Shown here piece after piece: positions 1 to 64,000 of a stretch of DNA of 64,000 nucleotides (positions within the stretch are counted from its first letter, which is position 1; each line of letters opens with the position of its first letter). A model generated the notes under the pieces. The model was given only the letters and a program-made list of their open reading frames with translations. It was not told the origin of the DNA and ran no database searches. The position numbers and the translations under genes were made by a program. This DNA is from a virus (Duplodnaviria; Caudoviricetes), in IMG/VR virus record IMGVR_UViG_2660238492_000006, positions 1-64,000 of that record; one strand, written 5' to 3'.

Positions 1-141
1 ATTATTCACCTCATATATATATTATAGCACTTTAAGTAAAAAATAAACTGTTTTTCAATCTTAATATTCCCTAAAACTATTTACATATTACTTAAATAGG
101 AATATAATTATATTATAAGGTGTATGAAAGAGAGTGGTTAA

Positions 142-804
142 ATGTATGAATTACCAGAAACAATTAAATCAATTGATTTAGTGGAAATTATTAATGACTA
201 TAGGGAAATGGAAGGGAAAACAAAATTACTTCATAAAAATTTTATGGCTAAAATTAAAAATGAAGTTGAAACATTGAAAACACTAGGTTTAGACAACGAG
301 CTAAATTTTAAGCCCGTTGAATATGTAGATAAAAAAGGTGAAAAAAGACCATGTTATGAACTTAGTAAAGATGCAATGTTTGAAATGTTAGTTTCAGAAT
401 CTGTGCTTGTAAGATACAAAACAATACAATATGTTAATAAATTACAAGATAGATTAGAAGAGTATAAAAAAGAAATAACTAAAAAGTTAACTGGAGCTGT
501 TCCATCAGAAAACATTAAATTACTAGAATATGATTCATTGACTATAGAAAAAGTATTACAAATATTAAAATCATCATTATCTGATGGATTTATAGCCAAT
601 AAAGGTGAATATACTGCTATATTAAAAGAAGTAGTATATAAACAATTATCTGCTAATGGATTAAATAAAAGCAAGTTTAATAGATTTTTACGTGATAACA
701 ATTTAGTTAAAATATCTAAGAATGGTGGACTTGCATATTATCAAATTAGAATAGATGGTAAAAATTCATGGCATTATTTTGTAAGAACTAAAACATTGAA
801 ATAA
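142..804 (+). CDS. Rha-like phage regulatory/antirepressor protein
   Basis: N-terminus LLHKNFMAKI...FKPVEYVDKKGEKRPCYELSK typical of Rha-family domains. Confidence 0.7.
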   Translation: MYELPETIKSIDLVEIINDYREMEGKTKLLHKNFMAKIKNEVETLKTLGLDNELNFKPVEYVDKKGEKRPCYELSKDAMFEMLVSESVLVRYKTIQYVNKLQDRLEEYKKEITKKLTGAVPSENIKLLEYDSLTIEKVLQILKSSLSDGFIANKGEYTAILKEVVYKQLSANGLNKSKFNRFLRDNNLVKISKNGGLAYYQIRIDGKNSWHYFVRTKTLK

Positions 805-825
805 TAACAATGGAGGAATTAAAAA

Positions 826-1125
826 ATGATTAAGAATTATGTAGAAAAAGATGATATATTTGAAGCAATACAATGGGACGGAAATAATTTACAAGAAATA
901 TTAGATTTCTGCAATATAGCATCTTCTAGTGAAGATAGAAGTACATTATATTTTAAAACAAATTACTTTGATGAATCTAAAAAACAAATAATAAAAGGAA
1001 ATGTCAAAGTGGAAATTGGAGAATACATTTATAAATATGCACCAAGTGGAATGAAAAAAATGTGCTTTAAAATGAGCAAAGAAGAATTTGAAAAAGACAA
1101 TATTATAGTTAAGCCAATTTATTAA
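826..1125 (+). CDS. phage hypothetical protein (EAIQWDGNN motif)
   Basis: ORF with GGAGG RBS; motif common in small phage proteins. Confidence 0.6.
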   Translation: MIKNYVEKDDIFEAIQWDGNNLQEILDFCNIASSSEDRSTLYFKTNYFDESKKQIIKGNVKVEIGEYIYKYAPSGMKKMCFKMSKEEFEKDNIIVKPIY

Positions 1126-1204
1126 AAAAGAAATTTAAACACTTTGAATATAAAAATGATGAACGATATTTATAGACCTATAGGAGATTTTTATTTATAA
1201 ATTT

Positions 1205-1270
1205 AAGAGTAGCTAATCTACTCTTTTTATTTTGCGTAAAAATAAGACTAGAATATTATCTCCTAGTCTT
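1205..1270. terminator. paired intrinsic terminators between convergent genes
   Basis: AAGAGTAG/CTACTCTT hairpin followed by a T-run; second hairpin AAGACTAG/CTAGTCTT. Confidence 0.6.
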
Positions 1271-1661
1271 ACATTAAATATACAGAGCAAATAAATACTA
1301 TTGCCATTAACTGTATAAAATAATCTTCTCCACCTCTAGTTTTTATTTTCTTTAGTCCATAATATTTTCGACTCCAAGGATAAAGATATGGTGTTCCCAT
1401 CTTGGTAAAGCTATCAGCTATTAAATGTAATCCATAATTAATAAACCACACTAAAGCAATATTAAAATTAAATATACTTATAAAAGCTGTACTTATAGTT
1501 AAAAATAATAATGAATGAGTTATAGTTCTATGTTTTAATCCTAAATAAAAGTCCCAATCTGGAACAACACTTCCTAATACTCCTATGGCACTTACTGGCT
1601 CTTTTAATATTATTGGAATTGTAGCTGCTAATCCTAACGCTACATGAGTTCTTTTCATCAT
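1269..1661 (-). CDS. YdjM-like membrane metal-dependent hydrolase
   Basis: RTH...PDWD...HRTITHS...HLIADSFT motif set. Confidence 0.8.
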   Translation of the reverse strand: MMKRTHVALGLAATIPIILKEPVSAIGVLGSVVPDWDFYLGLKHRTITHSLLFLTISTAFISIFNFNIALVWFINYGLHLIADSFTKMGTPYLYPWSRKYYGLKKIKTRGGEDYFIQLMAIVFICSVYLM

Positions 1662-1773
1662 AAGATCACCTACTTAAATTATATGTATTATTTATTTTTA
1701 ACTTTTAAAAATTTTCTATTCAAAAAAGAAAGCTAAAACATTTCTGTAATAGCTCTCTAAAAATATAATTCAA

Positions 1774-2025
1774 TTATACTAATAATATATTTAAATCATT
1801 AGTTATTTCTGTTATTTCTTCATTTAATTCATTTAAATAAGTTTTAATAACAGAAAGTATCTCATTGTTCTCTACTAATCCTAAATCAAATGTACAGTAG
1901 AAATTTAAGTCTATTAAATATAAATGTTTTATATTTAATGAAACTAAATATTCTCCTTTTTTGATTATAGTTTGTGATCTATTAATAGATGTAAAAATTA
2001 TTGTTCCTGATTTTATTCCATTCAT
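1774..2025 (-). CDS. hypothetical protein
   Basis: ORF with AAGGAG RBS. Confidence 0.55.
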   Translation of the reverse strand: MNGIKSGTIIFTSINRSQTIIKKGEYLVSLNIKHLYLIDLNFYCTFDLGLVENNEILSVIKTYLNELNEEITEITNDLNILLV

Positions 2026-2040
2026 TTGTTAATCTCCTTT

Positions 2041-2418
2041 TTATGAAATAATTTTTTGTACTATAGCTAAATCTCTTTTACTTATATCTGTAGCTTTCAA
2101 AGCAGTATAAATGAAATGTATGTCGTTTTTAAACTTCTTATGTGGATATTGTTTAACACTTTGACTTAAGTACTCTCTAACAGCTTTTATTTGTTCTCTA
2201 GTAAGTTCTTTAGAATTAAACTTATCGTGAAAATTCTTATATACATAGTTATAAGTTTCCTCTACTTTTAATGATCTTATCTTTTTAGAGTTCATTTGCT
2301 CTACCACCATTTCTGCTGAAATATTTTTAACTGGTAGTACTCTTAATTTTAATGTTCCCCAGCTTGTGAATAATTTTATTGCTATTGGCAATATTAATAA
2401 TATGATTATTGTTGACAT
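2041..2418 (-). CDS. membrane-anchored hypothetical protein
   Basis: N-terminal hydrophobic helix; strong RBS. Confidence 0.6.
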   Translation of the reverse strand: MSTIIILLILPIAIKLFTSWGTLKLRVLPVKNISAEMVVEQMNSKKIRSLKVEETYNYVYKNFHDKFNSKELTREQIKAVREYLSQSVKQYPHKKFKNDIHFIYTALKATDISKRDLAIVQKIIS

Positions 2419-2644
2419 AATGTCACCCTCCTCTTTTAGTTTTGCATATCGCTTAAGCGTTTGTTGTGCGTGATTTTTTTCTTAAGTAATATGTAATCTA
2501 AAGTGTAGGATAAAATGTTGTGTTAGCTATAGGGTTAGTTGTAGGGGAATATATGTGTCCCCTATAAACTAACTTTTTTAATTGTTGTGATTACTATATT
2601 CGACTAACTCAATAAAATAGAGAGTATGCTGTAATAAATAAAAT

Positions 2645-3223
2645 TTAAAATAAAAAGGAATGCAGATTATTGTAGTGTAAATCTGTATATATTACATCAA
2701 AGTTGGACGAGTTATATCTAACATCATTTAGGCTTGGACGAGATATTATGACAATAGGAAAAGTTCCATAGCATTGTTTTTGAAGTGTTCCTTCTCTATA
2801 TAATTTCTCATAAAGTTGCATTTTTATATTAGAAGTGTAATGAGTGTAGTCTACTTCTAATATAATAAAGTATAAGTTATTTTCTAAAGTGAACTCTATA
2901 TAGGCATCTGGTCTAATGAGTCTTTTTAAATATTGAGGTTGGAGTTTTATTTGGCGTATTTCTCCACCTCTTTTCTTTACTACCTTTAGAAAGTCATATA
3001 CCAACAGCTCATGGTCCTTTAATTTCTTTTCTTGATAATAAATCTTTTCTCTTGAAAATTGACTTATATAACTCTTTAATAGTTCCATATCTTCTAACTG
3101 TTTAAGCCTTCTTCTACAACTCTCATAAGTTCCATTAAAGAATAATTCTGTTGCTTGTGGCACGCTTATAGCTTTATAATCTTCTATCCATTTTAAAACT
3201 TGTCTATCCCTCTCTGTTAGCAT
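2645..3223 (-). CDS. replication-relaxation (Replic_Relax)-like protein
   Basis: MLTERD..L winged-helix start, HELLV, IRPDAY, LEVD motifs; coupled to the FtsK gene. Confidence 0.7.
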   Translation of the reverse strand: MLTERDRQVLKWIEDYKAISVPQATELFFNGTYESCRRRLKQLEDMELLKSYISQFSREKIYYQEKKLKDHELLVYDFLKVVKKRGGEIRQIKLQPQYLKRLIRPDAYIEFTLENNLYFIILEVDYTHYTSNIKMQLYEKLYREGTLQKQCYGTFPIVIISRPSLNDVRYNSSNFDVIYTDLHYNNLHSFLF

Positions 3224-4469
3224 TCTTTATTTCCTCCAAACTTATTACACCTTTTCTTTTCCTTTTCTCTTGTACAGGCTTAATATCTTCTATAGGTACA
3301 TCTATAATAGTTGGAGCTTCTATCATTAGTATTTGTCCATTTTCCTTTTTTACATTTAATATTTGTTGCTTTTCTTCTTTGGTTGGAATCCTAATTTCAG
3401 AAACATATTTATTTAATATAACAAAATCATCATCTATATAAGGCACTTTAATATTTATTTCACCATTAGATCCACAAACAATGCACTCACCTTTTTTTAA
3501 CTTCATAGCATTATTAGAATTAATTACATTTTGAGAATCTATAATAGAATTTTGATGAAATGTAATTCTAGTCATTTGTGATTTTACATCTGTATTTAAA
3601 TTAGTTGCTGTAGTCCTTTGTAATGCTCCAATTAAATGTACACCTACACTTCGCCCTGCTTTAACTACTTGCCACAATTCTTCCCATACTGGCAATTCCA
3701 TTAGTTCTGACATTTCTTCACAGATTAAGATTACTCTTTTCATTTTTTTACTTTTAAAATGTTTATTCCATTGATTTATATTTCTTATACCATGTGCTTT
3801 AAACAGATTACTTCTATCATCTATTTTCTTTTTAACCTTATTTATTGCTATCAATAATTCGTTGCAATTATAAGCTACCATTTTTACTGGCAAACAATCT
3901 TCAAATGAACTTATCTCTCCCTTTATTAGTTGAGTAAGATATAATTCTATATTCTTAGAGCTGTTATATATTAAGTTTGTTAATATACTTGATAATAACA
4001 TTGATTTTCCATAACCTGTTGCTCCTGCTATTAATAACATTGGATGTTCATCTAAATTTAAAAAATATGGTTGTCCTTTATAATCTCTTCCTATATAAAG
4101 TTGATTTTCTCTACATTTAACTGGTTCAAAATAGAACTTAGCAATATCTTTATTAATCGCATATAGCCTTATATCATTATTAAATTTATCTTTTTCTATA
4201 TTAATTATTGAATTTAAATTGCATTCCAGTATATTTAATTTACTTTCTAAATGTTCTATACTTAAGCCTTTAACATTGTTCAAATGAGCTATATATCCAT
4301 AATTGGTTGTTTCAAGCTTATATATACTAAATGTTTCATCTTGCCTGTTTCTAATTCCTGTAGCATTCATTATTTCATTAAAATCATTCTTAAATTTTCT
4401 TTCATCTGCTGTATTTAAATAGTTATACATATAAGTACCTGCTATAGCTAAACCTAATTCAACAAACAT
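3204..4469 (-). CDS. FtsK/SpoIIIE-domain ATPase
   Basis: Walker A GATGYGKS, ILICEE, GRSVGVHLIGALQR. Confidence 0.9.
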   Translation of the reverse strand: MFVELGLAIAGTYMYNYLNTADERKFKNDFNEIMNATGIRNRQDETFSIYKLETTNYGYIAHLNNVKGLSIEHLESKLNILECNLNSIINIEKDKFNNDIRLYAINKDIAKFYFEPVKCRENQLYIGRDYKGQPYFLNLDEHPMLLIAGATGYGKSMLLSSILTNLIYNSSKNIELYLTQLIKGEISSFEDCLPVKMVAYNCNELLIAINKVKKKIDDRSNLFKAHGIRNINQWNKHFKSKKMKRVILICEEMSELMELPVWEELWQVVKAGRSVGVHLIGALQRTTATNLNTDVKSQMTRITFHQNSIIDSQNVINSNNAMKLKKGECIVCGSNGEINIKVPYIDDDFVILNKYVSEIRIPTKEEKQQILNVKKENGQILMIEAPTIIDVPIEDIKPVQEKRKRKGVISLEEIKNANREG

Positions 4470-4627
4470 TAACTTTTCGCCTTCTTGCTAATTGCTGTTG
4501 TTATAACCATTAATATTGTTCCTCCGTATAATATAAAACCTTCAAACGTACCGAAACCAAATGCTGAACCTAGGACTTTACAATTGCTATAAATGTAATT
4601 AAATAGTCTAATATCTAAATCAAACAT
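4469..4627 (-). CDS. small membrane protein (52 aa, not in ORF track)
   Basis: MFDLDIRLFNY...FILYGGTILMVITTAISKKAKS; stop overlaps the FtsK ATG (TAATG). Confidence 0.65.
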   Translation of the reverse strand: MFDLDIRLFNYIYSNCKVLGSAFGFGTFEGFILYGGTILMVITTAISKKAKS

Positions 4628-4790
4628 ATCTATTCTCCTTTCTTAAATATTTTTCCGGATAATATATTTCCCCCAAAGTTTGTTTAATTTCATCTCCTCT
4701 GTCCTCCATCTCAAACAATCTTTTATATAATTCTAATTCTTTTTTAGAAGTAGTTTTAAAACTAATCCTTATTACTAAAGCTTGGCTCAT
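4620..4790 (-). CDS. small RHH-like DNA-binding protein (56 aa)
   Basis: MSQALVIRISFKTTSKKELELYKRL...; AAGGAG RBS. Confidence 0.6.
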   Translation of the reverse strand: MSQALVIRISFKTTSKKELELYKRLFEMEDRGDEIKQTLGEIYYPEKYLRKENRYV

Positions 4791-4888
4791 TTTTAAACTC
4801 CTTTTTGTTAATTCTATACTCTATACTATGCAGAAACTTTATTAAACTTTCCTAAAATTTAATAAAATATAAAAAAATAAGAGTAGGT

Positions 4889-5062
4889 TTATTCCCTACT
4901 CTTAAGCATTTTTTCATATATTAACTGTTTTAGATAAGAACTTTTGCCAATTACCTTACTATTTTTTGCTAAAAAACTGTACAATTCCATATCCAGTTCA
5001 TTTTCCTTGTTAAATGTAGCTTCTGCTTTTTCATATTCATACTTTCCAACCTTTTTAGTCAC
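4889..5062 (-). CDS. small RHH-like DNA-binding protein (57 aa, GTG start)
   Basis: MTKKVGKYEYEKAEATFNKENELDMELYSFL...KSSYLKQLIYEKM; GAGGTGG RBS. Confidence 0.6.
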   Translation of the reverse strand: MTKKVGKYEYEKAEATFNKENELDMELYSFLAKNSKVIGKSSYLKQLIYEKMLKSRE

Positions 5063-5185
5063 CAAACCACCTCTATAATAATTTTACTATATTTTGTAAA
5101 TAATATCCACATAGTATATATTTTACAATTTAGTTTTATTAATATATAATGGTAATAATTAGGCTAGACTGGTGGTGATTTTTAA

Positions 5186-5392
5186 ATGTTATACCTTTTA
5201 GGAGCTGTTATAGCAATACTTTTGTTTTTCTTGTTCAGTGGACAAGTTAATTACTTTCTTAATTCAAACTATGTTATTCCAACAATAATAATTATTATTT
5301 CTATAATTTTAATAAAGTTTATAATTGTAAATCCCATAATAAATGCCCTACATAATAATAAAAGGAAAAATAAAAAAGTTAAAAGGTGGTAA
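5186..5392 (+). CDS. small two-TM membrane protein
   Basis: two hydrophobic segments, basic tail, GGTGGTG RBS. Confidence 0.6.
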   Translation: MLYLLGAVIAILLFFLFSGQVNYFLNSNYVIPTIIIIISIILIKFIIVNPIINALHNNKRKNKKVKRW

Positions 5393-5778
5393 AAGATATG
5401 AGAAAAATATTAATGAAAATTTTTAGTATGCTATTTATAAGTTGTACGTTATTTTCAACTAATGCTTTTGCTGGAACTTGGACACCACATGAAGGATATA
5501 ATGGTGTTGCTGTATCATGGGAATATTATAACGATGATGGTAGTATGCCTATAGAATGGAAATATATCGATGGATATTGGTATTACTTTGAAGATGGGAT
5601 TACAAGAACAGCACCTCTAAAGGAGAATGGAAAATGCTATTATTTTAATAGTGATGCTCAATTACTTACTAATCAATATGTTAAAGTTGGTAGCGGTAAA
5701 TATGGTTTTTGGTATTGGGCAGATAGTTCTGGTGCTATTAATTATGATTATAGTTGGTTACCTGAAAATTTATCTTAA
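5386..5778 (+). CDS. secreted cell-wall-binding-repeat protein
   Basis: signal peptide plus WKYIDGYWYYF-type repeats. Confidence 0.8.
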   Translation: MVKDMRKILMKIFSMLFISCTLFSTNAFAGTWTPHEGYNGVAVSWEYYNDDGSMPIEWKYIDGYWYYFEDGITRTAPLKENGKCYYFNSDAQLLTNQYVKVGSGKYGFWYWADSSGAINYDYSWLPENLS

Positions 5779-5941
5779 AACTAAAGCAGTAAGTAAGATT
5801 AATTCTTTACCTACTGCTTTTATTAATGCATATTATCACTAGTTTTGGTCAATGATTTTAATATAAGAGAAATATAACTTTAAATCTCCTGTTATCTTTT
5901 TCTTTGTAATTTCCTCTTAAGATTATATCGCATATAAAAAT

Positions 5942-5979
5942 AAGGGCAATACATAGATATTTCTCTACATACTGCCCTT
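5942..5979. terminator. terminator hairpin, homologous to 48983-49020
   Basis: AAGGGCAATACATAG...CTACATACTGCCCTT. Confidence 0.6.
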
Positions 5980-6104
5980 AAGTAGTTTATATTACAAAAT
6001 AGTATTCTCTAGCTACTGTTTAATCTTTTCTAAAAACATTGTATCTCTTTATATAGTAAGCTATAATTAAATTATAAATCATCATTCAAAAGGAGGTACT
6101 ATTT

Positions 6105-6299
6105 ATGTTTAAAGAAATGAAAAAGTTATTAAATTATCATTTTGAAAAAATGCAAACTTTTAATAAAGAAAATGAAATTAATAAATTAAATATAGCTGAA
6201 AAAAATGATTCTTTTTCTAAAGTTTTAAATAATAAAATAGCATCTTCTGAATCTAGAATATCAGAACTTAGAAAATCTATTCAAAATACAAAGCTATAG
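6105..6299 (+). CDS. hypothetical coiled-coil protein
   Basis: AGGAGG RBS; overlaps the 3' end of the convergent gene. Confidence 0.5.
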   Translation: MFKEMKKLLNYHFEKMQTFNKENEINKLNIAEKNDSFSKVLNNKIASSESRISELRKSIQNTKL

Positions 6300-7185
6300 G
6301 CATAACTATCTTCATATTTTCATTAAACCCAAGAAAGTTTATATATAGTTCTTTAAATGTCTGCTCTAGAATTGTATTTATTTCTCCAAAAGCAGTTTCT
6401 CTTTCATTTTCCTTATTCATGGAATTTTTCAATGTACTTGTAAGTTTACCCAATATCTTTATTTTGCCAGAATAATTAAATTTTATTTGATTTAAAGATT
6501 CTCTTAAGTATTTATTTGTTATAGGAATTAAGAAATTTTCACAAATTATAAATTCTGAATATGGTATCATACTACCTATAATTTTAAATATTTTTTTATA
6601 TCCTAAAAATTCATTACATGAATTTTTTTTTATTGTTTCTATTTGTTTTTCTTTAGTTTTTTTAACATTGGAACTCATATTAGTTGCATTTGCTTCAAAT
6701 TCATTTCTTAAATCTCCAATAGTCGTTTCACCCATAAAATCAATAAACTCATCTGTAAAAATATTAGTTAAATATTCTAAATCTCTAATTGCAAAATTGT
6801 TATTAATCTCTAAGTAATCGCCTATTTTGCATTCTGATATATTATTTATTAATTTTTCTTTTTTTAAATATGATACAAGTAAATCAAATGCATTATCATG
6901 TAATATTTTTTCAATTAACTCTTTACCAATTTCTGTTTGAGATAATGTATTAGTAGTACTTAATGAATCTTTATCTTCTGATAGTGTAAAATTTAAAAGT
7001 GGTTTAAATCCTATTTCAGTTTTAAAACTTCCTTTGTTAGGCTGAGAAGTTTCCATTTTCGTTGTTGCTACTTCATCTGCTGTTTCAGCAACTGTTGATT
7101 TTAAAAGTCCTCCGTTTATTTGTGATAGATAAGAATTTAGTGTATCTGTATCTAAATATACAAAATGTCTCATAATATCCTCCAT
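6277..7185 (-). CDS. DUF6414-like accessory protein
   Basis: N-terminal FVYLDTDTLNSYLSQI.GG and C-terminal PIALY resemble DUF6414. Confidence 0.6.
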   Translation of the reverse strand: MEDIMRHFVYLDTDTLNSYLSQINGGLLKSTVAETADEVATTKMETSQPNKGSFKTEIGFKPLLNFTLSEDKDSLSTTNTLSQTEIGKELIEKILHDNAFDLLVSYLKKEKLINNISECKIGDYLEINNNFAIRDLEYLTNIFTDEFIDFMGETTIGDLRNEFEANATNMSSNVKKTKEKQIETIKKNSCNEFLGYKKIFKIIGSMIPYSEFIICENFLIPITNKYLRESLNQIKFNYSGKIKILGKLTSTLKNSMNKENERETAFGEINTILEQTFKELYINFLGFNENMKIVMPIALYFE

Positions 7186-7556
7186 TATAATATTAAATTT
7201 AACTAAATAAATGATATAATAAAGTTATATTAAACGAACTCTATTATATCTAAGAACTCATTATTGATTGGTAGTCGCATGAGTTCTTTTTTATTGGTTA
7301 TATTTACATAATACTACAAATTGTACAGGTTTTCCATAAGAAGAAAAAGGGTAGCAAATAAGATTTCTCCTATCTGCTACCCTTCGTTTTCTAATTTTAT
7401 GTGTAATTTAGCCACATATATTATATACTATTTCATAGAATAAAACCAACTGCCTAAAATATTGACTTCTATACGACAACTTACACGACACTAGAACCTG
7501 TGTCATACTATTAATATATCTATTTTGCAATTAATTGTTCCTTAATATTAATTATT

Positions 7557-8342
7557 CTATATATTCCCTGTATAATCTCCATTTAAAAACATAGCTGCTT
7601 CTTTAGTTCTACGTCTGTAAAGTCCTTCTATTCTTTTACCGCCCCCATTACTCCATGCTTGAAAGTTAGATGTAATTGTATTTTTATCTCTTATGCCACT
7701 ACATACATTTCTATATAGTGTTGAACCTAAAAGACCACTAGTTCCACAATTATATGCAAATGAAACCAAAGCATCAAATTCATTTTGCTTTAATGTAATA
7801 CCTTTAGAATTTAAGTCTTTCTTTATTGGTGGAGCATATTTATTTTCAATTAGATCTTTTAGCATACTTGTTGCATGTTCCTCTGTTACATATTCCAACC
7901 CTTCTATTTCTTTTCCTGTCATTCCATAACCTAATGTTCTAACTCCTACACAATCTATATAAGGTTTAGAAAAGTAACCTTCCCAAGACTTTATAAAATC
8001 TATACACTTTTCTGATACTAAATATCCTTTTTCTATCCATGCACCTTTACAATCAAAACTATATTCTTTACCATCAATTATTTTAGTAGAGTTACCAAAC
8101 ATCTCACCCTTAAATCCATTGCCTATAGGATTTAGATAATACCACTTATTTTTATCTTTTAACCACCCTGTTTTCATAGCTCCATTAGAATCTAAGTAAT
8201 ACCATCTTCCATCTTTATCTTTTGCCCATCCAGTCTGCATTATACCTTCATCATTTAAATAGTACCATTTTCCATTATCTTCATACCAACCTTTTGTGAC
8301 TTTTCCATCTGTACCTTCAACACACCATTTCCAATTAGACAT
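7557..8342 (-). CDS. endolysin: cell-wall-binding repeats plus GH24 lysozyme
   Basis: WYYL..G.M.TGW repeats; EG...PY.DCVG..TLGYG, FDALVSFAYN, GL.RRR.KEA. Confidence 0.9.
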   Translation of the reverse strand: MSNWKWCVEGTDGKVTKGWYEDNGKWYYLNDEGIMQTGWAKDKDGRWYYLDSNGAMKTGWLKDKNKWYYLNPIGNGFKGEMFGNSTKIIDGKEYSFDCKGAWIEKGYLVSEKCIDFIKSWEGYFSKPYIDCVGVRTLGYGMTGKEIEGLEYVTEEHATSMLKDLIENKYAPPIKKDLNSKGITLKQNEFDALVSFAYNCGTSGLLGSTLYRNVCSGIRDKNTITSNFQAWSNGGGKRIEGLYRRRTKEAAMFLNGDYTGNI

Positions 8343-8400
8343 TTATACATTCCTCCTTCTATTTATATAACAAAAAAGGTAGCTAAAAACGCTACCTCTA

Positions 8401-8571
8401 TTATTCATTATTTTTTCTATCCTTGCTAAAATAAAAAGCTATAATCATAGTATATATAGTTATAAACTCTGTTGTAAGCTTATTAGTACAAGCAAGAATT
8501 GCAAACACAATAGTCATAATAACTGCTATTAACCACCTTGCACTAGTGACTTTATTTAGTAATCTGTCCAT
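8401..8571 (-). CDS. small two-TM holin-like protein (56 aa, not in track)
   Basis: MDRLLNKVTSARWLIAVIMTIVF...MIIAFYFSKDRKNNE, lying between BhlA and the lysin. Confidence 0.65.
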   Translation of the reverse strand: MDRLLNKVTSARWLIAVIMTIVFAILACTNKLTTEFITIYTMIIAFYFSKDRKNNE

Positions 8572-8582
8572 ATAAATCACTC

Positions 8583-8822
8583 CTATTTTTCAATTTTACT
8601 TTTAATTTCTTTTACATCTTCCTTTATATCCTCAACAACATTAAACTTTTGAGCTAAAGTATCTAATAAATCTTGATATCTATTTTCTCTATTTCCTGTT
8701 GTCTTTAGAACATATAATAGTAGAAAAACAAATAATGCATATCCTAATCCCTGACTTAAGGCCATTTTCATTATTTCATCCATAACAGACTCCTTCCTTA
8801 ATTTTATATACGAAAAAGACAC
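8583..8822 (-). CDS. BhlA/UviB-family holin (likely start MDEIMK)
   Basis: SQGLGYALFVFLLLYVLK...RENRYQ. Confidence 0.85.
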   Translation of the reverse strand: MSFSYIKLRKESVMDEIMKMALSQGLGYALFVFLLLYVLKTTGNRENRYQDLLDTLAQKFNVVEDIKEDVKEIKSKIEK

Positions 8823-8864
8823 CTACATTACATAAGTGCCTTTAATAAACTTTATTTTTTAATT

Positions 8865-10034
8865 TTATTCCACTACAAGAACTGGTATTTTTATTATAAC
8901 TTTTCCTAATGGGGGAATATCTCCAACATTAACTATAATACTTTTAGATGTTGAATTTGAATCAATTGTCCCTTGAGTTGTTATTACTTCACTAGGTATA
9001 AATTGAATATGGTTGGGCGCACTATCATTGATTACTACCTCTTTAGCTGTTTTATCACTTGTGTTAGTAACTTCTATTGTATATGTAAAATTATCTCCTA
9101 CATACACAGAATCTACATCTGCTGTTTTTACAACTTTTAATTGTGCTTCTGCAACTCCCTTAAATATTATAGATACTTGACCACTAGCATTATTAGTATT
9201 ATCTCCTTTGGCATAAGCAGTGTTAATTATATACTCTTGTTCCGGATCTGTTGGTTTAGGTTCAGTATCTTCTTTTGTAACTGTAACTATACAATCAGCT
9301 TTTATATCTGTTCCCTTAATTTGTGCTGTTATTGTTGCTTGTCCTTCTTTTATAGCTTTAACATTACCATTAGAATCTACTGTTGCAATTGCGTCATCTG
9401 ATGATGACCAGTCTATATCTACAGCTGATGGTGTAGTTGTTGCTATTAATTTCTTTGTGTTATTTTCTTTTAAGTTTAATGATGATTTATCTAATGATAT
9501 AGTTGAAATATTTTCATTATAAAGTTTTAATACTTCATTTTCATCTATATCTACTGCATTTATTGTAAGATACTCATCAGTATTATTTACAAGTTCCAAA
9601 CTGTGTTCTTTTTTATTTAAATCTAATTTTTCATAAACTAAAATATTTTCACTACTATTAGTACCATTATTTATAACATATTTATCTATTTTCTTTCCAT
9701 CAATAATTATATCAACATCTTTAGACGTTGTTTGCCAATATCCACAAATTAATCTTAATTTATCACCCGTAAAATTAAATTTTATTTTAGATCCACTATA
9801 GTTATATCTTGAATGTAGAGTTTCTGCCCAGGTTGAACCATAATGCCATCCTTCGCCTATATAAGTTATTTGTTCATCTCCACATTTATACCTTTTCCAT
9901 CCATCTTCTGGTTGAGTTAATTGTTGTCCAACTGTTGCCGCATTAGCTATAGTTCCATTTTTCATTATTCCTACACTCATAATGGTTAATACCATTACAA
10001 GCATTATAAGTATCTTTTTAAAACAATTTTTCAT
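8865..10034 (-). CDS. secreted Ig-like (Big_2) plus DUF11 surface protein, moron
   Basis: signal peptide; WSSSD..IATVD.NG.V.A.KEG.ATIT; LKVVKTAD..V.VGD..TYTIEVTN. Confidence 0.8.
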   Translation of the reverse strand: MKNCFKKILIMLVMVLTIMSVGIMKNGTIANAATVGQQLTQPEDGWKRYKCGDEQITYIGEGWHYGSTWAETLHSRYNYSGSKIKFNFTGDKLRLICGYWQTTSKDVDIIIDGKKIDKYVINNGTNSSENILVYEKLDLNKKEHSLELVNNTDEYLTINAVDIDENEVLKLYNENISTISLDKSSLNLKENNTKKLIATTTPSAVDIDWSSSDDAIATVDSNGNVKAIKEGQATITAQIKGTDIKADCIVTVTKEDTEPKPTDPEQEYIINTAYAKGDNTNNASGQVSIIFKGVAEAQLKVVKTADVDSVYVGDNFTYTIEVTNTSDKTAKEVVINDSAPNHIQFIPSEVITTQGTIDSNSTSKSIIVNVGDIPPLGKVIIKIPVLVVE

Positions 10035-10276
10035 TGTATATTATTTCTCCCTTGTTTCCATTATTGAACGCGTTCATAAATTATTTTAACTTTATATATG
10101 GTAAAATCCAACAATAATCGTAATACAAATTCCCTTATATCTAAGAAATTTAGTAAATTTTTACTATTTAGAATATAGTTTCTTTTAACTCTTTGTTTTA
10201 CAGGCAATAAAAAAGACACCTTAATAGCGCCAATCTATTGCCTACTATTTTATTTATCCTCTATTCCTATTGCGAA

Positions 10277-10471
10277 CTAAATTACAGGTGTAATTAATAC
10301 TGTAAATTCTGAATATTGCTCTGTAGTAATCTTATTTCCTGCAAGGAAAATATCCATAGTTTCTTGAATACTCTTAAACTCCTTAACTTCATTTTTAAAC
10401 TCTGCATTAATTCTGTTCTTTAAAATTCTTCCTAATAATTCTTGCATTTTTGTCATTTTACATTCCTCCAT
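10277..10471 (-). CDS. small tail-fibre-associated protein (XkdX-like position)
   Basis: DIFLAGNKITTEQYSE; identical to 50424..50618. Confidence 0.7.
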   Translation of the reverse strand: MEECKMTKMQELLGRILKNRINAEFKNEVKEFKSIQETMDIFLAGNKITTEQYSEFTVLITPVI

Positions 10472-10769
10472 TTTCTACAACTTTATTTTTTTCTGTTTCT
10501 AAAATAGTTTTTTCTACATTAGTAACAGTAGTTTCATCTGTATTATCTAAGTATGTTTTTATATCATCTACTCTTGTATTTTTATCTCTTACAATTACTT
10601 TACTGTTTTCTGTATCTACAGAAACTAATTCTTTACCGTTCTCTATATCTGCAACTAAACAATTATAATTATCTTCTATACTAGTTCCAGACGTAGAAAA
10701 AATAATTTTTCCCAAAGAATTATATATTACTAAAGTTTTCATTTTTTCTATTCCTCCTACTCTCCCCAC
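10458..10769 (-). CDS. tail-fibre-associated/chaperone protein
   Basis: MKTLVIYNSLGKII; follows the fibre gene; near-identical to 50605..50916. Confidence 0.7.
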   Translation of the reverse strand: MGRVGGIEKMKTLVIYNSLGKIIFSTSGTSIEDNYNCLVADIENGKELVSVDTENSKVIVRDKNTRVDDIKTYLDNTDETTVTNVEKTILETEKNKVVENGGM

Positions 10770-11953
10770 GCATTAAATGGAAAATTTCCTGTACTTACAC
10801 TGCTTGATATTGATAGAATCTTTTTTGTAGAATCATAATATATTCCACTTACAGAATTTGAAGATTGAAAAGGATAAAAGCTTCCTCCTACTTTTGTTAT
10901 ACATACATATGGATATTGTGAATATGATGAATTAGGTTGATCTACTGTTATTGATCCAGCATTAAAATTTAGAAATATTTCATCTCTAGTACCATTAGTA
11001 TGATTTATAACTCCTTCCAAGAAATTTTTTCCACCCATACCTTGAATACTTATATTAGCTATTTTAGAAACTAAACTAGCCAAAGCTTCGTTTCCACTAG
11101 CACTTACACCTTTGCTATTAAGATTACTAGCTGTTGTATTCTTATCTGTTTGTATTCTATTTGCTATCTCTGCATGTGTATTGTTTCCTGTAATATTTCC
11201 TACCTTGCCAGCAATAGCATTTTTACCATTACTGGCAAATGTAAAAAGTTCTTGTATTCCTGATTGTACATTCTTTGCAGACATACCATTAATTGTTGCA
11301 AGATTAACCTTAGTTGCACTCAAGTCTATATTAGCTACTGTATTTTTTAAATCCTCTAACTCTGTCTTACTTGCCTTATTGTTCGCAATATCTTTCGATT
11401 GTTCAGCAAGCTCCGATAATTTTTTATCTATACTTTTATTAATTTCCTTCTGATTACCACCACTTATTACTATAAATGTTGTATTAGTGTTTTTGACTCC
11501 ATAATCAAAAGTTAGATTACTTAATTCAACTGTAACATTAGCTGCATTTCCAATAGCAGCTTCTATATCATAACTCCAACTGAATGGCCCACTAGTTGCA
11601 GGTGCATAATAATCACCATATTTACCTGCTGTTCCGTAAGCATAGAGTACCTCTCCATCGTCAGGATCTTCAGCAAAAAGACCAATCTCACATATATATG
11701 TTGCTTCTATCATAGAACTATTGTCTATTTTCCCTGAAATTACAGCAATTTTCTGCTCTGTATTTGGAGTTATGCTTTGAATGCCAACATCAAATTTTGG
11801 CTCTATTAATGCTAATAATGTTGCTGGATTTCTTGAATCAATATCCCCTGATCCTACCATCATTTTAGTAAATTTTATTTCTTGTCCTGCTTGAGCTTTA
11901 ACATATAGTAGCTGACCTTTTGTTGTTAAAGTCATATTATTAAATATTGCCAT
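10757..11953 (-). CDS. tail fibre (phage A N-terminal anchor plus shared C-terminus)
   Basis: N-terminal collar-like EIGLFAEDPD..EVLYAY; C-half shared with 50904..52031 from KDIANN onward. Confidence 0.85.
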   Translation of the reverse strand: MAIFNNMTLTTKGQLLYVKAQAGQEIKFTKMMVGSGDIDSRNPATLLALIEPKFDVGIQSITPNTEQKIAVISGKIDNSSMIEATYICEIGLFAEDPDDGEVLYAYGTAGKYGDYYAPATSGPFSWSYDIEAAIGNAANVTVELSNLTFDYGVKNTNTTFIVISGGNQKEINKSIDKKLSELAEQSKDIANNKASKTELEDLKNTVANIDLSATKVNLATINGMSAKNVQSGIQELFTFASNGKNAIAGKVGNITGNNTHAEIANRIQTDKNTTASNLNSKGVSASGNEALASLVSKIANISIQGMGGKNFLEGVINHTNGTRDEIFLNFNAGSITVDQPNSSYSQYPYVCITKVGGSFYPFQSSNSVSGIYYDSTKKILSISSSVSTGNFPFNAWGE

Positions 11954-12614
11954 TTATTTCTTTACCTCCTTCACATTTTATTGTGCTAACATGAATACCT
12001 TGTATAGTCATATTTGAATAAAAATTCATCGATAATCGTTCAATTGGATCAAAAGTCATTTTTATTGTTGAATGCTGCTGAACAGATACAACTATCCCTG
12101 AATAAGTATTAAATGTTATAGGAGTTTTACCTACATAATTAATTCTTACACCTTCTGGCTTCGGAACTATATATCCATGTTGAATTAAATCTTGTCTTAT
12201 TTGATTTACATATCCAGTAATATATGCTGTAAGGCTCATATCTTGATTATCTTGTATTTGAATACCTATGTCTTTGAATGTATTGTCCCAAATTTCATAT
12301 GCAGAAGGTATTTGCCCATTCCACATGTTCATTGCAACTTTAGCTTTTAAAACTAACCTATAGGTATTATCATCCATAATAGGATCATGCCCATTTAAAG
12401 GTTGAAAAGTTAATGTTCTTTGCCTTCCAATTGTTTGTCCGAGCATATCCAATTGTTTACCTATAGCATTATCTAAATCAAAATCATTATCCATATTTTT
12501 AGTCATAACATAAGCATGATCTATAATAGTTAAACTACTACTTAACCATGCTATAAATTTAGACTTATCTCTATGTTGAGATGTCACATTATTTAAATAT
12601 TTATCTATTGCCAT
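11940..12614 (-). CDS. DUF2612 baseplate protein
   Basis: FDLDNAIGKQLDMLG..IG..R, DD.TYRLVLKAK, PKPEGV. Confidence 0.8.
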   Translation of the reverse strand: MAIDKYLNNVTSQHRDKSKFIAWLSSSLTIIDHAYVMTKNMDNDFDLDNAIGKQLDMLGQTIGRQRTLTFQPLNGHDPIMDDNTYRLVLKAKVAMNMWNGQIPSAYEIWDNTFKDIGIQIQDNQDMSLTAYITGYVNQIRQDLIQHGYIVPKPEGVRINYVGKTPITFNTYSGIVVSVQQHSTIKMTFDPIERLSMNFYSNMTIQGIHVSTIKCEGGKEINGNI

Positions 12615-12624
12615 AAAATCACCT

Positions 12625-13800
12625 CTAAGTCACATTTGCAGTAATATAATTAATATTACCTCTACAAACTTCATTAAAAGCTAATTTTATATCTGATGTT
12701 GTTTGTACTTCACCATGTTTTGATGCTGTGATTGAAGTTATTGAGAATAAAGGATTCATTAAATTAGGCATAGCTTGTAATGCTATACCCCACAATGATG
12801 ATATAGCTAATTCACTTCCTATATCCATACTATTTAAATATATTTGTAGATTTTTTTTAATTGAATCTGTTGTAGCAGTCGTATATCCATTTAATGATTT
12901 TATATTTACTGTTACATCTATATCAATATATTTAGGTCTAAAATACCTTATTGAAGTAATTTGATGTTTAGAGTCTTCTATATCTATAATTACATCACCA
13001 TTAGTGTAACAACCTGGCCCCTTATGAATCCATATAGCTTCAGCTATTTTTTTATCCTCTCCTCCCTCTACAACTACAGTAATAGAATGCGCTGGAAGAC
13101 CTAATGCATTAACTTCATTAGTATCATTTTCATATACCTTTGATCTTGTCACATCATTTAATTTAGCTACAGCACCAGAAGTTCCTTCGAGCATGCTTTG
13201 TGATGGTTGGGCGGTACTGTCAGATTGTCTTTTCCTTAATTTTGTATCATCTTCTATACATGATCCTAACGTTCCATTTTTAGGATTATAAACTCCATTC
13301 CATCCATATGTTGGATTATAAATTCCAATTAACTCTCCAGGATTAGAAACAATTGGTCCTTCTATTTTACATATTGCTTTAACATTTATTTGTCCACTAT
13401 CTGGTATTTTTACACTTAAGGGTAATTTCCATTTAATATTACCCTTATCAACAACTATACCATTTTTAATCTCTGTTCCTGGTAATCCACTTATAATAAC
13501 ATCACATTTACTATAGGTTGCTGCTTTTCTTTTTATTCCATTTATTTTTACAATAGAATCTAGTGCAGGACCTATTGCAGTATTAGGTGCTCTATTATTA
13601 TAAACTTGTTGAGATATTTGAAATGCATCATATAATTTTTCAGATATAATAGCAATCCATTGATAATCTTGACTGTCTTCACCTAAGTATATATCTTGTC
13701 CAAATATATCTTGAGCATATTTAATCAATTCTTGTTTTATATCAATATAAGTAGGCATATGGAATCCACTTTCATCTATATAAGGACTAAAATAAGTCAT
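12625..13800 (-). CDS. baseplate J/gp47-like protein
   Basis: A.G.ALD, EDD..LR.R, YENDT..PAHSI.VVVEGG. Confidence 0.85.
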   Translation of the reverse strand: MTYFSPYIDESGFHMPTYIDIKQELIKYAQDIFGQDIYLGEDSQDYQWIAIISEKLYDAFQISQQVYNNRAPNTAIGPALDSIVKINGIKRKAATYSKCDVIISGLPGTEIKNGIVVDKGNIKWKLPLSVKIPDSGQINVKAICKIEGPIVSNPGELIGIYNPTYGWNGVYNPKNGTLGSCIEDDTKLRKRQSDSTAQPSQSMLEGTSGAVAKLNDVTRSKVYENDTNEVNALGLPAHSITVVVEGGEDKKIAEAIWIHKGPGCYTNGDVIIDIEDSKHQITSIRYFRPKYIDIDVTVNIKSLNGYTTATTDSIKKNLQIYLNSMDIGSELAISSLWGIALQAMPNLMNPLFSITSITASKHGEVQTTSDIKLAFNEVCRGNINYITANVT

Positions 13801-13815
13801 TTAACTAACTCCTTT

Positions 13816-14211
13816 CTACATAGTAACATTATCCAATTCAACCCTTCCAAATTTAGAATTTACTACACATGAAAAAGAGTAATTTCTATTATCAAAATTA
13901 CTCTTAAAATTATCTATTGAAATCACATTTTGAGTATTCATTATCCTTTGTTTTATTAATGAATCTATTATATAAAGATTATCAGCTGTTCCATTAACAC
14001 CCAAAATTTTTTGGTACAATGGTAAGCCTTCAGACGTGTTTTCCCACCACTCACCTTTTAATAGTTTTAATCTAGTTTTTATAGCTTGTGCTACTGCATA
14101 AGTACCATATGTGAAATTTTGTTGACCTTTTCCAAATTGGTAGTCACCATTAACATCTAATATTCTATATCTCATTATTTCCTCCAATCGGCATTGATGT
14201 TGTTGTATCAC
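13816..14211 (-). CDS. baseplate wedge protein (likely start MRYRILD)
   Basis: AVAQAIKTRL.L.KGEWW..T.EGLP. Confidence 0.75.
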   Translation of the reverse strand: MIQQHQCRLEEIMRYRILDVNGDYQFGKGQQNFTYGTYAVAQAIKTRLKLLKGEWWENTSEGLPLYQKILGVNGTADNLYIIDSLIKQRIMNTQNVISIDNFKSNFDNRNYSFSCVVNSKFGRVELDNVTM

Positions 14212-14809
14212 CTACATTATGTTTGTGATTAGCAAAATTAATTCCATTAATATTTACGCTTTCTGAAGTAATATTAATAGAATCATCTTTTAATTCAATC
14301 ATTGAAGTGCCTTTTTCATTTCTAAGTTGACATGAATCCATAGAATAATTTTCTAATACTCTAGGTTGTGACCATACACCTAATATTGCAAATCCATCTG
14401 ATAGATCATGCCTTCTTTTTTCTTGCTGATTTTGTATTCCTCCAAGTTCCCACCATGAATCTATGCACATATCACCAAAGATAACTAAACATTCATCTCC
14501 TTTATTTATTGGCATAGTTAAACAATATCCTCCTGATCTAGGAACGACTATTGGCACATCTAAAAGCATAGGAATATCCATCCATTGTTTGTTATATTCA
14601 CAGTCTGATACATGTTCTCTTAAGGCTAATTGTACTGTTACAGTTTGCTCTTTTTTATCAAAACCTTGTATTATTCCAGGACATGCTACTTTCAGATTAC
14701 TTTTCCATCCATCACCCATGTTTCTATACATTTCACTTTTTGAATTGCTTATTTCACTAATAGTTCTCATATAATCACCCCTAATTTGATACAGCTGCCA
14801 TTGCTCCAC
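14165..14809 (-). CDS. Gp138-like tail spike
   Basis: GDECLVIF.D.CID.WW, RRHDLSD, C-terminal HKH. Confidence 0.8.
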   Translation of the reverse strand: MEQWQLYQIRGDYMRTISEISNSKSEMYRNMGDGWKSNLKVACPGIIQGFDKKEQTVTVQLALREHVSDCEYNKQWMDIPMLLDVPIVVPRSGGYCLTMPINKGDECLVIFGDMCIDSWWELGGIQNQQEKRRHDLSDGFAILGVWSQPRVLENYSMDSCQLRNEKGTSMIELKDDSINITSESVNINGINFANHKHNVGDTTTSMPIGGNNEI

Positions 14810-16778
14810 CTAATTGATCTATAGTATCAAAATTTAAATACCAATCATTCCCTCGTGTATCACCTATATACTTAATTTTAATAACTCTATATATTCCATC
14901 CTTATCAAGTGACCTAAATAATCCTTGTGAAGCTTCATCATTATTTGTATTATCATTTGAACTGCAATTAGGTATTTGACCACCATCTGCATCTATTAAA
15001 CATTTAGGTCTACCAAATTCAGGTTCACCATATAATGCATGATAAGCTACTTGATCAGCAGGTTCTTTCCCATCTCTGCCTCTTGCTGCATATAAATATC
15101 CATCACCAGCATAAATTGCTATATGATGACATGCATTACCTTTTCCCCAAAAAACTAAATCTCCTGGTAATGCTTCTGATTGAGATATAAATTTACCTCC
15201 ATCATTTGCTACTTGATTATATTGAGGACCAGTTATATCTGTAATTGATAAACCAGCAATTTCATAACAATGTTTAGCAAAGCTAGAACAATCCCAATAT
15301 TTAATACCCCCAACAGTTTGTCCTCTATATTCTTGGCTATATTGAACATTAGGATCATCGCATATTTGTTTAGCTTCAGCAATTATTTTATTTCTTATTC
15401 CTGTTACACTATTGGTTGATACTCCGCCAACTGGACTAACATTAGAACCACTAATATCAATTCTTTTAGCTCTAACTAACGAATTATCTACGTGTATTAA
15501 TGAATTTAATTTTATTTGTGGATTCAATAAACATTTCCCACTTATCCCATAATCACTCTGTTCAGGAGTTCCAACAAGTCCACTTTTAGGACTTAAATCA
15601 AATATTTCGCCTTCTGGTAGATCTCCCATGCTTATTAAATTTAAGCTCCCATCATCCATATAAAATTGCAGATCATTACTTTTAGCAATTTGTCTATAAT
15701 AATCACTAGCTTTTCCAAATACAACCTTACCTCTTGAAAGTTTTTGTCCATTTAAATTTTCTGATATACTTCCTAAATTAATAGGGTTACTTGCAGTATT
15801 TGACATATGATTTACTATATCTCTTTGTGTTTGTCCCCTAACAATAGAAAAATTAACTATATCAAAGTTTATTGCTCTATCACTATCTAAAGCTATTATT
15901 TCTAGTTTGCAAGTTGTTCCATCATCTCTGCTATTAATACATTGAATAATATCTCCATCAAATATTAAGCCAAATTGAGAACCTTCATAACCAGCTTCTA
16001 CTGTTATTCGCTTACCACTAGCTATTATTGCATTTTCAGTTTTAACATTTAAATTGTATACAGTAATAATTGATAAATTTGGCTCCATCTGAATAGTTTT
16101 AGTTATATCAAATAAACAATGTAATTTAGATATGTCTAAAGCATTTCCTTGATAATCAGATACAGTTATTCTATATCTTCTACCAAATAAGGAATCTCCT
16201 TCTTTTTCGCTTCCTTTTACAATCTCATAATTAGTAGATTCTATTGTAATCATTTCAGATTGGCTATTTGCACTATCACCACCAGTATAAGTACCAGTAT
16301 CATATTGAATTAAATTATTATCTTTTATTATTTGCATTATGTTGCTAACATAATTAGAATTTTCAGCATATCCAGCTGCTTTAATAGATTTTATTTGATC
16401 TTGTGGAGCTTTTGCATTAAAGACTCCTGCATCTGTGTATATAGAATTATTCTTCAAAAAATAAGCATGGTCTTGAACTGAATCACTCCATGATTCATAA
16501 TGCCTATATATACCTTGCCTATCTCCATCAGTAGGCTTTGAGCCTTGTGTTATATTTAAACTTGGGTCTTTTGCCCCTGCATATTTTATACCAAATAAAT
16601 TTTTGTCTGTTTTAGCTAGTGAGCTTTTACCCCATCCACTCTCTTCTATCGCTTGTGCTATAGTAACAGATGCAAAAATTCCATATTTACTATATCCCTT
16701 TTGTGCACCTGGTATTATAAAATTTAAAAAGTCTTGATTACTCATTTGTATCACTCCATAAAAGAATAAATTTATCAC
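14781..16778 (-). CDS. baseplate hub with glucosaminidase and NlpC/P60 domains
   Basis: IAQAIEESGWG.S..NLFGIK; EAGY..GLIFDGDI; WDCSS...HIAIYAG. Confidence 0.85.
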   Translation of the reverse strand: MINLFFYGVIQMSNQDFLNFIIPGAQKGYSKYGIFASVTIAQAIEESGWGKSSLAKTDKNLFGIKYAGAKDPSLNITQGSKPTDGDRQGIYRHYESWSDSVQDHAYFLKNNSIYTDAGVFNAKAPQDQIKSIKAAGYAENSNYVSNIMQIIKDNNLIQYDTGTYTGGDSANSQSEMITIESTNYEIVKGSEKEGDSLFGRRYRITVSDYQGNALDISKLHCLFDITKTIQMEPNLSIITVYNLNVKTENAIIASGKRITVEAGYEGSQFGLIFDGDIIQCINSRDDGTTCKLEIIALDSDRAINFDIVNFSIVRGQTQRDIVNHMSNTASNPINLGSISENLNGQKLSRGKVVFGKASDYYRQIAKSNDLQFYMDDGSLNLISMGDLPEGEIFDLSPKSGLVGTPEQSDYGISGKCLLNPQIKLNSLIHVDNSLVRAKRIDISGSNVSPVGGVSTNSVTGIRNKIIAEAKQICDDPNVQYSQEYRGQTVGGIKYWDCSSFAKHCYEIAGLSITDITGPQYNQVANDGGKFISQSEALPGDLVFWGKGNACHHIAIYAGDGYLYAARGRDGKEPADQVAYHALYGEPEFGRPKCLIDADGGQIPNCSSNDNTNNDEASQGLFRSLDKDGIYRVIKIKYIGDTRGNDWYLNFDTIDQLGGAMAAVSN

Positions 16779-17064
16779 CTAAATTATATTCATCAGGTCT
16801 AGTAGAACTTATATTATTGTCAACTTTTACAATATAGGCTGAACCTATATTCAAATATGAATGTTGTTCTAATAAATTACATCCACAAACTAAAGGAATT
16901 GAATTTACTAATTGTTTTTTATCTGAATTAGATATATCCATTTCCCAACATTTTTGTTCAGTATTATATCTAAGAAAAAACATTAATTTAATCTTTTTTC
17001 CGTCTATCGGTATAGTACTCGTAAAAGTTTGATTAGGAGATGTTGTTAATGGTATTATATACAC
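16738..17064 (-). CDS. baseplate plug-like protein
   Basis: PNQTF...RYN....W.MDI...IPLV.G.NLL; synteny. Confidence 0.65.
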   Translation of the reverse strand: MYIIPLTTSPNQTFTSTIPIDGKKIKLMFFLRYNTEQKCWEMDISNSDKKQLVNSIPLVCGCNLLEQHSYLNIGSAYIVKVDNNISSTRPDEYNLGDKFILLWSDTNE

Positions 17065-17076
17065 TCATATTCCCCC

Positions 17077-17607
17077 TTATCTCAATATACTTGAAAATAA
17101 ACTTTCATCAGCTTTTTGTGCTTTTTGATCTCCCTCATTTGTTTGCTCTGATTTTTGAGGTCTTTCTGAGATTTTAACAGTAGTAACATTAACTACAAAT
17201 ATTTCTTTTAATGTTATTGTTGCTTTAAGTCCATATGCGGTATTTTTATCATCTGGCACACTTATAGTCTCTATAAGCATGTTATTATACGTCCATAATC
17301 TTGTAACTATATTGATAGGGATTCTTTCTTCTTGAAGCCGTCTAAGCATTTTATAAGCACTTACTGATCTTGAATTATCTGCATTAAATTTATCAAATCC
17401 TGATATATCATTCATAACATCACTCATACCTATTTCAAATGTTACTTGTTGTGGCTCCATATATGCATGATCTGATATACTAGCCCCATCTTGTATTGGA
17501 TGTTCTGTTATTGCCAAACTGCTTTCATGATTTATATTTAAATATGCATCAAAGATAAATTTACCTAAACTTGTATCTATATAAGTCTTAACTACTTGAT
17601 CTGCCAT
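17077..17607 (-). CDS. tail tube initiator/baseplate protein
   Basis: ITEHPIQDGASISDHAY; YNNMLI. Confidence 0.75.
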   Translation of the reverse strand: MADQVVKTYIDTSLGKFIFDAYLNINHESSLAITEHPIQDGASISDHAYMEPQQVTFEIGMSDVMNDISGFDKFNADNSRSVSAYKMLRRLQEERIPINIVTRLWTYNNMLIETISVPDDKNTAYGLKATITLKEIFVVNVTTVKISERPQKSEQTNEGDQKAQKADESLFSSILR

Positions 17608-17609
17608 TT

Positions 17610-19379
17610 TTAGAACACTCCTTGAAAACTTCGTGTTGTTATTCCTGCTAAATTCTTATTTACTGCATTAGCAGTTGATTTAGATTCATTTCCATAAACA
17701 TTAATAACATTTGAATTACTTACCTTATTATTACTATTTTTAGTTTCAACGCTGCTACTAGATGTATTATTAGAAGTAACATAGCTTGCACTTGTATTAA
17801 CTTTATCTTCACCTTTAACAAAATCTTTTACTTTAGAACTAGCATTGGAAACAAAATCTTTCGCTGATTCCATCTTATCTCCAGCCCATTCTTTTACTTT
17901 TTCCCAAGTTTCTTTTGCTTTATTTTTTATTTTTTCAAATGTTTCCTTCGCTTTTTCCCAGTATTTATCCCAAGGTAATAAAGATAATCCGCCTGTGAGA
18001 ATAGCTTTTATAGTAGTAATAATACCTTTAATTACCTTACCAGCATCTTTGGCTTTTCCTACAATCTTATCAATAAAGCTTCCAATCAATGATTTTCCAC
18101 CTCTAAAATAAGAAAATAAATCATCTATAATTCCAATTACTATTAAAATTGGATTGGTAATAAGCAAAATTAAACCTATTATTATCTTTATTGCTTTTTT
18201 AACTGGCTCTGGAGCTTTCTCAAATGCACCAAATAGTTTTCCTATTAAACCAAATATTGCTCTTATAGGTGATGTTAATTTCCATATTATACTTATAATC
18301 TTTCCTATTATTAATAAAATACGTGCTAGAACTCCTATTACAGTTCCCACTACTTTGCCTATCTGCGGTATATGCTCAACTAACCAATCATTAAATTCAT
18401 GCACATTACTTTTTATTTTTGATAAAGGTCCTGCACAATATTTCAGAATATAATTTCCTATCCATTGAAAAGCCAAGGTTCCTAATTGCTTTAATCTTTT
18501 AAATTCTAAACTTATTCCCTGAATCACTTTAAGATTATCATTATATTCTTTGGGCAATTTTAAGTCTTTTGAATCTTTTCTAAGTTGATTAAATTGATTT
18601 AGCATCGTTGGACTTATCCAAAGGTCATTTAAATCAGCACCTAATGTACTTAAAGCCATATCAACTTCTTTAGCATTTTCTTTGGTTGTCCAAAGTTGCC
18701 TACTTAGTTTTTCAAATTTAATATCTTGTTGAGCTAAATCTCCTAAATAAGATATTATTTTTTTAGTTGATACTGCCAAAGCTACCATAGAAGCAATAAC
18801 TATACCAATAGATGATGCACTTACATTAGAAAAATTTAATATAGATTTTGCACCATTTTTACTTAAAGATGCAGCTGAATTTTCAACTACTTGAAAGTTG
18901 TCAGCTGCATTTTTTTTTAAATCTTTTAAATTTTTTTTAGCATTAACTATATTTTTATCTTCAGGTTTAAAACACCATTCTTTGCAATCATGACTTTTCC
19001 CTTTTTTATCTTTAAAAGCATCCTTATTTTTATTAATACTTTTATCCTTTTCTTTAGATAACTCTACTTTAGTAGTTATTTTTTCTTTAGATAAATCATC
19101 GTACATTTTTTTAACTAAACATATATCCTTTATAAGGTTTTTAAATGGTCCTTGCATTCCAGGAAACATTTTACCTAAAGTAGATCCTGATGAATTTATC
19201 AATGAAAAAAGACTTTTCATTGAATCATTTGTCTTTGAAAAGCCTTTGTTACTATTATCATTAAATTTTCCTATTTTATCTTCTACTTTTGTCATTGATT
19301 GTTTAGCATTTTCTAAAGATTCTGAATCTACATTAAATCCAATTCCAACAAGATATTGTTTTATTAAATCAAGTGACAA
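17610..19379 (-). CDS. tape measure protein (phage A)
   Basis: IKQYLVGIGF start, amphipathic repeats, position after the chaperone. Confidence 0.8.
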   Translation of the reverse strand: MSLDLIKQYLVGIGFNVDSESLENAKQSMTKVEDKIGKFNDNSNKGFSKTNDSMKSLFSLINSSGSTLGKMFPGMQGPFKNLIKDICLVKKMYDDLSKEKITTKVELSKEKDKSINKNKDAFKDKKGKSHDCKEWCFKPEDKNIVNAKKNLKDLKKNAADNFQVVENSAASLSKNGAKSILNFSNVSASSIGIVIASMVALAVSTKKIISYLGDLAQQDIKFEKLSRQLWTTKENAKEVDMALSTLGADLNDLWISPTMLNQFNQLRKDSKDLKLPKEYNDNLKVIQGISLEFKRLKQLGTLAFQWIGNYILKYCAGPLSKIKSNVHEFNDWLVEHIPQIGKVVGTVIGVLARILLIIGKIISIIWKLTSPIRAIFGLIGKLFGAFEKAPEPVKKAIKIIIGLILLITNPILIVIGIIDDLFSYFRGGKSLIGSFIDKIVGKAKDAGKVIKGIITTIKAILTGGLSLLPWDKYWEKAKETFEKIKNKAKETWEKVKEWAGDKMESAKDFVSNASSKVKDFVKGEDKVNTSASYVTSNNTSSSSVETKNSNNKVSNSNVINVYGNESKSTANAVNKNLAGITTRSFQGVF

Positions 19380-19382
19380 TAT

Positions 19383-19619
19383 CTACACCTCCTTTTTTGA
19401 GGACTCGTACGCTCTAATTTCATTTTCATTAGATACCTCCATAAGTTCATGTATATCTAATAAATCATCAAGATTATATGTTCCATCCCATAATTCATGG
19501 TGTTTCCAATATTTAGCTTGAACTGGAGCATATAAAAAAGCATTTATATTTTTGTATTTAGCTTGGATAAATTCACTCCCTCGATTATCGAAGTCAAGGG
19601 ACTTCCTGCGAAAAAACCC
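19383..19619 (-). CDS. -1 frameshift extension of the tail assembly chaperone
   Basis: G GGT TTT TTC slippery site; -1 frame open to TAG at 19383 (LWDGTYNLDDLLDIHE). Confidence 0.75.
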   Translation of the reverse strand, partial: GFFRRKSLDFDNRGSEFIQAKYKNINAFLYAPVQAKYWKHHELWDGTYNLDDLLDIHELMEVSNENEIRAYESSKKEV

Positions 19620-20020
19620 ATTAAATTAAATGCTAACGATTGAATTGTTAAGTTCATAACTAATCCTGTATCATTTTCTATGTCTAATACCCCCCATTCA
19701 TTATTTTTATTTAATACTGATTGAAGTCCTGCTGGTAGAATTTCATATATAACTTTTAAACAATTATCTTGTATATATCTAAATTCCTCTTCTGGTAATT
19801 CAAAAATCGGATTTAGCATTTGAGTTAAATTCAAATCTTTTAAATTATTTATACTTAAATTTTCAGGATCTAATTTATCTAAATTGATGTTTTCAAGTAT
19901 AGATGGTAATATCTTCATTATTTTAAATAACATAAACGATCCTGTTCTTGCATCTAATTTTTTTAATCTAAAATTACGTCCATTAATTTCTATATCTTTA
20001 TTATTTTTTGGCATTTCCAT
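19544..20020 (-). CDS. tail assembly chaperone
   Basis: lies between tube and tape measure genes. Confidence 0.75.
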   Translation of the reverse strand: MEMPKNNKDIEINGRNFRLKKLDARTGSFMLFKIMKILPSILENINLDKLDPENLSINNLKDLNLTQMLNPIFELPEEEFRYIQDNCLKVIYEILPAGLQSVLNKNNEWGVLDIENDTGLVMNLTIQSLAFNLMGFFAGSPLTSIIEGVNLSKLNTKI

Positions 20021-20034
20021 TGTTTATCCCTCCA

Positions 20035-20472
20035 TTAAACCTCTGTTATTTCTGCAGCCATTAGATTCCATGTTACTGATTGTCCTTGTGCTTGATATCC
20101 TCTATCTGCAAGTTTCTGTGGAGATACGCCTGTACATGTAGTTATATCTCCCAAATTATTTGATTTTATAGTAATATTCATTTTAGCCCATTCTGAAGTA
20201 GGTCCTATTTTAACATAGTTGTACCATTTTAATAAATATTTATGAAATTCAGATGTTTGCTGCATAGTTAATGCTACATTTCCATTTGAACCTGGTATTT
20301 TACTAATCATTACAGTTCCGTCTGCTGCTACATCATGCACTGTATCATCATTTGCTTTTGAAACACTAACTGTTCCCACCCCAGCACCAGTTGATGATGC
20401 TGCTCCAACTCCGTTATGAGCACATGAAACTGTTACATCTTCAAAACTATAAGTCTTAAACATATATTTCAA
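20035..20472 (-). CDS. tail tube protein (DUF3277-like)
   Basis: TYSFEDV...VAADG...QQTS; follows the sheath gene. Confidence 0.75.
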   Translation of the reverse strand: MKYMFKTYSFEDVTVSCAHNGVGAASSTGAGVGTVSVSKANDDTVHDVAADGTVMISKIPGSNGNVALTMQQTSEFHKYLLKWYNYVKIGPTSEWAKMNITIKSNNLGDITTCTGVSPQKLADRGYQAQGQSVTWNLMAAEITEV

Positions 20473-20475
20473 CTC

Positions 20476-21606
20476 CTATCTATTAACATATAATTTTATT
20501 CCTACTGATTCTATTGCTCCAGCACATTTTATTAATATATAAATTGGCGGTGCTTTTCTTGCTTCTCTATCAGCTTGCGATTGATTATCCACGCTATCGG
20601 ATAATATCATATAACCTCTTGGTAATGTATCTCCTGTATTAACGCTTAAAATGCTTGCTGTATTCCAAACTCCTGGTGCGATAAATCCTATTTCTCTTGC
20701 TTTTTCAAGTGGCTCTGTAATCGCATTTAACAATGAATCCATTCCTGCATCAGTCTGTGCTATTTTTGAAGTTCTTGCTAAAGCTTCTACTACAGATGTT
20801 TGAATACTATTAGTAAGCATATCTAAATTAAGAATTTCATCAAATTTGCTTCCATCAGCAGATACCCCCATTTCAAATAAGTTATATACAGAACCTCTAT
20901 TTAAATAAAGATTACCATTTAAATTTTTAACAGCAGTAACTTGTGTAGAATTTAAAGGCTCTGTTTCTACTCCTGAAACAGTTTTATGAGCTAATGTATA
21001 GGCACTTCCAGATGTTTGAGTATTTCTGCCCATTGCAACCCCCATAATTCCAACAGCAGCATCATTAGTTTTAGTAGAATATTGTCCTAAAGCTCTATGA
21101 ACTCCATTTTTCTTTAAAACAGAAAATATATTACCTTCTGCTCCAGTTAAAATATCACTGTCACTAGTTGTATAGAATAAATAACTTTCAGGTGATGCGG
21201 AATCTATATACTGTGCTAATGAAATTATTTCATTCTTTTCAGCTTCACATACATATACTGCATACCATTCGCTATTTACTTCCCTACATGCAGATATTGC
21301 TTGTACTATAGTTTCTTTATCTTCTCCCTCTTCTCCCTCTTCATTATTCCATCTACCTATTGCTACTTTATTAGGTCTTGGATTTTGTGAAAAATACTTT
21401 TGTGCAGCTAAATATTCTGGTTCTGTCCCCTTCCACTTATCAGCTGTTAAATCGTCCATTTTAGAATAAGTTTTTACTCTAGTTTCTTTACTTATTATTT
21501 TTGATTTTCCTACTATTAATCCCAAATTGAAATTAGTTCTTACTGCACTAGCAGGACCAACACTTACACTAACATCGCATATATCGCTTAATGGTAAAGT
21601 TGCCAT
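20476..21606 (-). CDS. tail sheath (DUF3383-like)
   Basis: EYLAA..YFSQNPRP...IGRW; QADREARKAP..AGAI. Confidence 0.85.
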   Translation of the reverse strand: MATLPLSDICDVSVSVGPASAVRTNFNLGLIVGKSKIISKETRVKTYSKMDDLTADKWKGTEPEYLAAQKYFSQNPRPNKVAIGRWNNEEGEEGEDKETIVQAISACREVNSEWYAVYVCEAEKNEIISLAQYIDSASPESYLFYTTSDSDILTGAEGNIFSVLKKNGVHRALGQYSTKTNDAAVGIMGVAMGRNTQTSGSAYTLAHKTVSGVETEPLNSTQVTAVKNLNGNLYLNRGSVYNLFEMGVSADGSKFDEILNLDMLTNSIQTSVVEALARTSKIAQTDAGMDSLLNAITEPLEKAREIGFIAPGVWNTASILSVNTGDTLPRGYMILSDSVDNQSQADREARKAPPIYILIKCAGAIESVGIKLYVNR

Positions 21607-21618
21607 TCTATCTTCCTC

Positions 21619-22173
21619 CTATCTATTTTTTATAACCTTAAATTCTGTATTAGTGATATAAGGTACTTCACTTTCTCTTATTACGCCTTCATTAAATGTT
21701 GCTGAAAAATCTGTTCTTTCCCACCATTGGCCATTATAATATTCTGGTAATCTTGTAGGCATTGGTACATCTGTTATAAGAAATAAATTCTTTTTCTTAA
21801 ATTTACTCATATACTCACTATCAAATATAAGATTCCTTATTATATCAGCATTATCATAAGAATTAGGACCATATAATGTCCAATTTATTTTATGAACTCT
21901 TGTATATCCAACTTTCTTTTTTGCATATGGTTCATCATTTTTTACTGGATCATAACAAATATTTAACTCTCTAGTCATAGCATCATCAACTGGTGTTATT
22001 CTCAAAAAGCAAATATCATCTTGTATTTTCCATCCTGGAGCTCCACCTGTAGGCCATGCAATTCTAACTTTATTTTGATTTTCTTTCTTACTTAAATCTA
22101 TATCTAACATTTCACAAGTTATCTCTTGAAAAAAATCTTCTATTTCTTTAAGTTTTAATACTGTATCTGCCAC
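21619..22173 (-). CDS. neck/tail terminator protein
   Basis: YGPNSYD, PE..NGQWWER.D. Confidence 0.7.
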   Translation of the reverse strand: MADTVLKLKEIEDFFQEITCEMLDIDLSKKENQNKVRIAWPTGGAPGWKIQDDICFLRITPVDDAMTRELNICYDPVKNDEPYAKKKVGYTRVHKINWTLYGPNSYDNADIIRNLIFDSEYMSKFKKKNLFLITDVPMPTRLPEYYNGQWWERTDFSATFNEGVIRESEVPYITNTEFKVIKNR

Positions 22174-22547
22174 TAATTACTCACCAACCTCATACCAATA
22201 GCAAACCAATATCCATATTTTTTATAATTTCCAAGTGAATAAATCTTATATCGTTCACCTTCCCATTCTATTTCATCAGATGTTCCCTCTTCATTTGCTT
22301 CTGAATGTGTAGTGTATAATTCTTTTGTAGTATGAATTGATATTTCTCCTTTTGTCCTGTCACCTTCTGGAATCATTTCTATTTCCTTATTAGTTGCAGG
22401 AACTATTACTCCACTCATACCAATTTCCTTTTCTTCTTGAATAAATCTACCCTTTATCCATTCACCTGATTTTCTAAAAACTTTAAAAGGCTCTGAAATT
22501 CTAGGATCATTAACAGCTCTTGAAACATTAATCAAATTATTCACCAC
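22173..22547 (-). CDS. head-tail joining protein
   Basis: PEGDR, D.I.W.G.RY; synteny. Confidence 0.65.
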   Translation of the reverse strand: MVNNLINVSRAVNDPRISEPFKVFRKSGEWIKGRFIQEEKEIGMSGVIVPATNKEIEMIPEGDRTKGEISIHTTKELYTTHSEANEEGTSDEIEWEGERYKIYSLGNYKKYGYWFAIGMRLVSN

Positions 22548-23109
22548 CCTTTATAACATAAGTTATACTTTTTCTAAGTTCTCCAGTATCTATTAATGGT
22601 TTATCACTATCTTTTCTTTTAATGGTTTCAGCACTATTTTCAGCCCAATTATTACTTGGATTAGTAAACCATGCTCTAGCAATATTTTGACCTTGCATAC
22701 CTACTTTTTCTAAGCTTTGAGTAATATTTTTACCTTCTAGTGCATTACCTGCAGCATCTTTCATTAATTCTGCTAATTGTTCCTTCCCATTTTCCATAGC
22801 TGGTTCAAGAATAGGTCTTGGGGGAACATTCCACAACGGAGAACCCTTTTCATGTACATAGAATTCATGTACTGCACTATATGGTCTACCATCATCTATA
22901 TCATGTTGCATAGCTCTTATCATTGTAGTATCTCTGACACCATTAGTATGAATATACATTAATTCAGAATTTGTAATTTTAGATGAAGGATGCTCTGTAC
23001 TATCTGGAACTCCAATACATACTGTCTTTTTTGCCAAAGTATTTAGAGATTCTAGTAGATTATCTGTTAAATCTCTATCTATAGCTACATTTACAAAACC
23101 ATTAAGCAT
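22537..23109 (-). CDS. neck/tail completion protein
   Basis: VPPRP.L, KPLIDTGELRKSITY. Confidence 0.75.
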   Translation of the reverse strand: MLNGFVNVAIDRDLTDNLLESLNTLAKKTVCIGVPDSTEHPSSKITNSELMYIHTNGVRDTTMIRAMQHDIDDGRPYSAVHEFYVHEKGSPLWNVPPRPILEPAMENGKEQLAELMKDAAGNALEGKNITQSLEKVGMQGQNIARAWFTNPSNNWAENSAETIKRKDSDKPLIDTGELRKSITYVIKGGE

Positions 23110-23120
23110 ACTCTCTCCTC

Positions 23121-23600
23121 CTAATACACATACATACCACCTTTGCCTAATAATCTACCTATAGTTGCTAATTGTTGTCCATATGTTGTTAATTTCCATC
23201 CTGCCCATCCATCAATCCCACTAGCTATAGTTGAATAATCAGTACTAACTGATACACTTCCTACACTAACAGATGTATCAAGTCCTTTAGCTTTTCCAGC
23301 TTCTAATATTCCTGCAGCTCCACTATTAGAATCAGCACTTCCTTCTAAATATAAAGTACAAAAATGAGCAATGAAAAATCCCATTCCAACTTTCCAATAA
23401 CTATGCCAACGACTTTCTTTTATACAATTATTAGCTAAATCTAAATACATCTGAATAACAACTTCAGGTATTAATGTATTCCCTTGGCCATCTGGTCCAA
23501 ATTGAGGATATATACTATAAAAATCTTTCAAAGTAAAAGGGGGATTATCCCCAGTTTTTATATTACTGGCATCCCCTACTATTCCATTAAAATTACTCAT
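23121..23600 (-). CDS. DUF4054 head-tail adaptor
   Basis: F...YPQF, AHF.TL, SVGSVSVS, W.LT.YGQQ. Confidence 0.8.
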   Translation of the reverse strand: MSNFNGIVGDASNIKTGDNPPFTLKDFYSIYPQFGPDGQGNTLIPEVVIQMYLDLANNCIKESRWHSYWKVGMGFFIAHFCTLYLEGSADSNSGAAGILEAGKAKGLDTSVSVGSVSVSTDYSTIASGIDGWAGWKLTTYGQQLATIGRLLGKGGMYVY

Positions 23601-23610
23601 AAAAAAACAC

Positions 23611-23838
23611 CTACTTCTTATCTTCAGTAGATGTTTCTTTTAGATTTTCATCATTTTCTGCTCTTTTCTTATCTTTTTTATTTGCTATTACTAATAAACT
23701 TTGGTCTTTTTGTGCTAATTTAAATAACTCTGTTTTTCCTACCCAATCTGGTAAAGCTTTTGTTTCTCCTGCTTGGATTATTTCTTCTTCATCATCACCA
23801 TTTTTAAATAAAAAAGTTTTATCACTTCTAATTATCAT
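23611..23838 (-). CDS. small head-associated protein
   Basis: PDWV..T.LF.LA; follows the capsid gene. Confidence 0.6.
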   Translation of the reverse strand: MIIRSDKTFLFKNGDDEEEIIQAGETKALPDWVGKTELFKLAQKDQSLLVIANKKDKKRAENDENLKETSTEDKK

Positions 23839-23850
23839 TATATATTCCTC

Positions 23851-24864
23851 CTAAATTCCATCAGTATAACTAACGCATTGATAATATAAGATTTTAACTT
23901 GTCCTATATTAGCCATATATGCTGTCATATATGCTATATTTTCAACACTTGGCTGTGTCATTGCTCTCATAAGTGGTACTGGTATATCAATAAGAACCTT
24001 ACTTTCATCATTTACATATGCAACCATTCTATCGGTTTTACCAGTTCCAGCACCAACACACCATCGGCTTGGCTCTATTGCTAAATCAACTTGCTGATTT
24101 TTAGCAATATTATTTTCTAATAGATAATTTAATATTGATATATTTCCAGCTTCGCTTACTTTTCTACTTACAATATAAGCATAATTTTGTGGACTTATTA
24201 GAATATGATTTGGAATACCACTATTATCATACTCTGAATATTTCCAAGCATCATTAATTGCAGTATTAACATCATCTAAGATTTCATCTGGAGTTTTGTC
24301 TTTCCATGTAGCTTTACCACTTGCTCCATTTTTCGCTATTGTTGTTACTACATTAGGATCATTTACTAACCCATAAACTTTTTCTTCTTCTACACCCTTA
24401 TAAACTATTAAATCAATAGATTTATTATAATTTAATCTAATACCATTATCTAATATAGAATCGAGTGACCTTCCTATTCCCTGCATCTTTTGTTGGTCAA
24501 TAAATGGTATCTTTAGTACATTAGACCAAGGGAATACTTTAAATTGATCCTTGCTAGTATTCGCTTGAATTATTGGAATATTATTTGATTGACCTCTAAT
24601 AAGTCCATTACCATTACCTCCTGTTGTTGCATAATCTACAAACATATTAGATGTAGTTTCAATCCATCCACCACCAGTCTTTACTGGTATATCTCTTGCA
24701 AATGTTACACTAGTTAAAGGTTCATTTAATTTTGTATCTCTTTTTTCAAGTTCTCCATTTAAATATACCATGCCATTTCCTATAGATGCATTATCCATAG
24801 CCATCATAGCATTAGGTGCTAGTCCTGGTAATGGATGAACTACATTATTCCCAATTAAACTCAT
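23851..24864 (-). CDS. major capsid protein (DUF2184)
   Basis: ELE..D..L.EPL, GLVNDPNV, KTPDEILDD.N, Y.DGI. Confidence 0.85.
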   Translation of the reverse strand: MSLIGNNVVHPLPGLAPNAMMAMDNASIGNGMVYLNGELEKRDTKLNEPLTSVTFARDIPVKTGGGWIETTSNMFVDYATTGGNGNGLIRGQSNNIPIIQANTSKDQFKVFPWSNVLKIPFIDQQKMQGIGRSLDSILDNGIRLNYNKSIDLIVYKGVEEEKVYGLVNDPNVVTTIAKNGASGKATWKDKTPDEILDDVNTAINDAWKYSEYDNSGIPNHILISPQNYAYIVSRKVSEAGNISILNYLLENNIAKNQQVDLAIEPSRWCVGAGTGKTDRMVAYVNDESKVLIDIPVPLMRAMTQPSVENIAYMTAYMANIGQVKILYYQCVSYTDGI

Positions 24865-24876
24865 ATTCTATTCCTC

Positions 24877-25407
24877 CTATATTGTTCTAGTAAGTACTGT
24901 AACTTCTGCTACATTGTTACTATCTTTTTTACCGGTAGTCCATTTAAGATTTGGAATTTCTACTGTGTTTTCTCCATCTGCTACAGCTTCAAATTGTCCA
25001 ATAACTCCCTTTGGAATTGATACATTTTCTTTAATTCTTATATATACCTTTCCACCTGCTGTTGGAGTACCATTATTGCAAAGAACAGTAACAGAACCTC
25101 TATTAAGTACATCACATACCTCGTTTGGTAGGTACTCTCCACTAGCTGCGTAATAGTCAGTAGCCTGTTTTATTTCTCTTACTGCAATACCTGCAAATAT
25201 ATCTGCTGTACTATTTGCTGCGAATCTACTGTAAGTATTATCAGCATTTAATATAACTGGAGCACCAAATGCTATTGGAAGTTCTGTTTCCTTTCCTGAT
25301 GCTATATTACTTTTTACAACCTTTGGAGTTATAATTGCATCAATTGATCTTGATACAGTTCCTGGATAACCTAAATTTAATTCAATTCCTATTGCTTTAC
25401 CTGGCAT
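24877..25407 (-). CDS. capsid decoration/cement protein
   Basis: FAGIAVRE, RG.VTV....TP.AGG.VY.R. Confidence 0.7.
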   Translation of the reverse strand: MPGKAIGIELNLGYPGTVSRSIDAIITPKVVKSNIASGKETELPIAFGAPVILNADNTYSRFAANSTADIFAGIAVREIKQATDYYAASGEYLPNEVCDVLNRGSVTVLCNNGTPTAGGKVYIRIKENVSIPKGVIGQFEAVADGENTVEIPNLKWTTGKKDSNNVAEVTVLTRTI

Positions 25408-25408
25408 A

Positions 25409-26665
25409 TTATTTTACCTCCTTATAATGTGCATTTTGCTTTTTATAGCCATCTTCGATAGCTTTTAACTTAGTTTCAGCTGCATCTGCTACCTTTTGTC
25501 TTTGCAATGCACTACTTCTTTGCGATTGCATTATTTCAGCATATGAGTTTTTATTTTGTGATGATTTTGTAGATGTCTTGAATTGTGCCATGACTGAATC
25601 ACAAGCTTTCTTTCTTGCTTTCTTATCTGGAATACTTGCAATTATTGGTCTTACTGCCTTTAATGCCATAAGCATAGCTGCACTATCAGCATTTGGTATA
25701 GGATTCTCAGGTAATTCTCCTTCGCTTTGTACTACACCATCTGGAATATCTTCGTCTGACATTTGTTCAGGTGGAATTGTTACAGATTCTTCTTCATCTC
25801 CTGTAGTAGTTTCCTTACCTTTTTCTAATGTATTAATCAGTTCATCAATTGCACTTTCTGGCTCTTCATCTTCTGCTTTTGGAGTTCCTCCACTTAATAT
25901 TGAAATCAACTTATCTAATTTAGCACTTACTGATGCTAAATCTCCTCCCTCATCATTTGCAGGAGTTGGATTTGCTTCTGGTTCTTCATCGCACCCCTTA
26001 TTCATTTCTTCTAATGTATCTGCAACCTCTTCTGGTTCTGCATCTGCTAGATAATGTTTTAATCCTATAGCTTGTAAAATACTTTTTGTTACTTTCTTCT
26101 TAGCCATCTTATTTTTTTCTCCCTTCTCTTTTTGAATTTTAGAATCTTTTATCGCAACACGGTCTCCTGCTCTTCCAGCTTCAACGACTGCCACATGATT
26201 ACCACATATATTAATTTGACTATATGTGCCATCTCCATTGTCTTTGTATTGGCATTCATAGCCACAACTTACTTCTCTTTTTCCTTGTCCTATTTCATTA
26301 ATTAAAACTGAATCATAGATCATTAAGTCACCCACAAGTAAATCAGGCTCTTTTGTATCTTGCCTAACATTCTGCGTTGTGCCTTTTACAAATATATTTA
26401 CATTTTGTGGTGTTAATAAATCTGGAGGATGTTCGTCCGTTGCTGGCTTGCCTTCAAATGAAGCTATAGCAGATTTACTAAATACCTCTTCTGGACTTCT
26501 ATATACTTTTACAATTTCATCACCGCCTACACCAAGTTCACTTGCTAGATAGTCATACCAGCCAGTACGTGCAATAGGTACATTGTGACAAATTAAAAAT
26601 CCATCTGGTGTTTTAGTCATATTAGCACTAAAACGTGCTCCGTAATAAGCTTTCAATCTTCTCAC
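25409..26665 (-). CDS. DUF2213 prohead protease/scaffold
   Basis: TPDGFLIC.NVPIARTG, T.EHP, REVSCGY, NHVAVV..GRAG. Confidence 0.9.
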   Translation of the reverse strand: MRRLKAYYGARFSANMTKTPDGFLICHNVPIARTGWYDYLASELGVGGDEIVKVYRSPEEVFSKSAIASFEGKPATDEHPPDLLTPQNVNIFVKGTTQNVRQDTKEPDLLVGDLMIYDSVLINEIGQGKREVSCGYECQYKDNGDGTYSQINICGNHVAVVEAGRAGDRVAIKDSKIQKEKGEKNKMAKKKVTKSILQAIGLKHYLADAEPEEVADTLEEMNKGCDEEPEANPTPANDEGGDLASVSAKLDKLISILSGGTPKAEDEEPESAIDELINTLEKGKETTTGDEEESVTIPPEQMSDEDIPDGVVQSEGELPENPIPNADSAAMLMALKAVRPIIASIPDKKARKKACDSVMAQFKTSTKSSQNKNSYAEIMQSQRSSALQRQKVADAAETKLKAIEDGYKKQNAHYKEVK

Positions 26666-26686
26666 CCCCTTTCAAATATCAATTTG

Positions 26687-26884
26687 TTATATACTTATTG
26701 TTATTCCGTCACTTACTTCAATTCTTTTTTTAGGCTTTTCTGTAAAACAATTGACTCCTTGCTTGGCAGTTCTTTCAATTTTATCCTTCAGTTCAACAAC
26801 TTCACTTATTGTATTAGCTTCAAATGTTTCTATTATTCTACAAGCTCCTTGAACAGTTTCCTTTGAATACTTCATATATTTCAC
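26687..26884 (-). CDS. hypothetical protein
   Basis: co-oriented ORF with RBS. Confidence 0.5.
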   Translation of the reverse strand: MKYMKYSKETVQGACRIIETFEANTISEVVELKDKIERTAKQGVNCFTEKPKKRIEVSDGITISI

Positions 26885-26918
26885 CCCTATTTATATATAA
26901 TTAAAAGCCTTAGATTTA

Positions 26919-27398
26919 CTAAGACTTATCTTCACACTTGTTTTCTAATTCTGATACACTAATTACTGATTTTCGTTTTACATTTAAATTTCCAATTGTT
27001 ATAAATTCTTTATTTGAATTTAATTTTGAATTTATTTCATCAATTGTTTCATCAGAAAAAGTATCAATGAACTCTTTATTTTCTAAAGTAATAAAAATCT
27101 TTGTTCTTTCCCTTTTTTCATTAATATTAACTTGTATACCATCTAAAGTTCCAAAATTAAATTTTGCTAATTCTAACTTTAAAGCTTGTATATCCTTAGG
27201 ATCAATTCCACTAATATTTATAACATTACTAAAATGTAATGGTGGTTTTATACTCATTAATGATTCTGCAGTACTTGTTCCTGGTCTTTTAGGTCTTTCA
27301 TACTTTGGTGACTTTACATCTTTAGGAATTTCTATATTCCATTTTTTCGTTAAGTTAGCAAAATCACTATTATCTCTTTTTCTACTTTTTAAAAACAC
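26919..27398 (-). CDS. hypothetical protein
   Basis: GGAGG RBS, GTG start. Confidence 0.55.
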   Translation of the reverse strand: MFLKSRKRDNSDFANLTKKWNIEIPKDVKSPKYERPKRPGTSTAESLMSIKPPLHFSNVINISGIDPKDIQALKLELAKFNFGTLDGIQVNINEKRERTKIFITLENKEFIDTFSDETIDEINSKLNSNKEFITIGNLNVKRKSVISVSELENKCEDKS

Positions 27399-27413
27399 TT
27401 TAAATCCTCCTAA

Positions 27414-28271
27414 TTAAACAGCTATTTCTTCAAACTGCTTTCTTGTCATATTTTTAATTTCTCCATTATAATAAACTTTGTGTGGCCATGTGATGAAATC
27501 TAAACTTACTACTGGTTCTGGATAACATCTACAGTTATAAATATTACCTGCATGATAATATCCTACAATTTTTTTACCTATAAGCCTTTCGGGGCTTGGT
27601 GGATTGTTCCAACATATCAAAACATCTTCCATATGTTCATGTGAATTTCTTACCCTTTGGTCCTCTGATGTCCTCCAAATGTACCAATTAATTCCTAAGT
27701 TTTCACATCTAGCTTTTGTTAATGCAGTACTTGTTTTGCTAACCTCTGTTCTAGCAATAAGCTTAACTTTTTTTTCAGAAGTAATATAAAATTCATTTTG
27801 TAGATCCTTAGCTATATCTTCTGCTCTTCTTCCACTAAAACTTTCTTTTGCCACATAATCAGTAATTTCTTTTGCAAAATCTAAAGGAATACTTTTAATT
27901 AATTCAGCATTTCTTTGTATTTGTTCATTTATAGCTCCACCTATAGGACCTTTTAATTCTTTTTTCAATGCTTCATAAATAGATCTCCCTTTTGAATTTT
28001 CTCTTGCTGCTTCTCTCCATGTTCTTCCTGCATCACTAAATAAGCTAGTCACCATCTTTTGAGAACATCTTGAAGCATACTTTTTAAATTCAGTTGAATT
28101 AGCAATTTTTCTTAACTCTCTTACTATGTCAGTATGAGAATTTAATCCTAACAATGATTTATTAATTTTTTTAATTAATTGTTTTAATGAGCGCTTATAA
28201 GTAAGCTCTATTCTTCTTCTTGGCTTCCATAAGTCTTTAATAGTATTTTTTCTTGGTATCATACTATTCAA
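27414..28271 (-). CDS. head morphogenesis protein (SPP1 gp7/Mu F)
   Basis: LIARTE, W.TS.D.RVR.SH, NCRC. Confidence 0.9.
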   Translation of the reverse strand: MNSMIPRKNTIKDLWKPRRRIELTYKRSLKQLIKKINKSLLGLNSHTDIVRELRKIANSTEFKKYASRCSQKMVTSLFSDAGRTWREAARENSKGRSIYEALKKELKGPIGGAINEQIQRNAELIKSIPLDFAKEITDYVAKESFSGRRAEDIAKDLQNEFYITSEKKVKLIARTEVSKTSTALTKARCENLGINWYIWRTSEDQRVRNSHEHMEDVLICWNNPPSPERLIGKKIVGYYHAGNIYNCRCYPEPVVSLDFITWPHKVYYNGEIKNMTRKQFEEIAV

Positions 28272-29694
28272 CTACTTCCATATTATTTTCTAGGAATTCG
28301 TCTTCAGGCATATCTCCTATACTGTCTATTTCATCGTCTGCATTATTTATATCTTCATCTGTAATATTAGTAAACATTCCAGTCGTATCAGACATTTGTT
28401 TTAATTCCTTTAAGGCAATTTTCTGACTTATTAATCCAGCATTGAACACATTAATTATTGCAGTGGATTTTTTATCCACTATATTTGATAATTCATCTTC
28501 ACTTGGAGTAGCTATTGGATTATAAGTGTAATCCAAATCATCTGGTATTGCTCCAAACTCACTCATAAACATTATTGGAAGTAGCTTATCTAATACAGGA
28601 TCTAACTGTGCAACTTGTTTTTGCTCTATTGTTTCATAATAATTTTTACTATCACTTTCTCCAGTAGCATTAAATCCAGCTGGTGAACGTCCAAATAATT
28701 TAGTTACTGGTATTTCAGCAGCACCACTTACATCTAGCATAAAACTTTCATATATTTCATTTAATCCTGAAAAACTATACTGATGTGTTTGAAAATCATC
28801 ATCTTTATTTAATATATACATTCCCATGTTAGACATAAGCCAATTTTGGGCTTGTACAGTATTATATAAATCCTTTTGTGATTGTTCATCTCCAATTGCT
28901 AATGTTTCTCCTAGGTCTGACATCTTTAAAACTCTTAAGTTAGCTAAGAAAATAAGTTGTGCTATATTGTAACTTGTATTATCTCTCTTCTTTAGTTCAT
29001 CAAAAATAATTTCAATTTCACTAGCTCCCCACCCTATTTCTGCACATTTTTCAATATAAGGAAGTTCTCTACCTGTAAATCTTAATATTCTACTATGGTG
29101 TACCTTAATAGTAAAAGTATCAGTATTCCAAATATAATGTTCTGGTAATCCAAAATCAGGACTAGAAACATCTTCTATTAAATTTTCTCCTGGAGTTATA
29201 CCAGACCACCTATCTCCAATAATAAGTCCTTTAAAACTTTGTGGCATTATCATGTCATAATCCAAATGTTGATCTAAAATATCCTCATGTCCATCAATTA
29301 TAACTACTGCTGCAGCGCCTCCATAAAGTCTGCCCCACTTTAATCCTTCAAGTATATCTCTTTGAATTCTTGTAGTTCTTTGTAGTTTATCAAATCTTTT
29401 TAACTGTTCAGGTTCTAATTGTGTGGTTATATTAATCCAATTTTTAACCATATCTTCTGGAATTGTATCTATTATTTTTCTCACAATCCAATGCGATCTA
29501 TATAAACTATTCATTAATTGAAAGTTTTGAGTAAGTCTTGTAATTGGATAATCTGTACCTTCTAATAGATTAGGAGTTCCAACTCCTAATCTTGCTAATA
29601 CATTTTGAAATGCATCTAATGTTGCTCTTGGCTTATTTTTTATATTTGAATTTGAATCCTTAGTTACTTTTTTATACCTTTTACTTTTTTTCAC
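28264..29694 (-). CDS. portal protein (DUF1073-like)
   Basis: WGRLYGGA, VHHSR, IP.TKLFGRSP.G.NATGESD..NYY. Confidence 0.9.
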   Translation of the reverse strand: MKKSKRYKKVTKDSNSNIKNKPRATLDAFQNVLARLGVGTPNLLEGTDYPITRLTQNFQLMNSLYRSHWIVRKIIDTIPEDMVKNWINITTQLEPEQLKRFDKLQRTTRIQRDILEGLKWGRLYGGAAAVVIIDGHEDILDQHLDYDMIMPQSFKGLIIGDRWSGITPGENLIEDVSSPDFGLPEHYIWNTDTFTIKVHHSRILRFTGRELPYIEKCAEIGWGASEIEIIFDELKKRDNTSYNIAQLIFLANLRVLKMSDLGETLAIGDEQSQKDLYNTVQAQNWLMSNMGMYILNKDDDFQTHQYSFSGLNEIYESFMLDVSGAAEIPVTKLFGRSPAGFNATGESDSKNYYETIEQKQVAQLDPVLDKLLPIMFMSEFGAIPDDLDYTYNPIATPSEDELSNIVDKKSTAIINVFNAGLISQKIALKELKQMSDTTGMFTNITDEDINNADDEIDSIGDMPEDEFLENNMEVVE

Positions 29695-29715
29695 TTTGTC
29701 CCTCCTTTCTTTTTA

Positions 29716-31032
29716 CTATCTTGATAATCTTCTAGGTTTAACAATTGTTTTCACATAATACCTAAGTGCATCAGCTCCATGATCATTTTCCTTAATTGGC
29801 TTTTCATCTCCATGTTCAGCTGCTTTTTTATCCCAAACATAACTTAATATATCTCCTATAGTTCTTTTGCATTTATCCTTTACCATTTTAATTTTTTCTT
29901 GGCCAATAAATGTAGATGTCATTCTTATTCCATCTAGCACCTCATTATCTGCATCTTTAATTCTATATCCTCTACTTCTCATTTCAGCTTTAAATGATGC
30001 AGCACTTGGATCTAAAATTATTGCTACTGGTGGTGGTCCATCATTTATAAAATCAACTAAATCATCAGCATACTGTTTGTCTGTTTTTTGTACCATTTTA
30101 ACTTTACTATCATAATAATATTCTCTTGGTATCCATGCTGTATCACCATCATCATAAATATCTAAGAATACTGTTGCATTAGTAGTACCATAGTCTATAG
30201 CAATATATCTTCTTGAAATTTGTTTTAATCCTGGTGGCAAATCTTCTTCTTTAATCTCATTTTCTTCTGACCACATGTCAAAAATAGCACCTTCGGCCAT
30301 AGCCCAAAGTCCTTGAATATAACGCTTAAAGAATACCCCTATATATCTATTTCTATAACGTTGTTTAATCTTTTCTGATAAAGACAAATTATCATCCATA
30401 GTAAAGTGTAAATATAATAAATTCTTTTTCTTGGCTGTTAATATCCAATTTTGATTAAACCAATGCATTGGACCATCAGGATTACAATTAAACCAATATT
30501 TAGAACCTTCAACAGAGCAACGTCCTGTACCTTGGTTTACAAAGCTTTCAGGCATTAATGCTACTTCATCACATAATATTCCTGCTAGGGTTATACCTTG
30601 AATTAAGTCTTGACTTGATTCATCTCTTCCACCAAATATATAAAAGTAATTTACTTTACCATTTTTCTTTATCTCAATATAATTATCAGTTTTATGATCT
30701 TTATACCTATATCCTCTACTTAAAAGCATTATCTTTAGCCCAAACCATACATTTCTTCTAAAACTCCCAACAGTTTTACCACACATTCCAAAGTTTTGAC
30801 CTGAGAACTTTTCCATAGCCCACATAACAAAAGATAATGACATAGATACTGTTTTCCCACTTCTTATTGCTCCGTCAGCTATTATTCCATCTGCATCATT
30901 AACTGGACTTTCATCAGTCCACCAATTAAATACTTTTCTTTGCTTTTTAGAAAAGGGTTTGAATTTAAAGACTATACTTGATTTTTTACTTTTACTCCTC
31001 TTCATCAGACCAATCTTCTTTTGCTGTTCCAT
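29716..31032 (-). CDS. terL: terminase large subunit (PBSX family)
   Basis: DGAIRSGKT, DEVALMP, DYGTTN, DPSAASF, DH.ADALRY. Confidence 0.95.
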   Translation of the reverse strand: MEQQKKIGLMKRSKSKKSSIVFKFKPFSKKQRKVFNWWTDESPVNDADGIIADGAIRSGKTVSMSLSFVMWAMEKFSGQNFGMCGKTVGSFRRNVWFGLKIMLLSRGYRYKDHKTDNYIEIKKNGKVNYFYIFGGRDESSQDLIQGITLAGILCDEVALMPESFVNQGTGRCSVEGSKYWFNCNPDGPMHWFNQNWILTAKKKNLLYLHFTMDDNLSLSEKIKQRYRNRYIGVFFKRYIQGLWAMAEGAIFDMWSEENEIKEEDLPPGLKQISRRYIAIDYGTTNATVFLDIYDDGDTAWIPREYYYDSKVKMVQKTDKQYADDLVDFINDGPPPVAIILDPSAASFKAEMRSRGYRIKDADNEVLDGIRMTSTFIGQEKIKMVKDKCKRTIGDILSYVWDKKAAEHGDEKPIKENDHGADALRYYVKTIVKPRRLSR

Positions 31033-31681
31033 TCAATGCTTCTATGAATCCATCATCTTCAGTTTCTTCATCTTCATTTTCTCCTGTTATTTCTGCTACT
31101 TCTGCTTTTAATTTAGCTACTCTAATTTTTTGTTCATCACTTGCCAACTCCCAATTTTTATGAAGTAACTCTTCATATTTACTTATTAAATTTTGCAATG
31201 TTGATATAGCTTTACTTTGAGTATTTAAAAAAGTAGCTTGTCTATCCCAAGCAAATTGAAATTCATAAGAGAACTCTTCTTCTGTTTCATCTGTTGAGGT
31301 TTTTTCTGTAGATCTAGTTTTAGATTTAATTTTAGATTTTTTAATTTCTTTTATCATTTCTGATTTACTCTTAACATGCATTATTTTTTGACTTCGAATT
31401 ATCGCTGCAAATTGTAATTGAATATTAGTCCATAAAATATCTAATGTACTTATTCCACATTCTACAGTTTCCTTAATTATATTTTTAGTTGCTGTTGGAA
31501 TATATTTTTTTAAAAAATCTTTTTCTAAATGCTTAGCTGCATCAAAATATTCTCCGTGTTTTAGGCTATTAAGATTTCCAACTGGTGCTCCACCTTTATT
31601 CCCCACAGCATTCTTATTTCCAGCTGGTGCTCCGCCCTTATTACCTTTAGCGTTCTTATTGCCCTTTGGTGCTCCTGCCAT
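30992..31681 (-). CDS. terS: terminase small subunit
   Basis: GAP.GNKNA repeats, KHG, EFQFAWDRQATFL; start taken at MAGAPKG. Confidence 0.85.
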   Translation of the reverse strand: MAGAPKGNKNAKGNKGGAPAGNKNAVGNKGGAPVGNLNSLKHGEYFDAAKHLEKDFLKKYIPTATKNIIKETVECGISTLDILWTNIQLQFAAIIRSQKIMHVKSKSEMIKEIKKSKIKSKTRSTEKTSTDETEEEFSYEFQFAWDRQATFLNTQSKAISTLQNLISKYEELLHKNWELASDEQKIRVAKLKAEVAEITGENEDEETEDDGFIEALNGTAKEDWSDEEE

Positions 31682-31753
31682 TCCCCCATCTCCTTTCATA
31701 AAAATATAGCAAATAAAAAACAGCATTCATTTTTGAATACTGTCTTTGATTTA

Positions 31754-32455
31754 CTATATACTCTGATTTTTTGTTTCATTAATTATTTCTTTTTTATATT
31801 TATAATAAGTGTTTCTTGCAAGGCCTATTAACTTCATTGCTTCAACATCTTTAAGAGTACCTCCAAAATCTTTACTGTATTTTTTTATTTGTTCCTTTGC
31901 TGAAATACTCTTTTTAGTAGTTAATTTAATACCCACTTGCTGCCCTATTTGTTTTCCATTAAGTCTTGCTGTTTCTATTCCTTCTTTTGTTCTTTGCTGT
32001 AAGTCCTTAACTTCCTTTTCAGATTGATTAAAAGCTATCTTTATTTGCTCTTTTGCTAGTGCTAATAAAAAATTATTAATGCCTTCAATAATAAAGTCAA
32101 CGTTCGTTCCTGTCATTTCAAAATTATTTGTAAGTGCTTTCTTATATGTCTCTGTATTTATATGTTGCTCTTTTATGAATACCAACTCAACACCTTTATT
32201 AAATAATTCCTCATATAGTTTAAATCCCTCCTCTGCATTTCTACTCATTCTACTTACAGAATCAAATACAATAGTATCACCTTTAGAAATATTACCTAAT
32301 AACTTTTTAAACTCTTTACGACCTTGAACTTTAGTTCCAGTAAATATTTCATTAATTATTATTGCACTTGGATATAATGCACTAATATTTCTATGTTGTC
32401 TTTCAATACTTTGTTTATTAGTTGATATTCTACAGTAACCATATATTTTATTCAT
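31754..32455 (-). CDS. serine recombinase (resolvase family)
   Basis: YGYCRIST..Q...RQ, GDTIVFDSVSRMSR, RT.EG...A, C-terminal HTH. Confidence 0.9.
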   Translation of the reverse strand: MNKIYGYCRISTNKQSIERQHRNISALYPSAIIINEIFTGTKVQGRKEFKKLLGNISKGDTIVFDSVSRMSRNAEEGFKLYEELFNKGVELVFIKEQHINTETYKKALTNNFEMTGTNVDFIIEGINNFLLALAKEQIKIAFNQSEKEVKDLQQRTKEGIETARLNGKQIGQQVGIKLTTKKSISAKEQIKKYSKDFGGTLKDVEAMKLIGLARNTYYKYKKEIINETKNQSI

Positions 32456-32471
32456 ACTCTACACCTCATAT

Positions 32472-32586
32472 ATTAATAGTATTAAATTTAACGACCGTTT
32501 TATTTGATACTACTAATATATAAGATTTTTAATCTAATGTCAATGACTTTTAATACTTTTCTAAATAACGTCACTTTTAATACTAA
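32472..32586. promoter_or_regulatory. putative res site upstream of the resolvase
   Basis: imperfect IR TAGTATTAAAT...ATTTGATACTA plus ACTTTTAATACT repeated twice. Confidence 0.45.
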
Positions 32587-32842
32587 ATATTTATACACAC
32601 ATATATATTTAATTGAGTTGAGTTGTTCTTGAGTTGTTTTTATGCCTAAAATAATTTTAAAAAACTACTCAAATCTATTAATGAAGCTAAACCTATTGAT
32701 TTTACTAGCTTTGAATGTATTTTCCCATTTTTCTTACAATAAGTAATAACATGGAGAATTACTGATACTATTTTTAAGATACATATAATAGTAAGAATTT
32801 TTTATTTATATACTAAATAAGTACCATTTTATTTTTTACCGA

Positions 32843-33499
32843 TTATAAATCTTTATCAGCTATTTTACCAGCATCCTCTAACATAATATCTTTAAGTCCC
32901 AAATAACGTTTTGTTTCTTCTATAGATTGGTGATTTAAAGCAACTCTAACTTTTTCTATATTATGATTAGAGTTCTCATAAATTGTAGTAGCATAAGTCT
33001 TTCTAGGACTATGCCCACTTATATGTTTTAATCCAATCTTTTCACCAACATCTTTTAATATAGCACTATATGATTTTTGACTTATATATTCATCTCCCTC
33101 ACCTTTATTAGATGGAAATGCAAATTCTTTTCTTTTTTTATTTTTAATATATTCTTCTAAATATTTTTTTAATGAAGAACCTATAATAGCTTTTCTTTTA
33201 TCAGGCTTCTTTCTGTTAGGATGTTCTGCTAAACTACTTTGCCATTGTTTAAATTGCTTACTCTCCTGGATTAGAAAAAATCCTTCACTTAGTGCATCAT
33301 CAATTTCTCCAATTGTAAGTCCAACAAGATCACCTAATCTATATCCTGTAGCCCTAGCTAATAAAAATAATGTTATATTTCTGTCAGCATACTTTTTACT
33401 ATGCTCTATTAATGATTCTTTAAATCTCTTATATTTATTATCTGGTATAGGTAAGGCAGTTCCTTTTTCCCAGTTCCTTTTCTTATCTTCATCCACCAT
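32843..33499 (-). CDS. small tyrosine recombinase (catalytic domain only)
   Basis: TGYR.GD, HSPRKTYA, LNHQS, TKRYLG: the R-H-R-H-Y residues are present. Confidence 0.9.
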   Translation of the reverse strand: MVDEDKKRNWEKGTALPIPDNKYKRFKESLIEHSKKYADRNITLFLLARATGYRLGDLVGLTIGEIDDALSEGFFLIQESKQFKQWQSSLAEHPNRKKPDKRKAIIGSSLKKYLEEYIKNKKRKEFAFPSNKGEGDEYISQKSYSAILKDVGEKIGLKHISGHSPRKTYATTIYENSNHNIEKVRVALNHQSIEETKRYLGLKDIMLEDAGKIADKDL

Positions 33500-33720
33500 T
33501 AATTCACCTGCCTTATATATCCATTCATTCTTTTGTAATAATTACTTTTCATACAATCCTTAGCATTATTAGTTGAAAATTCTTTCTTAAATGACTTACA
33601 ACCACAATGAGCACATGATAAGTATTTTCTATTTTTTATAGTATCTTCAACTTCTTCTTTCAAAAGAATAGTAGTTTTTTTACATCTTTTACATATTAAA
33701 ATAATATAAATACTTTCCAT
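33499..33720 (-). CDS. zinc-ribbon protein
   Basis: CKRC...CAHCGC; translationally coupled to the recombinase. Confidence 0.7.
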   Translation of the reverse strand: MESIYIILICKRCKKTTILLKEEVEDTIKNRKYLSCAHCGCKSFKKEFSTNNAKDCMKSNYYKRMNGYIRQVN

Positions 33721-33771
33721 CTACTCACCTTCTTCCCATAAAAATAACCAGTAAAACTACTGGTTTAAAAT

Positions 33772-34179
33772 TTACATTATAACAACATCATTTTCTTTTC
33801 TATAATCACTTTTAAGTATATTTTTATTGATTTTATCTGCTGCATACTCATTTGTTAATCTTCTAGGTGTATCAAAACTTACTGTAACATCTTTGTTAAG
33901 AACTATATTGCCGTTCTTTTTATTAGTTTTATATATGGATCTATTTCTTTTAACAAAATCTTTATCACTCATATAATTTTTAGATTCTTGCCTTGTTATT
34001 CTATCAACTTCTTTTTTCCTTATTTTTTCAGCTTCATTGGATTTTCTAAATTCTTTTAGATTTCTATGTATGCATTGTCTTACTGTACTAGGCTTACATT
34101 TTAATGTTCTTGCTATTTGAGAAGAATTATAACCTTCAAGATACTTTTCTTTTACTTTTTCTATATCTAACATATACAT
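33772..34179 (-). CDS. HTH DNA-binding protein
   Basis: YLEGYNSSQIARTLKCKPSTVRQCI. Confidence 0.7.
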   Translation of the reverse strand: MYMLDIEKVKEKYLEGYNSSQIARTLKCKPSTVRQCIHRNLKEFRKSNEAEKIRKKEVDRITRQESKNYMSDKDFVKRNRSIYKTNKKNGNIVLNKDVTVSFDTPRRLTNEYAADKINKNILKSDYRKENDVVIM

Positions 34180-34311
34180 ACCTCCTAAAAATGGATATAG
34201 TTATTCCATACCAAAAGTGTGACATTTTTTTATTTTAAATAAGACATTTGTTGCAAATTTTTATCTTATTACTTATTTATATTAATTATAAAAAAAATAT
34301 CGTGCTTGTAC

Positions 34312-34352
34312 CACGACACAAACACGACATTTTTATGACATTTTCACGACAT
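34312..34352 (-). promoter_or_regulatory. phased direct repeats, candidate late-activator operator
   Basis: (C/T)GACA at 34314, 34325, 34336 and 34347, an 11-bp period. Confidence 0.6.
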
Positions 34353-34553
34353 TTTTAAATTTTTTTCTATTCTTTGCAGATGTCTTGGACTTATTCCAGC
34401 TATATTAGCTGCTCTTTCTTGTGTATAACCTTTAATTAATCTCAAATACTTTACCTTATCAATATTTCTATTCAACTTATCAACATATCTTTTATCTTCT
34501 TCTTCATCTGCAATAGAAACATCAATATCTTCCAATATTACTGTTTTAGTCAT
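34344..34553 (-). CDS. HTH regulator (candidate late-gene activator)
   Basis: LRLIKGYTQERAANIAGISPRHLQRIE. Confidence 0.75.
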   Translation of the reverse strand: MTKTVILEDIDVSIADEEEDKRYVDKLNRNIDKVKYLRLIKGYTQERAANIAGISPRHLQRIEKNLKMS

Positions 34554-34734
34554 TTATTATCCTCCTCTTTATTCTTTAACATCTATTTCAGTTTTATAAG
34601 GTTTTAGGATATTCCTAATTATTTAAAAAATTGGATTGTGGCCACAAATCCAATGCTTGCTATTCTTATAATTCAGCAGGATTCTTAAGGACTTTATTCC
34701 TTGAGCAAGTATGGATTTAATTTTAAATCCAATG

Positions 34735-34786
34735 CTTGCTATACTTGCTATACTTGCTATACTTGCTATACTTGCTATACTTGATA
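34735..34786. repeat. 9-bp tandem repeat (CTTGCTATA)x5 plus a partial copy
   Basis: read directly from the sequence. Confidence 0.95.
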
Positions 34787-34924
34787 AAATTATTAGTAAA
34801 TACAAAAATACTTGATGCAATATTCCTGATTTACTAGTATGACGAAGTAACCTTAAATAAAAAATACTGCACTATCAATTGAATAGTGCAGTATAAAACT
34901 TATTAAAATCTATTTTCTAAAAAC

Positions 34925-35494
34925 TTATGAATTAATAAAACCATCTATAAATTCATTCCAAGGTAATAATGGATATTCTCTCATTAGCAATGCTATCACT
35001 TCGATATTAGCTTTGCATTTACCACTTTTCATGTCTGAAATTATTTGTCTACTCTTATTGATTTTCCTTGCAATTTCGGACTGATTGTCTTTTATAAGCA
35101 TAAGTATATCATTGAATGTAAAAGGTTCATTTTCGTATAAGTTTAAAATCTTATTAATAATTCTTGCGGGTACATTAGCTTGATAGTAATCTAATACTTC
35201 ATCAAATAAACTCAATATATTTTTGTATTCTTCTTCAGTAACTTTTCTTGTAACTGTTATGCTGCATACGTCCATATATTGTTTTCTACCAACACTAGGA
35301 AAATATATCCCTATATCTGTTCTATCAAATTCAAAAGTATTACATTTAATATTTTTTCTTTCTAAAAATTCAACTAAATCCTTTCTATTAAAATAAGTTT
35401 CAACAAGATCTTGACTTGGTACTCCCACTATAGTAAAACTAGTAATCTTACCTTCTTCAATTAATTTAAACAACATTTTCTTTTTTAATAACAT
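34925..35494 (-). CDS. hypothetical protein with C-terminal HTH
   Basis: NQSEIARKINKSRQIISDMKSG. Confidence 0.65.
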   Translation of the reverse strand: MLLKKKMLFKLIEEGKITSFTIVGVPSQDLVETYFNRKDLVEFLERKNIKCNTFEFDRTDIGIYFPSVGRKQYMDVCSITVTRKVTEEEYKNILSLFDEVLDYYQANVPARIINKILNLYENEPFTFNDILMLIKDNQSEIARKINKSRQIISDMKSGKCKANIEVIALLMREYPLLPWNEFIDGFINS

Positions 35495-35591
35495 TTTAAA
35501 AACAACTCCTTTATGATATAATTTATTTGAATAATTTATAAAATATTTTGTTTTAGGAGAGTATAGAGTGCTTATCTATACTCTCTATTTA

Positions 35592-35825
35592 TTAATTAAG
35601 CTTTAATATTGCTGTATCAAGACCACCTCTTGCACCTCTTATTAATGTTGCGTTTGTATGCAATTCTTTAACTGATTCTATGAAATTTTCAATGGTTCTA
35701 TTAGTTACTCTTCTTGGAGAATTAGCAAAGCTTCTATATGTTGCTCCTAAACTTTTAACTTCGCCTTCTTTTAATAAAATTTCATAAACAGCTTTTTGAT
35801 TTGAACCTTTAATCATTTTTACCAC
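35592..35825 (-). CDS. hypothetical protein
   Basis: AAGGAG RBS; own upstream region and downstream hairpin. Confidence 0.55.
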   Translation of the reverse strand: MVKMIKGSNQKAVYEILLKEGEVKSLGATYRSFANSPRRVTNRTIENFIESVKELHTNATLIRGARGGLDTAILKLN

Positions 35826-35994
35826 TCCTTAATTTGTTTTAATTTATCTTATAAATATATTGTACGATATTTTCTTACACATTGCAATAGTTTTGTAGGA
35901 AATTTTCTTACAAATATTTCGACAAAAAAGGATTAATAATAAACTTTATACTACACTATTCAATTTTCAAAGAACAATTTTTTATTTAAGTTAC

Positions 35995-36021
35995 TACATC
36001 ATATATACATATTGCGAACTA
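35995..36021. other. dyad recombination-like site TACATCATA-TATACA-TATTGCGAA
   Basis: abuts the TAG of 36019..36312. Confidence 0.6.
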
Positions 36022-36312
36022 ACTTAGTTTCAATTTTGTACCATATTCCTTATTGTGTATGTCTACTAATTTTTTAACTTTTTCTATATAATCAACAAAA
36101 TCATTTTTATCTTTTATAGCTTCATATTTTACTTTTGTCCCTTGCTTATTTGTCTTATATATTTTTTTAACCTTAAATCCATCTTTGCATTTTTCTATAT
36201 ATAACCCTAATATCACTAAATCATAATCTTGCTTTTTATTTTCCTTAAATTCTAAATTAATTTTTGGATATGTTTCTGTAAATCCTAAAACGGATACTGC
36301 AGCATTATTCAT
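36019..36312 (-). CDS. phage early hypothetical protein
   Basis: ORF with RBS. Confidence 0.6.
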   Translation of the reverse strand: MNNAAVSVLGFTETYPKINLEFKENKKQDYDLVILGLYIEKCKDGFKVKKIYKTNKQGTKVKYEAIKDKNDFVDYIEKVKKLVDIHNKEYGTKLKLS

Positions 36313-36321
36313 TGCTCTACC

Positions 36322-36531
36322 TCACTTTATAATTTTTATTCCATACTTTATATAATCCTCTGCCAGTACGAAATGTTTACATTCTGTTTTTCTATTAAGT
36401 CTTTTGCTATTATCAAAACTATAGTAATAACACTCTTCACAGTTAAAACAATCTTCTATACTACCTTTTCTGCTATATAAACAATCTACATTGTTGGAAC
36501 ATTTATTGCATATGCAATTACATACAGGCAT
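36322..36531 (-). CDS. Cys-rich small protein
   Basis: CNCICNKC, CFNCEEC. Confidence 0.6.
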   Translation of the reverse strand: MPVCNCICNKCSNNVDCLYSRKGSIEDCFNCEECYYYSFDNSKRLNRKTECKHFVLAEDYIKYGIKIIK

Positions 36532-36566
36532 GTCTTACATCCTTTCTCTGACTATATTGTGTATTG

Positions 36567-37292
36567 TTAATTATCTATATCAAAATAAGTTTCTATATCA
36601 TCATCACCCTCAATATCAATTATTATTGGAGTTTTATTGTAATAAATATTTGTGATTAATGACTCTATTTCCGTCATATTTCCTAATTTAAATGTATTTT
36701 CTAATCGTTTATCCCCTATATACACAGTGTTCATGCTTCCTATTTTTTTATCATCTCTATCCGGATATACTGTAAACTCAATATAGTTTTCATCATCTCT
36801 GTAATATGATCTTTCAGGTTTTTCTCTTGCCATTTTATAAGTTATCCATCCATATTCAGACTCTTCTATATCAACCCAGAAGTTTTCTAATGAATACTTG
36901 TCTTCTTCATCAGTACTTTCATTCATATAATCTCTATATTTTTCAAATATCTCTGAAAGCTTTATATTTTCTCTTTTTATAACCAATATGTCATTAAATG
37001 TTTTTTGAATTTTTTCTGCAACATCTTTCCTACATACTTCTTCAGTAATCATTTTTATTTTTTCTGCTATAAAACCGTTATAGCCAGTAAATCCTATTTC
37101 ACTTACTACTTCTGAAACCTGCTTTTCTACTTTATCTTCTATTTGATGTTTTAAACTATAACTATCTAGTGCCCCTTCAATTCCTTTAATAATAGCTTTT
37201 TCAATATTTTCCTCTAGTACTTTTTCGATTGTATTATTTTCTTCCATTTCCTTTAACTTATTGTTTACAATTGCATTTATATCTATATTCAT
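36567..37292 (-). CDS. phage early hypothetical protein
   Basis: 241-aa ORF with GAGGT RBS. Confidence 0.7.
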   Translation of the reverse strand: MNIDINAIVNNKLKEMEENNTIEKVLEENIEKAIIKGIEGALDSYSLKHQIEDKVEKQVSEVVSEIGFTGYNGFIAEKIKMITEEVCRKDVAEKIQKTFNDILVIKRENIKLSEIFEKYRDYMNESTDEEDKYSLENFWVDIEESEYGWITYKMAREKPERSYYRDDENYIEFTVYPDRDDKKIGSMNTVYIGDKRLENTFKLGNMTEIESLITNIYYNKTPIIIDIEGDDDIETYFDIDN

Positions 37293-37330
37293 AATTCTCT
37301 ACCTCACTTTATTTTATTTTTTAATTTTTC

Positions 37331-37354
37331 TTCGTCATATCTGACTATTATTTT
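37331..37354. other. dyad site TTCGTCATA-TCTGAC-TATTATTTT
   Basis: overlaps the stop of 37348..37614. Confidence 0.5.
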
Positions 37355-37614
37355 TCATATTTCTTTCCACAAAACGGACAATATGCATAACACATATTAA
37401 CTTTTTCCTTCTTATGCTTAATCTCACCTTTTCTATTTTTATAGTCATACTCTATTACCATAAGTGAATATAATTGGCTTTGGCATCCTGCTTCTGTAAA
37501 CATCAACGCTGCATTTTCTAAAGATACTTTGTTTACTTTTTCTATGTCTTCTCTTTTTTGAAATTTTTCTTCTATTCCTTTTTTTACTGATTCTATACAA
37601 TCACATTTGCTCAT
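37348..37614 (-). CDS. zinc-finger phage protein
   Basis: CDC...YCPFCG. Confidence 0.7.
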   Translation of the reverse strand: MSKCDCIESVKKGIEEKFQKREDIEKVNKVSLENAALMFTEAGCQSQLYSLMVIEYDYKNRKGEIKHKKEKVNMCYAYCPFCGKKYEK

Positions 37615-37865
37615 TGATCAATCCCACTTTCCATAATTTCTTTCTTAAAATTTTCTAACTTTTCAATTTCTGCCTGGTGCTCTTTGATTTTTATATCAGT
37701 TATCTTTAAAGCCATAAATTTATTTGAATTAGAATAAGTTAATGAATAATTACCAAAGGAGCTGTATATATGCTGCTTTGATACTCCAAATTCTTTGGCT
37801 ATCATTTCATAACTATATCCAGTTAAATCTTTTAACTTTTTAAATAACTCGTTTATTCTTGCCAT
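37611..37865 (-). CDS. HTH protein
   Basis: YSYEMIAKEFGVSKQHIY. Confidence 0.7.
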   Translation of the reverse strand: MARINELFKKLKDLTGYSYEMIAKEFGVSKQHIYSSFGNYSLTYSNSNKFMALKITDIKIKEHQAEIEKLENFKKEIMESGIDQ

Positions 37866-37938
37866 TTTCTTATTTCCTCCTTTTGTTTTATTCTGTCAAC
37901 TCATTCTCTTATTTCTTTGTTTTAAGTCAATTATTTAC

Positions 37939-37965
37939 TACGCAATATCTGACTATTGTGTACTA
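37939..37965. other. dyad site TACGCAATA-TCTGAC-TATTGTGTA
   Basis: near-perfect inverted arms; abuts the TAG of 37963..38277. Confidence 0.65.
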
Positions 37966-38277
37966 TATTGCTACCATACAAATTCCTTTATAACTATTTT
38001 GAAAGTGCCTAAATGAAAAGGAAAAATCAATGTTTTTGTATTCTTCTTTCAATTCTCTTAGTACAATTTCAGATATTTCATTTTCAAAGCCATATGTTAC
38101 ATTTCCATAAAAATCAACTGTAGTTGTTGTTTTTCCTTTTTCGATATTATCTTCAAATCTTTTAATACAAAGTTTTTTAAAATTATTAACTTCTTTTCGT
38201 ATTGTTTTATTTCTTATTCTTTCAGCCTTCTCTTTATAAGAAAAATCACTTTTAGATTTCAAAAAACCAAATAACAT
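37963..38277 (-). CDS. hypothetical protein
   Basis: AGGAGG RBS. Confidence 0.6.
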   Translation of the reverse strand: MLFGFLKSKSDFSYKEKAERIRNKTIRKEVNNFKKLCIKRFEDNIEKGKTTTTVDFYGNVTYGFENEISEIVLRELKEEYKNIDFSFSFRHFQNSYKGICMVAI

Positions 38278-38304
38278 TTATTTCCTCCTTTTTCTCATTT
38301 TGTG

Positions 38305-38550
38305 CTAGTCTTCATCAACATTATTTCTATATTCTTCTTCTGAAATTGAAGTTATATATTTTATATTTCCATCAATTTTCCCAGCTATAGCTTTTATATA
38401 GATTCTTTCAAGTTCCTTAATTTGTTCATCATTAGGCATTTTTCCAACTGTTAATGTACAACAAGAATACACTTCTCCATAATTCCCATCTTCATCTATT
38501 GCCATTTTAAGTTCTTTCCCTAATTTAAAATAAAACTTTAGTTCAATCAT
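38305..38550 (-). CDS. hypothetical protein
   Basis: GAGGT RBS; C-terminal ISEEEY. Confidence 0.6.
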   Translation of the reverse strand: MIELKFYFKLGKELKMAIDEDGNYGEVYSCCTLTVGKMPNDEQIKELERIYIKAIAGKIDGNIKYITSISEEEYRNNVDED

Positions 38551-38713
38551 TGCTTTTTACCTCATTTTCTTTAATTTCTAATTTCCATCCACACTTACAT
38601 TCAATACTTGCTTCACTTTCATCAGACTTAAAACCGTCACACATCATTGTTTTTCCACATTTAGGACAAGTTGAATATGCTCTCATAAGTCTTATTATTG
38701 TTTCAATTATCAT
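38543..38713 (-). CDS. zinc-ribbon protein (DUF3797-like, 56 aa, not in track)
   Basis: LMRAYSTCPKCG...IECKCGW. Confidence 0.65.
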   Translation of the reverse strand: MIIETIIRLMRAYSTCPKCGKTMMCDGFKSDESEASIECKCGWKLEIKENEVKSND

Positions 38714-38790
38714 TACTTTACCTCGTTATTTATAAACTGTTATAAATTAATATTAATATTAAATATTAATATATAGTTTTGATATTAATA

Positions 38791-39210
38791 TTAAAATGGC
38801 ATATCTCCATCATCTACTGGAGTTATATCTTCTTCAAAATTGAAATTTTCAAATGGATTATTAGTTGTTGAATTATTTGAGACTCCTGCACTATTTGACT
38901 TGCTTAAAAATTTTACTTCTGTAGCAACTACTTCTGTAACATACCTTTTAGTTCCATCTTTAGCTTCATAATTTCTTGTTTGAATTCTACCACTTATAGC
39001 CATTTGGCTACCCTTTACCATGTAATTTGCTGTGCTTTCGGCTTGTTTACCCCATACAACCACTGGTACAAAGTCCGCTTCTTTTTGACCAGACTTAGAA
39101 TTATACTTATCAACTGCTAATGTTAATTTAGTAACTGCTGTTCCTGCTCCTGGCGTAAATTTCAATTCAGGATCTTTTGTCAATCTTCCGATAAGAACTA
39201 CTTTATTCAT
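38791..39210 (-). CDS. ssb: single-stranded DNA-binding protein
   Basis: MNKVVLIGRLTKDPEL...DDGDMPF. Confidence 0.95.
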   Translation of the reverse strand: MNKVVLIGRLTKDPELKFTPGAGTAVTKLTLAVDKYNSKSGQKEADFVPVVVWGKQAESTANYMVKGSQMAISGRIQTRNYEAKDGTKRYVTEVVATEVKFLSKSNSAGVSNNSTTNNPFENFNFEEDITPVDDGDMPF

Positions 39211-40084
39211 CTTCTTTATTCTCCCAACCTAATAGTTTTTTTTCTAAATTGTCATAGTCATATTCTCTTGATTTAAAATTATCAAATCTTAAAGGTGCTT
39301 TTTCATTTTTAGCTTTTTTACCTAATTCTCTTTTTTTATCTTCATAATTGCATTCTAATACTTTAATAAAATTGTTAGGTTTTATTAGCCAATCAAAAGT
39401 TATTACCCATGATTTATTATTTTGACCTTTAAGGAAAGAGCTACTCTTTATATTACTAATAGCTTTTAATACATTTTCAATTCCATATTCTTTGATTCTT
39501 GCATTAAGTAACTTATATCTATTAGTACCAGCTTTTATAGATATAACCCTTTGTAATCCTAACAAATTCCATGCATCTATTATTGGTTGCACTTTAGTGC
39601 TACTAACTATATCTTTAGATATAGTATTATCTATATCTATCTTTATATCTATATCTATATCTGTGTTACTTTTTGTTACTTGATTGTTACATTGTAACGC
39701 CCTAACTTCTTTTTGCTTTTTTTCTTTTTCTCTAAGTGCTCTTACTCTTGATGCACTTTCACCTTCACTTCCAATCATATTTTGTGTTGCAACCATAAAT
39801 AATTTTCCATCGTCCCATTGTTCCATTAGACCTAATTGGGTTAATATATCTACTGCAACTTTTACAGTATCAACATTAGTATTTGTAATGCTTGCTAACA
39901 TATTTGGTGTGAATGGTATGCAACCATTAAAGATTAAAATCCCATCTGTTGATACTGATTTTAATAAAAGTTTCATATAAAAAATTATATAATCTTTTCC
40001 GTTAGGCATATTTTCTAAGATTTTAATTTCATCTCTTTCAAAAAAATCTTCTTTAAGTCTTAACCAATAATATCTTTTTGCCAT
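39203..40084 (-). CDS. phage replisome organiser/replication initiator
   Basis: KRYYWLRLKEDFF, DIDID linker, FLKGQN...W..TFDWLIKP.NF.KVLE; GTTAC repeats near 39663-39699. Confidence 0.85.
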   Translation of the reverse strand: MAKRYYWLRLKEDFFERDEIKILENMPNGKDYIIFYMKLLLKSVSTDGILIFNGCIPFTPNMLASITNTNVDTVKVAVDILTQLGLMEQWDDGKLFMVATQNMIGSEGESASRVRALREKEKKQKEVRALQCNNQVTKSNTDIDIDIKIDIDNTISKDIVSSTKVQPIIDAWNLLGLQRVISIKAGTNRYKLLNARIKEYGIENVLKAISNIKSSSFLKGQNNKSWVITFDWLIKPNNFIKVLECNYEDKKRELGKKAKNEKAPLRFDNFKSREYDYDNLEKKLLGWENKEDE

Positions 40085-40099
40085 AGCTTTCCCCTTTTG

Positions 40100-40399
40100 T
40101 TATAATGAAATAGAATTATTTGTATTTGCTATCAAGATATTTTTTTCAGCATACTTTTTCTTGGTAGCTTTTACTCTTACTCTTAAATATTCTCCATCTA
40201 CTCTATAAATTTCTCCTAACTCATTCCATGTATGGTCTGTTTTTAATTCCTCTAATTTATTTATTTCTTTTTCACTTAAACAAATTTTCTTATTTCTTTT
40301 TTCTATTTTTTTAGGTTTTATTCCTAATAATCCAAGTGTTTTTTCAGCACTATTTTTTGATATTATAGATGCGTATAACGCTAACCAATTTTCTTTCAT
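40100..40399 (-). CDS. hypothetical/HTH-like protein
   Basis: ENWLALY.SI; TWNELGEIY. Confidence 0.6.
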   Translation of the reverse strand: MKENWLALYASIISKNSAEKTLGLLGIKPKKIEKRNKKICLSEKEINKLEELKTDHTWNELGEIYRVDGEYLRVRVKATKKKYAEKNILIANTNNSISL

Positions 40400-40401
40400 T
40401 T

Positions 40402-40548
40402 CTAGCAGCTCCTTTCTAAGTAAATTTCTTTTGCTTTTTTAAAAGCATCTTTATATCCCATTCCTTGAATATATAATTCTTGTGTTTTCTTTGCTATAGC
40501 TCTATCAAGCTTGTCTTTTTTTTCTGCATAAATTGCTAACTTACCCAA
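40402..40548 (-). CDS. small hypothetical protein (48 aa, TTG start)
   Basis: GGAGG RBS; MGKLAIYAEKK...AFKKAKEIY. Confidence 0.55.
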   Translation of the reverse strand: MGKLAIYAEKKDKLDRAIAKKTQELYIQGMGYKDAFKKAKEIYLERSC

Positions 40549-40683
40549 TTAATTTCCTCCTAAAATTTTTCTTTGTTCTACTACTATATAAGAATCTAGT
40601 TTTTGACTTAATTTAATTGTTATATACGCATTCCTTCCATTTTCCTTAATACTTTTTATTAATTTTTCTCTTAACTCCTCCAT
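40549..40683 (-). CDS. Spo0E-like aspartyl-phosphate phosphatase (44 aa, not in track)
   Basis: MEELREKLIKSIKENG...LSQKLDSYIV, compared with the family SQELD signature; GAGGT RBS. Confidence 0.65.
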   Translation of the reverse strand: MEELREKLIKSIKENGRNAYITIKLSQKLDSYIVVEQRKILGGN

Positions 40684-40717
40684 TATTAATACCTCTAATC
40701 CAATTAGCACTATAGTG

Positions 40718-40864
40718 CTAATTGGCTTCTTTTTTTATTACATTTCTTGTAAACACCATAGCATGCATAACAGCTAATACATATTCTTGGCATTCTGTTG
40801 GTATTTGACTTGCTTCATCAACAATTTTACTTATATAACTTTGTTGCATTTCTTTAGTTTCCAT
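40718..40864 (-). CDS. first early leftward gene (Cro position)
   Basis: start at METKEM after AGGAAG; divergent from the repressor. Confidence 0.55.
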   Translation of the reverse strand: METKEMQQSYISKIVDEASQIPTECQEYVLAVMHAMVFTRNVIKKEAN

Positions 40865-40900
40865 CAAAACACTTCCTTTCCGTTTTTGTATTATAAATAC

Positions 40901-41002
40901 ATAATATACCATAGTTTTTGTATTGTCAAACCATTTTGTCGTATTTTTATTGTATTTTTAATACACAATTGTATTGACAATACAATTGTGTATATATATA
41001 AT
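40901..41002. promoter_or_regulatory. divergent lysis/lysogeny promoters with a 33-bp palindrome
   Basis: + TTGACA-17-TATAAT (40974-41002); - TTGACA at 40929-40924; IR ATACACAATTGTATTG-A-CAATACAATTGTGTAT. Confidence 0.75.
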
Positions 41003-41024
41003 TATTTATGTTGGAGGTGATGAT

Positions 41025-41369
41025 TTGAATATTGGAACTAGACTAAAAAAGGCTAGAAAATTTAGGGGAATATCTCAGACATGCTTAGCGGAACATTTAG
41101 GTTTCTCTAGGGGAGTTATAACTAATATTGAAAGTAATAAAACAGTTCCATCTCAGCTTATTTTAGAAGGTATATGTCAATTGCTTAATATAAATAAAGA
41201 TTGGTTACTAACTGGTAACGGTGAAATGGATTATAAACAAGTTTCAAAAACTGTAAAAATATTAAGTGAAATAAATGAAACGGCAAAAGAACTTTCTATT
41301 GACGAACAATTATATATACTAGATTTAATTAACACTTTCAAAAAGCATAAAGAATGCTTTAAAAAGTAA
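41025..41369 (+). CDS. XRE-family repressor (CI-like)
   Basis: IGTRLKKARK.RGISQ..LA...I.NIE...WLLTG.GEM; TTG start after GGAGGTG. Confidence 0.85.
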   Translation: MNIGTRLKKARKFRGISQTCLAEHLGFSRGVITNIESNKTVPSQLILEGICQLLNINKDWLLTGNGEMDYKQVSKTVKILSEINETAKELSIDEQLYILDLINTFKKHKECFKK

Positions 41370-41641
41370 TATTTCCCCAAAAGAGTAACACAAAGTTGTT
41401 GCTCTTTTTATCTGTAATATATTCTCTTTTTAAAATGTTTTAGCATTTTAAATTTAAATTATTCAAATTACATATAGTTAATTTATTAATTTTTCGCTCG
41501 AGCACATTAATAATTTTAGCAGATTCAAACTCCGCAATAGCGGAGTTGTTCGACTTTTTATCCATTTTTCCAACATTTTCCCCTTGTTTTTATGTATATA
41601 AATGTCGAAAATATAGTAAAGACTTCTATTGATGGTGAATA

Positions 41642-41851
41642 ATGCTGAAAATTAGATTGAAAAAATTAAGGTTAGAAAAAAATCTTACACAAAAAGAGCT
41701 TGCAAAAATAAGTAGAGTTGGAAAAAGTACAATTTCAGATATAGAGAATAATTTAAAATCACCTAGATTAGTTACCATTTATAAGTTAGCAAAAGCATTA
41801 AATATAAGCTGGAAAAAGTTAATTTATGATGATGATAACGACATTAATTAA
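41642..41851 (+). CDS. XRE HTH regulator
   Basis: LTQKELAK.S.VGKSTISDIEN. Confidence 0.85.
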   Translation: MLKIRLKKLRLEKNLTQKELAKISRVGKSTISDIENNLKSPRLVTIYKLAKALNISWKKLIYDDDNDIN

Positions 41852-41952
41852 TGTTTTTTAGTTTATTAAAGACATAAAATATGACATTTCTATATTTATT
41901 AATATAATAGTTTAAACTTATTGGATTGAAACTATTATATTAGGAGAAAAAA

Positions 41953-42246
41953 ATGACTTTTGGAGATAGATTAAAGGAACTAAGAGAAGATAATGGATTA
42001 CGTCAAACTGAATTAGCTGATAAATTAAATTTATCTAGAAATGCAATAAGTGCTTACGAAACAAATACTAATGAACCTAATTTAGATATTTTGGTTAAAT
42101 TTGCAGATATATTTAACGTAAGCTTAGATTATCTTTTATGTAGAACTAAAGAAAAATATAATTTAAATTTAGAAAATAACACCAACAAGGAACTTTTATT
42201 AAAGATATGTGATATTTTGAGCTTATATAAAATAGAAAAAAAGTAG
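41953..42246 (+). CDS. XRE HTH regulator
   Basis: FGDRLKELRE...YET...EP....A.IFNVSLDYLL. Confidence 0.85.
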   Translation: MTFGDRLKELREDNGLRQTELADKLNLSRNAISAYETNTNEPNLDILVKFADIFNVSLDYLLCRTKEKYNLNLENNTNKELLLKICDILSLYKIEKK

Positions 42247-42300
42247 TTATATTATATATTTTAATTAACTACTTTTTCTCTTTATTTTAAATTGTTAAAT

Positions 42301-44595
42301 TTAGTGTGGTAATTTAGTAATAAATTTTGCATATCCATCATTACATTTTATAAGATTTAAACTATAGTATCTTTTTAGGTTTAATAGATCATCTAATTCG
42401 AAAGGTTCTAATTCTTGTTTTAACTCTAAATAATTATCTTTATTGCATCCTGCAATAAGCATATAGCTTGTATTAGCACTTTTTAATTCTGGTCTTATAT
42501 ATTTTATTTGCTCTAAACTATGACAGCTTATAATTGATTTTGCTGTTTTTTTAGCAATTTGATTAAGTTTAATTTTTAAAAATGTTTGGCAACAAGGGAC
42601 TTGATATAATTCATCAAAAAACAGATTTACTTTTACTCTATCTTCTTCTTTTAATATGCTATGCCTTTGTTGTAATGCTCCCCATATCTTATTAATCCAA
42701 TAAGTACAGTATACATCTTTTTCTTCATCTGTACTAAACATTGTTTCTTTCATTTTTAAACAAATAAGTTGATTCTTTTGCATTTCTTGTACTAGATTTA
42801 TATTATTGCTGCAATCTTTTTTTAACATTAATTCCATATAAACATTACTTTTAATAACATCCAATCTATTTAAAATTCCTTGAATATATGAAACCTTAGT
42901 ACCTACAACTTGTGGTTCTTTGGTTTTACACCAATCATCTAATTCTTGCAATGCTAATACATATTCTTCTAAGTTACTTCTTTGAGTAGATTGTATTTTA
43001 TCTATAAATTGCCTTCTAATTTTATAATCTTCTAATACATTAAATACATCTTTAATACTTCCGTTACTTATAAAGACAACTAAACTACTTGCTTTTAAAT
43101 ATCTATTCATACGTGGCTCTAATTCATTATCTATATTAATAGAATTAATAAAATTAACTAATTGTGCTGTTTGCATTTTAGCACTTTTATATACTTCAAA
43201 AGTATTATTACTATCTGCAAATATTTCATTAAAGCCTAATCCTTGTAATTCATCAAAATTTGAGCAATCAATATTTAATATTTTCTTTTTATCAATTGCA
43301 TAACTAACATCATTGGAAAACTCACACTCTCCACAAAAGTCAAATATTATTGAACACTCATTATTATCTATAGAATCTTTTACTAAATGTTTTAATAATG
43401 TAGTTTTTCCGCTTCTTGTAGGAGCAATAGCACATAATGTTAAATTCCTAAAATCCTTATCTGTACTTAAATATGCTTTTGAACTTTTCCCCTTACATAT
43501 ATTTGAACCTATACACATAGTTCCTTCCAACAACTCTACAGGAATTGGAGTTTCTGTTGTTTCTATATGATTTATTTTAAAATCTTTTAGTAGGTGATCT
43601 GCTGGTATCTGAATAAAATTTTGACATTCATCACTAGAGCACATATTTATATCTATTTTATAATCATAATCTTCTATGTTTATTGTTTTTTTAACTTTTT
43701 TATATATTAACTCATTATCCTCAGATAAGACATTATAAGATTGACATATACTTAAAGCGTTATTCTCTTGTCTAGTTTTATCAATGCTGTCTGAAATAAC
43801 TGCAATCTGAGTATTAATTATAGTAGCTTCTTTCTTTTTCTTTGTATTTTTAGATGTATCATTTTGTTGTCCTATAATAGACATAACATTTTTATACAAG
43901 CTTTCATTATCTTTATTAGTGTTTCCTCCTGTAAAGTCTTGTAATACTTCTAAAATGCAATCTAGTGTAGTTAAAACAGTACCTAAAATAGCCTTTAATA
44001 TATATTCAAAACTTGTTATTTTCTTTTCAAGTGGTTTATTATTCTTAACCTTATTTTCCATTTCTTCATAGCGTTCTTTCCAACCAATTTGGCGTATAGG
44101 CATAAAATTATAAGCTATTCTTAATCTATCTGTATCTTGCATTATATCCATTACATTTAAAATAGAATTTAATGGTTCATTATTTGTTTTATTTACATTC
44201 AGACTAAGCGCATCATCTTTTTTATAGTTTAATGAATAAGTAGTAGAATTTACTGAAAATGTTGGTATATCTTCTACTTCTTTTATAGTAGCTTTTGACC
44301 ATATTTCACTAATTTTTTCTAAAATTATAGATTTATAGATAACTGGAACTAAAAAATAGAAATTAGCATTATTCTTTTCTATATCAATAATATAAGATAT
44401 TTTAAAGTTAGTTTCTATAAATATCTTTTTTTGTTCCTTATGAACACGTTTATTAATGCTTTTATATGTGTGTGAAATAGCTTTGGCAATATTGCTTGAA
44501 TTATAATTCCTAATAGATCTGTGTGGTACTATTTGAATATATGTGTATGTTGGATTGATTAATTGAAAATAATTACTTAATTTTATAGCTTCCAT
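42301..44595 (-). CDS. large FtsK/HerA/VirB4-like P-loop ATPase
   Basis: Walker A APTRSGKT, IFDFCGE, Walker B LFFDE. Confidence 0.75.
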   Translation of the reverse strand: MEAIKLSNYFQLINPTYTYIQIVPHRSIRNYNSSNIAKAISHTYKSINKRVHKEQKKIFIETNFKISYIIDIEKNNANFYFLVPVIYKSIILEKISEIWSKATIKEVEDIPTFSVNSTTYSLNYKKDDALSLNVNKTNNEPLNSILNVMDIMQDTDRLRIAYNFMPIRQIGWKERYEEMENKVKNNKPLEKKITSFEYILKAILGTVLTTLDCILEVLQDFTGGNTNKDNESLYKNVMSIIGQQNDTSKNTKKKKEATIINTQIAVISDSIDKTRQENNALSICQSYNVLSEDNELIYKKVKKTINIEDYDYKIDINMCSSDECQNFIQIPADHLLKDFKINHIETTETPIPVELLEGTMCIGSNICKGKSSKAYLSTDKDFRNLTLCAIAPTRSGKTTLLKHLVKDSIDNNECSIIFDFCGECEFSNDVSYAIDKKKILNIDCSNFDELQGLGFNEIFADSNNTFEVYKSAKMQTAQLVNFINSINIDNELEPRMNRYLKASSLVVFISNGSIKDVFNVLEDYKIRRQFIDKIQSTQRSNLEEYVLALQELDDWCKTKEPQVVGTKVSYIQGILNRLDVIKSNVYMELMLKKDCSNNINLVQEMQKNQLICLKMKETMFSTDEEKDVYCTYWINKIWGALQQRHSILKEEDRVKVNLFFDELYQVPCCQTFLKIKLNQIAKKTAKSIISCHSLEQIKYIRPELKSANTSYMLIAGCNKDNYLELKQELEPFELDDLLNLKRYYSLNLIKCNDGYAKFITKLPH

Positions 44596-44792
44596 TATTT
44601 TAAACCTAATTTTAATGCTTGTAATAAAAAATTAATTGCAAAACTTATACTTGCAACTCTTCCTGCCTTCTTTTGTCCTGCCATATACAAGATTATAGCA
44701 ATCATGCAAACATACAAACATATCCAATAACTCATTCCTATAAATTCTAAAGCTGTAGATGTTCCTAATTTAATGAAAAAATTCTTAATCAT
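44595..44792 (-). CDS. small two-TM protein
   Basis: hydrophobic; coupled by TAATG overlaps. Confidence 0.7.
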   Translation of the reverse strand: MIKNFFIKLGTSTALEFIGMSYWICLYVCMIAIILYMAGQKKAGRVASISFAINFLLQALKLGLK

Positions 44793-45196
44793 TAAAATGC
44801 CTCCCTTACCAATCCAAACATATATGGCATTAAATATAAACTTGCATATATTAGAAGATATTTCATAATTATTTTTCCAATTTCTGCTGTATTATTTCCA
44901 CCTCGCATAGATGTTTTAACTATTTCAGCAAGTGCAGACAATAATGCAATCCAATACCCTACTCTTTGTAAAATATTTAAAAATGTATTTCCTAATTTAT
45001 CTACTGATTCTAAATCAACTGCTAAAACATGGGTAGGATTATTTATTAAAAATAATGTTGTTCCAATCCCTATTATTAATTCTTTTTTAAATCTTTTTCC
45101 ATCTTTTAATCCTAAATTTTCTAACTTTATATCTAATGTACTTTTGTTGTTATTTTTCCAATTTAAGTATTGTTCATGGTTCATTACTATTTCCAT
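44792..45196 (-). CDS. membrane protein, VirB2/pilin-like topology
   Basis: leader ending ...HVLA, followed by two hydrophobic helices. Confidence 0.6.
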   Translation of the reverse strand: MEIVMNHEQYLNWKNNNKSTLDIKLENLGLKDGKRFKKELIIGIGTTLFLINNPTHVLAVDLESVDKLGNTFLNILQRVGYWIALLSALAEIVKTSMRGGNNTAEIGKIIMKYLLIYASLYLMPYMFGLVREAF

Positions 45197-45260
45197 AAAA
45201 CCTCCGAATAAAAATTAATTGATTGGTTAAAATATAAATATTAAAAGGATGGTGATTAAA

Positions 45261-45338
45261 ATGACAATACCATTTGCAATTACAGTAGGATATACTATTG
45301 CATACGGAGTTGCTTGTTTTGCAGTTTATTTTTTATAA
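45261..45338 (+). CDS. 25-aa hydrophobic peptide (type I toxin-like)
   Basis: MTIPFAITVGYTIAYGVACFAVYFL; AAGGATGGTG RBS. Confidence 0.5.
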   Translation: MTIPFAITVGYTIAYGVACFAVYFL

Positions 45339-45482
45339 ATTTCTTAATATTTGTAACAATTAAATATATACTTGCATATACTTAACGTATACACGTATAC
45401 GAGAAGTTACTTAGCTATAGTCTACCAACAATTGGTAGACTTATTTTTTTTATAAAGAATATATAAATTTATATAAAATTAA

Positions 45483-45638
45483 CTATCTTTTCTCTTTTTC
45501 TTCTTGCTCCATTATATCTCTCAAAATTGATTTTATAAAAGCAGACTTATATTTATTTTTACAAATCCAATTATATAATTTTAAATCATCTATATCTTTT
45601 TTAAAACTTAATGGTATAAGTAACGGTTTATCACTCAT
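45483..45638 (-). CDS. small RHH-like protein (51 aa, not in track)
   Basis: LIPLSFKK...LKLYNWI...KSAFIKSILRDIM; AGGAGG RBS. Confidence 0.65.
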   Translation of the reverse strand: MSDKPLLIPLSFKKDIDDLKLYNWICKNKYKSAFIKSILRDIMEQEEKEKR

Positions 45639-45670
45639 AATTTACCTCCTATTTCTAATTATTTATAATA

Positions 45671-45699
45671 TATAGTATGTATAAGACTATATAAGTGTT
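45671..45699 (-). promoter_or_regulatory. sigma-K-like promoter
   Basis: AACA-N16-CATACTATA. Confidence 0.5.
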
Positions 45700-45859
45700 A
45701 CTATTTTTATATAACTTTATATATTTATTTATAATTTTAAGTGTATTGCTTACGCCTATACATTCATGATCTTAACTTCATTTTATTGTTTATTTATATG
45801 TATATTTGAGAATTACAAGAATTTTAGAATTATTATTGAATTTTGAATTAAGAAACGAA

Positions 45860-46620
45860 TACTGATTAAACCTGTGGACACGTTTTAGGGTATAGTTTAC
45901 CCTAAAAATATAGGATAAACAAAATATTACTGACATAACTGAATTGTATCTTAGTAACATTACCTACCTTGCCCTTCAAATGTACTTTAATAACTTACTA
46001 CTTGCCCATAAGCTACGATATTAAGAAATATCTTGTACAAGTTCCTGTCTTGCGACCAAGCGGACCACCCACATACACTTTTATTTATCTATCCTGTAGA
46101 TGTTGGGAGTGTTGTATCTTACCCAACTGACGACATGCTGCATATGGTAGGCAATGCATACACGCCGAGTTAATTAGTCGGAACTACCCGAGACGTTTAT
46201 TTAAAGTGTTTCTCCCCTATTCCACCAAACCTGTTCCCTAAAAAAGGTAACAAGAAATTAAGCCTATACACTTCCTTTTTTAAAAAAATTGTGATAAACT
46301 TAATCTATCGGGAATAAGTTTATCTTTTTAAGATAAAGAAAATATATAAGAATAATTAATCTATATTTAATTTTTAAATGAAGGTAATTGGTTGTTACCT
46401 TCATTTTTATTCTATAAAAACAAAAAAACTTTATCGGTACACACCAATAAAGTTATAAAAAATCTTATTTACATTTCACCTATCATTTGATATAATAAGG
46501 TCAGAAATAAGTCTTTCAGTTATAGCTTGTTTTGGTAGTTCGTGTACCATTCGAGTTCCTTTTATTAGAATTTCCGTTCTAATAAAGGTGAAAGGCTTTA
46601 TTTTTTTGTTTTTTTATTAT
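45860..46620 (-). ncRNA. putative long structured RNA / replication origin region
   Basis: no ORF in track, locally GC-richer, many hairpins, promoter TAGACT-17-TATAAT at 46655-46627. Confidence 0.55.
46503..46612 (+). ncRNA. putative ~110-nt antisense RNA
   Basis: promoter TTTACA-17-TGnTATAAT (46468-46496); three-stem fold; T-run end. Confidence 0.6.
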
Positions 46621-46637
46621 GTTTACATTATAATTCT

Positions 46638-46683
46638 TTTTTGTGGATAAGTCTACATTTTTTTATAAACTTATCCACAAAAA
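46638..46683. promoter_or_regulatory. inverted pair of perfect DnaA boxes, also the par operon terminator
   Basis: TGTGGATAA at 46642-46650 and TTATCCACA at 46671-46679. Confidence 0.7.
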
Positions 46684-46688
46684 GTATT

Positions 46689-47000
46689 TTAGTCTGTAAA
46701 TTCTAATGTGTCTAAACAATGTTGTATCATCATATTAATTAATTCATTTCTACTATATCCAGTTCTTTTAACTATTTTATCTAATTCTTTTTGTACTGCT
46801 CCATCTACATAAAGTGGAAATGATTTTCTTACGCTTTTATCCTCTTGTTTTTTCCCAATTTTAAATGCTATAGTATTTTCATTTAGTTCTTGATTTTCTT
46901 CTTTAATATCAATATTAGATATTGATTCTTGATTTTCCTTTTTAATGCTATTTTTTATATTATTTTTAAAATCATTTTTCATTTTAATATCACCTTTCAA
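46689..47000 (-). CDS. RHH centromere-binding partner of ParA (type Ib)
   Basis: C-terminal KSFPLYV....ELDKI...GYSRNELINMMI; downstream of parA. Confidence 0.7.
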   Translation of the reverse strand: MKGDIKMKNDFKNNIKNSIKKENQESISNIDIKEENQELNENTIAFKIGKKQEDKSVRKSFPLYVDGAVQKELDKIVKRTGYSRNELINMMIQHCLDTLEFTD

Positions 47001-47036
47001 TATGTAGTATTAATATTTAAAATTAATATTATATAT

Positions 47037-47789
47037 TTATTTCATTCTTTTTATGATTTCGTAATACAGATCTTTATAAGGTTCTGCATACTTTTTATTG
47101 TAATCTTGTATTGTTATATTTGATGCAACAGCTTCTTTATATTTTACACTATTATTTATAATTGTTTTGAATACATCTTCTGTAAGTTCTTCTGTTATAA
47201 CTTCATTTATTTGTTTTGAAAATATAGTCTTTTTATCAAAATTATTTCTTAATATTCCTAATAATTTTATATCTTCATTTACACGATTTTCTTTTATTGT
47301 CGTAACAAGATTATCAACTAAATTCAATCCTTGAAGTGCTGATGTAGAATTATCTATTACCTCTATGTAATAATTACTCATACACATAGCATTAGTTGTA
47401 CATAAACCTAAAAATGGTGAATTGTCTATTATTATTACATCATAATTATTCTTAAATTTTTCAAATTTATTTTTTAATATGGTTTCTCTTGTTATCTTAT
47501 TATGAAGTTCTGATTCTAAGACAGCACTTTCAATCGTGTTTGGTATTAAATCTATCATTTCATTGTATTGTGCTATACAATCCTTAAAATTCACTTTAGA
47601 ATTAGAATACAAATCATATAAATTATATTCAGCTTCAACATTTAAAATTTGACTTAAATTTGATTGGCTATCATTATCTATTAATAAAACTTTATGTCCT
47701 TGTTTTGCGAATTGTCCTGCTAAATTTACACAAGTAGTAGTCTTACCAACTCCTCCTTTAACATTTATTATTGATATAATATCGCACAT
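47037..47789 (-). CDS. parA: ParA/Soj partition ATPase
   Basis: KGGVGKTT, LLIDND.Q.N, YDVIIIDNSP. Confidence 0.9.
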   Translation of the reverse strand: MCDIISIINVKGGVGKTTTCVNLAGQFAKQGHKVLLIDNDSQSNLSQILNVEAEYNLYDLYSNSKVNFKDCIAQYNEMIDLIPNTIESAVLESELHNKITRETILKNKFEKFKNNYDVIIIDNSPFLGLCTTNAMCMSNYYIEVIDNSTSALQGLNLVDNLVTTIKENRVNEDIKLLGILRNNFDKKTIFSKQINEVITEELTEDVFKTIINNSVKYKEAVASNITIQDYNKKYAEPYKDLYYEIIKRMK

Positions 47790-47869
47790 TAATATTTCAC
47801 CTCTTTATATAATATTAATTTATAATATCATTATATCATACTAATATATAATGTAAATACTAAATATTA

Positions 47870-48019
47870 TTATACCCCATATAATTTAAAAAACTCCATA
47901 ACTCTTAGATCTAATTGTTCCTTAATACATTCATTTTTTTTTAGCAACTCTCGCTGTGCTTTATTTATTCTAATACTGTATACATAATCTTTTTTTTCTT
48001 TCTTTTTATTATATTCCAT
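47870..48019 (-). CDS. small basic protein (49 aa, not in track)
   Basis: MEYNKKKEKKDYVYSIRIN...; GAGGTGG RBS. Confidence 0.5.
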   Translation of the reverse strand: MEYNKKKEKKDYVYSIRINKAQRELLKKNECIKEQLDLRVMEFFKLYGV

Positions 48020-48153
48020 ATTTTACCACCTCTAAAACAATTATAACATAATTTTTAACGTATACAAGTGTTTACTTATGTCTACTAGCGTATACTTTTA
48101 AAAAATAGCAAAAAATAAAGCAATAAGAGAAAATCTTATTGCTTTATTTTCTA

Positions 48154-48849
48154 TTAATTTCTTGTATTGCCTGTAGTTGCATTTACATAACAACTATCTA
48201 CTTTTTGACCATTCATATTATAGAATTCAAAATAATATTCACTAGTGCTCTTATTTAATACTTCATCACTTTTTATATTAAATTTATATCCATTTTGATG
48301 AGAGTTTGCAAAAAAAGCATCTGCTATTTCTTTACATTGAGAATATGAATATTTAGTTATAAGTTCATTAGTATATATATCTGTATAAATTCCTTGATTT
48401 AATTTTAAAGCTTTCCCAGTTTCAGGACTATAATAATATTCATTAGGTGAATCTATACTACTACCAACAAATATATATATTATTTTCCCGTTTATTGTAG
48501 TTGATTCAAAATACTTTATTTCTTCATTCACATACTTATTTATGCTAACTTTTGCTGTTGCTAATTCTCCTGGATATTGAGTAGTTGTTTTTGAATTATC
48601 CCACGATCCATTACCATTCATATAATACCATTTATTAGAATCATATACCCAACCTGTTTTCATTTGACCATAAGAATCAAAATAATACCAAATATTATTA
48701 ATAATTTTCCATCCAGTTACTTTATTAATCCCTTCAGTATAGCTCCATTTATCTTCTAATTGTCTCCATTCTGCATTAACCCCTACTGGAATAGCTACTA
48801 ATGATGTTATTATCATTAAACTAGCAATTAAACTTTTTATTTTTTTCAT
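48154..48849 (-). CDS. secreted cell-wall-binding-repeat protein, moron
   Basis: signal peptide, TGWK.I...WYYF..G.MKTGW. Confidence 0.8.
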   Translation of the reverse strand: MKKIKSLIASLMIITSLVAIPVGVNAEWRQLEDKWSYTEGINKVTGWKIINNIWYYFDSYGQMKTGWVYDSNKWYYMNGNGSWDNSKTTTQYPGELATAKVSINKYVNEEIKYFESTTINGKIIYIFVGSSIDSPNEYYYSPETGKALKLNQGIYTDIYTNELITKYSYSQCKEIADAFFANSHQNGYKFNIKSDEVLNKSTSEYYFEFYNMNGQKVDSCYVNATTGNTRN

Positions 48850-49082
48850 AATTACCCCTCCTATATTTTTATTGTATAATACATGAAAATATTGTCAATG
48901 ATAAGCCACTAATCTTTTATATTCATTTTTTATGTATAATATAAACATATTCTATTTATATAAAAAATATTTACTAAAAAGAAAGGGCAGTATGTAGACT
49001 GATTTCTACATACTGCCCTTAAAGTTTTCTAATTTTATGCATGTAATTTAACCACACATATTATATCATAAATATTTAATTT

Positions 49083-49865
49083 TTATATATTTCCAGCATA
49101 ATCTCCATCTAAAAACATAGCTGCTTCTTTAGTTCGTCTGCTATATAAACCTTCTATCCTTCTTCCACCACCATTACTCCAAGCAATAAAATTAGCTGTA
49201 ATTGTATCTTTATCTATTATTCCATTACATACATTTCTATATAATGTTGAACCTAAAAGTCCTGATGTTCCACAATTGTATGCAAAGCTTACCAATGCAT
49301 CAAATTCATGTTGTTTTAAATTTACATTCTTAGACTCTAAATCTTTCTTTATAGGTGGAGCATACTTCTTATTAATCCATTCCTTTAGCATAGATGTTGC
49401 CTGTCCTTCTGTTACATATTCCAATCCTTCTATTTCTTTCCCTGTCATTCCATAGCCAAGAGTTTTAACTCCTACGCAATCGTAGTAAGGTTTGGAGAAA
49501 TAGCCTTCCCAACTCTTAATAAACTCTATACATTTAGCACTTACTAAACTATCTTCTATCCATGCACCTGTGGAATCAAAGTTATATTCTTTACCATCTA
49601 TAAGAGCTGTACGATTTCCATACATTTCTCCTTTATAGCCTGTACTGTTAGGCTCTAAGTAATACCACTTATCTTTATCTTTTAACCACCCTGTTTTCAT
49701 AGCTCCATTAGAGTCTAAGTAATACCATCTACCATCTTTATCTTTCATCCATCCTGTTTGCATTACACCTTCATCATTTAAATAGTACCAAGTTCCATTA
49801 CCTTCATACCATCCTTTTATAACTTTTCCATCTGAATCCTCAACACACCATTTCCAATTAGACAT
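49083..49865 (-). CDS. endolysin: cell-wall-binding repeats plus GH24 lysozyme
   Basis: close paralogue of 7557..8342. Confidence 0.9.
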   Translation of the reverse strand: MSNWKWCVEDSDGKVIKGWYEGNGTWYYLNDEGVMQTGWMKDKDGRWYYLDSNGAMKTGWLKDKDKWYYLEPNSTGYKGEMYGNRTALIDGKEYNFDSTGAWIEDSLVSAKCIEFIKSWEGYFSKPYYDCVGVKTLGYGMTGKEIEGLEYVTEGQATSMLKEWINKKYAPPIKKDLESKNVNLKQHEFDALVSFAYNCGTSGLLGSTLYRNVCNGIIDKDTITANFIAWSNGGGRRIEGLYSRRTKEAAMFLDGDYAGNI

Positions 49866-49901
49866 TTTACATTCCTCCTTCTCTTAAAAAAGCAATCTAA
49901 G

Positions 49902-50324
49902 TTATAGATTGCTTTTTACACCTTTCTTTTCTCCATCTTTAAGTTGTGCTAGTGCATCTAATAATTTTTCTGGAACTGGTGCACCAAGTGCTGCACAATT
50001 TTCTATTAAACTTAATCCCTCATTTGCTATATAAAAATAAGCAACGGTAGTTCTAAAAATCCACTCTCCAGTATTCATAAGTCTATCTAAACATACAGCC
50101 ACAATAAGAACTATAAGTATAACTGCTTTTCTTGCGATACCACGCAATCCTATATCACTAGACAATTCTTTATTTACATACCCTCTTAGCACTCCTGTTC
50201 CATAATCAAGTAGCATAAATATTATTAAAATAATTAATGCCATATCCCATGCTCCAAACAACCAAGTAAATCCTGTTCCTATTATTGCCACTAGATAACG
50301 TAATACATTTAAAATTTTTTCCAT
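49902..50324 (-). CDS. phage holin (holin 4 family)
   Basis: LDY.TG...LSS.IG..GI.RK...NEGLSLIEN...G.PVP. Confidence 0.9.
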   Translation of the reverse strand: MEKILNVLRYLVAIIGTGFTWLFGAWDMALIILIIFMLLDYGTGVLRGYVNKELSSDIGLRGIARKAVILIVLIVAVCLDRLMNTGEWIFRTTVAYFYIANEGLSLIENCAALGAPVPEKLLDALAQLKDGEKKGVKSNL

Positions 50325-50423
50325 TATTAATCCTTCTCTCTATAAAATTAAGCAATAAAAAAACACCTTAATGGTGCTAATCTATTGCCTGATATTTAAT
50401 TTATTCTATATTCCTATTGCGAA

Positions 50424-50618
50424 CTAAATTACAGGTGTAATTAATACTGTAAATTCTGAATATTGCTCTGTAGTAATCTTATTTCCTGCAAGGAAAATAT
50501 CCATAGTTTCTTGAATACTCTTAAACTCCTTAACTTCATTTTTAAACTCTGCATTAATTCTGTTCTTTAAAATTCTTCCTAATAATTCTTGCATTTTTGT
50601 CATTTTACATTCCTCCAT
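50424..50618 (-). CDS. small tail-fibre-associated protein
   Basis: identical to 10277..10471. Confidence 0.7.
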   Translation of the reverse strand: MEECKMTKMQELLGRILKNRINAEFKNEVKEFKSIQETMDIFLAGNKITTEQYSEFTVLITPVI

Positions 50619-50916
50619 TTTCTACAACTTTATTTTTTTCTGTTTCTAAAATAGTTTTTTCTACATTAGTAACAGTAGTTTCATCTGTATTATCTAAGTA
50701 TGTTTTTATATCATCTACTCTTGTATTTTTATCTCTTACAATTACTTTACTGTTTTCTGTATCTACAGAAACTACTTCTTTACCGTTCTCTATATCTGCA
50801 ACTAAACAATTATAATTATCTTCTATACTAGTTCCAGACGTAGAAAAAATAATTTTTCCCAAAGAATTATATATTACTAAAGTTTTCATTTTTTCTATTC
50901 CTCCTACTCTCCCCAC
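50605..50916 (-). CDS. tail-fibre-associated/chaperone protein
   Basis: one residue differs from 10458..10769. Confidence 0.7.
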   Translation of the reverse strand: MGRVGGIEKMKTLVIYNSLGKIIFSTSGTSIEDNYNCLVADIENGKEVVSVDTENSKVIVRDKNTRVDDIKTYLDNTDETTVTNVEKTILETEKNKVVENGGM

Positions 50917-52031
50917 GCATTAAATGGAAAATTTCCTGTACTTACACTGCTTGATATTGATAGAATCTTTTTTGTAGAATCATAATATATTCCACTTACA
51001 GAATTTGAAGATTGAAAAGGATAAAAGCTTCCTCCTACTTTTGTTATACATACATATGGATATTGTGAATATGATGAATTAGGTTGATCTACTGTTATTG
51101 ATCCAGCATTAAAATTTAGAAATATTTCATCTCTAGTACCATTAGTATGATTTATAACTCCTTCCAAGAAATTTTTTCCACCCATACCTTGAATACTTAT
51201 ATTAGCTATTTTAGAAACTAAACTAGCCAAAGCTTCGTTTCCACTAGCACTTACACCTTTGCTATTAAGATTACTAGCTGTTGTATTCTTATCTGTTTGT
51301 ATTCTATTGGCTATCTCTGCATGTGTATTACTTCCTGTAACATTTCCAACCTTGCCAGCAATAGCATTCTTACCATTACTGGCAAATGTAAAAAGTTCCT
51401 GCATTCCAGCCTGTACATTCTTTGCAGACATACCATTAATTGTAGCAAGATTAACCTTACTTGCACTCAAGTCTATATTAGCTACTGTATTTTTTAAATC
51501 CTCTAACTCTGTCTTACTTGCCTTATTGTTCGCAATATCTTTCAATTGGGCGGTTATATCTGTTCTTAATTGTTCTACTTCACCTTTTTTAGCAAAGATA
51601 ATAGTTGGATCTACTTTAAGTTCTACTGTATCTGTATTGACTACACATAAAATTAAATCTAGTAATAATTCTTTAGTAGAACCATCTGCTATTACAGGCT
51701 TATAGGTTTCAGCACATTTACAAATTCCTATAAGATTATTTTCATCATCAAAAGCACCATATTCTCTTATAGTAAATCCTCCAACTGTACTTGGAATCAT
51801 AACTTCTATGTGAATCCAGTTTGGATTTTTTTCATCAACTGTAACATGATTTATATTTCCTTCCCAAACAACATTTTTTAAATCTGTTTGGCCTTCTGTT
51901 GGCTCGTAATATGCTCCTCCTCCATCTCCTATCTTCATTTTTGCAAAGTTTATTTTAGTACCTAAACCTATAGAATTAGCAACTTTAGCTTTTCCTATAT
52001 TGGTTAATATGCTATAAAATTTTTCTGCCAC
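50904..52031 (-). CDS. tail fibre (DUF3751-like N-terminus plus shared C-terminus)
   Basis: LT.IGKAK.AN, GDGGG, GGF.IRE.G.FD, ETYKP...GS. Confidence 0.85.
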   Translation of the reverse strand: MAEKFYSILTNIGKAKVANSIGLGTKINFAKMKIGDGGGAYYEPTEGQTDLKNVVWEGNINHVTVDEKNPNWIHIEVMIPSTVGGFTIREYGAFDDENNLIGICKCAETYKPVIADGSTKELLLDLILCVVNTDTVELKVDPTIIFAKKGEVEQLRTDITAQLKDIANNKASKTELEDLKNTVANIDLSASKVNLATINGMSAKNVQAGMQELFTFASNGKNAIAGKVGNVTGSNTHAEIANRIQTDKNTTASNLNSKGVSASGNEALASLVSKIANISIQGMGGKNFLEGVINHTNGTRDEIFLNFNAGSITVDQPNSSYSQYPYVCITKVGGSFYPFQSSNSVSGIYYDSTKKILSISSSVSTGNFPFNAWGE

Positions 52032-52648
52032 TATAATCCCTCCTCTACTGGATATGTTCTAATGTTTTCGAAACTTTTAGGTTGCATAAGTGGAATTTTA
52101 ACATCTACCTTATTAATTAAATCGTTAGGAGTCCATGGAAATGTTTTTATTGTTTCTCCTTGAAGTCCAAACATTACTACTCTAAAATCTGTTTCTGTAA
52201 TTGCTCTTAAAATGTAATTAACACCCAAGTGTGACGGTTTTACTTCTCTTATAGAATCATATAAAGTATCAAAGCCGCTTGGAAATCCACTATGACTAAG
52301 TAAATCTATTTCAAAATAATACTCTGGATTATGTTCTATAACCTCAACATCTTCAACAAAGCTTTTACATATATTCTTAATCGCTTCTATGGTAGTTGTT
52401 CCTTGACCTTTTAATTTTGCTAAAATCCTACTTCTTCTAATGGCATAACTATAATTTATATTATTCTGTATTCCTAATTCCTTTTCCCAAGTATCTAATC
52501 CCCAAGTTGCAGTTTCAATAAAACATTGATTAATTAAATTTTGTATATCTTCATTAGTAGAATCTACTTGCTTTTGCTGTTCTTCATAGACTTTAGATAA
52601 AATCTTATCACCACTCAAAAAAGATGGTACATAATCTTTAAGTTGCAT
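52031..52648 (-). CDS. DUF2313/XkdU-like baseplate protein
   Basis: TATWGLD.WEKELGI, RR.RI.AKL.G, KPSHL. Confidence 0.85.
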   Translation of the reverse strand: MQLKDYVPSFLSGDKILSKVYEEQQKQVDSTNEDIQNLINQCFIETATWGLDTWEKELGIQNNINYSYAIRRSRILAKLKGQGTTTIEAIKNICKSFVEDVEVIEHNPEYYFEIDLLSHSGFPSGFDTLYDSIREVKPSHLGVNYILRAITETDFRVVMFGLQGETIKTFPWTPNDLINKVDVKIPLMQPKSFENIRTYPVEEGL

Positions 52649-53708
52649 TACATACCACCTCTCCTAAAACAGCTATTTGATTGTCATTTACAGTTACATT
52701 AGTAGCGCTACTATTAATGGTTAAATTATTATAATCTTCAACACCATCTGAACTAAGTATTAAAGCTCCTATTTTAGCAATACTTATATAATTAATATTT
52801 AAAGCTACTTTCTTTAAATACTCTTCTATAGAACTTTTTATATTTTCCTTAATCTTATCTAATGTAATTTCTTTAGAATTATAAATTAAACTTACAGATA
52901 TATTTAAAAGTAATTCTTCTACAGAAACTACAGTTACAGTTGCTCCTATAGGTCTATTTTCTTCAATATGCTTTGCTACCTTATCTATCAGCTCTTTACT
53001 GGCAGCTCTTTTATTACTATTTGAAATAACACATTTTACAGTACCATTACCATTCCAAAGTGGATATACTTTTGCACTTCCGCACCCCTCTGTTTCTAAA
53101 CACCATTGTTTATAGTGGTAGTCATTCCCGCTAGTGGCTGGAGTCTGTACCTTTAGTAAATATCTATTATATAAATCTTCATCACTCTCAATGTCATAAC
53201 CATTAGTTACAGCTTCTTTATTGGTAATACTAGTTATCCCATTATATTTTATTGGCAAATAATTTATTTCATTAACTTTTGCATTGTATTTGCTACCAGG
53301 CTTTTCTGCTCTTATAATAACTTCTCCATATCCATCTTGATCTAATACTAAATCATTTTGAGTTATATATAATCTGTTATCTTTAATTCCTGCAATACTA
53401 TTTGCCTTTAAATTTGCATTTGGAGAACCATTTACATCAATTTTAGTACTGGCATAAGTTGGTTGCTTTCTTTCTATTCCAACTTCTTTTATTCTCATTT
53501 CTAGATAATTAGAATATCCACTTTCTAAAGCAGAACTAGCAAATACTTTTTTTGTAGCTTCATCTAAATCTAATAAAGCAGTTGATAATTTAATACATAC
53601 TGGCATACAAGAGTTATAAATCAAACTTCCTTCATTTGTGTCAGTTTCTGTATATCCTAAGAACATTTCTTCATATATATCCTCAGCGCTTCTATAATAA
53701 GCCATCAA
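52638..53708 (-). CDS. baseplate J (XkdT-like)
   Basis: PATSGN..HY..W, PLWNG.GTVK, RPIGA.VTV. Confidence 0.9.
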   Translation of the reverse strand: MMAYYRSAEDIYEEMFLGYTETDTNEGSLIYNSCMPVCIKLSTALLDLDEATKKVFASSALESGYSNYLEMRIKEVGIERKQPTYASTKIDVNGSPNANLKANSIAGIKDNRLYITQNDLVLDQDGYGEVIIRAEKPGSKYNAKVNEINYLPIKYNGITSITNKEAVTNGYDIESDEDLYNRYLLKVQTPATSGNDYHYKQWCLETEGCGSAKVYPLWNGNGTVKCVISNSNKRAASKELIDKVAKHIEENRPIGATVTVVSVEELLLNISVSLIYNSKEITLDKIKENIKSSIEEYLKKVALNINYISIAKIGALILSSDGVEDYNNLTINSSATNVTVNDNQIAVLGEVVCNAT

Positions 53709-53716
53709 ATCGCCTC

Positions 53717-54199
53717 CTAATCTATATCTACATAAAAGCTATCATCTTTATTTCCATAGATACTTTCTATAGTATAATTTATCTTATAACAGCTTTTTTC
53801 CAATTCAGTTGAAAAATTATTTATTCCAGTTACATAAATTCCATCCACTAAACAATCATGAAGCATTTGATATGCATAAATATCACCATTACTTTTACTT
53901 TTTCCTATAAGTTTATGAAGTTGACTTCCAAAATTCTTACTATAAATTAAGTAACCGTCTCCTGTAAAAGGATCTAATTTCTTGGTGTATATCGTTCTCC
54001 ATGCCTGTACTATCACTGCATCTAAACCTTCTACGATAATTGCTTTTTTATTTTCATCAAGTAATATTTCTCCTGTATCAAGATTTATTGCATAATCCTT
54101 TAATAATTTAATTTCTTTTTTCTTTGTTCTATTCATTGCTTTATTACTATAAAAATCTTCCGGGAAAAAACTCATTATCCAATCACCCCTAACACACAA
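53717..54199 (-). CDS. DUF2634/XkdS-like protein
   Basis: IVEG.DA, YS..FGS.L..LIG; synteny. Confidence 0.75.
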   Translation of the reverse strand: MCVRGDWIMSFFPEDFYSNKAMNRTKKKEIKLLKDYAINLDTGEILLDENKKAIIVEGLDAVIVQAWRTIYTKKLDPFTGDGYLIYSKNFGSQLHKLIGKSKSNGDIYAYQMLHDCLVDGIYVTGINNFSTELEKSCYKINYTIESIYGNKDDSFYVDID

Positions 54200-54528
54200 T
54201 ATTTTTGATATGTTTTTCCACTCTCATCATATCCAATTCCATAGCAAGCAACATTTGAACCAAGTTTTAACTTTGAATGGTGCTGAATAATTGAAATTGT
54301 ATGACTATGTTCATTATTTATACTAGTTTTTATATTTACCTCTTCATCCCATGCCAGCAAATAAGGATTTATATATAAATTGTTTCTATATAAAGGAAGA
54401 CCCTCCAGTTCTATAACTAAAGGGTCTAATGAAGTTACTTTTCCAACTTCAAAAGGTTCATCAATCATATTCTTTTTTTGTTGATTATCTATAACATTCC
54501 AAAATTCATCAAATGATGAAGCCATCAT
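54175..54528 (-). CDS. DUF2577/XkdR-like protein
   Basis: GKV.S.DPL.I; HSH motif. Confidence 0.7.
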   Translation of the reverse strand: MMASSFDEFWNVIDNQQKKNMIDEPFEVGKVTSLDPLVIELEGLPLYRNNLYINPYLLAWDEEVNIKTSINNEHSHTISIIQHHSKLKLGSNVACYGIGYDESGKTYQKYCVLGVIG

Positions 54529-54539
54529 ATCATCCCCTT

Positions 54540-55997
54540 TTACTTTAATGCATTTTTAGTTTTTAATATATTGTAGGCCTTTAATACTTTTGAAGCATAA
54601 TATTTCTTTTCGTTTGGATCCCAGTCTGAATTATTTGCCTTCACATAACTATATAGTGCATCTCCTAATTGCTTAACTGTTACAGTTGATGTATTATATC
54701 CATTTTGCTTACAAGAATTAAGAACAGTACCTTCACCACTGTTATAAGCAGAAAATATTACATGAGGTTGAATTCCTACAGCACTCATTTTTTGCTTATA
54801 CTCTTTTAATCCTTGCTCTATATTAGTAGCCGAATCAGACGATCCACCTTCAACTTGCATTAAACCATGATAAGTGTTTCCACAATAAGGATTCCCTTCA
54901 CTTTCTATTGCAATAATTGCAGCAGTAACATAAGCATCTATTTTATATGCATTAGATTTATTTATAATAATATCTTTAAAATTATATTTACTCATATTAG
55001 AAATAAATGTATTGCAATTACCTTCAACAGCAGTTAAATTACCCACATATTCGTCTGGAACACCTTCAATATTAATGTCTGCATATCCAGTTTTACTTGC
55101 TGGTATTACTCTTTTAACAGAATAAATATCTGTTCTTGTAACATCTACAGTTTTTACTACATCTCCAGTTCTTGGGGCATGAAGCATTTTATTATCACCA
55201 ATATAAACACTAACATGAGCTGGTGCTTGATAACTACCATTACCAATCCAAAATAATAAATCTCCTGGTTCCCAACTCTCTTTACTATTTTTATCAACCT
55301 CAGTTCCTTGTTTACATTGCTCATAAGTAGTCCAACCAAGTGTTAGTCCTAATTCTGCTTTGTATTGATTATAACAATATTCTACTAGGCCACTACAATC
55401 GAATGTATCTGCTCCATGTGCACCCCAAACATACGATTTGCCTTCTTGTTGTTTTAAAACAGAATAAATTTTTTCCCATAAAGCAGAACTTGAAGCTGAA
55501 TTTCCTTCTTCATCTTCATCCTCATATAAATCTGTCCATTCCATTTCATCCATAACACGTGATGGTGTTAATGTAAGTTTGCTTATAAATAAATTATTAG
55601 CTTTCCATTTATGTTCTACTTCTTTAATATACATAAAACAATCTTCATATCCTTTTAAAAATTGCGCAACTAAATGAACTCCAAAACCTACTCTATAGTC
55701 TATATTGCCTATACATTCTACTTCTATAGTTTCTTTAGGTTTGCAGTTCTCATTTAATAATCTTTTTGCTTTTAAAGTGGGATCTTCTTTCTTAGATTTA
55801 AAAATAATATCCTGTATAAGTCCATATTTTTTAATAATGCCACTAGGAGCTGTTAAAGTATTATTAATTGCTTTAGCTTCTTCACCAGTTGTTTCATCTG
55901 TCAAATTCTTTAATCCTAATAATTCATTTACTTTTTTAGTTCCTAATGTTTGTGCTTTTCCAATACTCATATGTTCAAGTTCAGGAGACTTAGCCAT
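54540..55997 (-). CDS. hub C-terminal half with NlpC/P60 and SLT-like domains
   Basis: YVWGA.G.DTFDCSGL, HV..YIG, HAP.TG; AIIAIES, GLMQV, AYNSG. Confidence 0.85.
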   Translation of the reverse strand: MAKSPELEHMSIGKAQTLGTKKVNELLGLKNLTDETTGEEAKAINNTLTAPSGIIKKYGLIQDIIFKSKKEDPTLKAKRLLNENCKPKETIEVECIGNIDYRVGFGVHLVAQFLKGYEDCFMYIKEVEHKWKANNLFISKLTLTPSRVMDEMEWTDLYEDEDEEGNSASSSALWEKIYSVLKQQEGKSYVWGAHGADTFDCSGLVEYCYNQYKAELGLTLGWTTYEQCKQGTEVDKNSKESWEPGDLLFWIGNGSYQAPAHVSVYIGDNKMLHAPRTGDVVKTVDVTRTDIYSVKRVIPASKTGYADINIEGVPDEYVGNLTAVEGNCNTFISNMSKYNFKDIIINKSNAYKIDAYVTAAIIAIESEGNPYCGNTYHGLMQVEGGSSDSATNIEQGLKEYKQKMSAVGIQPHVIFSAYNSGEGTVLNSCKQNGYNTSTVTVKQLGDALYSYVKANNSDWDPNEKKYYASKVLKAYNILKTKNALK

Positions 55998-56806
55998 TAT
56001 TCTTCACCACCTTCATCATCATCACCTTCAGCAGATTCTCCAATTTCTATATCTACTGGATTTCCTTTACTATCAAATAATTGTACTCTTGTAATCATAT
56101 CTGACATATCATTTCTATAACTTAGCGAAATCATTGTACCATCTGGATTAGGTAAAGATGGACTAGAGCATGGTCTAATTGTTTGCTTACTCCAATATCT
56201 ATCACATTCCATTAAGTTTACATTTCCTGCTACATCCATAAACATATAATAGTAAGTTCCGAACTGGTTGTGAGTTTCTGTTGCTATCATCATACAGGCA
56301 TCATAAGCACTTTTGTTTTTAACTAAGTGTTCTATATTTATTGATGCCCCTTCTCCATTAGGGCCACCTAAAATTCCATCTACTGAATATGGAATTTCTA
56401 AATCATTAAAGATTTTACATACAGCATCAAAAGCACTTATATTATTAAAATTATAGACAACCTTAGATTTAGTTAAATACCAGATAAAATCGTAACAAGT
56501 TAGTTCTAGTTCTTCTTTATCGGCCTTTAAATTAGAAGTTATTACTTTACCTTTAAAAATATTTCTACTGCCAACATAGATTTCTATTTTTTGCCCTGGT
56601 TCTATATAACGAGAAGGTAAATCACTATAAATTCCATAAGCTAATGTTACATCTACTTGTTGTGCTATTTTATCTAAACTACAAGTGTATTTTACATTTG
56701 TAATTAAATCATTTAAAATTCTAAAAGTACCATCATTTTCATAAATATAAACGCTTAATTCCATATGTAATATTCCTTTCTTTAAATTTAAGTATAAAAA
56801 TAACAC
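55997..56806 (-). CDS. XkdQ-like hub N-terminal half
   Basis: IF.G.V...TCYD..YL.KS; position after the LysM gene. Confidence 0.75.
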   Translation of the reverse strand: MLFLYLNLKKGILHMELSVYIYENDGTFRILNDLITNVKYTCSLDKIAQQVDVTLAYGIYSDLPSRYIEPGQKIEIYVGSRNIFKGKVITSNLKADKEELELTCYDFIWYLTKSKVVYNFNNISAFDAVCKIFNDLEIPYSVDGILGGPNGEGASINIEHLVKNKSAYDACMMIATETHNQFGTYYYMFMDVAGNVNLMECDRYWSKQTIRPCSSPSLPNPDGTMISLSYRNDMSDMITRVQLFDSKGNPVDIEIGESAEGDDDEGGEE

Positions 56807-56836
56807 CTAGGATTTCCTAAGTGTTTAAAAATTTTT

Positions 56837-57121
56837 CTATTTATTTTTACGCATTTCTTCTAGTAGTTCTACTTGTTTCTCTGTATTTTCAGCTATAATA
56901 GCAATACAACCAAATAAGGCTTTAACAGCTAAACCTAATATAAAAATAGAAATAGATCCAACTATCAATGCTATTGCTGTTCCTATATTTCCAGTTAAAA
57001 AAGAGCCAATCATTCCAATTATCATTACTATTGCAACAATATTAAACACAGTAGCAATATTTTCTCCTGATAATTTGGTTTTTCTTATTATGTCGTTTTT
57101 TTCAATATTATTATTGTCCAT
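56837..57121 (-). CDS. two-TM moron protein
   Basis: own TTGACA promoter (57178-57173) and downstream hairpin. Confidence 0.65.
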   Translation of the reverse strand: MDNNNIEKNDIIRKTKLSGENIATVFNIVAIVMIIGMIGSFLTGNIGTAIALIVGSISIFILGLAVKALFGCIAIIAENTEKQVELLEEMRKNK

Positions 57122-57178
57122 GTATATCCCCCTAAACAGTATATACTATAATTGTATATTATTAGAAAGTTTTGTCAA

Positions 57179-57892
57179 TCATCTTATCTTATAGCTTTTT
57201 CCTGCTATAACTACAGGAGTAGTAAGATTATTTAAGCTCATTATTGTTTTATAATATTCACTGCTTCCATAAAGTTTTTTAGCCATATCCTGTATAGATT
57301 CACCTGATTCAGGATAATAAATATCGCTAGGGTAATCTGTTGTTCCATTTTCTCCAGTTTCTAAACTTATTTTTTTATATTCTTGAAATTGTAGGTCATA
57401 ATATACATTTCCTATTCCATCTTTTCTACCATATTTAAAATTAGTTATTTGACAATAATAATAGTTCCCCCAAGTATTAAACATAAATACTAATGGTATT
57501 TGTTTATTTTTCCATTCTAATAATGTCGCACAATAAAAAGTATACGGATCTTCTGTACCACTAGATAAGTCAAAAGGATATTTCCATATAGAATAAGCTT
57601 TATTTTTATTATAACAAGCTTTATTACTTCTCTTTGGGAAAAAAGATGATATTGACCATTTTGCCAATTTTCTATTTATACTAATAGGTATCTCTCCATA
57701 ATTCATTAATTTTAATGTTTGGCTGTCTGAACTTTCATCAAACATTAAATCAGAAGGTGATACTGGCAAAAGAATAACTCTTTCTTCTACTGGTTTAGAA
57801 TTATCACTATCAACTCTTAAGCCATTCATATTTTCATAATGTTTCAATGTAGTGATTACTATTTGTGAATCATTTAGTGCATATTGTGCCAT
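57179..57892 (-). CDS. XkdP-like LysM tail protein
   Basis: LPV.P, SSFFP, YY.L...EY, C-terminal LysM-like segment. Confidence 0.8.
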   Translation of the reverse strand: MAQYALNDSQIVITTLKHYENMNGLRVDSDNSKPVEERVILLPVSPSDLMFDESSDSQTLKLMNYGEIPISINRKLAKWSISSFFPKRSNKACYNKNKAYSIWKYPFDLSSGTEDPYTFYCATLLEWKNKQIPLVFMFNTWGNYYYCQITNFKYGRKDGIGNVYYDLQFQEYKKISLETGENGTTDYPSDIYYPESGESIQDMAKKLYGSSEYYKTIMSLNNLTTPVVIAGKSYKIR

Positions 57893-57900
57893 AAAATCAC

Positions 57901-59853
57901 CTACTTTCTATTCTTTTGAGCTGCTTTTATAGAGTTCATTATCTCATCAAAATTATTAGCTTCTACTTTATGAATAGTTATATTATATTTAGCCTTATCA
58001 TCATTATTTATCTCATATTTTAATTTACTTTTTTCATCATCTGATAACTTATTATTTTTATCTATTGCAGTACTTGCATTTGCATCAGTTAATAGCTTAG
58101 GACCCATCATAGGATTATCACTGTATAAAAGCCATTTAGGAATTCCAAATTTATTGTTCAACCAATTTAGATCATTTTTATTTCTTTCTTGTCTATCTTC
58201 TGCTGTCATTTTAGTTCCTTTACTTCCAAGTATTCCATAATCAGTTTTTATTCCTAAAGCATTATATACCCAATCTAATTTTCCACTAAACCAATCACCA
58301 GTAGCATCTAACCAATTTCCTTGAGCAATATCTGCTCCAACTTGAAAATCTGTAGTTTTATTTATTACTTCATTTCCAACTACTTTTTCTACTAATGAAG
58401 GTAAGTTATCTATAAGTTTATCAAGTTGCCCACTGTTAACAAAATTATTAATTAAATTAGCTAAAGCACCTCCAATTTTTGTTATAGATTCAGCTACTTT
58501 ATTTATGGTATCAGGTTCTAATGCATCACTAAATGCGTTTGAAATTGATGTAAATACACTACCAAATGAATTTCCGATTGTTTCTAGACCCTTAACAGTA
58601 TTTGCATCCTCTAATTTATCTTTCAAATTATCAACCATTTCAGCAACAGCAGCAAAAACCCCACCTTCTTTTGCAGTACCATTAATAGTATCAATCCCCA
58701 TTATTTCGGATTTTAGATTTGCCCAAACCCCTTCTAATCTTTCTAATTTACCTTTAACTGATTTAGCATAAGTTTCAGCATAACCATTCATAGGAGATTG
58801 TTCGATATAGCTAGCGAGTAAATTAAAATATTTTTGGGGATCACCAGCTGTACCTTTTTTGCTTAATGCACCTTTAAGGGATTTGTATTCTTCAGGATTA
58901 GATTTTTTTAAACTGTCATAATGACTTTTAAGATTTTTATTATTTATTCCATACATTTGTAGCATGGCAATTCTACCTTCAATGGCTTCTTTAACTGCTA
59001 ATCCTATGTGGCTTGTTTCTACTTCATCTCTAGTACCTGCTACGTCTAAAAGCTTTTCTAATTGATCTCTTGTAGGGGTTATACTCATCTGCGCTAGTTT
59101 TGATGTAATATCTATTGTATCTGTTTCACTAGCATATGTTTTTTTTGCTTCATATGTTGCATTTTGATATGCTTCTAATCCTTTTTGTTCATCACCATAA
59201 AATAAATTAAGTTTCATTCTACCGGTTTCAAAATCCATGGATTCTTCAACAGCACTTTTAACTCCATCATAACTGAATAATCCATCAGATACTTTATTGA
59301 GTATTCCAAAACCTTGTTCCATCCAATTATTCATAGTTTTCATAACTGCAATACTTGCCGTAATGCCTGCACCTATAAGACCTAGTTTCCCTATTATTCC
59401 ACCAAACCCACTTTGCAAAAAGCTTTGTGCAAAATCTTTAAATCCATCAGAACCACCTGAGCCACCAGAACTAGAACCACCGCCACCATTCCATATATTA
59501 TTGGATTCGTGTTCAGCCTTTGAATATGCATCTTGTATATTCATTCCCAACTTTATATATTTCTGTGCTAGTCCTTCTATTGTTTTCTCTTGATTCTGTT
59601 TAACTCTATCATTTGCTTTATTAATTGCATCAGCAACACTATCACCTTTTTGAATAAACTTTTGTGCTATTTTATCAACTTGTTGGGAAGTTTTAGTTGT
59701 ATCATTTATTATTTTCTGATTACTATTAACAACACTACTAGCAAATTGTTCAAACTTAGTTTCTGATGCTAATATTCCATTTGCAAATCTTTGAAATGCA
59801 CTAGTATAGTTATCCTCAATTGACAGCCTACCACCTAATATGTTTTCTGCCAT
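57901..59853 (-). CDS. tape measure protein (phage B)
   Basis: length, composition and position after the chaperones. Confidence 0.8.
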   Translation of the reverse strand: MAENILGGRLSIEDNYTSAFQRFANGILASETKFEQFASSVVNSNQKIINDTTKTSQQVDKIAQKFIQKGDSVADAINKANDRVKQNQEKTIEGLAQKYIKLGMNIQDAYSKAEHESNNIWNGGGGSSSGGSGGSDGFKDFAQSFLQSGFGGIIGKLGLIGAGITASIAVMKTMNNWMEQGFGILNKVSDGLFSYDGVKSAVEESMDFETGRMKLNLFYGDEQKGLEAYQNATYEAKKTYASETDTIDITSKLAQMSITPTRDQLEKLLDVAGTRDEVETSHIGLAVKEAIEGRIAMLQMYGINNKNLKSHYDSLKKSNPEEYKSLKGALSKKGTAGDPQKYFNLLASYIEQSPMNGYAETYAKSVKGKLERLEGVWANLKSEIMGIDTINGTAKEGGVFAAVAEMVDNLKDKLEDANTVKGLETIGNSFGSVFTSISNAFSDALEPDTINKVAESITKIGGALANLINNFVNSGQLDKLIDNLPSLVEKVVGNEVINKTTDFQVGADIAQGNWLDATGDWFSGKLDWVYNALGIKTDYGILGSKGTKMTAEDRQERNKNDLNWLNNKFGIPKWLLYSDNPMMGPKLLTDANASTAIDKNNKLSDDEKSKLKYEINNDDKAKYNITIHKVEANNFDEIMNSIKAAQKNRK

Positions 59854-59865
59854 ATACCTCCCTCC

Positions 59866-60084
59866 TTATTTCTTTTTCGCATATGGGTTAGCTAATTTTC
59901 CTGTGTATTCTGCTAACGCTATGTTATTATCAGTTTCTTGTTTCTTCATCAATAGCATACTTTCTATCATAAATGTTTTTTCTAATTCAGATAAATTACA
60001 TAATTCTTTTAAAGTATGTCCGTGCTGAAGATAGTGAGATATCATATAAAGTTCTATATCTATCTCTTTACCATCTTCGGACAT
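59866..60084 (-). CDS. tail chaperone frameshift partner
   Basis: in the -1 frame from A AAA AAC at 60096-60090. Confidence 0.7.
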   Translation of the reverse strand: MSEDGKEIDIELYMISHYLQHGHTLKELCNLSELEKTFMIESMLLMKKQETDNNIALAEYTGKLANPYAKKK

Positions 60085-60086
60085 TA

Positions 60087-60485
60087 TTAGTTTTTTATTT
60101 CTTCACTTTCCTTCATGAACATTTCTTGTGGATCTAATTTACTTAAACCATTTAATTTATTTAAAAGCTCTGTTATTGCAAATATTTGATTTTCCCTAGG
60201 AAACAATCTTTCTACTATATTTAAAGAGTTAGTTGTGCATCCATAAGCTTCTAACAATTTGGGATCTCTTAATGAATCTATACTCATATATATCATTTTA
60301 TAAGTTCCTCTTTTTGCATCTTTTTTCATTTCAGCTCTAACATCTGCTAAATCACCTTTTGAAAGAGAATGTGCTTCAAACTCTCCCTTAAGTTTTTCGC
60401 AGTGTATCATTCCTCTTTGTTCTTTTGCTTCTTCTTTTAATTCTTCTTTTTTAGATATAATATCCTCTATAGTTAATAATGCCAT
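60087..60485 (-). CDS. XkdN-like tail assembly chaperone
   Basis: L.DP.L..AYGC; ends EEIKN. Confidence 0.8.
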   Translation of the reverse strand: MALLTIEDIISKKEELKEEAKEQRGMIHCEKLKGEFEAHSLSKGDLADVRAEMKKDAKRGTYKMIYMSIDSLRDPKLLEAYGCTTNSLNIVERLFPRENQIFAITELLNKLNGLSKLDPQEMFMKESEEIKN

Positions 60486-60538
60486 GTATAATCATCCTTT
60501 CAATTTAAAATTAAAAGGTAGAGCATTAAAATTTTACT

Positions 60539-61000
60539 CTACCAATCTTCTCCATCATCTATAATATTAGTATAATTACTATTCTCAATCATGAATCCTG
60601 CTTCAAAACTATCTTCTCCAAAATCATTTTCACTTGCTAATTTCATTAATACTGTTTTCCCTTTTATCCATGCTTTTGTTATAGCAATACTCTCTTCTTC
60701 TTCTCCATTAGGAGTATAATTTGTAGCTTCAAAATCAAAGACAAAATTTTGTAGCTTTTTAGCAGCTTCTAAAATTGCTGGTTTAAATCTGCTGTATCTT
60801 TTATTTAGTTTAAATGCTATAGTACATTTGTAACTCATTGTCACTTCTGCATCTGTAGCACTATTCATTAATGGCAAGTTCTTAGTATTAGGTTCAACGC
60901 TAATTTCACATTCTTTTAATTCAGCTAATTCAATACCATTTATTTTCATGTACCCCTTATTGGTTCTAACAACATCATAAGGATTTAATTGTTGGCTCAT
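60539..61000 (-). CDS. tail tube (XkdM-like)
   Basis: follows the sheath gene; size and sequence fit. Confidence 0.75.
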   Translation of the reverse strand: MSQQLNPYDVVRTNKGYMKINGIELAELKECEISVEPNTKNLPLMNSATDAEVTMSYKCTIAFKLNKRYSRFKPAILEAAKKLQNFVFDFEATNYTPNGEEEESIAITKAWIKGKTVLMKLASENDFGEDSFEAGFMIENSNYTNIIDDGEDW

Positions 61001-61015
61001 TCAATTCACTCCTTT

Positions 61016-62101
61016 CTAAGTTTCATATTGTAGACAAATATGAATGTCTTCAATACAATCCATAATTTTTAATGTAATTTTTATAAATACATAACTTCCT
61101 GTTTTAGCTTTTAAAACTTCTTCATCTTTCATTTCATCAGTATTAATGCCTTTACTTTCTAAATATTTTCTAGTAGCTTCAGCATCTAATTCAGCAAAAG
61201 ATTCTTCATCATTACTTAAGTAACCTTCATTACTTAAAGTTCTTAAATAAGAGTTCAGCTCATTTATCAATGTTTTTCTATTTTTATATGAGTTTCCTAT
61301 TTTGCCTAAATAGTGTGATTCAAATATTTTATTAGAATCTGATTTCACAAGATCCATAGTTTCAACAATTCTTATTTTAGATAATGCTTCTGATTGTGTA
61401 TTTTCGATAACTTCAAGTGAATTTACACCTCTTGAGTAAACAATGTTAGTACCATTGTTATATAAAAATAATTCCCCATTAGATACACACTCATTGTTGT
61501 CTACTTTCACATCACAACTTTTTACATTCTTTGCAATGTGGTTTGTAACAGCTTCATTTGCGCCCAAAGTACATAATGTAGCTGCTGTTTGTATTGTATA
61601 TTCTTCTGGAGAAATATCCCCTAAGTCTTTTCCAGTAAAATTTACTATCCCTTCAAAATTACTTTTATAATTGTAGAGTACAGCTTTTATTTGATAGTCT
61701 TCTTCTTTTCTTTGAGATTTAATAAAATCTGCTACCTTCTTTTTATCCTCATCTGTTTTAATTTGTGGTACTGCCAACCATCCATTTTCATTTACTTTAT
61801 TAAGTAATGATAATGATTTATCTAGAGAACCAGTTAATCCACTTTCAGCGTGTCCAACAGATACTATTAATGTTTTAACTCCATAATCAGCGAAAATTGT
61901 ACTTATAAGAGATTTATTCTTTTCTTCATATTTTTCAACAACTTTTTTTAATTTGGAATATTGATATACTCCTGAAGTTACAGTTGGATCATCTAGAATT
62001 AGAAAAAGCACTCCATGCTTTGCTCTAATATTGGCTGTCTCTGCTAATGCCTGTACTGTAAATTTAGTACCATGCATAGTATTACTTGTTGCCATACACA
62101 T
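61016..62101 (-). CDS. tail sheath (XkdK-like)
   Basis: RGVNSL, KIRIVE.MD, Y.GK..N.Y.N. Confidence 0.85.
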   Translation of the reverse strand: MCMATSNTMHGTKFTVQALAETANIRAKHGVLFLILDDPTVTSGVYQYSKLKKVVEKYEEKNKSLISTIFADYGVKTLIVSVGHAESGLTGSLDKSLSLLNKVNENGWLAVPQIKTDEDKKKVADFIKSQRKEEDYQIKAVLYNYKSNFEGIVNFTGKDLGDISPEEYTIQTAATLCTLGANEAVTNHIAKNVKSCDVKVDNNECVSNGELFLYNNGTNIVYSRGVNSLEVIENTQSEALSKIRIVETMDLVKSDSNKIFESHYLGKIGNSYKNRKTLINELNSYLRTLSNEGYLSNDEESFAELDAEATRKYLESKGINTDEMKDEEVLKAKTGSYVFIKITLKIMDCIEDIHICLQYET

Positions 62102-62151
62102 CTCTCCTTTCTAATTTTGTGCATAAAAATAAGACCAGTTATAACTAGTCC

Positions 62152-62595
62152 TTAATCACTAATATTTAGTTTTAATATTCCCATAAGCTTATCATAAGTT
62201 GCATCTGGAGTTTCTGGAACAGGTTCAGCTTTTCCATCATAAAAGTTTAGAGTCATCATAAAATTAAGACAATCTTCATTATAATTTATATCTTTATTAA
62301 GTATAGGTAACATCCTTGACTTAACACATATATGTTCATCAAACAATTCAGTTAAATCATCAATCATTTTTAAAGAATTTTCTTGTGTTTTAATATCTTC
62401 CACAAAGGTTATATAGATATTACAAAGTTTCTTTCTAAAATTAAAATGATTGGTGCTTTTTAGTGGTTTAATTTTAATACTAAATGTTGGAATGATTATC
62501 TCTTTTTTATTATCATCAATAAATATATTATTTTTAGGAAACCTATCTTTTAATGTTTTACATACACTATATAAAAGCTCCACATTTTCAATCAT
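62152..62595 (-). CDS. tail terminator protein
   Basis: synteny; P.F.I motif. Confidence 0.65.
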   Translation of the reverse strand: MIENVELLYSVCKTLKDRFPKNNIFIDDNKKEIIIPTFSIKIKPLKSTNHFNFRKKLCNIYITFVEDIKTQENSLKMIDDLTELFDEHICVKSRMLPILNKDINYNEDCLNFMMTLNFYDGKAEPVPETPDATYDKLMGILKLNISD

Positions 62596-63029
62596 TTAAA
62601 TGTATCACCTATCTTTCTTCTTAACTTTTCTGGTAATTCAGATTGTACTATGATTAAGCTATCTCTTACTGTATGCTTTCCTGGTACAAACTCTTTAACA
62701 AGCTTTTTACCAATAGAAGGAACATATTTTCCTACTTCTTGTTTATGACCGTTCTCATAAGCATCAGCATAAGGTGCTTGATTTGAGTCATATCCAACTT
62801 TAATAGAATGAATGTTATTTTCTATTTCAATTTTCCCACTAGTTGCAGATCTTCTTAAGTTTCCTGTTTTTACTGAGGTTCTAGCTTGAATTTCAGCAAC
62901 ACCTTCTATTGAACCTTCCATTAATGTATCATCTATAACATTATTTAATTGTTGTTTAGCGAAATTAATTTTACTTATGAACTCATTGAAACCAAAAGTA
63001 CTACTCATTATTCTCAACCTCAGTTTCAA
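62592..63029 (-). CDS. HK97 gp10-like protein
   Basis: VKTGNLRRS, YA...E.GH.Q..G.YVP.IGK.L. Confidence 0.8.
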   Translation of the reverse strand: MKLRLRIMSSTFGFNEFISKINFAKQQLNNVIDDTLMEGSIEGVAEIQARTSVKTGNLRRSATSGKIEIENNIHSIKVGYDSNQAPYADAYENGHKQEVGKYVPSIGKKLVKEFVPGKHTVRDSLIIVQSELPEKLRRKIGDTFK

Positions 63030-63357
63030 TAATCTTTATATCTTCTTTAGTTTCTAGTATCATCAAATCTAAATAATCATCCCATTCAATTATTTTTTGT
63101 ATAGAATAAAACTTATTTCTATAACCAATAACAGCACTTTCAGTTATTTCGCTATAAATATCAGAAAAAACTCTTTTAGTACACTCAATGTCATATCCAT
63201 AATCTTTTTTACATTTCTCAGCAGAATAAGGTTGTACATCCACCAAGTAAGGTGCATTACATGCATTTATATAGCCATCACGTGTTATTTTGTGTTCATC
63301 TTCATAAGGTCTATAGGTATAAATATTTATCTCTTTATCGTAGTACATAATCACCAC
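63001..63357 (-). CDS. head-tail adaptor/closure protein
   Basis: DVQPYS.E....DYG, Y.I.KI.EWD. Confidence 0.7.
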   Translation of the reverse strand: MVIMYYDKEINIYTYRPYEDEHKITRDGYINACNAPYLVDVQPYSAEKCKKDYGYDIECTKRVFSDIYSEITESAVIGYRNKFYSIQKIIEWDDYLDLMILETKEDIKIIETEVENNE

Positions 63358-63635
63358 ACCTTAAAATTAATTGGATTAGGCAATAAAGCCTTAATATCTT
63401 CTGTTATCACCCAAGCTTCAATATTATCCATAAAAGTAGTACTTCTATCACCTTGACTTTGTGATATAACTCCAACGCTTTCTTTAGTCTTTTCAATTTT
63501 TTTAGAATTTTTAATAAGCTGCTCTACTGCAAATGAATAATTAGTTAGAATATATTCATTAGTCCATTTGGAATTATTAAATACTTTAAGATATTTTTTT
63601 ATAATAAAAATAGCTTTTTCTTGATCTTTATCCAT
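63351..63635 (-). CDS. head-tail connector (gp6-like)
   Basis: S.SQG.RS.TF...IKALLP.P. Confidence 0.75.
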   Translation of the reverse strand: MDKDQEKAIFIIKKYLKVFNNSKWTNEYILTNYSFAVEQLIKNSKKIEKTKESVGVISQSQGDRSTTFMDNIEAWVITEDIKALLPNPINFKVW

Positions 63636-63646
63636 AGGTGTATCAC

Positions 63647-63904
63647 CTACTTTCTAAAATTATTTATTATAAAATTAATCAATTCATCTTTTCCTAACTT
63701 GCTATATCCTTCTAAATTATTATCTTTGCAAATATTCTTTAACTGATCCATTGTCATATTCATTAGTTCTTCTTGATTGAAGGTTTCCATATCATTATTT
63801 TCTGTTTTTTCTTCAACTATCTTAAAACCTAAAGAAACAAGCTTTTCAGCCTGTTCCTCAGTACTTACAATCTTTTGAACATTCATATTTTCAAGCTTTA
63901 TCAT
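63647..63904 (-). CDS. Rho-N-domain protein
   Basis: MT..QLK.IC....L.GYSKL.KDELI. Confidence 0.75.
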   Translation of the reverse strand: MIKLENMNVQKIVSTEEQAEKLVSLGFKIVEEKTENNDMETFNQEELMNMTMDQLKNICKDNNLEGYSKLGKDELINFIINNFRK

Positions 63905-63914
63905 TCAATCACTC

Positions 63915-64000
63915 CTATGCCTTAGCTTGCTTAATGCTTACATGTGATGCTTTAATTTTTTCATCTGTAATCCATAAATCATGATACTTTCTATAAGCAA
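63915..64000 (-). CDS. C-terminus of major capsid protein (partial)
   Basis: YRKYHDLWI...; runs off the window edge. Confidence 0.65.
   Translation of the reverse strand, partial: AYRKYHDLWITDEKIKASHVSIKQAKA

Follow-up and report, generated by a model that had tools for sequence, protein, structure and literature searches.

A conserved structured RNA and an antisense small RNA in a gene-free kilobase of the clostridial phage-like plasmid pCBI: a probable replication and copy-control module

Many clostridial plasmids and phage-plasmids, those of toxin-forming species included, have no recognisable replication gene. How do such elements replicate, and what controls their copy number? The locus described here raises this question. 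The DNA analysed, called the window below, is a 64,000-nucleotide stretch of the IMG/VR virus record IMGVR_UViG_2660238492_000006. Its positions 13731-53875 are plasmid pCBI of C. botulinum 202F at 99.9-100% identity, a circular molecule of 40,142 bp that has been reported in print as a member of a phage-like plasmid family (PMC9202375); the family, pCBI included, also figures in passages of PMC4824171.

A stretch of about 1,050 nucleotides in pCBI (45639-46688) is free of genes. An earlier, sequence-only reading of this DNA had noted about 1 kb without an ORF next to a par operon and a ribbon-helix-helix (RHH) gene, and the ORF scan agrees, the longest ORF inside being 56 aa. The bordering genes are as follows.

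47037-47789, minus strand: parA, partition ATPase gene, leading the operon that runs up to the module
46689-47000, minus strand: gene for a 103-aa RHH-like protein, after parA, with a weak C-terminal ribbon-helix-helix signal
45483-45638, minus strand: 51-aa ORF that borders the gene-free stretch on the low-coordinate side

The parA assignment rests on Pfam AAA_31 (1.5e-44), CbiA (9e-23) and phrog_164, ParA-like (3e-53). The 103-aa protein scores under the cut-off with both Pfam RHH_1 (E = 0.047) and NCBIfam BrnA antitoxin (E = 0.0039), and is probably a centromere or operator binder. A search of a phage collection with 45700-46700 gave zero matches, and an ARAGORN run found nothing. It had also been stated that no plasmid Rep gene is recognisable in the 40-kb unit, only the lytic replisome organiser. 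This holds for the 32 of the 62 annotated pCBI CDS that were scanned (18-35 kb of the plasmid), none of which belongs to a plasmid Rep family; pCBI encodes a replisome organiser/DnaD-like loader (PF09681, 7.7e-29) and an SSB. The organiser gene is 6 kb from the module, within the phage early region. Because this organiser is present, pCBI is not strictly initiator-less.

It is evident that the gene-free stretch contains a real structured RNA, and that this RNA is on the minus strand. Its elements, and the promoter next to it, are these.

45864-46262, minus strand: structured core RNA of ~400 nt, recognised by covariation, GNRA loops and strand-specific pairing
46233-46251, minus strand: hairpin within the core
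46139-46158, minus strand: core hairpin whose loop pairs with 45960-45968 in a pseudoknot
46047-46056, minus strand: covarying core hairpin with a GNRA loop in 15/15 sequences
45836-45863, plus strand: antisense promoter TTGAAT-16-AATACT (TTGACT-16-TATACT in relatives), which abuts the 3' end of the core

The GC content is 40-46% around 46000-46250, against ~20% in the flanks, and the minus strand is G-rich here, so the GC-richer block described earlier is borne out. In an alignment of 15 sequences, the 41 pairs of the core, pseudoknot included, are 95.1% paired, compared with 81.2 ± 1.0% in shuffled alignments. None of the 500 shuffles reaches this value, and slid controls pair at 45% at most. 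Covariation among homologues had been suggested as a check, and compensatory changes on both sides of the pair are found in 23 of the 41 pairs. As to the strand, the GNRA loop (GCAA, GAAA or GGAA) is present in all 15 sequences on the minus strand and in none on the plus strand, and of the cells in strand-neutral helices that can pair on one strand only, 22 do so on the minus strand and 1 on the plus strand (G.U versus A.C). The consensus fold energy is -32.2 kcal/mol on the minus strand versus -13.2 kcal/mol on the plus strand, and the single-sequence z-scores are -5.1 and -2.2, respectively. The long RNA had indeed been placed on the minus strand from the letters alone. A core RNA on the plus strand, suggested by the 45836-45863 promoter and the plus-strand terminators, is ruled out by the 22:1 ratio of cells and by the loops. 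The conserved plus-strand promoter is therefore antisense to the core, at whose 3' end it stands. Across the core alignment, 14 of 17 sequences retain its TTG and positions 2, 4 and 6 of its -10 box are at least 90% conserved, while its spacer is variable.

The core has no conserved ORF, and start codons in it are not conserved. No Rfam family matched the 64-kb window at the gathering score. At E up to 10, matches within 45200-47050 were at chance level only, and at E up to 0.1 none was found in 15 related loci. The families proposed earlier for comparison (ARRPOF, ROOL and ctRNA) thus gave no covariance-model match in the window or in the 15 related loci.

Upstream of the core, with respect to its own transcription, lie a second RNA and a set of putative control signals.

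46627-46655, minus strand: sense promoter TAGACT-17-TATAAT (score 10/12), with a predicted start near 46620
46638-46683, unstranded: inverted repeat with 18-nt arms (46638-46655 and 46666-46683, 94% complementary) and TTATCCACA in each arm
46501-46619, plus strand: countertranscript-type small RNA, antisense to the sense transcript in its 5' part; it folds into a closing stem and two hairpins and has a U tail
46468-46496, plus strand: promoter of the small antisense RNA, TTTACA-17-TGnTATAAT (11/12, with TG)
46415-46454, minus strand: sense intrinsic terminator (attenuator), 12-bp stem (46454-46427) and U run
46376-46411, plus strand: intrinsic terminator by terminator scoring, 13-bp stem and T run

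The small RNA folds with a minimum free energy of -32.1 kcal/mol (z = -6.2), in agreement with the ~110-nt RNA with a closing stem and two inner hairpins that had been drawn from the sequence. Its predicted complementarity to the 5' end of the minus-strand transcript is likewise retained, 46501-46619 lying inside the transcript predicted from 46655-46627. It is a member of a countertranscript family: from nine sequences, the window excluded, a covariance model (R1) was made that matches 46501-46619 at full length (34.3 bits, E = 7.4e-4 in 150 kb), and the RNA aligns with the small RNAs of the type C relatives just upstream of the core. The family alignment contains 20 pairs, 14 of which are compensatory. 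The TTGGTAG motif reported earlier is present at 46532-46538, in the first hairpin, and 3 of 11 aligned family members carry it.

All the features that the earlier reading had listed were recovered in the sequence. Both of its promoters, the minus-strand one at 46655-46627 with its DnaA box and the convergent one at 46468-46496 with an extended -10, were recovered, the box overlapping the -35 and spacer of the former. The inverted repeat 46638-46683 overlaps the same -35 and spacer, and the two copies of TTATCCACA in it are the only perfect copies of this DnaA-box 9-mer in the 64-kb window; the repeat is probably an operator. DnaA boxes number zero in six other clostridial modules, and as a family trait they were dropped. 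Similarly placed plus-strand promoters occur just beyond the 5' end of the core in 12 of 16 related loci, a count in which the window is represented by a different, weaker site (46328-46356) and not by 46468-46496. Promoter-like sites overall are at chance level (17 found, 15.8 ± 4.4 expected), and single promoters therefore count only if conserved.

Terminator-like sites, by comparison, number 3 against 0.3 ± 0.6 expected. Two features first described simply as hairpins (46427-46454 and 46376-46406) are present, but they score as intrinsic terminators on the minus and the plus strand, respectively. All 10 small-RNA loci have a terminator on the sense strand (-12 to -23 kcal/mol), 78-162 nt past the small-RNA target, counted from the point opposite the 5' end of the small RNA. 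Plus-strand terminators of different sequence stand at the same place in five of the six type A sequences scanned (the window/L001, L006, L020, L005, L035 and L021); there is none at the equivalent place in L032. We found no anti-terminator, and the minimum-energy fold of the sense leader, in a simple fold, keeps the terminator. The order of elements is thus sense promoter, small-RNA target, terminator, core RNA and antisense promoter.

Relatives of the core were found in 7 of 124 Clostridium species genomes, and further in IMG/VR and metagenome contigs, a C. perfringens plasmid and plasmid p5BKT015925. Leaving p5BKT015925 uncounted, they comprise 18 distinct sequences of three subtypes. Viral and metagenome loci were picked by pattern, and 13 of 61 passed the core profile at E < 1e-10. 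Most of 54 metagenome pattern matches were set aside as chance, as were 18-mer matches in Bacteroidota and Pectobacterium genomes (6 of 8 loci). Maintenance genes immediately precede the core in every case: parA and the RHH gene in the window, and parM/parR, a resolvase, a relaxase or a tyrosine recombinase elsewhere. The small-RNA family is found in 18 of the 124 species genomes, mostly on small contigs; 21 of its 23 matches lie below contig position 12,100, and most such contigs are high-numbered. It also occurs in the intergenic DNA of 29 Clostridium plasmids. The two families overlap in part, the small RNA being found at only 6 of the 17 core-bearing loci, and a different plus-strand promoter-terminator unit takes its place at the others.

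Both RNAs are tied to plasmids without a recognisable rep gene. One carrier of the core is a circular, mobilisable plasmid of ~6.1 kb (46-bp end overlap) in which neither Pfam nor NCBIfam detects a Rep family. Another is p5BKT015925 (12.4 kb), where the core match (E = 1.3e-15) lies in a 1.8-kb gap; passages of PMC4177856 state that no replication or segregation genes are annotated in its plasmid group. The core is the only element that these two small circular rep-less plasmids have in common. In pCLJ2, pBOT3502, pCBM588 and pCDC3875, the small RNA sits in ORF-free gaps of 0.5-2.5 kb, that of pBOT3502 being a 0.5-kb gap within a largely ORF-free stretch of ~1.6 kb that is interrupted by a 63-aa ORF. 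MOB-suite assigns no replicon type to these four plasmids. The replicon is untyped in six of the seven clostridial carrier records examined, the C. perfringens carrier having the typed replicon rep_cluster_1519. A circular 40-kb phage-like element (127-bp end overlap) also carries the core. One copy is chromosomal: it follows an integrase in a defective phage-like island, where a transposase interrupts the portal gene; this island and pCBI have only 389 nt in common. Defective phage-like islands need a replicon of their own after excision, and the chromosomal copy therefore weighs little as counter-evidence. In the main texts of the literature on structured prophage RNAs of Clostridium, pCBI/202F, p5BKT015925, pCBM588 and pCB102/repH, no description of either RNA was found, and both families appear to be undescribed so far.

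Among clostridial plasmids without an annotated rep gene, the small RNA and the core's 3' end are met again in ORF-free regions. On this ground the unit is probably some sort of replicon, the one that replicates pCBI in its plasmid mode and controls its copy number. The replicon reading made from the sequence thus gains from the comparison, one of these regions also matching the pCB102 replicon. We consider it an even question whether the ORF-free kilobase is a replication and copy-control module with an RNA as its effector and no dedicated protein.

We propose the following course of events. Transcription of the sense RNA would begin near 46620, with the operator-like palindrome overlying its promoter. 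Its first ~110 nt would be the exact complement of a presumably abundant small antisense RNA (46501-46619), and the strong terminator 46454-46427 would follow about 50 nt further on. By analogy with pT181 and pIP501, pairing with the small RNA would set the share of transcripts that stop at this terminator. Read-through would yield the ~400-nt pseudoknotted RNA (46262-45864) as the controlled product, in the place of a Rep protein. The core RNA may then act at the origin, by priming replication or by opening or marking the origin, and would do so independently of a protein initiator. From the 3' side of the core, the conserved antisense promoter would fire back across it, its transcripts being stopped by the plus-strand terminator 46376-46411. 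In its most general form, the model is of a clostridial theta replicon family without Rep, in which a ~400-nt pseudoknotted RNA, freed past a countertranscript-set attenuator, starts replication by priming or by opening the origin. We put this forward tentatively, as a possibility that is weaker than the replicon assignment itself.

Several observations speak against an RNA effector. The terminator separates the sense promoter from the core, and it is kept in the fold of the leader. DnaA boxes are unconserved, promoter-like sites are at chance, and the core match in pCBM588 has an E of 0.048. One carrier, in C. perfringens, has a typed replicon, one copy of the core is chromosomal, and the small RNA is present at 6 of 17 loci. 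Proteins also come into question: the replisome organiser and SSB of pCBI could serve plasmid replication, and possible initiators elsewhere are RepH, a 165-201-aa protein family, and unassigned ORFs of 196 and 418 aa, any of which may be an unrecognised initiator.

These proteins are the basis of one alternative, in which the module is a control region plus origin and a protein initiates (the replisome organiser in pCBI, RepH or the 165-201-aa proteins in the small plasmids), the RNAs only setting copy number or forming a leader. We hold this to be unlikely, though it accounts for several facts. pCBI has the replisome organiser (PF09681, 7.7e-29) and SSB, and pCBM588 has a RepH-like ORF with CxxC pairs. 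A protein family of 165-201 aa adjoins the module in four of five small plasmids; it is placed by neither MOB-suite nor Pfam, two members having weak N-terminal HTH signals and two weak C-terminal RHH/antitoxin-like signals. An attenuator of the pT181 or pIP501 layout, moreover, classically precedes a rep gene. However, there is no ORF after the attenuator in the window, in p5BKT015925 and in the 6.1-kb plasmid, and the covarying RNA is found there instead. The 6.1-kb plasmid also lacks the shared protein, tblastn found a RepH homologue in none of the loci searched beyond pCBM588, and the replisome organiser gene is 6 kb off, in the phage early region.

A second alternative, to which we assign a similarly low likelihood, is that the core, a large structured RNA carried by mobile elements, serves something other than replication, for instance immunity, counter-defence or the maintenance of a prophage, within a self-contained, antisense-regulated cassette beside par or int genes. 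It would explain why unrelated elements share the core alone, as with the 389-nt overlap of the chromosomal island and pCBI, why one carrier plasmid has a typed replicon, and why 11 of 17 core loci are without the plasmid small-RNA family. GNRA loops and a pseudoknot also recall ROOL and GOLLD, described in the abstract of PMC12286853 as ornate phage-borne RNAs of unknown function. No match to Rfam families was found, however, and the core is the sole common element of two small circular rep-less plasmids. It is coupled, besides, to countertranscripts of a family that is typically met in plasmid gaps, and a proven replicon, of the pCBM588/pCB102 type, shows its antisense promoter and, by a weak match, its 3' domain.

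The module could also be a literal ColE1 system, with an uninterrupted RNA II running from 46620 into the G-rich block, an RNase H-cut hybrid serving Pol I, and RNA I blocking the folding of RNA II. The geometry and sizes are similar: there is apparently no dedicated Rep, an antisense RNA of ~110 nt covers the 5' end of a long structured RNA of several hundred nucleotides, and the sense strand is G-rich. Unlike ColE1, the module has an intrinsic terminator (46454-46427) between leader and body, with a counterpart in 10 of 10 loci, and an antisense promoter at its 3' end, a conserved feature for which we know of no ColE1 counterpart. Its hosts are Gram-positive anaerobes, and there is no sequence or Rfam similarity to ColE1 RNA I or RNA II (RNA I being covered if the library includes it). 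Since the terminator stands before the core, the layout is one of antisense attenuation and not of ColE1 primer-folding control, and the literal ColE1 alternative is improbable. The RNA II/RNA I-style pair proposed at the outset is thus kept as regards the long minus-strand RNA, the antisense small RNA and the look of a replicon; the terminator that interrupts the long RNA and the lack of an Rfam match speak against the rest. By analogy, the module is best regarded not as a ColE1 family member but as a countertranscript-attenuated replicon with an RNA product. Should the Rep-free model hold, no ColE1-like solution would have been seen before it beyond the enterobacteria, and its control logic would be a different one; with the long RNA itself as the initiator, Rep-free plasmid replication primed by RNA would reach into the Gram-positive anaerobes. 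It is highly improbable that the overlapping sense and antisense RNAs form an addiction cassette, whether a type I toxin-antitoxin system or another: convergent overlapping transcripts do adjoin the partition genes and a 24-codon ORF can be read by eye in the sense leader, but its peptide is non-hydrophobic, the core has no conserved ORF or start codons, and the structure covaries as an RNA.

The attenuated replicon with an RNA product can be set beside four other known systems. Like pT181, pIP501 and pAMbeta1, it has a countertranscript on a leader and a terminator just past the target (10 of 10 loci). In pT181 and pIP501, the attenuator classically lies upstream of a rep gene, and in all three the controlled product is a rep mRNA. 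In contrast, no ORF longer than 56 aa follows the attenuator in the window, a covarying RNA being found there instead, and the module has neither an Rfam countertranscript match nor, as far as was found, an alternative anti-terminator fold. Two further regions are analogues, not homologues. The origin oripLS20 of the Bacillus plasmid pLS20 is described in passages of PMC8557374 as ~1.1 kb without a typical rep gene, with DnaA boxes, beside an actin-like partition operon. It resembles our module in its length and in having no rep gene, and the pLS20 relative pBatNRS213 has a block of 41-49% GC in its ORF-free origin; but the core model found no match in pBatNRS213 1-1500 (nhmmer --max, E up to 100), and DnaA boxes are not conserved in our family. 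The ARRPOF motif of Fusobacterium pKH9, according to parts of PMC5737381, is a structured non-coding element, and the gene-free region of 1 kb around it is enough for replication. The motif differs from the module in that neither the window nor the 15 related loci gave an Rfam match of any kind.

The closest known relative is the 'repH' replicon of pCB102 from C. butyricum, which is the Gram-positive replicon of the pMTL83xxx shuttle vectors. As far as the consulted passages of PMC4383383 go, a pCB102 fragment replicates autonomously, transcription reading into the replicon leads to plasmid loss, and RepH of the minimal replicon has 104 aa with 7 Arg, 22 Lys and 10 Cys. The same passages leave the mechanism unexplained, doubt that RepH is a protein and suggest an RNA-based mechanism. 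In the pCBM588 gap we found an unannotated ORF of 105 aa with 7 Arg, 23 Lys, 10 Cys and CxxC pairs, which by length and composition fits RepH. A homologue of RepH was found by tblastn (E < 7) only in pCBM588 itself, among the window and the related loci. As in the window, pCBM588 has a member of the small-RNA family upstream (L099 5782-5880, E = 9.4e-7) and a strong sense terminator after the target. Its GC-richer region ends, after the RepH-like ORF, in a weak match to the core 3' domain (E = 0.048), and the antisense promoter follows in the form that it has in relatives of the window, TTGACT-16-TATACT. The difference is that the 105-aa Lys/Cys-rich ORF takes the place of the 5' and central core domains of the window. 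If the model is true, one Rep-free RNA principle would account for the plasmid state of pCBI-type elements, for the 'rep-less' plasmids in several C. botulinum groups and for the replicon of the pCB102 vectors. Two conserved RNAs that Rfam lacks, separated by a terminator in a fixed position, add up to a concrete model of rep-less plasmids that can be tested, and both RNAs can serve as sequence markers for typing replicons that current tools leave untyped.

Members of the small antisense RNA family, which resembles countertranscript RNAs, can also be found in other clostridial plasmids. Two copies are present in p5BKT015925 (5583-5681 and 6033-6128), and both lie within a single gap free of ORFs. 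In the 16-kb plasmid pBOT3502, which lacks a rep gene, the small-RNA module occurs alongside a complete DNA polymerase III alpha subunit gene (positions 1-3585 of this plasmid).

An antisense transcript may also arise at the 3′ end of the core RNA, the structured minus-strand RNA of the module. In two type B cores (L078 and L052), a plus-strand hairpin followed by a U run is located ~60-68 nt inside the 3′ end of the core, a short distance downstream of the conserved antisense promoter that abuts this end. Termination at this site would yield an antisense RNA of ~55 nt. On reading the type A and type C cores, no similar plus-strand hairpin and U run was seen.

The core RNA also occurs in a chromosomal island adjoining yebC (loci L027 and L103, G076:C1 at about 1141000-1160000), in the following order:

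integrase, core RNA, 2-kb segment with few ORFs, head scaffold and major head genes, terminase, portal

The portal gene of this island is interrupted by a transposase.

Two further regions of the window were noted. At 45262-45450, a 25-codon ORF with a good ribosome-binding site encodes a very hydrophobic peptide, and short palindromes are found 3′ of the ORF, as is one terminator:

45419-45441, plus strand: terminator 3′ of the hydrophobic-peptide ORF

The Rfam search gave a weak RprA-like match here (E = 1.9), and the region resembles either a small-RNA unit or one of the type I toxin kind. The region at 42301-45196 encodes a 764-aa P-loop protein, and ahead of it lie two small proteins (134 and 65 aa) that are membrane-like. 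The P-loop protein matches phrog_5156 (4.3e-91), and no family was found for it in Pfam or NCBIfam.

The record extends beyond the 40-kb pCBI unit in both directions (window 1-13730 and 53876-64000), and window 7635-13800 is 74% alike to another C. botulinum plasmid. The whole record, of 89,678 bases and classed as a provirus, may be two elements joined.

Further structured RNAs might exist in two other plasmids. A 2.5-kb gap without ORFs in pCDC3875 (4331-6862) adjoins parM. The small RNA family is represented in this gap at 4372-4496 (E = 1.2e-5), and a block of 550 nt with 38-44% GC comes next. This block, which was not matched by the core model, may represent a second class of core RNA. 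The plasmid pBatNRS213, of the pLS20 family, has a rep-less origin module (400-1050) with a block of 41-49% GC containing terminator-like hairpins, and this pLS20-family module may also encode a structured RNA.
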